Positions 1 through 64,000 of a DNA stretch of 64,000 nt are shown here, piece after piece. Source of the DNA: Lytechinus pictus (lineage: Eukaryota); NCBI RefSeq assembly GCF_037042905.1, contig NC_087251.1:31808001-31872000 (forward strand), given 5' to 3'. Both the position numbers and the translations under genes were made by a program. Below the pieces are notes generated by a model that searched no databases, was not told the DNA's origin, and saw only the letters and a list, made by a program, of their open reading frames with translations. Position 1 is the first letter of the stretch; each line of letters begins with the position of its first letter.

Positions 1-1309
1 TTCAAGGAGCCTACTTCACCACATGTATTTATAAAGGCATCTGACTGCAACACCTACATGTATCTAATAGATGACTGTAATTGGTGTCCCCAAATGTTTA
101 TTATAATTGCCACTTTTTGTCTCAAGCCTAAAAATTAGTCTTTCATTGCTAAAAATATATGGTAGGAATGCCCAAGACAGTTGTTCAACATTGATACCTT
201 TGATTTTAAAAAGAACCAAGAATCATAGAAACAATCGTAAAAGAGCTACGTATTCTCGTAATTTCAAGTTGAGTGGTTTGGATTCTCCCTGTACAAAAAC
301 GCCGTAGGGAATAAAACAGCGCTGACCGCATTTTCAATATGCATGATCAACCAAACCCTTGTATCTCTGTTTCACGTGCAAAGTCAATGCAACATAGACA
401 GGACAGTTTGTTTACCGCGTATGCTTTGCTACAGTACATATTTCCAATGGGATTAGGGCATTTCATCACAAATTTGTATGGCACCACATTGAAAATCCCT
501 ACATATCCAAGAAACTAAAATAAATTGCTTCCTAAAAAAAAAACCATATATGGAGTAGGATTTGTACTTCTATTCTCTACAAAAATCTCAAATCAATTTT
601 TGACCAAAATAGACTGATCTGATGGTTTGGATGAATGCTGGTGACATGTGCATTACGTTATATTCCTTAATTCGTTTATCAAACAGGTAATTATACATAA
701 ACCATCATTTTTTTATATATATATTTTACAGTATGATAGGAATAAAATTATCTGCTTATGCAAGAAGATGACCTTCCTTTTCCCAGTGGATATGATTGTA
801 CTCTCATCAGTATAATGCATAATGGAAATACATACATGTAGGTTGGTCATTACTTCACCTCCTCAATATCACCTTACTTCCTGCCTCCATCTCAACAATT
901 ATCATTCAGCTTGTCATTGAGGATGTCATTGAGGATGTCTTTCAGATTGTCAATGACAGAGTCACACATTTTAATGATAAATATATTCAACAATATTACG
1001 AAGTGATTTCTTTTCTCTAGTTTTCTTTTTTTCCTCTACTTTTTTTCTCTAAAATACAGATGGGGGTGGAGGGATAATAATTCCTCCAATTCTCAATGAT
1101 CCCAATGATGGAACATGCACGGCCACACAATGGGATAATTAAAAAAAAAACTACACTTTTTACAACATTAACTTTAATTGCAATATTACCACTAAAAATT
1201 ATAATGAATTTCAATCCAATTCTTTGAATTTGAGAAAATACGAGATGCTTAACTAACAGAACGATATACACTGTGGGCCCCCATGATTTCAGAGAAAATA
1301 AAGCTTTAA

Positions 1310-1711
1310 AGCTAAATGAAAGTAGTTGCAGTAAAACACTGATTTCGTGAGAAAATCTGTAAAACCAAGGTTAAGTATTACTATATCATTGTGGATCTAG
1401 ATCATAGATCTGGTACAGTTACATAAACTGAACTTTGTGAAATCATAAAATCTAAGCTGAAAAACGATCACACTGAAGATCGCCAACACAGATAGGCACA
1501 CGTTGGACAGTGTATTATTATTGCTGGAATAAAGACCCGACGGAAGTGCCCAAATCCACGCTTATTTTGCTTATTTCTCAGCAATTACACAATTTCTTCC
1601 AGAATCCTTTGGCACATATTTTTTATTCATACAAACACACACTTGAGTGGTCATTATATTGGATTCTGTAAAAAGTCATTTTGAGATCGTTACCACAACT
1701 GGCATTTATCT
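1310..1711. mobile_element. TTAA-flanked Kolobok-like MITE, second family
   Basis: TTAA|AGCTAAATGAAAGT...ACTGGCATTTATCT|TTAA. A diverged copy lies at ~49620-49960. Confidence 0.7.
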
Positions 1712-2463
1712 TTAATGCATTATACCCATTTTGGTTTTCCTTTTCCTTTTACTATCATTAGACAACAACATGACTATTTTGCCACTTAAGACTGACGGTT
1801 TACTGGTAAAAATGTTTTTAAATGAAGAAATATTGATTTAGCAGAGGGTTCCCACTCTAATGCCATATGTTAACTGCTGAAAACAACTGTTTGGAACTGC
1901 AAAGGCATATCACGTTTGGAAGTAAACTTGTAGGAAGTAATTCCTCAAAAAGCTGTGTGCACCTGAATAGGTAGCCTAGCTTAGCCGGGGTAATAATAAT
2001 AGCAGGGCCCGCTGGGAGAATAGTTTTCGGAACTGAAGTGGCTACCCTGGGTAAATATACCGTTATTATTAATATTATCATTATTATTAATACATGTAGC
2101 TGAGACAGTGCTTTCTAGCTGTAATATGTAAAAAAAAAAACACTGTTTAATTTTTTTTTCAACGATGTTTACTATACAAACTTTACAGTAGACGGTTTAA
2201 AGAAAAGCATACAATCTTAAACAACAAAGTTGAATTTTAAATTCTTAATTCTCAACAAATTGAGCATAGTTGTTTAAACTGTTAAACAACTACTGTAAGG
2301 TTCATACATGTATATTAAACAGCATTGTATAAGATTTTAAACATTTTTTTCATGGTAGAACAAACTTACGACTAATTGCATAGACAGCAATGTACACAAT
2401 CAAGCATGAAAATCAATTGTACAGTGAATCATTAGGCATTGTGTTCATACAGAAAACAGGGTA

Positions 2464-2822
2464 CACGCTTAACTTCAAGGATTTAAAATTAATCCAGATC
2501 AGCTGTAAAAGGCCAGCTGAATATTGGATTCATTTTTAATATCACGGATTATCTTTTAAATCTAAAAAGATTTTATTTTTATATTTGTTTTTTTTTATTT
2601 CCATATAAAAATCATAAATAAACTACAAGAAAATCAAGAAAATATTTACAATGGAGGATAGCACATTTCAGTGATGTTTACAAAATATCACTGTTCCTCC
2701 ATGGGGTCTTAATTTAAAAAAATAACTTAAAATATCACAAGGTTTGAATACAAATATGATATTCCGATGGTCACTATTCACATCCAATCTGTATTTATTT
2801 GAAATCCTTGGGACTTGGAGTG
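2464..2822. mobile_element. TA-flanked MITE family X, copy 1 (contains an AT-rich insertion)
   Basis: TA|CACGCTTAACTTCAAGGATTT...AAATCCTTGGGACTTGGAGTG|TA. Alignable to 7966-8188 and 26769-27197. Confidence 0.75.
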
Positions 2823-2856
2823 TACATTTTATACAAAGGAGATAATTAATACTTAC

Positions 2857-2939
2857 GTCATTAACGCCTTCATCTTTATGGCCAGGACAGCGAGTAATGA
2901 TCTGCTCATGACATCTTTTGTGAACAACAACTGTACAAA
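2857..2939 (-). CDS. PRKCE: Novel PKC coding exon 5 (VCTVVVHKRCHEQIITRCPGHKDEGVND), end of C1A
   Basis: Acceptor aatttcag|TT and donor GAC|gtaagt. 83 nt, phase 1 to 0. Completes the His/Cys zinc ligands of C1A. Confidence 0.95.
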
Positions 2940-3631
2940 CTGAAATTTAAAAGAAGAGAATTATTAACATTTGGTTGTTAGTGGCATGGTTTACGACAAG
3001 TATTTCCAAATACAAACTCAAGCCAATGCATCCTTAATCACCTTTTCACAAAATGTGCCATATTAATTTGAAAAAGAACTCCCTTGACTCCCTTGATGAA
3101 ATAATCATAATTACATACACAAAATCTGCATATACAATGGTTTTGGTTAAATCAAACCACATTTGTGAATATGGACCTTTGAGAATATAGTAAATATCTT
3201 CATGAATACACTCTAAATGAATTTCAGTAATGCAAATTTCTCTACTGGAAATAACACAAATGACCATGATAAACAAATGGAGAAAATATGGAGGGAAAGA
3301 GCGATGGAGAAAAGAAAGCAATACACTGATCTAATAAACCTGGGCCCCCGAAACACAAAGGTTAGCGATTAATCATATGCTTGATTTTCACGACTGATTG
3401 TACATTGCAGTCAATGGAATCAATCGTAGAAAAATGTTCTACGATCATTGCTAAGTTTTGTGTTACGGCTCCAAGGTGTGATAGAAACCAAGTTAAATGA
3501 AGATGTGAAATTAAACACTGACACCAGTTTTGAAAGTGTCACAAAATGATAAAAAAAGGAAGAAGGAGATCTATGTGAGATATGAACATGTTAATCTCAA
3601 ATCATTGAAATAAAGAGTTCTTAGTTCTTAC

Positions 3632-3663
3632 CTTGGCATTGGTAACCTTGACGATAAAGACCC
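3632..3663 (-). CDS. PRKCE: Novel PKC coding exon 4, 32 nt micro-exon (W-GLYRQGYQCQ-V)
   Basis: Acceptor ttgtttccag|G and donor G|gtaaga. Phase 2 to 1. Continues the C1A consensus QGYQC. Confidence 0.93.
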
Positions 3664-4665
3664 CTGGAAACAAAAACAAGAAAACAAAATAAATATAAAG
3701 TACATGAATGATGAAATGACAATATATCAATAAGAACCAAAACAACAAAACGTACTGGAAAGCTTTTCACAGATGTACTATGAATTGCCTAAAAAGGAAT
3801 ATCAAAAGATTTTTGACTGCAGTCAAAATTTATGCCTCAGCCAAAAGAAAATTACATGCACAACTTAAAATAACTGCAACCTTTGACCTTGAGATTATCC
3901 TCCCTCACATATGCATACATGAGCCAAGTATGAAATTGATTTCCTTGACCAATTCTTCAGTAATTGCATGAATGAGATACTTACAGGTGTACTGTACATC
4001 TTCAAGTCATACAATATAATATATTTTCTTTCTTTAGTTTGCATATCAAAAAGTACCAGTGATGTCTTGTTCTCTGTACATGAGAGAAATATGACAACTT
4101 CACATTTCGTGCACAATTATACATTTTCATTACAGATTGTTTGTACATCAAAAACAAACATCAATACAGAAAATGATACATGATTCTAAATAAATTCCGA
4201 CCAGATAGCAGACCGAAAGCAAAGAATATGAAAGTTGTTGTTGTTGTTGATCGCCATGCAGGTGAGACAAAAATGAGGACAGTTTATTACTTCTTTTTTT
4301 TCTCAGGAATGAATATCAATATTAGATTATTGTGAGCCCCAATAGGAAACCCCTTAGAGACTCCATGGCAAAATATAGAACTCTCCTCCCACACACTCAA
4401 GCCCCAAGAGATGAGATAAGACGGCAGATTTGGGAAAATGTGGACGGAACACACACAAAAAAAAATGATAATGAGGAGGTTCTTGCGGGTGGATTGTAAA
4501 CAATCATGAAATCAAATTTGCTAAGCATTCAATGTCAGGCAGTTCTGTATCAATGCAACCCAGAAAATCAATTTCCCCCTTCTAAGACTCATATTTAAAA
4601 AAAAACTGTCTGGCAGTGGCATGATGAACAGCAGTTTCTTAGCCATTTGTTTATTAATGTTATCA

Positions 4666-5022
4666 GGTGGGTATTGCATAAAGCTGTTTGTAAGTAATAA
4701 CGACTTTAAGAACGACTGGTGATCCTTTCTTACGTGCTAAATAATCACCAATGAATGTTTAATGGGGAACATCATTACCACAAGAAAGGGTTATGATTTG
4801 TTCTTAAAGTCTCTCTTAACTTTATAAGAACAGCTTCATGAAACAGCCCCCTGGTGGGTGTTTCATACAGCTGTTCATAGGTGACTTTATGAATGACTTG
4901 TGATCCTTTCTTGTGGTACCTGATACACACTGGATTTCCATTGGCGTTGATTTAGTTCTCGAGAAAGGATCACCAGTCGTTTGTAAAGTCGCTCGTAACT
5001 ACAGCATTTTGAAACACCCACC
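4666..5022. mobile_element. Two abutting palindromic MITEs (GGGTGTTTCATAAAGCTGTT family)
   Basis: ~4666-4851 and ~4853-5022. Further copies at ~32354-32508 and ~39741-39918. Confidence 0.7.
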
Positions 5023-7965
5023 GGATTTGATTACAACCCAATGGCGAATTGACCTTACATAAATTGTTTTAGATTCATCACAAAAAAAAAGTCAAACTGG
5101 GAAATCAACACAACTTCAAATATCTGTCAATGAAAGATGGTGATAGCTGGATATAAAATTCCCCTCATTTCTTTGTTTCTTCCTTTTATTTAATAAAGGT
5201 TCATTCATTTTTTTTTTACTTAGTCTTCCCTGTTTTTAAATAACATTCATCTTATATGGAGAAAACATGAGTGCCTTTGACTTTCCAATTTAATAGGCCC
5301 ATAGGTATTAAATGACTCCTAATACATCATAAACAAGTGATTACTTGGGTGGTAAGAAAAACATTTAGATAAATTTATTCATTGTTGTAAATATGGTAAG
5401 TGAATATATATCTTCACATCAAGCCCTATGCACACAAAGGACCATCCTGTTTCATTACTAAATTACATGTAAATAGATATCTTATTGACACAAAAACACT
5501 GGAAAAAAAGGTCATTATTATAATTTTTCTACTTATTTGCATTGTCTATTGACTTGCAGCAATTACTATAGTTGCTAATCAACATAATGAAATGCTGTGA
5601 TTGACTATTATTCTCCAAGCATAGCTACTGCGGTACCTATGTCCATATACTGCTCATCACATTAAAAACATTCTTTTGCTTGCAGAATACTGAATATCAG
5701 AAAAAAACCAACATTATCATAATGGATGTCGAAATTCCCTTCCATCATTTTACATTAATATTTGTGTACTAGAAACCGGAGAAAGGAGAAGGAATAAAAG
5801 TGAGCGGTACGCTTAATTGCATAGCAGCTGGTAATTTGATAACTAGCGTACAATTGGTGGCTCCCTATTATTAGAACCGATTCAAAAGCAGTCAGGCAAA
5901 TGCAGCGCGGTGGAATACAAAAGACACTTTCGATCCTCCTATATAACAGCATGTGTAATATGAAGACTGTAAAAACAATATTTAAAAAAAAAGATTCAAA
6001 TACGCTGAAAATACCTTCGCATGCTTAAGACAGCATGCCTGAAAGCCAAGAATCTTTGATTTAATCGGAAAACCCTTAATCAACACCCTTGATCTCATTA
6101 ATTACATGTGAATTTAAAACTGAATAATAACTTGAATGTGAATACTGCATCCAATGTGTAAAGAATGGAATACATTTTTTTTTCTTTTTTAACAATGTGC
6201 AAGGGAAACAGAGCCACTGATAAATCAAATTTCCTGATCACAATAGAGAATTGGGGTTTTTTTTTTTTTTTTTTTTTTAGTACATAGCCTTTTTATGCAT
6301 CATTTCTCAGGGCAGTGTCTTGCTCTTTTTATAAAAGATTAGAAGAATGAAAAAAAAAACCTATCAACTGAATTGAGGTTCAGCTTGACAGTATTTTCAG
6401 GATAAATTGTCTCATTTAAGATCCATACTTTGACATCAATATCTTTTCCTGACATGTACAACACGCACAAGTAAAGAGAAAAAGAGGCTTTTAGCCCCAA
6501 TCCAGACTTTCCAATGGTAATCTATCTTCAGCAAAAGAGACAGAAATTGATGGGCTTTTGGCATTGCCCGGTGAAAACAAAACAGAAGGCAAAAAAAAGG
6601 TAGAAGAATACTCCAAGGCAGGAGGCCCAGAGAGCCTCGTGGCAAAGTATGTGAGGGGTCAACTCAAACAAGCTGCACGTTTCGCGTCCCAGTCAAACTG
6701 CGCTATGAACCTCTTGCTATGAATTATTAGCCGATATATATGTCAATGTTGAGTTCCACTAATGGATTAGGAATTATCCTGATGAATGCCAACATTTAAT
6801 CATGCCAGTAGTTCCCCTGGAAGCACTGCTAACGCTGAATTCACCATGACCATCTCTCATTACAGTTGAAAGCCAATCAAACCTTTTATTATAACGAAAC
6901 AACATCTATCGCTTCATAGAAGTAATGCTAAAGAATAAAATGGTCCTTTTTTTTCCGAGAAAACCTACCAGGTACAATCGATTTTTTAAATATAGCACCA
7001 CAATACAATGTTCCACAAAACATTGATGTACAGTGTGACCCAGAAAAAATAAAACTGAGAATTATCAATATCATAACATAAAAACCCAGACGAGAGCTAA
7101 AAATGAAATTGACAAAATGGAAAACCAGATTTTGATAAAATTCTGAGTGTGTTTGCTATCTTAATTTATAAAAGATATCATCATTTACACTTTCAGCTAG
7201 GAGAGCATCCCTTTGAAGGAGTTACTTTCTAGTTTCTACATTTGCAGGCGAATCAATCCTCAACCCCCCCCCCCCCCATGTATCTTTGCCCCTGTGATAC
7301 CATCAGGTAAACTAGGTAGTGATATTCAAAACTCATTATGCATTTTCAGTGAAATGAAAACTTTGAAATAAACCATTCAATCCAAGTGAAATAAATGCAT
7401 CAAAACTGAAACAACCCTTCAAAATGATTTTACTATCCAAACTACTTCCGATCATTTACGCATCTCATAAATTGTGATTGTTTTTTACATAATGCATGAC
7501 ATGGTTATGAAAAGGAAACTAAACACTGTATTTCTACTTCTTGACTATTTTATTTTTGACATCCTGTTCATCTCTCAGTGAAAATAATTGAATGAGTGAC
7601 TTTTCAAAACCAAAGGAGTCTGGACACATGCATAGTTTGTTCCTCCAATTTTGACCATGTATAGATAAATGTAATATAGGTAGCATGGCCCATCAGAATT
7701 CACAATTTAACTTTAATTTTATAATTTAACCCCCCCCCCTTTAATTCTGTCAATATTTGGGTACATTTTCAGTTCTAGAATTAATCCCTATCTACTTTGA
7801 CCCGTCTCAAAATTATTACATAATAATTGGCTTATAACTAAATATTATTAATTTCTAATTTTTTAATGTCATATTTTATGATATCTCTGTGAATATTTAA
7901 TCAATTTTCAGCAGAAATGTTAATATACTTCATTACCTTTTGGCTACATCAATGTACTCCTGATA

Positions 7966-8188
7966 CACTCTTAATTCCAAGGATGTAAAATAAATTCAGA
8001 AAGACTGTGAGTAGTGATCAGCCGAATATAGATTTTGGTTTAAACCTTGTGGATTTGGATAAAAAGCTTTAAGATTTGAATTTGAATCTTTTGAGATCGA
8101 AAAGTTAATCTTCAAGATTTTTTTTAAATTCAATATTCGGCTGGTTATATTCTCATCTGATCTGGATAAATCCTTGAAATTGAGAGTG
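7966..8188. mobile_element. TA-flanked MITE family X, copy 2 (opposite orientation)
   Basis: TA|CACTCTTAATTCCAAGGAT...ATCCTTGAAATTGAGAGTG|TA. Confidence 0.8.
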
Positions 8189-8214
8189 TACTGGAGCAAA
8201 CAGAAGAGACTCAC

Positions 8215-8371
8215 CAAATGAAATCTTGACAATGAGAACAGAATGTTGGTTGGCGCAGAAAGGTGGACATGAATTTGTGGCCGTTGACCTGGTGGACCCG
8301 TCTCCTGACGGCTCCTCGTCTTTTGTGCACCGCATTTTCACGCACCCGAAATACTTTTTCCTTCGGCGGTT
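8215..8371 (-). CDS. PRKCE: Novel PKC coding exon 3: pseudosubstrate ([12 protein letters not shown]) and start of C1A ([22 protein letters not shown])
   Basis: Acceptor tttgacacag|AA and donor TG|gtgagt. 157 nt, phase 1 to 2. Confidence 0.96.
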
Positions 8372-8658
8372 CTGTGTCAAAGAAAAGGGTGAAAACATTG
8401 TGAAATGATTATTATGGAGATAATACAAAGGTTGCTTTTTAAAAGAATTACTAATGAAATAGAAGGAAGCAATTGATTAGTTTGCATTGAAAGAAAGGTA
8501 ATTGATTCCAATCATCAGGCAATATTTGTCATGGGCATCAAACATCAAATCATGGAAAATTCACCCCAAAAATGTGTTTGATAGTAGTAAAATGGTGTAA
8601 AATGTTTAAACAAAAAAAAAACCTTGAACCCCAGCTACATATTCCTAACAAATCGTAT

Positions 8659-8960
8659 CATAATAATACCTATCATCGTCATCATCATCACCATGCACCA
8701 TCATCTTCACCATCATCATCATCATTACCATCATCATCATCATCATTACCACCATCATCATCATCATTACCACAATCATCATCACCATCACCATCATCAT
8801 CACCAGCATCATCACTATCATCGTCATCATCATCAAAATCAAAATCATCACCATCATCACCATCATCATCACCTTCACCATAACTATAACTTAATTCTTG
8901 TCATTTTTGCAGTTAGAATTAATTAACGATGACATAGCATCATCATCACCATCATCATCG
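8659..8960. repeat. (CAT/CAC)n microsatellite
   Basis: Visible trinucleotide repeat; explains the poly-His/Ser/Met ORFs. Confidence 0.95.
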
Positions 8961-9694
8961 ACAACAACTATGTCATGTTATCATGTGCAATAGCCTACAA
9001 ATTGAAGCAATGAAATTGGATTTCACAACAGCTGGAACCATGCTTCATGTTTTGACTTAGGCTTCTATAATTTTCATAAATTTTGAGGTAGGTTTACATT
9101 GTAACGTAAGCCAGCAAGAAGTGTAGAGGGCCCTAGCAACCGTTTGCTTAAATAAAATGAAACAAAACCTCTTGTTTGCACGCTGGTATGCACTACAGAT
9201 GTGTACTTACAGAGTGTTATTCCACAGATCATGAAAGTGTAATTCTTAATAAGATCCTGGAGAATTTATTTTTGAAAAACAAAATCATTTAAGATCTTAG
9301 GTATTCAGTTCCGGTTGGTTGGTTGGTTTAAATTCCAAAGGTGTGTGACAAAAGACAACAAACCCTTACTTATTTTGAATGCTCATTTGATAGAAAAGGG
9401 TTCTCTGAGTTAAAGATTTAATTTTTAAAAGTGCACATTGTAATTTGAATATACAAATAATATTAATATGAATGATAAAATTACAAATATAACAGATGCT
9501 AAGATCATGATAAGTTTCATTTTGTATGTGTGTTTCTTTTTCTTGCAATCAAGAGTCAATATTTCCATGATAAGAATGGCACATAACTTCACTGTAAACT
9601 TTGGGTGTTAAAACTGATATAAGTTGGTGTCCCCAGTAGACCACACCCTAAACGAGTAGAAATTTAACCCCATATAAAGATTGAATGAACATAC

Positions 9695-10126
9695 GACACC
9701 ATTCTCATTACAATCCCACAAACTGGTTTACTGGAAACCAGTTCAGGAAACCAGTTTGGAAGCTAGCTTTGCTAGCAATCCCATTTGATACCTGAAAGTG
9801 GATTTCAAAACCACTTCCCGGGAGCTATACGGAAAGCGGTCTTTTTGCTATGGGTACGCTCTCAGCTTCGCGCGAAATTCGAAACTGCAGCGTACAAATT
9901 CTACACCCAGCATGTGCGAAGATCGCTTCACGAAGAACGGTTGTGTCCTCACTTGCACTAAAACCAGTTTAATGAGGCAAAGCGATCTTCAAAACTACAT
10001 GTACATCGCGAGGTGGTTTTCTAAACCGGTTTAGAAGATTGTTTCCAAGACCACTTTGACCGTTCTCATTACACATTAAACTAGTTTCCATTAATCTAGT
10101 TTTAGGGCGGTAATGAGAACGGTGTC
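9695..10126. mobile_element. PIF/Harbinger-like MITE nested in a CACTG-terminated MITE (~9590-10250)
   Basis: TIR GACACCATTCTCATTA / TAATGAGAACGGTGTC with flanks TAC / TAA. The joined flanks restore GAACATAACAC, as in the uninterrupted copy at 21664-21902. Confidence 0.75.
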
Positions 10127-11000
10127 TAACACTAAAGAGTGTTTGAATAACAACTGTATGTGTTGTAATAACACCTTGGGGTGTTAAACTAACATTAAAT
10201 ATAACACTGAATGTGAAATGACCAGTTTGATCCTGAATATTTTTGTGTTAACACCTCAAGGTGAGTACCCCCCCCCCCCTCAATTACAAGTATGTTATTA
10301 GTTATCTACAGGTCATACTGAGTTAAAGGGGTTTTTTTAGGTTCAAAGTTCTTCGAAATAATGAATTAAATTAAACAGGCTACCCAACACACAGAGTAGC
10401 AGCCGAGGGTCTTGCAGCTAGACATAATCAGGGAAAATTCTCCTAAAACTCTAGATATCCGACAAACTACACATCAATCACGAGTATACACCTTGATCCC
10501 CAATTTAGATTCATAAATGCTTCCAGTCAAATAAACAGGTGCTTCATGTGATGAAGATGAATGACAAATTTAAAGAAGAAGTAGAAGATGGGTTGTTTTA
10601 ATATGTATGAACAATATTTTCCATGCACAAGTGAAGATGAATATTGTGACAATTCATCAATGCATAGTAGATATATGCATTAATTCACTGAGGTGCTAAC
10701 ATTTGGATGAATAAAATTAGTATTCTGTACCAACAAACCAGGGATTAGCCTGACCGAACTTAGTAACTTTTCATCAAAATTAATATTTTTCCAAACAATC
10801 CTATTTTTCATCATTTCATCAATCAGTATCATGGAGCACAAATGCACAATCAAATGCATTTTGCTCTGACTATACTACATTCTAGATCCATTCAGCATTT
10901 GTGTGCATGTTTACAAAACAATTTCATGTATTATTATATTATGTACATGTAAGTAGATATTTTGCTCCTACTATTTTCTTTTGTTCTTTTCAGATTTGAG

Positions 11001-11377
11001 TTATAATTTGTTTACAAATTTTCGGCATTACTCCTATAAGATCGGTATGCTCGATCTGTAATGAAAATCATAAGTCAGAAAAAATTGGAACCAGTGGGAT
11101 TCGAATCTGCCATCTACTGCTTTCCGGGCAGCGACTTAACCACCAGGCTATTCTGGTTCATGGCTAAGCCATGATGAATTTGAATTTGAATTCCAGTTCA
11201 TTGTGGCTTAGCCGTGAACCAGAATAACCTGGTGGTTAAGTCGCTGCCCGGAAAGCAGTAGATGGCAGGTTCAAATCCCACTGGTTCCAATTTTTTCCGA
11301 TCTTAAACAAATAGGAGTAATGCCGAAAATTTGTAAACAAATTATAATTTCCTCCTATTAAAGCCTCTTCATTTACT
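11001..11377. mobile_element. Palindromic element containing two divergent tRNA-like units
   Basis: Arms 11001-11037/11311-11347 and ~11075-11180/11196-11300 are inverted copies. Each inner arm has an A box (TA[G/A]CCTGGTGG), a B box ([G/A]TTC[G/A]AATCCC) and a T6 run. Confidence 0.8.
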
Positions 11378-13246
11378 AGATTTGAGTTAGTATAATTTGA
11401 ATGCCCTTTCATTATTTTGCATTCCTGTCATCATTTTTACAACAAACATTAATCATTTGTAATAGTTGACAGCTCTGATTTCAGTCTGAATATAATATTA
11501 TTCATGTTCACATAAACTATATAACTGTAAATTGGGAGATTTTCATTATTTTTTTACGAAGATAAAATTAAAACTAATGCAACAAATTCAAGGCACAAAA
11601 TGAGGGCTGACAAGGATCTACTAATATGGTCCCCTAAGTCTGCACAGTGCCCCTTGTCTGCGCACACGTGTATCTGCGCAATTCTAGTAAAAGAAGATAC
11701 GCGACAACCACAAAATTTACACATGCAATACATAGAAATACTTTCATTGAAAATCTGACTCAAAATGGTGGAAAACAGAGAATTTCAGGCATTTCATGTG
11801 ACGACCAGTCAAAATGCAGCCTTTCTCATCAAAATCCCTGAATCGTGTGTAAAGTGAATGGGTGCGCAGACATGGGGCACCATTATTTGTTCAATCTGAA
11901 AATGACTGGCTGAGGTTCACATTTTTATGAGTTTTTTGGCACAGTACTCATAAGAATTTAAGGAACACTATAAACTGAATTTTTGTTTGTGAAATTAAAA
12001 ACAAAAAAATCATGATTTAAATTTTTAAATGGGGGGCCCCCCTTCACACACAGTACTTAGAAAACTACTTAGAAATAGATTGAAGAAGGAAAAAAGAGAG
12101 GAAAATTTCAGAATAAGATGCAAATTCAGAATAAGATGACATGAATCACAAAACTGCAAATTGTACTTTTTAAAATATTTCTTGAACAAAGAAAAAAAGG
12201 AATAAAATTAAAAATTGCAACACATTCACAACAAAAACTGAGGGCTGACAATGATCTACTTCACGGTATTTATTAACAGGTTGAAGAAAAAAAAAGAGAA
12301 AGAAATAGAGAATATAATCAGGACAAGATGTATAATCATAACAACATGTGATTAATCTGAATAAGATGTGAAAACATTTCAGAAACAGAAATGAGAGTGC
12401 CCAGACATTGTGGAAGGATGTTTACCAATGAGCATGCTTTTATGCTTTAAAAATTGTCAGTCTGCGCTCATGAGATGTTGCTCTCAAACAGCATGAGCAG
12501 AGCATAATGTAGGAACACACAGATTCCATACACCACTACGTTACATCCCCTCATATACAACCGAGTCTACAACACACTCGGCAGAAACATAGTATACTGG
12601 CAGAGCACATCTTTCATGCTTGGGAATAGAACCAAATGTATGTGAATTAATAAATCTCTGGCAAGCCGATGGAAAGATGCTTGCCCTTTGGGAGGGGAGC
12701 TCTAATATTCATTGGTCTCGTCTATGTCCATAATGAAATTTATGATTAGCTCCTGCTCCCAGAAGCCAGGAAGATCTCTGCTATAAACCCAATGAAAGAG
12801 CTTGAGATGAAAGATTTAGAAGAAAAGTTTGAAAGAATTGTAGAAATCGGATGAAAGGAACAAGGTGTGAGGAGAGAAAGGTCGGAGGACGGTGGGGGGG
12901 GGGGATAGTGGGATGTAAACATCAAAGTATCTGGGAGGGGGGGCAAAGACTCTGGTTGCCAAGTTCATATCCACAAATGAGGGTAGAGTAACCAAGAAAA
13001 AAATCATAATCAGTTTCATTGGCATTATATGAGGGGCATGGATGTATTTCAGGGGTACTGTTTCATTTTAATACATTATAATGTACTTGAAATAGAATAA
13101 AAGAGGCCAAAAGACAGAGAGAGATCACAGAAATATAGAGAAATGAATCACATCAAAAAATGTGAAAGGGAAATGGAACTTTCAAACAATTCATACCTAC
13201 TTTTAATACAGGGGTTACATGTATCATAGAGCTGTTCATAAAGTAA

Positions 13247-14146
13247 AAACACGTGGAACGCCTCTGGCAGTCCTGCCTGCATTACGCGATTCAATACAGC
13301 AGCAGTGCTGACTTTGAAAATGACTATAAAATATCTATTACAAAAAAACACCATTCATGTAATAATAAAGATACATTCATTGACCCTAAATTACATTTGA
13401 CCTAAGACTTGTGACCTAAGACTTGTGCAAGATGATCAAAGATACTTGATTACCCATATGTCTGCATTTCGTAAACTATACCCATAAACTTTAAAAGTTA
13501 TGATGGCAATTCAACAATTATCCCCAAACATGGCCAAAGTTCATTGACCTTAAAATTTTAAATGACGTTTGACCTTGATCATATGAACTGAAACTTAAGC
13601 TGGGTGTTCAGTAATACTTGATTATCCTTATGTCCAAGTTTCATGAACTAGGTCCATATACTTTCTAAGTTATGATGACATTTCAAAAACTTAACCTTAG
13701 GATAAGATTTGATGTTGATTCCCCCAACGTGGACTAAGTTTATTGACCCTAAATGACATTTGACCTTGGTCATGTGACCTGAAACTCAGGCAGGATGTTA
13801 AGTAATACTTGAATCCCCTTATGTCCACGTTTCATGAACTAGGTCCATATGCTTTTTAAGTTTTGATGTCATTTCAACAACTTAACCTTAGGTTAAGATT
13901 TGATGTTGATTCCCCCAACATGGTCTAAGTTTATTGACCCGAAATGAAATTTGACCTTGGTCATGTGACCTGAAATTCAGGCAGGATGTTCAGTAATACT
14001 TGATTCCCCTTACATGTATGTCCACATTTCATGAACTAGGTCCATATACTTTTTAAGTTATGATGTCATTTCAAAAACTTAACCTTGGGTTAAGATTTCA
14101 ATGTTGGCGCCGCCTATAGTATTGCTCTGCTATGCAGGCAAGACAA
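13247..14146. mobile_element. HINE-like element, second copy (~191 bp units)
   Basis: Same 5' block (GTGGAACGCCTCTGGCAGTC), same tandem unit and same 3' end (CTCTGCTATGCAGGCAAGAC). Degenerate remnants lie at ~28515-28760, ~45660-46330 and ~4250-4272. Confidence 0.75.
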
Positions 14147-16439
14147 CAATGTGGCAAGCCAATTTTTCTGAGAATATTCATCAATTACATTAGCTTTAGT
14201 TGAGATATATGTTGATCAATATCTTAACTACCATTGAAATAGTTTTCTTATAATCTAAATACAGTAATATGCATGTGCATGTATCAGAAAAAACTTGTCG
14301 TTATGCATATTTCAGTCACTCGTATATTACAACTTTATGACACAACCCTTTTTTGGCAGCATCAGTCAGGGCTCAGGCACCAGTCGGGGTTTGACCATGG
14401 ATCTAGGTCCATGGTTTGACTTAGCCCTAAGTTAAAGCTTACATCTCTGTCAATGACACTTCTATCTTGCATCTCTTCTCTCTTTCAGCAACAGATCGTA
14501 CTATACTCTCTACATTCAACTTCTGCTCCTTCTCATCATTTCCAACAACAAAAAAAACAGACTGGCTTCAATTCTTTTTCTATCTCTTCTTCCACATCCC
14601 TAAATCAAATACCCTCCAATTATATGAACCATTACCTCAACTGACCAATTCAAATCTAAGCATCTGAAAAAAACCCACCTAAATTAAATCTTGCTTTATA
14701 CCTGAAACAACACGTTGTGGTTTAAGTATGGGAAGCCAAAAGTATCAAAATTTGTATTAAGTTGTATGTTTCTTATGTTTACTGTGCTCTTTCCTGATTC
14801 ATCGATGGTGAGGACAATCATCTATTTATACTTCCTAGACAATATGAAATATGATATCTCTACTGTTAGTGATTTATGTAACAATTGGCTATCCATACTT
14901 AAACCACAACTTTAAACCTGAGTTTAAGTTAAACCTGACTTCAGAATACGGGCCTTAGTATCCTATCGAAAAAGGCATTATACTCATTTATATAAATATA
15001 ACTAAGAAAAATGTGAACCATAGGTTGCATATTAATCATACTTTGGGGACATACGTGTAACCCCATCTCCAACCAAAATGTTATCAAATTATCTATGATC
15101 CATGCTACTTCTACAATATCAAACATTATTTAAAAAAAAAGAAAAACCTGACATTTATATTAATGATGTCTTTATGCCTAAGGTGCTATGGGACAAGAAT
15201 TGTGAATGACGTCAAACACACAGGCTCACTTCCTTCATATATATGATCCAATCAATAACTTACAAAAAAAAACTATTTTCAGCAGTTTCTATCAATTAGT
15301 CGATTTCATTAATACCACAAGGTTTTAATGTTAATTTGGAATAGGCTTGAAACATAACTTTTTTTTTACCACTTGTGCCTGCCAATGATTTTTTGGCACA
15401 GACTGGGGGTAATGGAACAAAGAAATATACAAGAAATTCAGTGTCACCAAAAACTATGAAATTTAACCATTTTAAAAAACTACATTTACTTTTAAATCTA
15501 ACATCTACATTGAAACTCTCACATTTAATTTCAAAGCTTTACATCTCATCTTTCGTTTTGGTAAATCCTCCACCATTATGACAATTCATTACTAGATTAT
15601 GAGTTTGTATATGCCCTAAAACAGTCATGATTCTAATTCCATTCATCCATATTCAAAACAGAAATATTCCCTCCACTGGCAACACCAGAGACATATCAAA
15701 ATTACTGCATATAAATATTAACAGAAAATATTGAAACACATGTATTGCAAAACAACATGAAAAGGAATTAGCAAAATAGATTACCCTTTAAACTAAAGAC
15801 AGAGAGTGAGAAACAAGTAAATTGAAATATTGCTGAAAACAAAAGTAAACTCTAAGATGGAGGATGGAAGAGACCTTGTGGGGCAGAAGAAGAAGTTAAA
15901 AGGAGATGTGAAAGGTGAAAGATAAAAAAAATAGAAATTTTGTCCTATTGGATAACTTTGGTAATTTCATATCAAAAATTTGTTTTGGAGGGGTGCCAAA
16001 AACATCTGCATATTCTGTTCTTTTATATTCTTAAAAAACACTCAGGCAAGCAACAGGCTGAAAATTTGCTTTTGTGTCAAATGATTTGTAAATTTGGGAA
16101 CATATGCATACAATCTTCATGGTACCCTAGTACAGATAGAAAGGACAGACTATGCAACTGACTTTGAAGTTAATTGTAAATTTCAAAATTAAAAATATAA
16201 TATATAATGGTATAAATATCAAATTGGTTGTATTTTATCCTCTAATGGTTGGCAAGCATTTTGAAACAACAATGAATTCATAAAATGCCGAGCCGTTGTA
16301 TATTATCGCCCATCACCATGTTCAGCAGTATCAATCTCTTGTGCTGATACATCACACATCTGTATTCTTATGCCAATCACAATCTATCACCACTTGTGTG
16401 ACATTTGTGCTATATAGATAACATGTCACGATAACATCA

Positions 16440-16715
16440 GGGCCCCGTCTTACAAAGAGTTACGATTGATCCGATCAACCTCAACTATATGGAAATCCAT
16501 CATTGTCATCATTTCTTTCTACAAGAAATTTATACAATGTCCTATGTGAACTAAGAGAAGCAGAGAGAATTTTCAACAAACTGATGATTGTATGAATATA
16601 CATTATTATATCTAGATAATATTTCGATCAAACACGCATGTTAGATATTGATGTTGCTGGCTTTCCATAGTTGTGGTTGATCGTATCAATTGCAACTCTT
16701 TGTAAGACAGGGCCC
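16440..16715. mobile_element. Palindromic MITE (GGGCCCCGTCTTACAAAGAGTT family)
   Basis: Long TIRs. A second copy in opposite orientation lies at ~39920-40191. Confidence 0.75.
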
Positions 16716-18061
16716 TGAATGGCATTGATCACCAATGGTTGTAAATGAGCGGTGCTTTGATTGTACATGTACATACTGTACACTGCAGTATCATTTGTAT
16801 TGTGACGTAACACCACGTCAAAATGGACAATGAATGTGCATTGGCGCACATCAATTGTTACATTGCTGTCAATAAGGAACATAAAACATAAAAGATCACA
16901 TGTGATGATAATGTGTGAATAACATGTTACTGATCAACACTGGTGATTGATAGCATTATTATACACCGTGAGTAGTGATAACATCTGAAAATACATGTAT
17001 TCCTTATCAATGAAAATAATTAATTGAAAAAACATGCTCCAATTTCAGATCAATTGTTTCAGCTATTTCAAATAGTCCATCCTACATGTATATAAGCCCT
17101 ACCCCAAGAAAGGAAAATATTCTTCTAATGTAACAGAAATATCTAAAATGGACAATTATTTCAATTAAACACAATCACAATGATGAAAACAAACTTAAAC
17201 AATCAAAGATTATAAGTACTATTAAAGTATTTAAAAAGTACATGTGAATTATCTATTTGCTTCCAACCAAACTGCATTGCATTCCTTTCAATATATTCTC
17301 ACACAAATTCATTAAGTCATGATAATGTTATTTCCAACCCATCTACTCATTGGTGTCCCTCTATAAAGCATTAATGACCTTATAAAATCCCCCCACGCAC
17401 ATGAGATCCACTTGGGATAACTGAATTACAGAACTATTGATATAGGTATGAAATTGCATTGAGAGGCATAAACCAATTGCAAAGTGTAGAGAAATTGATG
17501 TTGGAGCCAGTCAAGCTTGCTGCGAGCAGAAAGGCATTGACAGTGTGATGTACCAAGTATATATAGAGTCGTACGTTATACACAGTCTTCAAGATGATTG
17601 AGGTGGACAGATACCCCTTTACGGATTGTCATGCACGTTGCTCCGTGCGAGATGCAAGCTTCTGTGATAACCCATACTGATTCATATGCCTTGTATAATT
17701 TAAATAAGCGGAAATTACATCACATTTTCATGGTCAATCACTTAAAATCAACTAAACATTGGAATTTTATAAAGTTAAGAAGGGAAAATGAGGAAGAAAA
17801 AAAAAGATCCAATGGAACTGAAAGAATATGTACACACAGAATGTAGGGAGAGGAAATTATATTTTTGTGCAATTCTAAACAGTTCTATCCATGTCTTCAC
17901 CAATGAGAATGCTGGTGATGTCATATTCTAGCTCATTCTTTTATATTTCATTATATGAAATTATAATCAAATTTCGTCCTCCAATATTGCAAAAATTGGA
18001 CTGACTATTGATTTAAAGATAATCTATTTCAGGGAGACATTTCTACAAACAAAATATTGTT

Positions 18062-18422
18062 TGATGATAAAGATGATGAAGATGTTGCCAGATTATGAGG
18101 AGAAAGAGGAGGAGGATGATGATGATAATGATGATGATGATGATGGTGATAGTGATGTTGATGAATGATGATGATGACGATGACGATGATGAAATGATTG
18201 TGATGATGAGATGGTTGTGATGATAATGACAAGATTATTGTGATAATGATGATAATGATATAATTGTGGATAATGATGAGAAGACTGTGATGGGATGTAA
18301 TGAGTACGATGATCATGGTGATAATGATGATGATGATTACTGTTATGGTGATGGGATGATTGTGATGATTGTGATGATCATGAGAAGGAGAACGATGACG
18401 ATGATAGCAATGACGATGCTGA
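18062..18422. repeat. Degenerate (GAT)n microsatellite
   Basis: Visible trinucleotide repeat. Confidence 0.9.
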
Positions 18423-18940
18423 CACATCCAAAACCAATCCTCTGTTGGAAATTGACTCTCCTAAGCTCAAACATTGTGTATGGGTTTAAATTATTCAAGC
18501 CTCAAGCGAGCCCTAAATGCACTGCAATGCATCAGTGGACTCTGTTTGAAGTGGCCCACAAGTAGAGGACCCAGTAGCATTTGTTAACAGTCAAATTCAC
18601 GGCAATGTTTTCTAAATACACAGACCTGGTTTACCATGCTCACGTCACATTTGCCTCATGGTGATACATGATCCAGAAATCATTTAATTTTAATCCATGC
18701 TAACCTCTGTTAATTCAAAACTAATCATTCGTTATCTTGTTGTATTATCATAGATCTGAAGGGGTTAATAATTGATCACATACATGTAAAGTCATTTTTT
18801 TAAATGAACGTACACCTAGTCACTCTTACTTCCAACATCCATTCTCTTTCTTTTCCATCAACATCAACCCCTAGATTTTAATATAATTTTTGTACAGCAC
18901 TCTTCTACAGGTGAGGATTCCCTCCTTCCACAATTAAATC

Positions 18941-20720
18941 AAGTGGCATCATGAGCCCAAAAAATTTAGGGGGGCCAGATATGGAGTATCAGGCAAAATT
19001 TATAAAAAGTTGTGAGTGAGCGAAGCGAGCGAGCAAAAATGTTGACATTTTTATTTAGACAAGTGGAGCGCCTCTGGCAGTCTCACCTGCATTGCGTGAT
19101 TCAATATAGCAGCAGTGCAGACTTTGCAAACTACTATAAAATAATTATTCACAAAAACACCATATAATGATACAATACTACGTTCATTGACAATAAATGA
19201 CATTTGACCTTGATCATGTGACCAAAGTCTTGTCAGTGATACTTGATTCCTCCTGATGTCCACATTTCATAAACTATGTCCATAAACGTTGAAAGTTATG
19301 ACGGCAATTTAAGAATCACCTCCAACATGGCCAAAGTTCATTGACCTTAAATGACCTTTGACTTTGGTTACATGACCTGAAACTCGCACAGGATGTTGTT
19401 CAGTGATACTTGATTACTCATGTCCAAGTTTTATGACTTGACCAATACACTTTCAGAGTTATGATGGTAATTCAACAAATACCCCCAATATGGCCAAAGT
19501 TCATTGACCTTTAATGACCTTTGACTTTGGTCATGTGACCTGAAACTCGCACAGGATGTTCAGTGATACTTGATTACTTTTATGTCCAAGTTTTATGAAT
19601 CAGATCCATAAACTTTCAAAGTTGTGATGGTAATTAAACAAATACCCCCAACTTGGCCAAAGTTCATTGACCCTAAATGACCTTTGACCTCAGTCATGTG
19701 ACCTGAAACTCGCACAGGATGTTCAGTGGTACTTGATTACTCTTATGTCCAAGTTATATGAATCAGATCCATAAACTTTCAAAGTTGTGATGGTAATTAA
19801 ACAAATACCCCCAACTTGGCCAAAGTTCATTGACCCTAAATTACCTTTGACCTTGGTCATGTGACTTGAAACTCAGGCAGGATGTTCAGTGATACTTGAT
19901 TACTTTTATGTCCAAGTTTTATGAATCAGATCCATAAACTTTCAAAGTTAAGATGGTAATACTCGCAACTTGGACAAAGTTCATTGACCTTAAATGACCT
20001 TTGACCTCAGTCATGTGACCTGAAACTCGCACAGGATGTTCAGTGATACTTGATTACTCTTATGTCCAAGTTATATGAATCAGATCCATAAACCTTCAAA
20101 GTTGTGATGGTAATTAAACAAATACCCCCAACTTGGCCAAAGTTCATTGACCCTAAATGACCTTTGACCTTGGTCATGTGACTTGAAACTCAGGCAGGAT
20201 GTTCAGTAATATGTTATTACCCTTATGGCCAAGTTTCATGAACTAGGTCCATACACTTACAAAGCTATGATTACATTTCAAAAACTTAACTTTAGGTTAA
20301 GATTTTGATGTTGATTCCCCAACACGGTCTAAGTTCATTGACCCTTAAATTACCTTTGACCTTAGTCATGTGACCTGAAACTCACACTAGATGTTCAGTA
20401 ATACCTGATTAACCTTATGTCCAAGTTTCATGAACTAGGTCCATATACTGTCATTTGAAAAACTTAACCTTTGGTTAAGATTTGATGTTGACGCCGCCGT
20501 TGGAAAAACTCACCTATAGTCTCACTCTGCTATGCAGGTGAGACAAAAATCAAATTTTGTGATAGTTTTTTACATAATATTCAGAAAATAATGTCTCACC
20601 CTTCTCTCTTTCCTTTTCTCTTTTTTTCCTTGGTCATGAAAATAGGGGCGGAGGGAGGTGGGGCAAGTGCCTCCAAAGGCCCGCACCCACCCCCCCCCCC
20701 CCCCCATCCGTATGCCAGTG
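18941..20720. mobile_element. hAT-like MITE interrupted by the HINE
   Basis: Left part AGTGGCATCATGAGCC...GGGGGCCA and right part ...CCCCCATCCGTATGCCAGTG align to the intact copy at 55693-55895. Confidence 0.6.
19058..20547. mobile_element. Helentron-associated (HINE/DINE-like) element with an internal tandem array
   Basis: Subterminal inverted repeat GTCTCACCTGCAT (~19080) / ATGCAGGTGAGAC (~20532), a terminal hairpin and an A-run end. About 8 tandem units of ~155-190 bp (GACCTTGGTCATGTGACCTGAAACTC...). Confidence 0.75.
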
Positions 20721-21663
20721 GCAGTGCTTAAATCACATGGTATCCTATGAAATCTGCACACATGGGAATTTGTGACTGAAATATTACAAATATCATAACT
20801 TCAGATCAGACGATCGTGAGTCAAGTGTAATAATATAATATTCATATTAACTTTGATTTTCCTATCTGATTTGTATTTTTCTTCTTCTCCTTCCATGGAT
20901 TAACATGGCAATGCTCAAAGCATCAAGTTCTGTGAGCATGCCTGATGATTCTACATGGATGACATTTGGCATTTAGGGCTGAATGTGAGAAGGGGAGGGA
21001 GAGAAGGCACGACTATGGGCTCAGTGCTAAATGTAATGGTGAATGTATTGAAAGCATTCGGGTAGTACCATCACTGCTTACACCATGTAGCATATCAATG
21101 CTTGGCACTGAAAAAAACACCCAATTATCCATTCTCCTAACCTTGATCCATTTTATGAGACCTATTTTTCATACTTAGTACTTGATTTCTTTGTCCTTTG
21201 AATCAATGCGTTATATTATTCAAAATGTATTCAAGACATTTGTTAAACAATATGTCTGAATGTTTGAAGACTGAAGTATGTTATTGAATGTCAACAGAGA
21301 CATGAGGGAATAGTGCTGTCAGTTGATTTTTGTAAGCAACCATGGTAACAGGTCCCATGACATTTGCTCGGGCAACAATTGCTTTGCTATACATTCCACA
21401 TATTAATCGAATGACTGAACTTCAACCCTGGATTTAACACTACACCCTGCCCTACACCTAATAAACAAGAAATCTTTAACCCTACTGCAACCCTAGCCCT
21501 ACATATTAGACAAAATCCAGAGCAATTGTTGCAGGAGCACATGCTGTGTCACCTGTAAAACAGTTTGAATTTGGTAGATGAAGATGGAATTCTTCACAGA
21601 TCCTATTCATAGATTAGGAAAATTGTTGAATCTTACAAGTTGCCCTGCACATTATGCGGTTCC

Positions 21664-21902
21664 CACTGTAATAACTGTGGTGTTAAAACTTACACCAGTT
21701 GGTGTTAATAGAGGACCACACCCTGAGGTGTTAAAATGATACCCTAAGGATTGAACATAACACCAAAGAGTGTAAATGTAACAACCAAATGTGTTGAAAT
21801 AACACCTAAAGGTGTTAAACTAACACTGTCAATTTAACAACGGTGTAAAATAACTGGTGTGGTCCTCAATGTACACCGGTTAACACCACAATTTTTGCTG
21901 AG
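21664..21902. mobile_element. CAC-terminated MITE with TGTTAA/TAACACC subrepeats (CACTA-like)
   Basis: CACTGTAATAACTGTGGTGTTAA...TTAACACCACAATTTTTGCTGAG. Confidence 0.65.
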
Positions 21903-24900
21903 CATGAACATTTCCACTCTGTCTGGTAAAGGAAGTACAGGGTTTTGCTATGAACTTCTGGCTAGTCAAACCAGTCTGTCAGAGCCGAGATTAAGAAACA
22001 AACAGAGCAAATAATTCATTACAGGAGACCTCGACACATCAATGAAAATTTGATTTGCCCGCAGGAGACCCATCCCTGGTGAGCCAAGCCAGCTATAGAC
22101 CAAACCTGCTTGCCAGCCTGCCCTGGAGTGTGGACATACAACAAGACTGGTAAATATGGACAGCAAATATTCTTATTTAACCGCGTTCCCTTTTCTTACA
22201 AATTAACATCCATGGAATAATGAACATAGATGAAGTATCATAATGACTAGCTTACACATATTTCCTATGCACCATTCATTAGTTCAGTGGGAAATTGAAA
22301 ACATACAAGATACTGTATAGGCCTATACTTGATTTGCTATTAATTATAATTTTGATGTTACATGAGTTAAGATTTAAAGGTCAAGTCCACCCCAGCAAAT
22401 AGTTGATTTGAACAGACGGAGAGAAATCAAACTAGGATAACGCTGAAAATTTCATTAAAATCAGATGTAAAATCATGTGATGTCATTTCAAAGTCTTGCT
22501 TAATTTCAGGAAGCACATCATGGTTAGTGAGAGAATCAATGACATCACACACTCAACAATATAAAAATATACTAGGAATAAGGGGGATTAAGCCCCCCCC
22601 CCCCCATCCAAATTAGCCCCTTAAATGAACAGTCGGTACATACGGAAATATGGATTCAAGGAGACAGAGAAAAAGCTCCCATTCTGCAGAAAACATTTCA
22701 ACTATGATATGTGCATGCATGTCTCAAGGCTGAGATTATTTTTTAGGGGAAAGTTCATTGAAAATAAAGGTGTTTCAAGAAAAGCAGAAAAATACAGAAA
22801 AATATTGGTAAAGCTTCAGCGAATATATCCAAAGACTAATTTAGGAGTAATGATTTGGTTTTTTTTTTTAAATTGAACAGCTGTCCCAAAGAGCATGTAA
22901 TATTGATTCCATACATTTTGTTTTTAATTATGATTACTGAAACTATTTACTTACAGAAAGGTATGAAATGATGTGACCGATTATTTAATGGAGCAAGAGG
23001 GGGAGGAAAATATAGTAATACCATTTTTCAGCTCACATTTCATGATTTCACTTTACCAGAACTAGATCTACTGTGATAGTACAGTGATAATTTTACAGAT
23101 TTTCTCTGTAAAATCTAAAAAAAGACACTAATATGCACACTGCACCTGCGTTACCTCTGCAAGGAGAGAAAATATATCTCACTCAAATTTGAGTACATTG
23201 TTGGTTGCAATACCATGGCAACGAATCTGTGGCTAATTCAAGTAATTGGCAGCCGTCATTGGTAACATTTGCTGTCATTGCGTATTTGTCGATCACCATG
23301 ATTATGTGGTTTGTGTTTGTAGGTGAGTTTAAGGATATTGTGTGTTTCCTTCATGCCAAAAACAAATACAAATTGAGCATCAAAATAGCATGTAATCTTA
23401 AGAAAACAACCAAAACATTGGCATGATCCATTGGAGATAAAAGCACCACTGTATGTGATATAACAAAATGCCCACATTCAAGAAAATTATTTGAGTCCTT
23501 TCCTGGCTCAGTGGCTCTGATTCTGATTGTTTTAAAAAGAAAACATTTTTTAGAAAAAAACATGAATATTAAAACTCCTTTTCTGAGACAACATCCAAAA
23601 TCTTGAATGTAAGAAAAATATTTGACTCTAGAAATAAATTCATTCGCGTTGTACTAGGTTTTCTTCTCATCTGTCTGAAATTGTTTGTCTTAACTTTACA
23701 CTGTTTATTTTTCATATATGTTTGTTATTAGCCCCAATTTGTATCCATGTTGTAGTGCTTCCAACGCTTTGAGTCTTGAAAACAATGTCTGAACAATCCA
23801 TACAGAATACTGCTATAAGAATTTCATAAAACGAAAACACTGCATTTGTAATAGGGCTCTAAGGAGATTGTGTTTCATCACAAAAATGACACATACATGC
23901 CACACTCTTCATACCATGAATGTGAATTAGATTATTCACCTGTATTCACCTTCATGATAGTCACTCCATGTGTGAAAATTGAGGTATTTCTTAACCTGGG
24001 ACGTGACCTACATTTTTCCTATGATAGTGCTCCCATAAAGGACCCAGCACCATGGTTATAAATTATGCAGTTCTACTGTACAGCAGTCTTAGCTATACCT
24101 TAGGATTTAAACAGTACTTAAATGATAAACATATCAAAAAGAAAGACTGGTCTATATTAAAGCATCAGACTTAATTTGCAAAATTTGAATTGACTGAGAC
24201 AGGGGCAAGGACATTGAAACACAAAATTAAAGTTTTAAAAGTAAGGACAGTCCTTTGACATTTTAAATGAGATTTCAATTCATTTTTTTCATTTCATTTA
24301 TCAATTCAACCATTTCTAAAAACAAGATAAATATACAAGGAATATTCAAAGAACAATACAGAAAAAATACAAAGTAGAAAAAAAAGGGTTAGGGAGTCCA
24401 AAGAAGCAAGAAAAACAGGTTGATTATGAAGGGCAAGTATCATAAATATGAAAGAGATAAAAGCAATCGGTAAATACATTCTTACAATAATTATGAAGCA
24501 TAAGACTAGACTATCACCTCTTTTTTCATCTCTTTGCATGATTAGAATTCTCCATGTACCTCCCACCTGTATTTCTAAGTGATCTCTTTTAAAGGGCACG
24601 CCCTCTCAAGATGTCTCAATTCTCACTAAGAAGTAGGTTTTCCCCTTGTGTGTGCATTTGCCAACCCACTCTCGGCACATCTCGACCCCCTGATCCCTTT
24701 CAGCACGTATCTCCTCAGCGTTGCGTTTTTTAAAATTTGATCTGCCAACTCAATTATAATTGACATGTATGTAATGGCACAACATCAACTTCACTCTTCC
24801 CCTGGTGATCTACGGTGGATGATCCAAGGATTAAAGAGACTGAGCTCATCTTCTGATCCGAAATCCCTTTACCTTATCCACATTATGCAAAGCTTTCAGG

Positions 24901-26768
24901 TTATAAGCTGGAATGAGTTTGGCATCAGCAGCAGTGAAATCCTAATACCCCTGCAACATACATGTACAGTATCAGAACACACAGCCTAGCATTGCATCCT
25001 GATATAAATAAGCTGCTTACAAACAGACAAAATATGCAGGAAAGCTACAAATCATTCCTAAAACAGCGCAACCTGATTTTCTGATTAGTAGTAGAAGTCT
25101 ACAGCAGTCGAGGTCAAAGGAACTAGTTCACATTGCACTCTGTGTATTTTTTTTAAATCTGGTAAAGGTGTTAAACTTGTGTTAATTATAAAATATGCTA
25201 ATTACCTCTACGGTACAAACAAATGGGTCAAAAGATCAAATATTGCATGAATCACCAAGCCAAAAGATTATATTGTCGTAATTTAAACCCTTGACCCTTT
25301 TCTCTTTTATTTTTCTATCTGCAATTTTAACAACCTTTCAACATTTAACAATCTCTACCAGAATTACAGTAGTGTCGCAAGAACCTTGTAATTAATACTA
25401 AGTCCATATTCGGTCCAAAAATTGATCATGAATCTTGCAATTAATTGCAAATCTACGCTTAATTACTGGTCAGTCTCTTGTAGAATGAAATAAAAATCAT
25501 TTCCATCTAGATATATCAAAAGTAAATTTGGATCAGAAATTTGTAATTGACGGCGAATATTTTCTTGCAACATCCGCAAGTTTCTCACTCCTTTCCGCTC
25601 TCCCACCATCCCACTTGATATATCTTATTTTCATTCACTGCTTTCACTCTTTCTCCAATGATAGATCTGCACAAATATCCGTTCCCCACCATAACTTCAT
25701 CTTCTGATTCACTCTCACCCCTTCCCTACAGTTCCCCCATTTCCTTCTCCAATACGCTTCTTAATTTCTAATCCCACATCCTCCCCTGCTTCCTTCCCTA
25801 TAGCACTTGTTCCTTGCACAAGAAAGAACAAGCTTACCCTCATTTACCCTAGTCTGCAGGCACAGACCCTGATTGAAACTTTGATCAACAAGTGTGTCTC
25901 CACGCAAAGACTAACACAAACAAAACTTGCTGTTTCAATACAGGCCTTCGGTACACATGGCATAAATAGGCTGCAATTCAGACCCTTTACTCGAGTGAAG
26001 GGTTTGCACAGCAGACTACATTTACCCTATCTAGCTAGACCACAAAGGAAAACAAATGCAGCTACTACATGTGTAGATATAAAAATGCTAGATAATTCAT
26101 TTTATAGAGCTATGGCAGCACATCGATTTGAGGTTCTCAAAAAATTGCATTTAGAATTATATGTATAATCCCTTTATCAAATCCAATAATGAAATGAATA
26201 ATGAAAGAATGTTCAACAACATATACATCAGCAAACTTATACTTTGGGAACTACAATAAACGGCATAGCATTTACAGCATAACATTTCCCATCGATCAAT
26301 AAATTGTATAATTGGATTCAGACGAAATAGGAAATCTTGGGGCCTCCATGGATAAATAGTTCACTTTCACTACCTCACTTTATCTGTTACAAATGATTCT
26401 ACATACAGCTCTTGTATACAAGTCTGCCCCATCTACAATGGGCTTGCGCCATCACATATTATTGCGTCCATTCAGGCAATCGCGTAACACAACCAATCGA
26501 GAAAAGGGCCCCCTAAATTCCTAAAGGTTGGGTCCAGTTTAACTTTACCCGACCCTTTCTATACATAATTTTCACATAACATCAGGTAAGTTGGACCTGT
26601 ACATTCTTACATCTGACTGATAATTTTCACAAAGCGTGGGTTAACTGGACTAGACCTTTCATGAATTTTGAGTGCCCATTTCTTGAATGGTCGGGTTATG
26701 TGATTGACCGACCGGACACGATAACCCGATGTAATGGTGCTAGCCTCCACAATGTCGTGACTATAATA

Positions 26769-27197
26769 CACTCTTAATTTCAAGGATTTTATATAAATCC
26801 AGATCGGCGGTGGATAATGACCAGTATCGACTGCACAAAAACGTTGTTAGCACTAACAATGTGATAACAGAGGCCTTGTTACAAATGGTTATTGTGGCAG
26901 CGATGATACAATGCATGAAATGAATGTTTTGACTTCACAATCCGAAGGATGTGACTGGGATTACTGTTGGCACTTTGTTAGGCTAACAACGTTCCTGTGC
27001 GGGCGGCACAGCTGAATATTAGATTTATTAATCTTAAGGATTAATTTTTAATAATTCAATTTGAATCGAAAGATTCTTAAATTCAAATATTTCAGCTTTA
27101 TATCTAAATTCACAGAGTTCAAATCTAAATCTAATTATCACCTAATCACTATTTACAGCCGCTCTGGATTTATTTCAAGTCCTTGCAATTTGGCGTA
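26769..27197. mobile_element. TA-flanked MITE family X, copy 3, with a nested small MITE at ~26828-27005
   Basis: TA|CACTCTTAATTTCAAGGATTT...AGTCCTTGCAATTTGGCGTA|TA. Inner TIR GCACAAAAACGTTGTTAGC / GCTAACAACGTTCCTGTGC. Confidence 0.75.
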
Positions 27198-27251
27198 TAC
27201 ATCCACTTTGATATAAATTTTGTTGTAGTGTGAAAGGGGGTAAGCACTCAC

Positions 27252-27312
27252 CTTCTGAAGATCCCTGGAGCTCTATGATGACGTGTACCTTCCCAGCAGG
27301 TTCCAGGTCAAT
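27252..27312 (-). CDS. PRKCE: Novel PKC coding exon 2 (IDLEPAGKVHVIIELQGSSE), end of C2
   Basis: Acceptor cctgttttag|ATT and donor G|gtgagt. 61 nt, phase 0 to 1. Matches the PKC-epsilon IDLEPEG.V.V.I.L.GS motif. Not in the ORF track. Confidence 0.95.
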
Positions 27313-30300
27313 CTAAAACAGGAAGATAATAGGCATCGTCAAAACATAGTACAGATCAGACACAAACAATAACACTCACAGCCAGATACACAGCACAAAA
27401 TTCAGTCATGAATTGAACACTTTCAGTTAAACTGATTGATAATTTCTCATGGCTGGATGAACGCGGCCAATTCCATATTTCCAAGTAATCTATTTCACAT
27501 CACAAAGATGCATGAAAGAAAATGGGAACAACTCAACCACTGTTCATTTCGTACAGCAGCACTGCATTCAGTCACAAGAATTGGTTCCCTGTTTCCACCT
27601 TCATTCACTTCGTACACAAGTGCGCACATACATTACATGTACTAATCGACGAGTGGTTCCCCAAACCACAATCTGGTCAAATGATAGATGCTGATGAATT
27701 TGTCTTTTAAATATAGGAGTATATAAAGAATAAACAAAATGCCACCTTACATGTATAGACATGTAATGGTTTGATACCCCAAGCATTACCAGATACTAGC
27801 TGTGTTCTATCCAAGGCCAACTTGTCCAAGACCAACTGAACGTCCAAGGCCAGGGCCGGACATTTAATGACAAGGCTGGATGAAGCACATTATCAACTTA
27901 AATACAACATTTGGTATATTTCATTATATACCCTTTCAAGAATCTACCTTCTTCTTGTACTTATACATTTTTTAAATCTCAAATAAAGTTTGTTCGATTT
28001 ACTTCTGAAATCCCACCAATTGAAGGCCTCATACAAATATAATCAAAATTACAAACTATAAAAAGTATCAGCCAAAATCATAATAGACAGATCATTAATG
28101 GACATGTAGGACGATATGTGTACATATACTGGCAATAAAAAAAACATTAAATTCTTTTATATTTCATGAATATTCAAGAAAATCACACTAAGATTATCAT
28201 ACAATTCAATGCCAGGAAACATAAGTATACCGGTATTTAATACAATGATAATACTATTCATAGGGTATTTTATTCTGGCATTCAAAGCGCATACGTAGAC
28301 TGACTCACTAAAAACGAGCATTTCTGCACAAACTGATTTCTGCGAGCTTTACATAAACGGTCAGTTCTCACCCAAATGTAACAATCTGTCAAATTTGTTG
28401 CTTTTATTGGGTAGATGAGACCCAAACCCAAGAATATATGTGAAAAAATTATCCCATGTTGTATCTTTTTCAATTCCCAAGACCTTTTCAAAGTGTAAAC
28501 TTTTTATTGATACGCACTGTATTATAGCAGCAGTGCTGACTTTGAAAACAACTAATATGAATAATTTTTCATGAAAAAGACCAGTCATTTTTTAATGAAT
28601 TACTAAGTTTTGTAACCTCAAATGACCTTTGACCTTGGTCATGTGATCTGAAACTCAAGCCAGATGATCAATGATACTTGATTACCCTTAAGTCCCAAGT
28701 TTAATGAAAAAGGCAATATGAAGACATCTTCAAAAACTTAATCTATGAAGTTTTCAATGTTGAATTGCAAAAGCAATATATACAGAAAATACCCAAACTT
28801 AGAGGGCAGAGCCAGAATACGCCCCCCCCCTTCCAGCTGTATAGATGGGTTTAAATAACTTTACTCTATTATTAGTGATAAGATAAATGAAATTCACAAA
28901 TTGGAACGATACAAAACAAAAATAAAATCAATACTTGTCTCTCTATTTATGTATTGTAGTTAAAAATCAACATCATATTTTTCATATATTATTCTGAAGA
29001 TGAAGAACATCCCCCTCCATTACAATATTCAAGGCAGGTGTTTATTAAAATGAACAAATGAAATTCATTCAGTTTTCTAAAAAGATAATGAAAAGGCAAT
29101 GTGAAATATCAGAACATTACATTAGGTGATGTGATGAAATATACTCGTTAGTCCTCTTTCTTCTTCCATCATTCTGTGGCTAACAGCACATTAGGCGCCA
29201 CAGTAATAAATCTAATTCATGTAACAGGTAGGGGACGAGATGGCCTAAGCCAGGGCACATCAACACCGCCCCATTTAGCCAATTACCACTGCCTTGCTGT
29301 GAAACCCGATACATATTCACCACTTTTCATTAGCTAGCCAGCCAGCAAGTTTGCCTATCAGTGAGTGAGCCTGCCTGAACGCTACTGGCCTTCTCCTGCC
29401 CGTGTATATGATGTACGGATGACTTGGCATGATGACTGAAGATACTGGTTGATGGTGGCGAGATCAAGGGAGAAAAACTCTCGTTAAATTTGTAAGGGAT
29501 TACTTCACCTTTATGATACCACGTTCTACCTTGCAACGGACTTTATTATCGAGGTTTCCAGCACCTTAAACCATCAAAGAATGCAGAATGAAATGCCAAG
29601 AGTCATACCAGAAATAGCTTTTTACTTTCACTTAACACTTCTCAAGATCTCAAATGAAGGTAGGCAGTATGTGACATACCCTATACACATGTAGCGTCAA
29701 TCATTAAGACATGTTCTATAGTTTGTTACAAAAAATGTCCCAGGAATAATGAAAGTCCATAAAGATCCATTTCTTACAGTCATTCTACAAAATGCTCCTG
29801 TAACAATTACATGGAGTGTACTTGTATGAGTGTACAATTTGAATGTCAGTTGTTTCACTAACTTCTGACATACTGCTCTTTTTTATTAACTCTACATCTG
29901 ATGAAGATAGCAACACAATATACAATGGCTCGGCTATGACCTTTATACAGGTTATTCAAAAAATTGCTTTCAATTAGTCTGATATAACATTATGAATCCT
30001 TATATTTTAAAAAATCAGGTGTAAAATATTGCCAGTTTTTACATGTATTTTCAGTTTTACGAGGTAAGCTTTCTTGTGTTTTAGCAGTGTCCTATGGTAC
30101 TCTCTCAAAAAGTCACTTCACATCCGACATTTTTCTGAAACTCTGACTTTAATCTCATGTCAAATACCAATTAAATAACATTGAGCCATGTTTGTAACCC
30201 CTTTTCTAATAATGAAGCACATAATGATAGGAACATGACGTGATGCTAGCAAGGTTCGCATTCATTGAGCATTGGTGTCACCCTTGGTATTTAGATGAAC

Positions 30301-30464
30301 TCTACGTGACAGACCTAGAGACAGCAATCCTCTCACTCCTGCACTGTCTTTGCCACCTATCAATTCTTCCCCAATCCCTTTCTCAATACAAGTTACATCT
30401 CTTTCCAGACACTATCATACCGTACTTTTCCCAGGTGTCTGTTTTATCCCCCCCCCACTTCTAC

Positions 30465-31490
30465 ATGCATGTACCTTTACCTGTCCTGTCTCTATCACCC
30501 CCTCCCAAAGAAACACAAACACACACACTCTTCCCAATTCTGCATGTACCTTTACCTGTCTTGTCTCTATCACCCCCCAAAAACACAAACACACACACTC
30601 CTTCCAGTTCTGCATGTACCTTTACCTGTCTTGTCTCTATCACCCCCCAAAAACACAAACACACCTTCCAGTTCTGCATGTACCTTTACCTGTCTTGTCT
30701 CTATCACCCCCCCCCCCCCCGAAACACAAACACACACACTCCTCCCAGTTCTGCATGTACCTTTACCTGTCTTGTCTTTATCACCCCCCCCCCCAAGAAA
30801 CACAAACACACACACTTCTTCCAGTTCTGCATGTACCTTTACCTGTCTTGTCTCTATCAACCCCCCCCCCAAAAAAAAAACCACACACACACTTCTTCCA
30901 GTTCTGCATGTACCTTTACCTGTCTTGTCTCTATCAACCCCCCCCCCCCCAGAACCACACACAATCCTTCCAGTTCTGCATGTATCTTTACTTGTCTTGT
31001 CTCTGTCACCCCCCCCCCCCAAAAAAAAAAAAACACACACTCCTTCCAGTTCTGCATGTACCTTTACCTGTCTTGTCTCTATCACCCCCAAAAAACACAA
31101 ACACACACACTTCTTCCAGTTCTGCATGTACCTTTACCTGTCTTGTCTCTATCAACCCCCCCCCCCAAGAAACACACACAATCCTTCCTATTCTGCATGT
31201 ACCTTTACCTGTCTTGTCTCTATCACCCCCCAAAAACACAAACACACACACTCCTTCCAGTTCTGCATGTACCTTTACCTGTCTTGTCTCTATCACACCC
31301 CCCTCCCAAGAAACACAAACACACACACTCCTTCCAGTTCTGCATGTACCTTTACCTGTCTTGTCTCTATCACCCCCCCCCCCCCCCCGAAACACAAACA
31401 CACACACTCCTCCCAGTTCTGCATGTACCTTTACCTGTCTTGTCTCTATCACCCCCCCCCCCCACACATACACACACTGCTCCCACTTCT
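30465..31490. repeat. Minisatellite, ~14 units of ~63-80 bp
   Basis: Unit is TTCCAGTTCTGCATGTACCTTTACCTGTCTTGTCTCTATCA(C)n(A)nCACAAACACACACAC. Degenerate units continue to ~31700. Confidence 0.95.
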
Positions 31491-34400
31491 ATATGTAGTA
31501 GTAGTAGTTGCAGTTTATTCTTTATTATAAAATCACATCCATCAGCAGACGGCCAGCCTACAAAGGCCTATGAGTGATGACATCAAAAAGTTACATAATT
31601 ATGTACCTTTACATATCTTTGTCTCTATTACCCCACACACACACACACACACACTCCTCTCACCTTTACCTGTCTTGCCTCTATCCTCTCCAACACACAT
31701 ACACTCCTCTCATTTCAACATAGGGGTACACGTTTTAAATATGTCTTGCCTCTCCCGACCATGTCAATTTGAGCTGCTCTTTCCCTTTTATTGATTTGAA
31801 TATTACATGAATGATACCTCCCATTATGAAAGCTGATTTATTTCATGTAACACCTGCAAACAAGATACCATATTCAATACATTTCAAACAAGTCTACGGA
31901 TTTCCATTATACCTAACAAAAAAGAGAATGCTTTCAAAAAAAAATAATAAATAGGCCTATCCTTGCAATACAATGTAGTACAGCAACAGATTTTACATGT
32001 GTTTGTACATACATGTATAGCATGAGAAAATACTTTTTAGTACATAAAATGTGTTTTCTGTACTCTCATTGAAGACACCCCATGATATCCATTCGTCATT
32101 AAAGCCCTTGAGGAAGCCAGACTATATGTAGTAACATGGAGTGAGAAAAATGGGATGAGGTAGAAAATGTATCAAGGGCGTGCATTTGCTGTATGTGGAT
32201 CAAAGTAGGTCCATGATCAAACACAGTTTGGTAACATTCTCATCAAGTTCTCATAATGCATGCAAAAGTTATCTACTAAAATTACCCCAAACCCCCCCCC
32301 CTTCCTTAGTTGTCTTGAAATATCAACTAAATGAGAAGAAAGAGTACACCCCAGGGGGCCGTTTCATAAAGCTGTTTGTAAGTTAAGAGCGACTTTATGC
32401 GCTAAACCATCCCCAATTTATTATACCATTTACCAAAAGAAAGGATCACCAGTCGTTCTTAAAGTCGCTCTAGTCTTATCTTACGAACAACTTTATGAAA
32501 AAACCACCAGATCTGCTCCTTGAACTGCCTTATGTCCATGTTGAGTTCAAATATCAACTGAACAATAATAAAGATAAAGAAAGTAAAATACCCTTTGAAG
32601 ATACCATTTTTTAAATTAATGATTCCTCAATGTGACAGGAACGTGAACAGAACGTGCCAGAACATGACCGTAGTATTTATAATTATTTGAAATGAATTAA
32701 AATTGAATTGAAAAGATATTGCATGTGGCCGCATTCAAGTGCAATTTTACATCAACGAAGGAGTTCTAGGGCCCGTTTCATAAAACTTGTTATAATAACA
32801 AATTTGCAATAACAATTAAAAGCTAATGAAATCGTTCAATCTGACTGGCTAATAGTAAATTTGTTATAGAAATTGTGCATTTATATCATTATCATAACAA
32901 TTATTTATGAAAAGGGTCCCTGGGCTCTGTAATTCAAGGTTCATTGATTAATCATACAAGATAATTGATTGCAAATTATGGATTAATTTATTCAATTGTA
33001 AAAATCAACATCAATCGTTAAGATTTGTGTTATGGGGCCATGATTTAAAAGCATATATCGTATGAATAACTTGAAAGGCTCCTTGAACATGTAGTTGTCT
33101 GTACTGAAATAGCATATTGAATTTGAAGTGTAAATAAGTAATGATTAGAGCGAATGTAAAACAGGTGAATACATGTTAAGTGGCCATCTTGACATGTGAT
33201 AGCAGACTTTACAGGAGGGGGATAGATCAAGGAGGATGGCTAGTTATTAGATGAGCGCATTCCGCGAATTGCTCGCTTGCTGGCCTGTGTTATGCTCTGT
33301 CTATGGCCTAAACCAACATGCTAGCTTATTATGCATGCAGTCCGTCGTCGGCAGCGGCAGTCGATTTTCATGTGCACGATTATTTTGTGTGTGAGTGCAC
33401 ATGTGTATAATAGAGGCGGCATGTGTACTGCAACCTCTATGTATGCCTGATTGAAGCTTGTGTGAGTGTGTGTCTGTATATGACATGAGCGAGTGTGTGT
33501 GTCTATGATGAGGGTGGGTATCCCTGTACATGTGTTGGGGTGGGTGTGCGTATGTTATCAAGGAGATGGGTGTGTAGAGAAACATATATGAATCTGTTTT
33601 TACTACCATATTGTAAAATATCATCTTGTACCCTCAAATCTTATCATCTACTGTAAAAAAAAAAAAAAATACGTAAACAGTAATGGAATCTCCAGTCCCA
33701 AACTTACTCATCAAAATATCTCCAAAAATGAATTTATGCAATATAGCCTACACGTGGGTAATGAAGAAAAAGGATATTCTTATCATTGTTGAAGAAAAAA
33801 TAGAATAACATTATTATCAAGTTCATTTCTAACCAAAAATACTTAGAGAAAGCTTTTGAGGGCTCTGTTGTCATGATCTACTATTCCTAGAAGACACTGT
33901 ACTCTGACTTTCATCTCTTCTATGCAAGATAGGTACATGGTACACTGCATCTGTTCCTGTAAGCTGTTCGTGTGGGCCTACATGTAGATATACATGTATA
34001 GCAATTATTTAAAAAGGGTACTAAATTGTATTAATCCCATAAATCCCTAATTACAGGTTTAGCCATTTTTTTGCAAAATGTATATTCCATGTTTCACAGT
34101 TTTTCAATTTGTCATACAAACTGGTTTGTGAATGTGGTTGGTTTACATGCACACCTGGTTTCTGATGTTTGGATGAAGCTATAAAAAATGACCTCATTAA
34201 AACAAAATAGCTTTATACCAATCTATTTGATACCAGTAAGCTAATGTTTGATTTACCTGTTTTACAAGTCACCTAATCCAATACGGCCATTGTCACACAG
34301 AAAGACAACTTAATCTAAATGATGAATGTTTTAGTAAGCAACAAGTCTTCAACAGATGAATTGTTGACCCTTTGCGTGCTAATGTTGCCATTTTGAAATT

Positions 34401-37400
34401 CAACGTAATAATTAGTTTTCTCCCCTACCTTAAAATCAGATAAGCTAATAAAAGGCAATAGTTCTTTAATAACATCTATATAATGATAATAAGTATCAAT
34501 AGTACAATATGGATATCTTGAATTAAAGAAAATAACATGGGAACAATTGTTAATATTATCCCCCAAAAATTAATTCACCGTGCAAAGAGTTAAACAAAAT
34601 TTTGAGAATTTCTTCATTACTGCAGAGTGCAGACTAGTCAGACCAGAGCAAATAGAATTAACACGAGTAGGAGGTATATGTTGTGTTTTACTCAATGAAA
34701 CTAAATCAGCTTCAATTACAATCCAGTTCTTATAAGTTTGAAACATGTTATTTTTTTAAATTCTATTTATTGAAATTCTATTTTCATGTTTAGTGGTTGT
34801 AAGACATTGAAGATATATGCTCATTTCTAAAATCTTGTATTCATCATGATAAAATGTCTACATGTACACAAGGTAGTCTATGTTTGTATGACTGAAAACT
34901 TAATTACAAAACACAGAAAATAAACAAGATCAGCGGTGCAGTGTTCAGTGTCGAAAATATAAAGCTCATTAATTGTTGATCGTCTATAAAATTTTGCTTT
35001 TCTTAGCGCAGCTTTGGTGCGCAGTTTGACCCATCACAAGAAAGGTCTATTCTGGCAACTGCTTGTGAATAGGCTTCCACTGCGGGAGCATATTTAAAGA
35101 CATTTTAAAACTCAATCGTGTTCAATGTCGCATTCGCGATATTGAAGGTCATAAAATCTAAGCTGATCATGTTTACAAACGCATCTTTTTTTACATTTAA
35201 ATTTTCCTCCAAATCGTGATTTCAAAGACCCTTTCTTCTACGACCGGGAACGGAGTACTTTAAAACACACCCTTTATTTCTCATTATATTGCATTTTGTA
35301 ATCACATTTTCAATCATGATTCACTTTGTCATTTAAATTTGGAAACTGACATTGAACACACTCTAAACTCTATAGGCTACAGCAGGACAAAAATTTTCTG
35401 TTCCATTAGTTTCAATTTCAATCTCACTCCTACAAATCTTAGCCACTACTTAACACTAAATTTGGTAGTGCACACCGCCACTTTGTTTGCAGAGCTACTT
35501 GAGTAAACCTGTAAGAAACAGAAGAAATTAAGCTCAATTTTACTGGAAATAAACTGATGAAGAAAGAAGAAAACAAATTATAAGTCAAGTCACAAGTTTT
35601 AAAAACTTACAGCATCAGTTTGGTTCATGAATTTGCTATTTTTTGTTACTTTCTACATGTTTTAGAGCATTTTGTGTCACGACGAAAAACCACTTCACGA
35701 GAGCCACAGGTCTTTGTCATTGTGTAAGCTCAAGATTGAAACTTATGAAGCAGAGACAGAAAAATGTAGTCTAGTATATACAGCATTAATGAAACTAATA
35801 ACGGTACCAACAAGTCAAATGACACCGATTACCAATTAATTACACATACATGATTTCTCTGTTCCCTCTTTTTAAATGTGTACCATAGATATGAATCAAT
35901 TTATTCCATTATTTTTAAATGAAATCAATAACCACTTATCAGTTAATGACATCTATAAATGTGACACATCGCTATAAAAAATATCCTTGGAATCTGTTAC
36001 ACTGCTCAGAGCGTGTGAAGTGTTTGCAAGAAAGCCCCTTTCATAGTGGCTCTAACAGCCTCTTTGCAGGAGAGTGGACAATGTCATGTGCACTCATAAA
36101 ATCAACAGAATAAATGCCCAATTTTTGACCAACACTGGGTAACATACTGTCCACACAACTATTGGTTAAAATTCACCAGACTGAAGTTGGGTAATCAGAT
36201 TGTGGTTGTTTAATTTCTAAGGCCATTGCCCAATTCTAAAAAAATACACAACCAATCAGCTTTCAGCTCCCACTATACCTGGTTATTTCATGTAACTTAC
36301 TTTTTAACCGATATGACTTTACAGATTACGGTAGCTTAAACTATCACAGAAGTACACATGTACATTATCACATAACTTACATTATATCCCTCTTATGAAT
36401 ATTCATGAGTATTCTAGATAAAAGATTGGTCAATTCGTGATCATGTGACAAAGTATAATTTCAATAGGAAAACACAACGCTGCAATTAGCTTCGTATAGT
36501 TTTCTTGTAGCTAAGTATATTTTTCGATATACTTTCATGGGCAGAACTGCGCATGCTCATGCTCGATATTTTCTCTCAACTTTGAATTGTGCATGCTCCC
36601 TGACTTGACCCAGATATCTATCATTCGCAAAAAGTAAATAAAGTAAAAATAATACAAGCTCTCGCCCAAATTACCGTATCGACAATCTGAAAAACAGTGT
36701 GGAATTGAGGTCTAGATTACAATGCAAAAAATCTAATTCCGACGGCCATTCATACAGGATCGTTTAATTTGGAATAAAAAATACCTAACAAGGTGAGTCA
36801 AGATCCTCTACTAATTTTTAGAGCATACATTTTAACTGCACGTATTTATTTTGAGTGCCACTGCAGCAACGGCCAACGCAGCGCAGCGGACCTCTCATTA
36901 AGTGCAGGCGGGTAGAAGGCGGGTAGAAGCCGCGCGCAGCCTACCCAGGAACTGTCTAGCATTAGCTCGACAGGCCTAGAGTAGGACTAGGTACGGCAAC
37001 GTTAGATTTGGTCGAGATAAGTTAGAAATCAGCAAGGACTAGGTCCACAAAGTTAAAGAGGGATATAAAATGAATATATCAGGCATTTCTTTCGAAAGCA
37101 TAGTGGGAATTACATGTATTAATCCTCGGTTGGACTAGCAATGTAACTATTTTCCCCTCGGGGCCGGGAAAAATAGCAATTGCCAGTCCAACCTCGGATA
37201 AATAATTCCCACTTATACTTTCTCAAAGCCTGATATATTTGTATAATATGGCCACGTCCTAGCTACCATAGGAATCAGTCTTAACCAACCTAAGAATATG
37301 TTGCATTTGGTGCTAGTTAGCAAAATCATATTAACTTTCTTTTAAGGTTAGAAAAAGATACTGTGCATTCCTCCACAAAAGTTTCTCAAAACTATTGTGA

Positions 37401-39223
37401 ATGAATATTGACGGAAACTATTTCATTACAGTTTTATTTATTCGGAATTTAATTAACTTCACTATGCATGGGACCAGCAATGATTTCACAAAAATGCAAA
37501 ATGATAATAAAAAAAGACCAAAGCTTTCTGACTCAACTTCCCCAACTATGGAATGACAAAAAAGATGACCAACCTGAAGCAGGATAGTAATCTTTGCGAA
37601 ATTACCAACTCTCAGATGCCCAATGAAATTCACAAAACTTCGGTGAAAATGTTCCTAGGTCTCCAATATTTACCAAATAATGGTTGTTAATAAACTGAAA
37701 TTATGCTCAGATGAGTAATGGTTGCCCATAATTCTAATACTTTTTGACTAACCAACAATTCACCAACTAAATTTACTAAACTTTTATATAGTGCACAGCC
37801 GTATGCATTGGGGGAGCGGGCAATCGCCCACCCCCTCCCCCAACTCGCCAGAAATTTTGAATAAACAATTTCAGAAGATTCACCAAAAGTGTGAACACAA
37901 TTCTTCAATGTCACTTTAGAAATTGTAGAAGTCCCTCCATTACAAGCTTGGTTGCTTCGCTTCCTCAATTTTGTGTTTCTTTTTTTTTAATTACACATCC
38001 CCCTGGAAAAAAATTTCTGTATGCAGCCATGATAGAGTGTACATCATTACTACCATGACAATAACAAATCCATTCTAGCTCATTATACCCATCTGATACC
38101 AGGTACTGTAATTAGTAATTGAGTAATCATCGCTCCCAATAGGCCCTAAAAACCAACCTTGATAATGCCAAATGAACTACACATATAATAATTAGATTTA
38201 CATCAATTGATCACCGACCATTCATTGATACAGTAACATGTACATTGATGAGGAATGAGAGCTACATGGTGTCCATGATACTAGAATCAATATGAATCTT
38301 CCTTGCTATAAATTATGAGTTTTAAGATTTGGTCTTTGGTTAAATTTTGATGGCTGCTAAACACTGTAAAAATGCTGTTTGAAATATTAAGCATGCCATT
38401 CAAGCATCATTCTAACAACTGCTGTTTGAAATTTTAGACAAGTTGTTTAAGCAAGTTTTTTTTAGTTGTTTGGCAGAGTGATGGCAGAGATGCCATTAAT
38501 GGTTACTTTTATGCAACAGGGCCAAGATTAAAAAACTAATACTTTTGTTACTTAAAAAGATAAAGAGAGTATACTGATCTACTATACCCTTTCCATTTCG
38601 TGTGAACTAACATGGTGTAGCAAATCAGAGAAAATTAACTACTAGTTTACTAGAATGGAATTACTATGGATAAGAACTGGTATATATCAATAGTTCCTTT
38701 CCTAAATCCTAAATTGTACTAAGGCCCCCCATTTCATAAAATTTGTTATCAATATAACAAATAAGCTAAAGTAATCATTTGATTTGATTGGCTGATCAGA
38801 AACTGTGCATTTGTTATTATAACAAAGTCTCAATGAAACAGGCCCCTGAACAGAGTTGATTATGATTTCTTTCCTTTTCTGTCTGCAGAAACTTAACACT
38901 GGGATCAAAAATAAAAGTAAAACAATTTCTTGACAATTTTCCATCAGAAAGTGCATACAATAGTTTTTCTTTATAGACAGTGCCTACAGGAGGTTCATGA
39001 TTTTTGACACAATTTGACTTCTTTAAAAACATAACTTCCTGAAGCTTAACAACTGACAGATAGACAGAAAAGCCTGCAAACTGAAATGTGCGATTTCTTA
39101 TTCCTGTACGGGAAACGGAAGCAGGATGTCAGCATTCAAAAAGAGTTCAGAGATCAACTGAATAAAGGGTCCTTTTCACACTCCAAATAATCTTCTCATA
39201 ATAATACTTATAGTATGAACATT

Positions 39224-39646
39224 AGGCGGTGCTGCACCATCCCGAGTTGGCTTAATCTCGAGATTTTAGCCCGATCGGCCCTCTTCGCAATTAATCTCGA
39301 GATTCAAGAAACCCCGTCTCCACCATCGCAAGAGCGATTCCTGCTTGAGCGAGGCATCGATGCATTATGGTCTGATGCCGTGAATAAACAATCCCAAGTG
39401 CGTCTGCACCTGCGAATTAGCGCGAAAATTCGTAAAATAGCGTGCTATTTTGCAAATAATCCCAAGTTGACTTGGGATTGCAATCTCGAGATTAATCCTA
39501 CGAACTAGCGCGATAATTGCGTCTCCATTACAGATAATCTCGAGATTGTTCATCTCATCTCGAGATTGTTCATTGTTGATCGGGATAATTTGCCGGATCA
39601 GAAATAGCGCGCTAATTTGAAAACTCGGGATGGTGCAGATGGCCCT
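39224..39646. mobile_element. PIF/Harbinger-like MITE
   Basis: TIR ...CTGCACCATCCCGAGTT / AACTCGGGATGGTGCAG... with 3 bp flanks ATT / ATT. Internal AATCTCGAGATT palindromes. Confidence 0.75.
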
Positions 39647-40277
39647 ATTATCACTTCAACAATGATTCTTTGACAGCACTGCATAATATTTCCCGTTTTA
39701 GAATGCCGTCAAGCAATTTTACTTGCTACCAGTGTAGCAGGTGGGTGTTTCACAACGCTTTAAAGAGCAACTTTACGAGCGAATGGTGAACCTTTCTAAT
39801 GCGCTAAAATAATCACCGATGAACATTTAATGGTGACTATCATTTATAACAAGAAAGAACCACCAGTCGCTCCTAAAGTGACTCTTGATATTCGAAGAGC
39901 TTTATAAAACGGAACCCTGAGGCCTATCTTACAAAGAGTTGCAATTGATGCGATCAATCGCAACTATGGAAAGCCAGCAAAGTCAACATATAAAATGCAT
40001 GTTTGTTTAACAATTTTTCTTGATATGAATGTACATATCCATAATTTCATTGATTTCTTGACAGTTTGGTGTGCTCTCCTTCATTTACAAAGGACATTTT
40101 GCATATTTTGGAGAAAAAATTATGACACTGATGGATTTCCATAGAGTTGCAATTGATTAGATCAACCATAACTCTTTGTAAGATGGGGCCCTGGTCTGGT
40201 AGAACCTTGCAATAACACTCTGAGAAATATATATGGCAAGCTTCATATTTTTTTAATGTGGTGGTTAGAGGAGTTAA

Positions 40278-40656
40278 AGTGATTGGTTAACATTGTTTGA
40301 CTTTTAAAAAATCTGAGCTAGAAGGTCACACTTGTCACCTGTGTCTGTGATATGTTACAAAAATGAAGCCCAGAAAATATTGCATTCAAATATAATTATT
40401 TAGTGCTTCAAAAATTGAAATATAAAGTGACCGAAAACACCATCTTAATTTCATCCCATACACTTGTATGTGTACTATTTAGGCGTCTATAAGACGCCTA
40501 TTTACAAAATCGGGGTTTGCCTTGTAGTTTTAGCTTTTCATTCTCAATAATGGTTGTTTTCAGGGTTTATTAGTTCTAATACATGCACTTGTACACATGT
40601 TTCATCTTGGTTTGAGAATTTTTTTAATCGGCTGCTCACAAAGTTAAACAATACCT
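40278..40656. mobile_element. TTAA-flanked Kolobok-like MITE, third family
   Basis: TTAA|AGTGATTGGTTAAC...GTTAAACAATACCT|TTAA with an imperfect TIR. Confidence 0.6.
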
Positions 40657-43417
40657 TTAAGGCCTACGTGGACATACAAGTGCATACTGACTGATACTGA
40701 GGTTAGCAAATTGTTAAGAAGGCAACAGCAGTACATACTAATAATATAACTAACACAGTGTAGGCATACACTTTGCAAATGTCAGACTATATACAACACA
40801 AACTAGTAAAAGACAACTAAACTTATATAAGAACTTTGATTACTCAATCAAAAGTGATTCATAAGAGAATTACAAGATTAGGTACAATTAAAAGTGCGCT
40901 TGTTTTATTTTGTAAGTAAAGCCTCTTTGCAACATACAGTAACAACCTAAATACAATTTCCTCTCAGTAGAGAAAGCCAGACATTCAAACAAATAATGAA
41001 ATTTATCACCTATAATTATTGTGGATTCTATTATTTCTTTCAACATTTTTAAACCTCCTTGAAACTGATGGTTTCTGCAGTGAAACCTAGAATAGCATAA
41101 CCAATGTTTTTAGGAAGATAATGATTTTTCTTATATATAAAATATAAAAACTAAATGAATATGAATGAAAGACCTACATGTACATGTAACCCCCAAAGCT
41201 CCAGAACTACAGCCCCTTTTAACATTTCAGAGGGTGGCTACGTTCATACAAACGTTGGATAAATGATCAAAGTCATGGACGAGTTACAACAGCCTTCGCA
41301 TAATTAATGCCTAGCCCACTACGACCATATTAGAATCAGTGATTACATCCACCAAGAATTAGAGGGTTATTATGTGTCAATTAACCAATCATTTCAAACA
41401 ATAGCCCAGCCACAAAACAGATTCCCCGCAGATAAAAGATAATGAAAATATGGTAAGCAAGTTACCGTACTACATGTACATGTATCTCTATCCAACCCAA
41501 CACACACATACACACACAACTTCTCTGTGCATCGTGCAATCGGTAATTGAATGCACTCGAATGCACACCATGTCCGAAAGACTGAGACCTAATATTCATT
41601 TTTCAAGTGCATGCATGCTACGGTTGTGGTGGATGCCTTCATTTTATGTAGGCATTTACATGAGAAGGGATGTACATGTAGAGACAGACATCGAGATGGA
41701 GATTACAAAAGCTAGAATCATCCCAACATGGAGACTACCTCCAACCAACAAAATAAATGCATGGAAATTAGGGGAATAAATTACTTTAAAGGCACATTGG
41801 AGATTCAACGAAACAACTATTAGAATCAAATACAAAAACACTAAAAGCAAGGTACAGAATCCCAGTGCAGAGAGAGGTTTTTTTTATGATTTAAGAGTAA
41901 GAGGGAGAATGAGGGGAGATAAAACAATGAAATTTGAAAGAGGCTGTAGGGATGAAACGGCTAAAACTGAGAGAGAAAATAAGAAGGGTAGGGAGTTCCA
42001 GACGATGTCTTCTTCATTGCGTACATGTACAAGGCAAGAGGGCAAGATCTGTGGGAGTGCAGGATGTACTGAAAGGAAAGAAAAAAGAGAGAAAGACTTG
42101 CTCGTACTTGGGGGCCCCTCTCGTATATAATCATGTCTGTGTAGGTTGGCTTTTGCAGTGAAATGCTAACGTTAGGGTGTCTTCAACGTGCATGTAATGG
42201 GAGTTCTTGTCCGAGGCATGGCTATGTTGATCAGTGCATGGGGTACTATGTAATATAGGCTTTCATTCTAACAATCAAATTCATTCTCCAGTATATGACT
42301 TTTTATTTAGTTGCATTCCTAGATAGATGGGAAATCTAATTTGTAAAGCCTATACATGTACACCAAATGCCAGTTTGCTGCATCGATAATTCTGGATTGG
42401 TTTCTTGGAAAATCTGTGATCATTTCCTGTCTGATTTTTACCCGTTAATCACTCCAACTTTACTTTGAAAGACTTTATTGAAAGACTCTATTACAGCTTC
42501 AAATGTCAACTTCAGTCTTTCATTATTCAGAAAAACAACCCAGAAATTAATGAATTGTGAAATAGTAAATAGTAGGATGAATACAAATTTTACAAATTCA
42601 GTTCACAGTAAGAAAATAACAATTACAATAAAATACCAAAATAAAGCTTCTCCAAAAGGCCTATAATGAAAGAGTATGAACATATTTAATCATTTATATT
42701 TTGATATAGAAATATTATTGTCTAATTTTAATGTATTATTCTATTCAATAATATTATCATGTGATCTTTAACTACGCCTTTCTGAAATACAGTGCATGTT
42801 GATGATAAATTCATGCATGCCCTATCTAACTCTACAGTACAGCACTAATATTATGGATAGCCAAACATGTCAAACTTTTGTTTACAATGTATGTTTCTTA
42901 TGTTTACTGTGGACTTTCCTCATTCTTTAATAAAGAGACAAGTATCTTGTAATCCCCAGACAGTTATGTTTGATTTTAGTGTAAAATGAGCCTATAAATT
43001 GAACCTTTACTGTTGTCACAATCAGCAATCCATAGTTAAACCACTTTAGCCCAGAGTCTTGATTAAACTGGATTTATGGGCCAATATGTTCAAAGTTAAG
43101 CTTTTGTTTAACAATTATTAATATTATGTGACTGAGTTTCATGTTCAATATCGTGAAGGTTTTTCTATACAAGTGACATTGATTCAAAGTATAAAAATAT
43201 CAAATCAATTTTTTTCCCCATCAATGTTATCCTGTTTGGCCACTTCAAGAAAATAGTGATGAGTTACATGTACAAACATGTAGCCCTGTTCACAAAAAAG
43301 GTGAGAACCTTAAAGTGATTTAGCAATCCACTTTTCTTTATTGATAGTGGATTGTCTAAATTTACAGTTGCAATGATTTTTTCATGCATTCCTTTTCACC
43401 AAACTTTGGTGCCTTAT

Positions 43418-44075
43418 TACCCTTTTTACACACGCTAAAATTTCCTTAACCCCGTACTATAGGTTGGGCTAAATTGCCATTTAGCCCCACCTAAAGTACG
43501 AGGTTAAGCTTAGCCCACTTTCTTTTTACACAGCATTTTTGCAAAGTGGGCTAACCCCACCTTTAGTACGGGTTTATTTGGCCCTGCAAAAAGCAGGGTT
43601 ATCCCAGCAATGGCAGTGCTAAGAGCGACAGTACGGGGTTAAGATCGCTAGTGTAAAACGAAAGTGGGCTAAGCGCTCCCATTCATGCCCCGCAACAGTG
43701 CCGGCCCTGTTGTCCAATCAGAGGTAAGCATAATGAATATTCATGAACAGCGAACACGGCGATGAGAATCAAGCAAATAACGTAATTAGGTCTATCGAGT
43801 GAAGTACTTGTACTACGAATGATCGACAAATGTATTTAAAGCGCGCGCGATTTTGGATATGACCCGAATGACCCCTCAGGTGCGCTCGTGAATATTCATG
43901 AGCTACCACTAGTCCGGGGTTAGCGAGTTTCGTGTGTGAAAAGCAAGCATTCCTTATCCGGGGTTAGCAATAACAATTTGGCATGTGTGAAAAGGAAAAA
44001 AAAATAGTACGGGGTAAAGGATAGTACGGGGTTAGCGATAGTCCGGGGCTAAGAAAATCCTGTGTAAAAAGGGTA
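43418..44075. mobile_element. PIF/Harbinger-like MITE
   Basis: TIR TACCCTTTTTACACA / TGTGTAAAAAGGGTA. Repeated AGTACGGGGTTA / TAACCCCGTACT submotifs. Confidence 0.75.
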
Positions 44076-46476
44076 TTAATGTATGTATTTCATAATGATG
44101 GTGAAGCTTGCCCTCTTTTAATACTACAATAAATTATGGTAATATTTAATTGTCTACATGTAAAGCCAAAGAACATGTTTGCTTAATCTGCACTACTAAA
44201 TTATTTACAGCAAGCATGTGCGACATCTTTACACCTTAGGCAACTCAGCTCTGGTAACAGAATCCCATATTGTTTAAAGTGTATCTTATCCCGCGTTTGA
44301 AATCATGACCTCAATCATAATTAAGGCAATAAAATTGCATTGTAACATGTTCTGCAGCATATGACTTTAATGATTCCAAGCAGAAAAGTTGTTACTGACC
44401 AAAGTATCTTGAATTCTCTTAGATTCAAAACAGCAAGATCCAAAAACAAACATTTGATAGTTCACTATGAAATATCACATAAGCTTACAATTGAAAAGTG
44501 GTTAAATATTAGATGCATGATCCACAGTACAGTATATTGGTATAACAACACAAATTCAATACTTCTTCACCAAAAATTTGACCTTGAAATTTGAAAGCCT
44601 TGACCTCCAAAACATCTTTTGGGGGCGGAGCTTACATGTAGTGACTGTACATGTACGTGACCTTTTAATCACTTCCGTAGATTGCGATGCAGTGCTTTGA
44701 TTGACAATAAGTGACAAGTCACCAAGGATACATACCACCTTCGCTCGGTTTGAATTCAAAATCACAGTTTTCGAGTCAGCGTATGAAAGGTCCAATGATT
44801 TTTAAAGACGAATTGCAATCATTATAATGATTCAAGATTCACGTGTGAAAGGGCCCTATGTTTGACTTGATTTGATCAGCCATGACCAACAACAGATCAT
44901 CCATCCTTGTACTGACGCAATCACTGACGGCACCTCCATGGAACTCCTTAAAATATGAATCTCTCTCATAAACACTTAACAACCTGTCAGACCATGTCAT
45001 TCACTCAACAATCCTCCTCTTTTCATCCTCTAATCAAGACATCGTAAACAAGTAGATGTGTTAAAAAATGAGAAAATTTTGTATGAGAACTTGTACATGT
45101 AACAACTTGGAATAAGGTTTGGGTTGATCACTTAACTTTCCTTGTCACTACACAATTTATTATGCTAGTTGTAAATGTCCAATTCTAAAAAAAAAAATTG
45201 TTTAATCCAATAAGGCCCAAAGAGCAAAAGTCAGTTAAAATGGTAATGCAACACCCTTGTTTACATGTATTACATGGAGGTGTTATTAGTTTTAATGTCT
45301 CTGTGTTTTATATTCAACTCCACTACACCAAACACTACACATACGGCATCCTTAGCAATCATAATTCAAACAGAAATTTTCAAAACAAAAGTGCCAAAAT
45401 AAAGTCATATTTGGTTGTTATGGTGATAGAAAAAATGTGGGGTTTTTTTTTCAAAGAAGTCTTAAGGTAATAAAGCTAATAAAAATAAGGTAATAAAGTG
45501 CATATTTCATTTATTTATTCAGGCCTACATTAAGATCTAAATATTTTCATATTATTATTACAGCATAAACTGGACAAATTCAAAGGGCCAAATATATCCA
45601 AGGCCAGGCCCTGGATTTAACTATTGTAAGCCCTGTTTATTCATGATTATATCTTTATCTTTGACCTTGATCCAACTGTCTGAAATCACATGATGACTGA
45701 TACATGAAAAATCTTGAGGGGATGTGAAACTATAAAATTAACATTAATTTTTCAAAATCAGGGAAAAAACATTCATTTAATAATAAAACCCAAAGTTCTT
45801 TGACCTCAGTTGACTTTTGACCTTGTCATGGAATTACATGTACATGTAGACACATGACATTTCTTTGTATTTGTAACATACCATTATTCATCTCACAAAA
45901 GTATCATTTGATTTGATCCAATATACATTTAGAATAATGAACAATTATCCATTTTTATCAAAGTTACATGATCTTAAATTACCTTTGGCCTTGGCCAACT
46001 GACTTAACATTATGCTCATGAATCCTAGCTATCATGTGCAAAATATAAAATCAATTAATGATAATAGTATCGTTATTAATAATGTGACTTATAAACCAAA
46101 TCCACTCTGTAGAGTGCTCAAGGTGCATAAAAAGATTTACAAAGAACATCTTTGAGTGACTCAACAGAGACAATATATTTTTTGGATCCATGTCTTCAGC
46201 AAGTGTAATCCATAATAGGGCATGCATGAGCAAAACATCTTTCCACCAAGTTTTTTTTTTTTTTTACTTTTGGAACTTGCAAAATCAGTTGTCCAATCTC
46301 AAATGACCTTTGAACCCTTAGCCAAGTGACCTAACAAATGTACCACTGTCATTATGTGCAAAATATAGGTCTATGTACCATGTATGTTGTAACTTATTTG
46401 TCACACAATGGTGACAAGACCTACAACTTTGTACACCCCTTTATTGACTTGAGAGAACTCCATATTTCTTTTTTAA

Positions 46477-47076
46477 AGGCCAAGTCCACCCCAGGAAAAT
46501 GCTGACTTGAATAAATAGAGAAAAATCAAACTAGCATTGGGCTGAAAATTTCATCAAAATCGGATTTAAAATAAGAAAGTTATGACATTTTAAAGTTTCG
46601 CTTATTTTTCACAAAACAGTGATATGCACAACTGGGTGAGTCAGTCAACGATGTCCCCCACTCACTATTTCTTTTGTTTTTTATTGTTTGAATTATACAA
46701 TACATGTATTTCATTATTTATAGATTTGACAATAAGGACCAACTTGACTGAACCATATAGTATTAAACAATGCTGATTCTACATGTTCAGGGATGAATTA
46801 ATCGTTAATGTATTACTTGACAATGAGGAGAAAATTAGAATATTTCCTATTTCATGAAATAAAATACAAAAGAAATGGTGAGTGGATGACGTCTTCGTCT
46901 CCTCATTTGCATACCAGCCAGGATGTGCATACAACTATTTTGTGAAATTAAGCAAAACTTTAAAATGTCATAACTTTCTTATTTTACATCCGATTTTGAT
47001 GAAATTTTCAGCGTTGTGCTTGTTGGAGTTTTCTCTTTTTATTCAAATCAACTTTTTGTTGGGGTGGACTTGTCCT
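46477..47076. mobile_element. TTAA-flanked Kolobok-like MITE
   Basis: TTAA|AGGCCAAGTCCACCCC...GGGGTGGACTTGTCCT|TTAA. A partial copy lies at ~22378-22555 and related fragments at ~53208-53930. Confidence 0.85.
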
Positions 47077-49979
47077 TTAAATATAAAGCTGTTCCATCTT
47101 GAAAGTTTGTTAATTCAAAATGATAAAATTGAACGTTGACATGAAGCTATCAGGGTATAAATAATAAGGTTCAGCATCGTACTGTTGCCAAATATGACAT
47201 AGTACAGGATGTTTGAAGTTCATCATAAGCTCCTTGCTAGTGACCATTTTACCCTCTATTGTCTATGTCCTCTTCCTCCTGCTAAATGCTCATTATGAAC
47301 AGGAAGCTATACTATAACCATGTAAATTGGAAGAACCTCAAGATGTGGGCACTTCTAAGATACTGCTTGGCATCTGGGAAGAAGGGAGGGCTTGGTAAAT
47401 TTATGTTAATTCATTCACAATCCAAGCTCAATTTCTTCTTTTTTTCAGTCAGAGAGGGAGACTATCGTCTGACATTTATTCAATTTCTCTGACTGTATGC
47501 ACAATTGTACATCAATCACATTTTGACCATATTGAAAAAAATGTCACATTGATTAGTTCTGTCAAAGCCTATATCAAATTGTTCAATTTCCATTTTTTTT
47601 TTTCAAAATTAAGAAGGGAGCCTGCAGTACAGTGTATGCTGTTGCATTACATTTTCAGTATTTTGTCTGGAGTATGGCACGCATATGAATGACTGGTTAG
47701 CTTTCCATATAATGGCAAAGTGAGAAAAAAATGAAGGATTTGAGAAACTTAACAAGGTTTAACAAGCTGGGATCTTTGATGGCTGTGTGAGAATGCCACC
47801 TTGATTAGTTCTGTCCAAGCCTATCAAATTTGAAAGCTTCAGGTTGAGTAACTACTATGAGCCACACAGCGAAAACCCAGAATCGGATAGAAACGCACCA
47901 TGGGAATAACTGAGCGTAAGAAGGTCAGGGTGACCTTTATAGATCAGCCATACTCATATTAGATTCATTGCAATATTAAGGCACTCTTTCATTTTTGTTC
48001 TTCCTGTAATATCAAATGAACAAATCTTTCATACTTGTCTTTCATATGTGAATATTATTTCTACAAAAACACTCTTTTCCACTCAGTATCATAATTCATT
48101 AAAGGACAAATTGATGTAAAGAATTACTTTACTCTTTCCCCACTGCACAGAGCAAGAAATGAATCATAATGTCTTACTTTTTGTTTTGCGCTTTTAAACT
48201 GGGCCAAGGCAATAATGGGTGTGCACAGAATGCTCTTTGTTTTGAAAAACAAAACATATTCTTCCCTGCAAAATAAGAGATTACAATATTCGACCTAAGA
48301 ATAAAGAGTGTCCATGGCTATATTACTTGTGTGTTTACAAGACGTCTACTGGGGGGAGACACTACTAGACTAGAGGCCTTTTGTGTGCTTCATGCCTTCT
48401 AATTAGGATCTTTGTCCGGTCAGTTACAATATGATTGGATCGAGGAGAGCTTCAAAATCTAATTTTGATTCTCTTCCTGTCCAAGAAACAGAGGATTTTA
48501 ATAAGAGGAGCTGGGTTAGTTGGATAAAGGCTTGGAGATGGCAATCACTAATCAAAGGCAGTATTAAAGGAACTTGATAACAAGGTAAAACATGCTCATA
48601 CAATGTATGTATTTAGCATTGAATGAATTAAACATACCTCTGAATAAATTCTCTCAAAAAATTTCATAAAGGAATATTTCAAAAAGAAATTATGTTAATT
48701 CACCTATGATTTTCATATCAAGCATTAAACAACAAAAAACGGCTGCTTTAAGGATGTTCCACAGTTAAGTTAAATCCATGTCATTCTCACCAAAATTTGC
48801 ACAGAGGAGTAGTAATTTTGGAACCTTAGATGCAGGGCGCAAAACCACTAGCCTGCCTGCGTAGGGCAAACAAAAATGACATGCGGGCAAGCATCTCTCA
48901 TTGTCTCTTGCCCGACGTCACAAGATTGAAACTTGAAAAGTTCTTGTTTTCCATTATTCTTGAATCGATTTCCATCAAACCTTCACCAATATTTTTCTCT
49001 TTAAAATATTTTTTCTGCTGTTAATTAAAACCAAATTAATGTCGAGATGAACTTCCCCTTTATGCTGGTATGGACACAGGTCTAAGGCGAATCAATATGA
49101 ACTGTTTTTCATTGTGCAATGCTTGTACATCATAGGCCATTACACCCTATTACCAAATTGAACAAAAACATGTATTATTTACAGGATGACTCAATTTCAA
49201 ACAAAGTGATAATTGGTTTCCTGACAGTTTGTGGTAATTCATCACATAATCTCCATATGTATATACTGTAGGAGGGACAAATATCATGATTCAAAGGTTC
49301 CATGTACCTCTCAAGGACTTTAAGGAGTATACATGAACTATTGGGCAATTCCATAAAATATGTACGTCCGACCCCCTATATGTGGGACCTTCATCAAATT
49401 TTCTTTCTCTGATTTCTTGTTCTTTTGACAGTCTGTAATGTTCTCAAAGGACCATGACTTGGTCAGTTAATGAAGTGAAGTAAGAAAAATGGGGGTCGGA
49501 TGTACAAAAAAAGTTGATCATTTTATGGAATTGCCCTGTAGTGTATATATGCAGCAGTTTGTAAGTTAACTCCACACTTATTGGCCACAAGTTACAAGAT
49601 TTGTTCTTTTTTAACTTAAAGGTAAGTACAGTACATGTAAAAGATTGTACATGTATATCTAAATCTGGTACATTACAGTCAACTTATCTTTGTGAGATCA
49701 GGAAATCTCCACTCAAAACCGATAATTCTGATGATCACTAACACAGAATATCATATGTGGGATAGTGTATTAACATTGCTCGGAAAACTACACAACATTT
49801 TATGTAATTCTGCATGTGCTTATTTTTGCTCATTTTTCAGCAATTACGCATTTTCTTCCAGAGCCACTTGGCACATATTTTTCATTCACATACAAAAACT
49901 TGGGTGGTAATTTTATTGAATTCTGTTCGAACTCATTTTGAGATCGTTACCACAACTGAACTGGTATCAACTAGTATAT

Positions 49980-50590
49980 CAGGGTTTCCACTTTTCAGAA
50001 CGAAACTCCCTGGAATTTACTCTGAACGTTCCTGGAATTTTAAAAAATATCCCAGAATTTTACAAATATTCTCTGGACAGTCTCCCTAATGTTATTCTCT
50101 CTTCTATCTAGAGTTAAAATATTCGGCCCAGTGCCATAATGAGCCAAAAGTTTTGAGGGGGTGAAATATGATAGATTTTGACATAATATTCAGAAAATAA
50201 TATAATAATAATATATAATATAGGGTATTTATATTGCGCACATATCCACCTTGTTAGGTGCTCAAGGCGCTCCTATATTACCCAACTAAGCTAGGCGTTC
50301 ACAGCGCACACAGCTTCTTGAGGAATTACTTCCTACCGGTACCCATTTACCACACCTGGGTTGAGTGCAGCACATTGTGGATCAGTTTCTTGCTGAAGGA
50401 AATTACGCCATGGCTGGGATTCGAACCCACGACCCTCTGTTTCAAAGTCCAGAGACTAATCCACTGGGCCACAATGCTCCACAATATCATTCCTGGAAAT
50501 GATCACTTCCCAAAAAACTTCCCGAAATGATCTCGAAAAATACCAAAACTTCTGAGAATTTCCTGGATTTCGGGAAAAGTGAAAGCACTG
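49980..50590. mobile_element. hAT-like MITE containing a hAT fragment and a SINE
   Basis: TIR CAGGGTTTCCACTTTT / AAAAGTGAAAGCACTG. TSD TAGTATAT / TAGTATGT. Confidence 0.7.
50195..50480 (-). mobile_element. Full-length tRNA-derived SINE
   Basis: Minus strand reads GGAGCATTGTGGCCCAGTGG (A box)...GGTTCGAATCCC (B box), then a body and a (TAT)n tail. Related: a 5'-truncated plus-strand copy at ~1928-2090 and a degenerate copy at ~52600-52768. Confidence 0.85.
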
Positions 50591-53500
50591 TAGTATGTAC
50601 AATTTTATACAAAATGTATGTACATTGTATCACTCAAGAACAGGGACATACCCAAAAGGCCCAATGTTGCATAATTACTTTGGTACCTTTGCTTTCCTAT
50701 GGTAACTTCCCTGAAATCATTTGATTGGCCGTTGATCATTGTTACCATGATAGCTACCATTAGGTGGCAAAGTTACAATAATAGCTACTTTTATGCAGCG
50801 GGGCCCAGTACAAAAGCCACTTTCAAGCAGTTTGATTTTTTTTTCTGAAGGAGTTCCTCTTTGAACACAATGCATAAACTGCAGCAATATCCCATTGTAA
50901 AGTGTGAATATGTAACTCCAAGTTCACAGAATGAAATATCTATGGAATGTTATTGGCATGTTTGTTTATTTCCACTTTTGTTTTTATTGTTTTGGTTTTG
51001 TTAAATATTTAGGTTACATTCTTCAGTTTACTTTTCTAATGTTTATAACTAATCACTGGGAGTAAAGATCTGTATTCAAATTTTAAAAAAATTTCAGAGC
51101 TACTGCCTACTGTACATGTACATGTGTACAAATAATTACTTTGATACCTGTACATTTTATAAAATCATAGTCAGACCAATTAAAAACAAAATAAAAATAC
51201 CAACTGATTTCTTTGCGAATGAACTTGTTAAATTCAAAAGTAGGGATAGAAATTAACTGACTTTTTTATAAAATTGAATTGACCCATAAATAACAATTCA
51301 ACTAAATTCCTTTGTAAGTATAGACAATTCGCCATGAAAACAATACATTGTAAGTCCTGACTGTCCTGTAATGAGTGTATTGTAAACGAACTGTACGAAC
51401 ACATTAAATTTTATGACACCCACTTTTTTTTTCAAAGCAGCATAAATGACACATACCTTTCAAATCTTTCAACCAGAACAAATAAATCAAAGCAAACAGT
51501 TACTTCAAACACACTTCATGCCTCTATTGATAAAATATTGTGCATAATACTGTAGTTCCTGATAAATTGCCAGAGAGGCCTTCAACAATCTAAAGCTTAC
51601 TTATTACACGTATATGTGTAACTAAATGAAACAAACACAATCAACAAGGCAATCAACCTTGTAAATACCACAAAAGCAAGTTTGAATCATAACACAATGA
51701 GTGTCGTAAAATTGCCATTGTGTTTTGCAGAATTAAATTGACAGCAAAAAAAAAATAGATATCTCTGTGTAATACAAAATAGACATCCGTGTGAGAGAAA
51801 AAATTATGCAAGAGCTCAGGCGATTTCCCCCACAAAATGCTAAAAAAGAGCTCTGGAAATTAAAAAAAAATCCCTGAAATCTCCATTCACTGCTTATAGC
51901 TTATCCAATGTTGCAGATTAAGGCAGTAGGTTGTGAAAAGTAGCCCCCCCCCCCCCTGAAAAATAAAATAAAATAAATAAATAAATAATTATAATAACAA
52001 TAATAAATAATGAATAGATAAATCAATCAATCAATCACTAAATAAATAAATAAATAAAAATTACCTGTGCCTGTGTAATATACACCACCTACAAATTTAC
52101 TTCAATGTGACTATGTGAGATATAATTATTATCAATCAAGATGACTAAGATTTTTGGAACAGGAATAGAGTATTCCTATAGATGTTTGTGACCATCATGA
52201 AATACACATGTACATTCTAGTACAATAGGTTAGTTACAGAAGAAGTTAACCCTATATATATTTGTGCTTCATATTTACATGCACATTACTTTATGTTTAA
52301 ACTTGAACACCAATCAATGATAAACCACATAAGAGTATTAAGAAGCCACTCAAGAGGTAAAGTACTCAAAATCAAGGATTTCAATGAAGACAATGGCCAC
52401 AATGGCAAAGTTACCATTATTTAAGCATGTTCATACAGTATATTCTACAATAGGTACACATCACTGTTTATCCTTGTTTTGTTTTTTACCTCCATGATTT
52501 TGTGTACTTTGAAATTTACAGCATTTGGAGCCATGGAGGTACACTACATGTGTCTGGCTTTAAGCTCCAGCTGCTATTGCCAAGGCTTGGTTGCGTTCAA
52601 GGAATTTGTTCGTTATGGTACCATACTGTAGTGTACACCACACCTGGGTTGAGTGTAGCTCAATGTGGATCAATTTCTTGCTGTTCAAGGATAATACACA
52701 ACATTTGGCTGTGATGTAAACCCATGGCTCTCTGTATCAACGGCAAAAGTCAGAACCATACCGCTCCAAACACATGGTTTAATAATGTCAGAGATTCTTA
52801 TGATCAATATATGTTTGTTGGCGAGGATTGCTCACTTCAAAGATCATTACCTTGACATGTCAGCAATACATTCACAGTCCACTAGTGAAAAAGTAAATGA
52901 TTCAATCTAAAGGTTATTTTGCAGGAAGATAATAGAGCCAAAAAAAAAGAAGATCAATAATCATTTTCTGAAGCTACATCTACACTGTACATTTGTATAG
53001 TAAGTACTGAAAACATGTATCTGCAAACTAAAATCCCAAACAATGCACATACAGACTGAGAATGAGAGCCTTCAAATGAGCTGACTGTATTAAAGTAACA
53101 CAGACAAATCAAATAAAGTATCCCTTTAAAAATCATCTGGGACAAAAGAAATTATTGGAAGTTGTGTTCAACTCAGTAGGTATGAATGTCTACATTAAAC
53201 ATTTTAAAGGTGAACTTCACTCTGATAATACGTTGTTTTTTATTATCCAAAGTTCAAAACTGAAAATTAGAGAAAATATTGGTGAAGGTTTGATGAAAAT
53301 CCATCAAAGAATAAAAGATTTATGAAATTTTTAGTTTGTATTTTGTAATGTCAAATGCAAGCAGCCTCCTCACTACCACTCACACGTATTGCGAGGTTAG
53401 TATTAGTATACCTCACTACATGTGTATCACATGTATACATGTATGTAATATCCATGAATCCATACTCAATGGAACCGGATAAACATAAATATTTTTCAAA

Positions 53501-54004
53501 CAGAAAGTAGTATAAAATTATGCATCTGTTGATATCTCCCACACAAATAAATTCACTTTGAATTTATTTAGCAAATGGCTTTTTTTTTTTGCAATTTACA
53601 TAAATGACATGTGTAGAAGAGCTGCACATCTATGGAGTCAGGAAATCCAAATTCTTAAAGGGATGCTCCGGGCTGAAGATAAATGGAGCAAAATTCACAG
53701 AGCAAAATGCTGAAAATTTGATCAAAATCAGATAACAAATAATAAAATTATTGTATTTTAAAGATTTGCATTATTCCATTGAAACAGTCTTCATGAATAT
53801 TCATTAGGTGGGCTGATGATGTCACATCCCCACTTGTTATTTTGTATTTCATCATATGAAATTAGGTTTATTCAAAACTTTTCTACCATGAACTTAAACT
53901 ATATAAGTGCATAAGTTATTTCTTGCTGCAACTTATTGCATCATCATATGTAACTGAAATATAACTGTCTATATTCATTGCAATTGCATTAGAGGAATTC
54001 TTAC

Positions 54005-54379
54005 CCAGATGTCCGAATTGAGTGGATTGCTGGGACTTGTAGCATTTTGAATCAGGTCTTCGATTGCAACCGTGCAGTTTGCAACAAATTCAGACTTAAT
54101 CATTGAGTTATTATAAACCGTAAATATCAGGTTCTCTCCATTTTGAATTTTGGATTCAAATTCTTCATTCCAAGTGGGAGCAAAGGTCTTTTGTTTGATG
54201 GTTGTCTTTCCAACATGTACGTCATCAACACTGACTTCGATGAAAGGATCAATTGATGCTGAAGCCGCCTTCGCAGCATCCTTGCTGCTGCTGCTGGCGA
54301 ACCGCGTAGCGAAATCAGTAGGTTTCAGATCCACAGCCTCACAAACCTTCAGACGGAAAGTCCCGTTAAACACCACCAT
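54005..54379 (-). CDS. PRKCE: Novel PKC (epsilon/eta-like), coding exon 1: N-terminal C2 domain, 125 aa
   Basis: MVVFNGTFRLKVCEAVDLKPTDF...IDPFIEVSVDD...KTFAPTWNEEF...FVANCT...DIW matches the PKC-epsilon/eta C2 domain. Start context is gcaaaATGG. Donor TGG|GTAAG at 54004, phase 0. The symbol names the closest vertebrate-type homolog; eta is equally related. Confidence 0.95.
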
Positions 54380-55050
54380 TTTGCAGAGAATTCCTGTCTT
54401 TTATAACTCCCAAAGAGGCCAGTAGATAAAGGGAACTATTTTAAAAAACGGTTCTCTTCCTTCTCAAAGCACCTTAGATGCAATGGATGCTTCTAAGTCG
54501 GCGGTTTTCACGAGCTTTTCGTAGCCATCGATTTCCGATGTCATATAAGCAATGATTGTTCGCACGTTATCCACTATACGAGCACTGCCCATAGTGTTGG
54601 GCGAGCGAGCTAGCTCCCAGCTGTGCCGCTGATTTGTACGGGGGCACAGTGTAATGGAGAGAGGATGCCTTTTGTCGGGTAAATGTGCAGTGCTTCTAAT
54701 GTTGATGTTTACAAAGATCCATCCCGCATACGGCGAAGTGCTTGAGAGTGGTAAAAGCCACTTCTTAATTATAAAATGTTCTTGTAAGTGTTCTAGAAAA
54801 TGTTGACTTGGCAAAGGTTCACTGAGGCAACATCATGGACATGGGAGGAAGGAATGTTTCAGTTTACTCAAGAAAATTATACGGTAGTTAACGAAAAATC
54901 ACACAACAGAAAAGTTCATACAAGTAAAGTTCGGATCGGGTCGTGAAGTTCACTGGACCATGTTGATGGTTACATGCTCATGGGTGTGGCACCTGCAAGC
55001 GAGCTCTTTTGAAAGGGAATTCCCCTTAAATTTCACCACATGACCTATTG
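54380..55050 (-). promoter_or_regulatory. Probable 5'UTR/proximal promoter of the PKC gene
   Basis: Repeat-free, relatively GC/CpG-rich sequence directly upstream of the ATG. The TSS cannot be placed from sequence. Confidence 0.5.
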
Positions 55051-55692
55051 GGTTAACACCATCCCTCGATTGTTTCCTCGTTAATGTTTATGGAATTCTA
55101 AGAGGGAGCTTCGAGTTCGAAATCCTGAGAAAATAAAATCGAAGGAACAAAGATAAAGCCATAAATTATAATAATTAAAGAGAATACATGTATATACAAG
55201 TGATAACAAACCGATCCGGACGATAGCCTCTTATTTTAAGAAATGGCTGTTTGTGGGGGGTATAGGCCGGGGGCTGGGCCCTATTTTTTCCTAAAACCGT
55301 GTAAAAAAGTTACAATTACAATCTAATTGTTATTTTTTTACCAGCCCCCACTTTCTATACTGTTCTGCAGCCCCTGAAATATAATTAAAAACTCAGTGAA
55401 ACTATCCAGCACCTTCAAACAAGTGGTAATAAACAAACCCGTAAACCGATCAGGGCGATAACCTCTTTGTAATGTTTGAAGCTAAATGTAACTTCATTCT
55501 GTAATAAACTCTGTGAAACTCATAAGAATAGGATATTTGTTTTGTTTGTTTTGGTTTTTTTTGGGGGGTTTATATATTATTTATCAACACATTCTTTGGG
55601 CAGAAGCCGGAGGGGGGTTGGATGACGGGTGGCTAGGTTGGGTTAATGCGAATCTACCATGACCCTTCCGGTACAAGATTCTAGGCTACAAG

Positions 55693-55895
55693 CAGTGGCG
55701 TAATGAGCCAAACAAAATTGAGGGGGCCATATAATTGAGTATTGGGCAAAATTTCTACATTTTCTATTACATAATATTCAGTAAAATGATGTCATATTTC
55801 ACCCTTCTCTCTTCCATTTTTTTCCTTGGTCGTAAAAAAAAATTTGTGGGGGGCAAACGCCCCTAACCCCCCCCCCCCCCATCTGTACGCCACTG
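55693..55895. mobile_element. hAT-like MITE
   Basis: TIR CAGTGGCGTA / TACGCCACTG. TSD GCTACAAG / ACTACAAG (7 of 8 match). Confidence 0.8.
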
Positions 55896-57247
55896 ACTAC
55901 AAGTCCCACCTCCCACCCCCCCCCCCACCCCCGGCTTTATGTTTGACTGTGTGGTGTGGATTTTTTTATTTTGGTTTGTCCTTGTTTTGATACTTTATGT
56001 CTTCCTGGGGGGGGGGGGTCCGATAAGCTTTGTTTTTAGTTCCACCGGTTAGCAGACCATGTTATTGCACATGTATCGAGTTTTTAATGCATTCATCGTA
56101 TGCTGTAAATGTAATTTTTTTTTATTCCAAAGCGAATGTTTGTTGTAAATGCGCCAACTTTTAATGACTTAGAATTAAAGACATTGAATAATTTTATCTG
56201 TACATTATGCTACTGCATACTCCCCCCCCCCCCCCCATTTGATAACAATTAATTTTAAAACAGTAATGTGCAAATTACATGTTACAAAAGTTACAAGTTG
56301 AAGAGAAATGAGCGAGTATAAAATTCAAATTTCATAACGGTCATTCAAGAAATTGTCAATGTTACGAGATACAAGAAGAACAAAATATTCTTTTTTTCAA
56401 ATAGTCTCACAACTGATTTCAATTTTCATGTTATATGTTTACTACTAATTTGTTGAATATTGTTTCCCGATCGGAAGCGAGTGCTGGTTTTGGGGGAAAT
56501 GACAAGCATAACAAAAATGATATTTTCACACCAAAATGAAGGCCATTTGGTCAAATTTCTATATTTTAGCATATAGCTGGTTTTCAAGGGGTGTAGCCTA
56601 TGATGAAATAACCAAAAATAAGTAGCACCCCCAGAAAAGTCTCGAGGGGTACTTCAGCACCCACAGAACCCCCGCTTCCCAGGGCCATGTTGTCCGGAAA
56701 ATTTCACGTCTTTAATTTTCCGAACGAGCGAAACTAGCGTAGAAACAATACTTCCGATGTTTTCGACATTAAAATATTTAGGAAGAGACCAATTGATTCG
56801 GTAATTACGGTTGTCTTGCTTCACTGGCGTAAATCCCGGGGGGGGGGATGGGGGGGGATATATCCCCCTACTTTTCGAGGAGGGGGGGATGGCCTGTACA
56901 AACACCCCCCCCCCCAGTTTTTACGAAAGAAATGAAAAAAAATCACAAGAGATAATTGTTTTATTGGTGAAAATTCTTCCTAAAATACCGCTTAACAAAT
57001 AAAACAATATTATTGAATCATAAAATGACAATAAAGAGCCAGTTCACCATTTCCAAACGAAATACTTATGTCCTTATTATAACATTGAAGAGAAACCCCG
57101 TTTCTTCCAATTCATCAATGTTGGGGTCTTTGGGAAGGGATTAAGATGGAATGTCAAAACATTTTGAATGTAATCTCTAATAAAACCATTAACCATCATG
57201 GGGTAAAAAAGATAATAATATTGGAGGGTATTTGCCATATGGACATA

Positions 57248-58827
57248 CAGTGGCGTAACTACGGGGGGCATGGGGGGCACATCCCCCCCCCCCCATCGGC
57301 TGACCAAATAAAAAACGGGGAAAGTGGGAAAAGGAGACAAGAGGGAGAAAGGAAGAGAAGCGAAGTGGGAAAGAAGAAGATATTATTCATTATAATGTTA
57401 TATTATATTATAATTATGTTATGTTACATTATACATAAGAAACATTTTTATCATAACTTTATGAAACATAATTTGCACAGGGCCTACGTCTTCATTGTTC
57501 CTGGTGCTCGCATTGTCTGTTTAACGAGATATATAATCCTGTTGTACTAAAACATCTCGTTTTCAAGTCATTATAAACCCAATATATTTCCTAGCACTTG
57601 AGTTATCGTTGTTTTACGTAGTTACATATGCTTCTTTTTCATGACTCAAAAAGTGATTGCCTCATGTTAAGGTCTTCGTATATATGAAACATTTCCTGTC
57701 CGTGATTACGTTCGCATTAGTGGATTGGTGAGATATGTCTGCTTTTCATGAATTCCTAAAATCAGTCCATAAAATGTCCCTTCTTCTGATCTGAATATCA
57801 AAAATTTTCAGCTCGCGCTTCGCGCTCGCATCATTTGGTTAAAGGTCAAGTCCACCCCAGCAAAATGTTGATTTGAATAAATAGAGAAAAATCAAACTAG
57901 CATAACACTGAAAATTTCATCGAAATCGGATGTAAAATAAGAAAGTTATGGCATTTTAAAGTTCCGCTTATTTTTCACAAAACAGTGATATGCACAACTC
58001 AGTGACATGCAAATGAGTCAGTCGATGATGTTCAACACTCACTTTTTCTTTTGTTTTTTATTGTTTGAATTATACAATATTTCATTTTTTACAGATTTCA
58101 CCATAAGGACCGACTTGACTGAATCATATAGTATTACACAATGCTAATCCCACATGTTCATAGAGGAATGAATCACTGTTTCACTTGACAATGAGGAGAA
58201 AATTAGAATATTTCATATTTCGTATAATAAAATACAAAAGAAATAGTGAGTGGATGACGTCATCAGTCTCCTCATTTGCATACCAACCAGGATATGCATA
58301 TAACTGTTTTTTTTAATTAAGAGAAAATTTAAAATGCCATAACTTTCTTATTTTACATCCGATTTCGATGAAATTTTCAGTGTTATGCTTGTTGGATTTT
58401 TCTGTTTTTATTCAAATCAATTTTTGTTGGGATGGACTTGTCCTTTAATGAAATACGTATGGTCCTAGTTAATTCCTACAAAGAAACCTTAGAATGCCCC
58501 ACTTCAGGTCTGAATTATCTAAGTTTTCAGCTCGCGCTTCGCGCTCGCATTGTTTGGCGAGACATGTACCTATCATGATTACACAAATTTGATTATAATG
58601 TCCCTTTTTAGGTGTGAATATAACAAAATTTCAGCTCGCGCTTCGCGCTCGCATCATTTGATTAGTGAGATACATATCCGTTTAATGACATTGTCCTTAA
58701 AATGTCTCTATTAGGTCAGTATAACTGGCAACTGCGCGCGCTTAGCGCACTCACTCAGTGATTCAAAAATGTTGCTGGTGCCCCCCCCCCCCCCTCCCCC
58801 AATGCCGTGACCCACGGTACGCCACTG
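57248..58827. mobile_element. hAT-like non-autonomous element (middle member of the stack)
   Basis: TIRs CAGTGGCGTA / TACGCCACTG with 8 bp TSD TGGACATA. Internal repeats of CAGCTCGCGCTTCGCGCTCGCAT. Confidence 0.88.
57843..58444. mobile_element. TTAA-flanked Kolobok-like MITE (inner member of the stack)
   Basis: TTAA|AGGTCAAGTCCA...TGGACTTGTCCT|TTAA with long imperfect TIRs. Same family as 46477-47076. Confidence 0.85.
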
Positions 58828-59051
58828 TGGACATATCAATGACAATTCCTTGCATATCTAAAAACATGATTGCAAAAAAATGCCAAAATATTTCAGTCAT
58901 CCCCCCCACCCATCAACACGGATTTACGCCAGTGTCTTGCTTACTGAATCTGATGGCGTAATGAAACTATTCCCTTTATAGTGCTATCAATTATCTTTCA
59001 AAACAGTTAGTATTCAACAAGCGCGGCTCCATGGGGGCCGAGGGCCGGGCT

Positions 59052-62000
59052 GCGAAATTATTTTTCCCACCGAGTTCTGGACCAACATATGAATATTCAT
59101 GACTTGCGTCTTCGGATTAAGAGTACGCATGCGCGTGGACTCTGCCTCGACCAGTGCTGGTCGTAAGCATTCACGTTCAGTTGCTCAGAATGAATATTAG
59201 CATCGTCAAATTACCGGTATACTCTTACATAGTTACATATGCCTTATATATATCCAATTCTTAAACACTTCTCAAACTAGCTGCCATTAATGGCAAGACA
59301 TGTGCTAGGCTAGGGCTCGCTTAGGCTAGCGCATTAACTTTACCTCAAATCTGGACCTGTCTAATGCCTAATACTAATAGTAATAGCCGACTAATGCCAT
59401 GGTTTAAAACTTCGAACCAAATTCCGAACTTTACGTTTGATTTTATTTAACATGGTTTAATATTTATAGTCCGTATACAGAACCAGTCCTAGATCTAAAA
59501 AAATATCTTAGTTCTAGTCTAGTCTCTAGATCTAGACTCTGATTTACGCTGTATCAGCATGGAACAACTAGTGTACCAAGGGGGGGGGGCGCAGACTGCC
59601 CCCTGACAATTTACAACTGATCCAGGGGACGTGCCCTCCCCCCCTTTGAGAAGCCAAATCAATAATTTGTAATGTCAAAATGCAACAAAAAAGACTTATG
59701 TCCCCTCTTTTGAACGTGAAGATCTTTTTTTTTTGCTTGTCAATTTTTTTTCAGCTAAGAAATCCTTAATTTGGGGGGGAAGACGGGGATCAAGATCACT
59801 GACGTAAGTTTGTGCCTGACGTTATAATACGTTCCATGCAATGCAGTGGCGTAGCTAGGATTTTTTTATGGGGGGGGCACTGGGGGGTCCTTGCTTTTTC
59901 GGGGGGGGGGGGGCCACCGGCCATTTTTTCCGGTGTGTGTGTATGTGTCACGAGGGCGGATCGGACTTTCGCCAATAGGGGACGGGGCCCGAAATTATTT
60001 CACCTATGTTTTCCCCGATCAGTCACTTCTTACTTTTATTCGTATAAAACAACATAAACATGAAATAATCTCATAAGCCTTATAAAAAGTGTGAGCGCAA
60101 AGCGCGAGCTCAAAAATGTGTGATATTCCAACCTGAAAACTGGACACTCTAAGCATTTTTTTTTGTGAACGAGTACAATAATTGATGCGAGTGCAGGAAG
60201 CCAGCCAAAAATTTGTGATATTCCAACCATTAAGCAACATTCTATACATTTTTGTAACCATGAGCAGGATTAGTACTGTACTAAACAATAATTGATGCAA
60301 GCACGATTCAAAATCTGTGATTTTCGAACCTAAAATGTATTATGTTTTATTATTAAAGAAGGTATATTTCTTTTTTAAAAAGGGCATATTTCATTTGGAA
60401 ATAAAAATCCTACAGGGATTTTTTTTTGGGGGGGGGGGCTAGAGAGCACAAAACGCAAGTTAAAATTTTTAAATGCTTAAACTGAAAATGAGTCATTTTT
60501 AGGACTCTTGTCAGCTTTCATTTTTTTTTTCTGCTTACAACCACTTTTAAATTTCAATTCTCATTTCTTGTATCTTCTACACTTATTTTACCTTAAAAAA
60601 ACAGAATAAAGAATACTAACAAAATAAAGTTATATTCAAAAGGATATAAAGTAAACAGGGCGCACCCCATACCCTTAGTTGGGAGAGGGTAAATCTTAAT
60701 TATTTCTTTAAACAGTTAATCAATCATTAATTATTAATACTTGTTGATAATATTAATAATAATTAATTATTCAATTACTTTTTTTTTATTAATCATTATT
60801 TCTTGAAACCATATTGACACAAAAACAAATACGTTGTTTATTTCCTTGAAACTGTAGAGAAATGAAATTCACTGTTGAACGATATATGATTAAAAAGAAG
60901 TAAACATTTTCCCCCTTTGTTTTGTCAATCTTACCCAAAACAAATATACAATTTAGAAAAGAGATAGAGAGAAGAAGAAGTTCCACCACCAAGAATACAC
61001 TTAGATAAGGGGGAAGGGAAATGAAAAGATAGAGTAAATGTGATATTATTTTTTAAACAATCTATCGCAAAATTAGCTTTTCCTATAGAAAGAGGGGGAC
61101 AAATTTTGTTCACTCGCTCGCTTCAATCGCTTTCTTCTTTTTTTTTGACAGAAATTTTGCTCTATATGCCATACTTGGCCCCTCAAAGTTTCTGGCTCAT
61201 CATGCCATTGACATAACCCATTTGGATATGACAAAATTGAAAACTGTGTTCAAGTTTACCAAATCTTTTCAGAATATCATGAAGACTTAAAACATTCTTG
61301 TTGGCCAAAGAAAATAATACAAGGAAAATCCTAATGGAATAGAAATCAACCTTGTTATCGTGCTTTAGAGTTAGCTATGTTTAAAGTACGAAAATTGTTG
61401 TCAAAATTGCAGTCAGATGTCAAATTTATTCTTGTCATCAAAGCACTATTATCTTGATCTTGATCATTATTATTTACTGTCATTATCATCATTAGTCATG
61501 ATTACACACATTACCAATACATAATGCTAATTTCCATAACTGATGTATTCTTTGTTTGAAAATTCTTGATAATGGTGACAATTACAATCGATGACACTGC
61601 TAGTATACACTTACTACTGCTGCTGCTGCTAATGTTACTGGTGACTGGTAGTATTGACCATTATAGTGTCATTAAATATAAAAAAAAAAACTGAAACATT
61701 TATAATTACTTATAAAACAAATGAAAGTACATAATACAAAATGCCTTGAAAATGCCTTGAAATTTCAAGGCTCAAAATCCTCAAGGCCAAGGCCAAGGCT
61801 TGAATGTTCAAGGCCAAGGCACTACAAACACTGATTAGTACTAGGCATTAGACAGGTCCAGATTTGATGTAAAGTTAATGCGCTAGCCTAAGCGAGCCAT
61901 AGCCTAGCACATGTCTTGCCATTAATGGCAGCTAGTTTGAGAAGTGTTTAAGAATTGGATATATATAAGGCATATGTAACTATGTAAGAGTACCGGTAAT

Positions 62001-62158
62001 TTGACGATGCTAATATTCATTCTGAGCAACTGAACGTGAATGCTTACGACCAGCACTGGTCGAGGCAGAGTCCACGCGCATGCGTACTCTTAATCCGAAG
62101 ACGCAAGTCATGAATATTCATATGTTGGTCCAGAACTCGGTGGGAAAAATAATTTCGC
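59052..62158. mobile_element. Non-autonomous Mutator/MULE-like (foldback) element with ~325 bp TIRs
   Basis: 59052-59378 is a near-perfect inverted copy of 61834-62158 (GCGAAATTATTTTTCCCACC...). A 9 bp TSD GGCCGGGCT lies at 59043-59051 and 62159-62167. Confidence 0.88.
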
Positions 62159-62184
62159 GGCCGGGCTCTTGCCTCCCCCACCCC

Positions 62185-62560
62185 CAAAAAGGGGAGAATG
62201 GAAAGGGGAGGAGGAGAGAGAGAAGGAGAAAGAAAAGTAGAAGAAAGGTGAGGGGAAAGAAAATGAAGGGGGAAAGGAGGGGGAGAAGGAAAGAAAGGGA
62301 AAAGAGAGGGAAAATGATTATAAGAAATTAAGGAGAGAAAGAGGGAAGGAAAAGAAGGGAAACAACGAGAAGAAAGAAAATGTAGGAAACAAGAGACCGA
62401 AAGATAAGGAATAGAAGGGTAAAGGGAGAGAGTAAAGAATGTGACGAAAAAGAGAGAAAAGGAGAGGCAAAAGAAGGGACAAGGGAAGGAACAGAAAGAG
62501 AACAGAGTTAGGAAGAGAAGCAAAACACTGGTAATAAAAACAGAGAAAATAAACGAAGGG
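62185..62560. repeat. Purine-rich (G/A) low-complexity tract
   Basis: Almost exclusively G and A on the plus strand. Confidence 0.85.
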
Positions 62561-62632
62561 CTCCCTAAGCGCTTTTAACTCTTAAAAACAATTTTTTATT
62601 ATTGTTTTTTTTTCTTATTTTTTCCACAAAGG

Positions 62633-64000
62633 CAGTGGCGTAGCTACGGGGGGGGGGGGCATGGGGGGCACGTGCCCCCCCCTGAGATTTGGTGTGCCCC
62701 CCCCCCCCCCAGGTGCCCCCCTGAAAAAAATTGACGGAGCCTAAAAAAGGGAGAAAGAAGAAAAGAAAAAGAAGGGGTAAGACAGAAGGATAAAAGAAGA
62801 GGAAGACGAGTGAATAAAATAATTTTTGGGGAAGACTTGTAAAAAAAATCTTTCATGTTACTAAATAAAATTTTCTCTCGCGCTTCGCGCTCGATAAGAT
62901 TCATATCTTGCTCAATAGGCTGATATGGAGCTTAAAAAATATCAAGTTTTGAAGTCAATGTACAAAACATATTTCAGCTCGGACATCGAGCTTTCATAAT
63001 ATTTTTTACATTTACAAATTTAATGCACTCTGTAAAATGTTCGTTAATATGGTCTACATATCAACATTTTAAGCTCACGCTGCGTGGTCGCATTATTTGA
63101 TTTGTCAAGTTCCTATTGTCTTTGTGTATTCCATAAAGTTTTCAAAATATCAATTTTCAGATGTGACTGTCAAAACGTATATAGGCCTATTTAGCGCTGC
63201 ATGCGCGCTCGCATTTTGATTGGTGAGTGCTCTATATCAATTCTATATAAGCAAACAAAACCCCAGCATTACATTTTATTTTTTTAAATTCAGCTCGCGA
63301 TTTGCGCTCGCATTAATTGTTAAAAATGTATTAACCATTGTAATGCGTATTCATAATTCAAAAATGCTTAAAAATTTCTAGTTTTCAAGCCTTAAAACCA
63401 ACAACTTCCAACTGTCACTACGCATATTAGATTAACAAATAAGAAAATATCATTTTCATGAATTCCTATTAACTAATTTGGGTCTTTTCAGAATGGAATA
63501 TCGACAAGCTTAGGAATAATAGGAAGATAGTCATCATTTTCATATGACAAAATCTCCTTAGAATGTCCCAGTCCTTTGTTAAAACAATAACAAAAAATAT
63601 CAACTTGCGCTTCGCGCTCGCATCATTCATTAAGTGTGATCCACATCCACTTCTCAATTTTCCTACACAGTACTTGAAATAGTGTTTAAATTGACCTTTT
63701 TCAGATTGTAATATCAAATGTTTTCAGCTCGCGCTTGCATTATTGATCTTCATGATTAAAAAGATGTATTCAGAATGCCCAGATTCTAGGTCTAAATCGA
63801 GAAATAAAACGCGCGCACGCATGTTTATTGAGACAGCCTGCATGTTCTTTATTTAAAATATGCTTAAATTATCCAGTTTCAGATCAGATTATCAATAATT
63901 GTCTGCTCGCGCTTCACGCTCGCATTATTAATGATACACAATTAACCATATCATATTCATGATTTACAAAATATGAATAGATTGTCCTGCTTTTAGGTCT
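62633..64000. mobile_element. hAT-like non-autonomous element running off the window end
   Basis: Starts CAGTGGCGTAGCTACGGGGG, like 57248. Many CAGCTCGCGCTTCGCGCTCGCAT repeats. Confidence 0.65.

Follow-up and report, generated by a model that had tools for sequence, protein, structure and literature searches.

The window analysed here is a stretch of 64,000 nucleotides of Lytechinus pictus DNA, and its positions 11001–11377 raise a question: what kind of mobile element leaves behind a long hairpin with a tRNA-like module in each arm, a tail on one side only and a short duplication of the flanking DNA? A preliminary description of the locus proposed a foldback element with two Pol III units. 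We consider another answer the best explanation, with a probability of about two in three: the locus holds one insertion of an abundant non-coding retro-unit of ~290 bp that bears a decayed tRNA gene, is mobilized by Penelope-like elements (PLEs) and resembles a retrozyme without its ribozyme. Statements from the literature refer to the accessible parts of the sources cited.

Structure of the insertion

The insertion is made of two copies of one unit, both truncated at the 5′ end and joined head to head. Its parts, and the intron that holds it, are as follows.

8372–27251, minus strand: host intron, putative intron 2 of a novel-type PKC (epsilon/eta-like) gene
11001–11187, minus strand: inverted, 5′-truncated copy of the unit, without the tail
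11001–11037, minus strand: 'outer repeat', the 3′ portion of the inverted unit, with 100% identity to 11311–11347
11046–11078, minus strand: 33-nt spacer after the T6 run, which the left arm shares with the family and the right arm has lost by deletion (from the arm alignment and public runs)
11079–11084, minus strand: T6 run, Pol III terminator-like
11088–11159, minus strand: tRNA-like module of the left arm; A box with 1 mismatch, B box without its first G, T stem broken
11185–11190, no strand: axis of the head-to-head junction (11187/11188); hexamer one CpG-type change from the palindrome TTCGAA
11188–11377, plus strand: direct, 5′-truncated copy of the unit, with the tail
11216–11287, plus strand: tRNA-like module of the right arm; A box with 2 mismatches, B box fitting GWTCRANNC, T stem broken
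11291–11296, plus strand: T6 run, Pol III terminator-like

The two outward-facing tRNA-like units and their T6 runs lie exactly where the preliminary description had placed them. It had also enclosed them in outer inverted repeats of 37 bp, and these do exist, with 100% identity over 37 nt, beside an inner inverted repeat of 112 nt with 92% identity (11075–11186 and 11189–11300). They are not separate terminal repeats, however: the 'outer inverted repeats' are a portion of one repeated unit, and the right one stands 30 nt away from the target-site duplication. The whole structure folds with −261 kcal/mol (z −33), a value equalled by 0 of 100 shuffles.

The arms differ by nine substitutions in 109 nt and by reciprocal deletions between the T6 run and the outer repeat (33 nt in the right arm, 6 nt in the left). 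Five of the nine differences are of CpG type, counting one CpG hit oppositely on the two arms and the change at the axis, where we infer an ancestral TTCGAA; such differences suggest ageing in methylated DNA. Both arms carry the family-minority letters at 11238 and 11335. Given these shared letters and the CpG-type differences, two different RNA templates for the arms are not needed; a figure that bears on that idea is the P of about 0.05, at 8% divergence, for 0 mismatches in 37 nt.

No ORF of at least 90 aa overlaps the element, and none for RT with GIY-YIG was found in it. Its 3′ end has neither poly(A) nor simple repeats, the longest A run in the element being 3. A second copy was not found within the 64-kb window. 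Palindromic elements of other kinds are common across the window. Searches with the element gave 0 matches in the viral and 0 in the genome contig collection; six loci in the metagenome contig collection match over 20–30 nt only and were treated as chance. Rfam miRNA matches (mir-3938 and others) fall far under the gathering scores and reflect the hairpin.

As to the host gene, exon 1 gives a match to the C2 domain of PKC epsilon (E 1.5e-24), and exons 27252–27312 and 8215–8371 are predicted from the sequence to join in frame. The putative intron 2 between them would measure 18.9 kb, with the insertion ~2.6 kb upstream of exon 3. Since the host gene runs on the minus strand, a plus-strand micro-exon at the duplication was discarded. 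No effect on the PKC gene was shown, and the copy is most likely inert.

The tRNA-like modules

Scored against a consensus, A and B boxes are present in both modules, but they are damaged: the left module has the better A box, the right one the intact B box. The majority letters in public sequencing runs agree with the box consensus at 11227 and 11273. The predicted centroids contain acceptor, D and anticodon-like stems but no T stem; the module folds (z about −1) are no better than those of shuffles. ARAGORN reports 0 tRNAs in the 64-kb window, and the best Rfam tRNA-clan match, to tRNA-Sec, reaches 19.4 bits against a gathering score of 47. With no intact T arm and no recognition by tRNA models, the modules are not working tRNAs, as the preliminary description had held. 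The module may resemble tRNA-Arg; a phage blastn search for the tRNA isotype gave one match, in a portal gene at E 2, which is ascribed to chance.

The T5–T6 run behind the module is retained across the family in public runs. A plain Pol III transcript would thus end before the 3′ part of the unit, the part that is always inserted, so the mobilized RNA would be a read-through, Pol II or antisense transcript and not the ~75-nt Pol III product.

The family in public sequencing runs

Twenty of the 24 public runs listed contain 0.18–0.36 of the query words, and two organisms are represented. Four runs were compared with positions 11148–11747: X1 and X4 (DNA), X23 (raw RNA) and X18. Depth in the contig runs is summed contig depth and not copy number. 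Over 11188–11367 it amounts to 55,000–290,000 in X1 and 174,000–849,000 in X4, with 36.6 and 92, respectively, on the unique flank, which in either DNA run is an excess of three to four orders of magnitude. After correction for a contig overlap that may reach 31-fold, we estimate ~250–9,000 units, a range to be taken as an order of magnitude only. The unit is present in the second organism (organism B) too.

Across the left side of the junction (11148–11167) depth is 217 in X1, or 0.15% of the arm depth of 140,433; it is 228 in X4 and 0 in both X23 and X18. In all four runs the family runs on upstream of 11184 with other letters, the loose ends before 11184 sharing 30 nearly identical letters (agreement 0.68–0.96), and family sequence precedes the tRNA module for 58 nt or more. 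The fold-back belongs to this insertion, one-off or rare, and is not shared by the family. At the level of the family, the claim of a foldback element that carries two Pol III units finds no support (junction depth of 217 against 55,000–290,000 in X1, and 0 in raw RNA), in a comparison that is weakened by the tendency of short-read contigs to lose palindromic junctions.

A non-autonomous DNA family with tRNA arms that moves as a palindrome, of the foldback/MITE or of the tyrosine-recombinase (Crypton/DIRS-like) kind, is a very improbable reading. It would account for the near-perfect palindrome with its identical 37-bp outer repeats, and would suit a window rich in other palindromic elements. 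It sits badly with a junction that is not common to the family, with family sequence that continues upstream of the axis, with tandem units, with a tail that belongs to the unit and with a right repeat 30 nt from the duplication. Neither the shared terminal inverted repeats nor the internal layout of a MITE or foldback family was found; the foldback/MITE reading is largely refuted, and for the tyrosine-recombinase idea, raised in the preliminary description, no support was found. The same description had allowed for a single-copy inverted duplication of an ordinary SINE head. The fold-back is indeed one-off or rare, but the duplicated part is not an ordinary SINE head: the family extends upstream of the module, T6 follows the module and there is no A tail.

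The units are arranged in tandem. A head-to-tail joint, 11378 to 11184, occurs in four of four runs (1, 1 and 2 contigs; 8 reads from 6 starts). The 150-nt reads have 41 letters on the shorter side of the joint, so the part of the unit that is missing from this copy is at most 68 nt long; hand arithmetic on one X4 contig gives 63 nt. The two 30-letter consensuses that read into the missing part do not overlap. The tandem period is about 290 bp, the 33-nt spacer included.

Coverage falls towards the 5′ end: in all four runs the 5′ bin of the tRNA block stands at 0.22–0.49 of the 3′ bin depth. The tail, likewise in all four, stands at 0.50–0.64 of the preceding bin. Edge effects alone are unlikely, since depth does not drop beside the internal deletion edge, and the halving over the tail suggests a recurrent boundary at 11347, one that is placed by depth and is absent among the 24 loose-end rows listed of 656. 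Behind 11378 the DNA-run consensuses follow the family for about 12 letters before they decay, which makes it probable that many copies end ~12 nt beyond the end of this copy. Three further joints with a strand switch (11205/11298, 11237/11326 and 11238/11317), found among the 15 listed of 37, are compatible with head-to-head pairs that have other truncation points. Joint 11148/11258, an edge effect of the stretch compared, was disregarded.

LTR elements have TG...CA ends. The loose-end consensus behind 11378 brings such elements to mind, as in the RNA run it reaches CA after 11 letters, with TGG next, and in the DNA runs it decays from there on; the CA-TGG spot, in a consensus with an agreement of 0.57, resembles an LTR end followed by the start of a PBS. 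We give only a very small probability to a rearranged back-to-back copy of a miniature LTR retrotransposon of the Helenus/TRIMp3 type, which has a tRNA-like sequence in its LTR and forms tandem arrays. A tRNA-like module sitting in a tandem unit fits that description, a purine-rich stretch lies upstream of 11184, and tandem arrays of Helenus are known (PMC10886601). Yet the duplication of animal Helenus is 4 bp (PMC10886601) and here it is 8–12 bp; this copy does not have TG...CA ends, and no TG follows the purine stretch. Agreement upstream of 11184 stays at 0.68–0.96, so no LTR starts there. The CA-TGG spot is explicable as a small hairpin, and the 5′-to-3′ coverage gradient is unexpected for an LTR element.

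Family reads in X23 lie on both strands (282 versus 218). A large share of them (87%) pass into unlike sequence and none lies on the unique flank of the locus; family sequence occurs in long RNA from other loci, and neither Pol III RNA nor editing at this locus follows from these reads. The first mate is on the plus strand in all 8 tandem-joint reads, which would mean antisense RNA were the library a dUTP one, and one locus could explain the 8 reads. Genomic tandem copies explain them as well as circular monomer RNA would.

Ends of the insertion and the putative empty site

The features at the ends of the element are as follows.

10992–11003, plus strand: left copy of the duplication, its last 3 letters shared with the inverted end of the element
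11310–11359, plus strand: stem-loop (−10.3 kcal/mol) composed of the outer repeat and the beginning of the tail
11348–11377, plus strand: one-sided tail, 30–31 nt (11348–11377/8), part of the family unit
11378–11389, plus strand: right copy of the duplication
11391–11399, plus strand: target DNA adjoining the duplication, 9 nt identical to the inverted end, 11002–11010

The duplicated 12-mer, AGATTTGAGTTA, occurs exactly twice in 64 kb, at the two positions above, and 0 of 100 shuffles give two matches; random window pairs of the same sizes share at least 12 nt in 5 of 2984 cases. The flanking duplication of the preliminary description is thus real, but its length is better given as 8–12 bp: the last three letters overlap the left end of the element, and the first letter equals the next letter of the family unit.

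The tail was first described as unpaired and ~30 nt long. It has no partner on the left side, but in the unit RNA the 12 nt at its beginning are paired with the start of the outer repeat. The 3′ side of the stem-loop at 11310–11359 contains the end point of the inverted copy. The fold of 11300–11378 has a z of −2.2 (10 of 300 shuffles equal it); the hand-trimmed hairpin, a selected window, has a z of −4.2.

The 9-nt identity between the target and the inverted end, noticed post hoc, is matched at 30 of 63,371 control positions (0.0005) and may be a priming or nick-site homology. It lies exactly at the end of the inverted copy, which would also suit twin priming by an ordinary LINE (CR1, L2 or RTE) on RNA transcribed from a tandem SINE-like satellite; microhomology would let the second target end anneal internally, and the tail length would be accidental. 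This reading is improbable. Sea-urchin tRNA SINEs do pair with CR1/L2 LINEs (PMC3747384), and a variable duplication with 5′ truncation suits any target-primed mechanism. The 3′ end without poly(A) or simple repeats speaks against it, however, as does the tRNA module, which is internal and followed by a terminator and not a 5′ head; moreover, tail depth is halved in all four runs and the tail length is within the PLE range.

Two contigs of single-copy depth, one of 1410 bp in X1 and one of 206 bp in X4, begin to match the right flank precisely at 11378, where the right duplication copy starts, with 937 and 87 unmatched letters, respectively, to the left. An empty allele appears to be present at the locus in two DNA samples, to judge from these contigs; the filled allele is absent from the pieces listed. 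The differences between the arms and the duplication argue against a read-chimera artefact.

The same data bear on the idea that a single unit was inserted and that a later local fold-back, through replication or repair, added an inverted copy of part of it. The junction, which coincides with a palindrome, is locus-specific, and at 11238 and 11335 both arms have the family-minority letters, as such an event would have it. We nevertheless judge it very improbable. The duplication encloses both arms; the contigs are consistent with a clean empty site in two samples; the left arm keeps the spacer that is missing from the right and so was not copied from the present right arm; and no single-unit allele occurs among the few alleles sampled.

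Probable insertion by a Penelope-like element

The features expected of a PLE insertion are found together at this locus: an inverted, 5′-truncated head-to-head copy, a one-sided tail of 30–31 nt, a family organized in tandem, a duplication of 8–12 bp in AT-rich DNA, a near-palindromic axis and a putative empty site. A typical Penelope insert has an adjacent inverted 5′-truncated pLTR, a 31-bp tail, a target-site duplication (TSD) of 8–10 bp and palindromes at the junctions (PMC3846280), and Naiads have a tail of 30–40 bp at one end and no canonical hammerheads (PMC8557442). In vitro, both strands are cut and extended at an AT-rich target; the tail is delimited by two RT start sites, and the start lies at a stem-loop (PMC11167929). 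Tail length, layout, palindrome and TSD length all match published PLEs, with tandem units and 3′-biased coverage in addition, and the Penelope-like lead of the preliminary description is supported.

We propose the following scheme, in which the enzyme, the template RNA and the template strand are inferred. A GIY-YIG-type nuclease would nick both strands of AT-rich DNA, 8–12 bp apart, and each 3′ end would prime reverse transcription, with a multi-unit RNA or two RNAs as template. One start would lie at the end of the tail (11377), the other 30 nt upstream (11347), in the stem-loop and aided by target homology. The two cDNAs would meet and join at the self-complementary TTCGAA. The hairpin would then be a by-product of insertion, in a copy that aged in place through CpG decay and two small deletions.

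Among the points against a PLE is the lack of a hammerhead core, as most PLE clades carry one. No hammerhead was matched in Rfam at E 10 or better, and with the variant core of PMC4209133 neither a C3–G8 nor a U3–A8 core was found on either strand of this copy; for the ~63 nt of the unit that this copy lacks, hammerheads were looked for by eye on the two 30-letter consensuses. Neither an autonomous partner nor a sequence link to a PLE came to light: four 12-nt motifs of the unit had 0 matches in the supplement of PMC8557442 (Naiad/Chlamys), and motifs of the unit sequence had 0 matches in published papers.

A bolder version of the PLE reading is rather doubtful. The unit would belong to an undescribed class of Penelope-dependent retroelements, with several families in the genome, in which the tRNA-like module replaces the retrozyme hammerhead. 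The module would serve as a cut site for the host RNase P/Z, releasing monomers from multi-unit transcripts, or alternatively as a TFIIIC-bound promoter or chromatin element, and the likeness of the target to the tail boundary of the element would help to select the nick.

Comparison with published elements

The same head-to-head inverted 5′-truncated copy is seen in Pen2a_Av (PMC3846280), Naiad/Chlamys (PMC8557442) and Poseidon PAc (PMC11167929). The likeness to PLE inserts extends to a palindrome or overlap at the junction, a one-sided tail of 30–40 bp, a TSD of 8–10 bp, an AT-rich target and tandem organization. These elements are likened to ours by layout; unlike them, our unit has no RT/GIY-YIG ORF and carries a tRNA-like module with T6.

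Non-autonomous head-to-tail Chlamys elements have been reported (PMC8557442). MRC1 and Chlamys-N4 (PMC8557442, PMC9977147) resemble our unit in being non-coding, multicopy and head-to-tail, with PLE-type ends and with short 5′-truncated insertions in introns (PMC9977147). They differ in that they come from green algae and share their 3′ ends with a known autonomous family, and a tRNA module is not described for them in the accessible text of either source.

Animal non-LTR retrozymes likewise consist of tandem non-coding units of a few hundred bp with low GC and have TSDs of more than 4 bp (PMC7229834; Li, Clavereau and Pollet 2026, 10.64898/2026.07.22.740005). Their dependence on PLEs has been proposed in both sources. 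A type I hammerhead in every unit is their defining feature, and none was found in ours. The accessible parts of the two sources describe no tRNA-bearing unit among retrozymes, and those of Li, Clavereau and Pollet 2026 do not mention tRNA, urchin or polymerase III.

Helenus and TRIMp3 (PMC10886601) are also non-autonomous, with an internal tRNA-like sequence and possible tandem arrays; they have an LTR pair, a PBS, a PPT and, in animals, a 4-bp TSD, in contrast to the 8–12 bp and the lack of TG...CA ends here. Echinoderms are not mentioned in the accessible part of the main text on Helenus. Sea-urchin tRNA SINEs such as SURF1/SINE2-4c_SP (PMC3747384) share with our family tRNA-derived A and B boxes and a dispersed repeat with a TSD. 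By their description they are set apart through a 5′ tRNA head and CR1/L2 partners, whereas our module is internal, bounded by a terminator and tandem.

Biological significance

The layout of the insertion is the published PLE signature and is unsurprising; the cargo is the point of interest. LINEs are known to carry SINEs as passengers, and LTR elements to carry TRIMp3. Our results point to a little-described kind of PLE hitch-hiker. In the searchable literature no description of tRNA-bearing PLE passengers was found, and Repbase or Dfam may already hold the family. In annotation, palindromic copies of this kind are readily mistaken for MITEs or tRNA genes. A family of short units that is polymorphic, has empty alleles and reaches a high copy number offers many natural insertions for study. 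These bear on a question named in the accessible parts of PMC8557442 and PMC11167929, namely the way in which PLEs produce tails and inverted copies.

Repeats beyond the insertion

Another abundant repeat lies at 11628-11880, 240 bp downstream of the insertion at 11001-11377; it has 19-nt inverted repeats, is MITE-like and was found in all four public runs, organism B included. Among the other repeats of the window, the ~610-bp palindromic element with TTAA on its flanks is one that we take to be Kolobok- or piggyBac-like, and the 346-bp inverted pair may mark the two termini of a transposon that inserted recently. Some of the short palindromic elements stand side by side or are nested. The SINE-like element is not related to the ~290-bp tRNA-bearing unit, two 5'-truncated copies of which make up the insertion.

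Repeats near the insertion and elsewhere in the window
11647-11665 and 11862-11880: 19-nt inverted repeats of the downstream repeat
46472-47081 and 57833-58454: ~610-bp palindromic element, two copies, 87% alike
22372-22508 and 53679-53778: fragments of this element
4639-5048, 16438-16718 and 39735-40193: short palindromic elements, mutually related
59033-59378 and 61834-62177: inverted pair, 346 bp, 97% identity, 2.5 kb between
50276-50490, minus strand: tRNA-headed SINE-like element, B box intact
1930-1995 and 52637-52740: relatives of the SINE-like element
13249-14150, 19059-20550 and 28523-28763: tandem repeat family, ~160-180 bp
30466-31716: array with a ~70-75 bp period, distinct from the ~160-180 bp family

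Architecture of the ~290-bp unit

Upstream of 11184, the unit sequence (run consensus) continues into another B-box/T-loop-like motif, which has the junction hexamer at its centre, and for this reason the unit may hold remnants of a second tRNA module. By-eye inspection revealed that ~12 nt of the spacer following T6 (11046-11078) are complementary to the family consensus upstream of 11184, and that a different upstream part of the unit could pair with 7 nt of the tail. Judged from sequence, nested stems in the unit RNA could surround the tRNA module. The complementary stretches include an AP-1-like heptamer.

Allele divergence and age of the insertion

Between 11378-11740 and the other allele (record 4 of the DNA run X1), 27 letters and 14 gap letters differ over 363 bp. 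Intronic polymorphism here is very high, and therefore a polymorphic insertion is not necessarily young.
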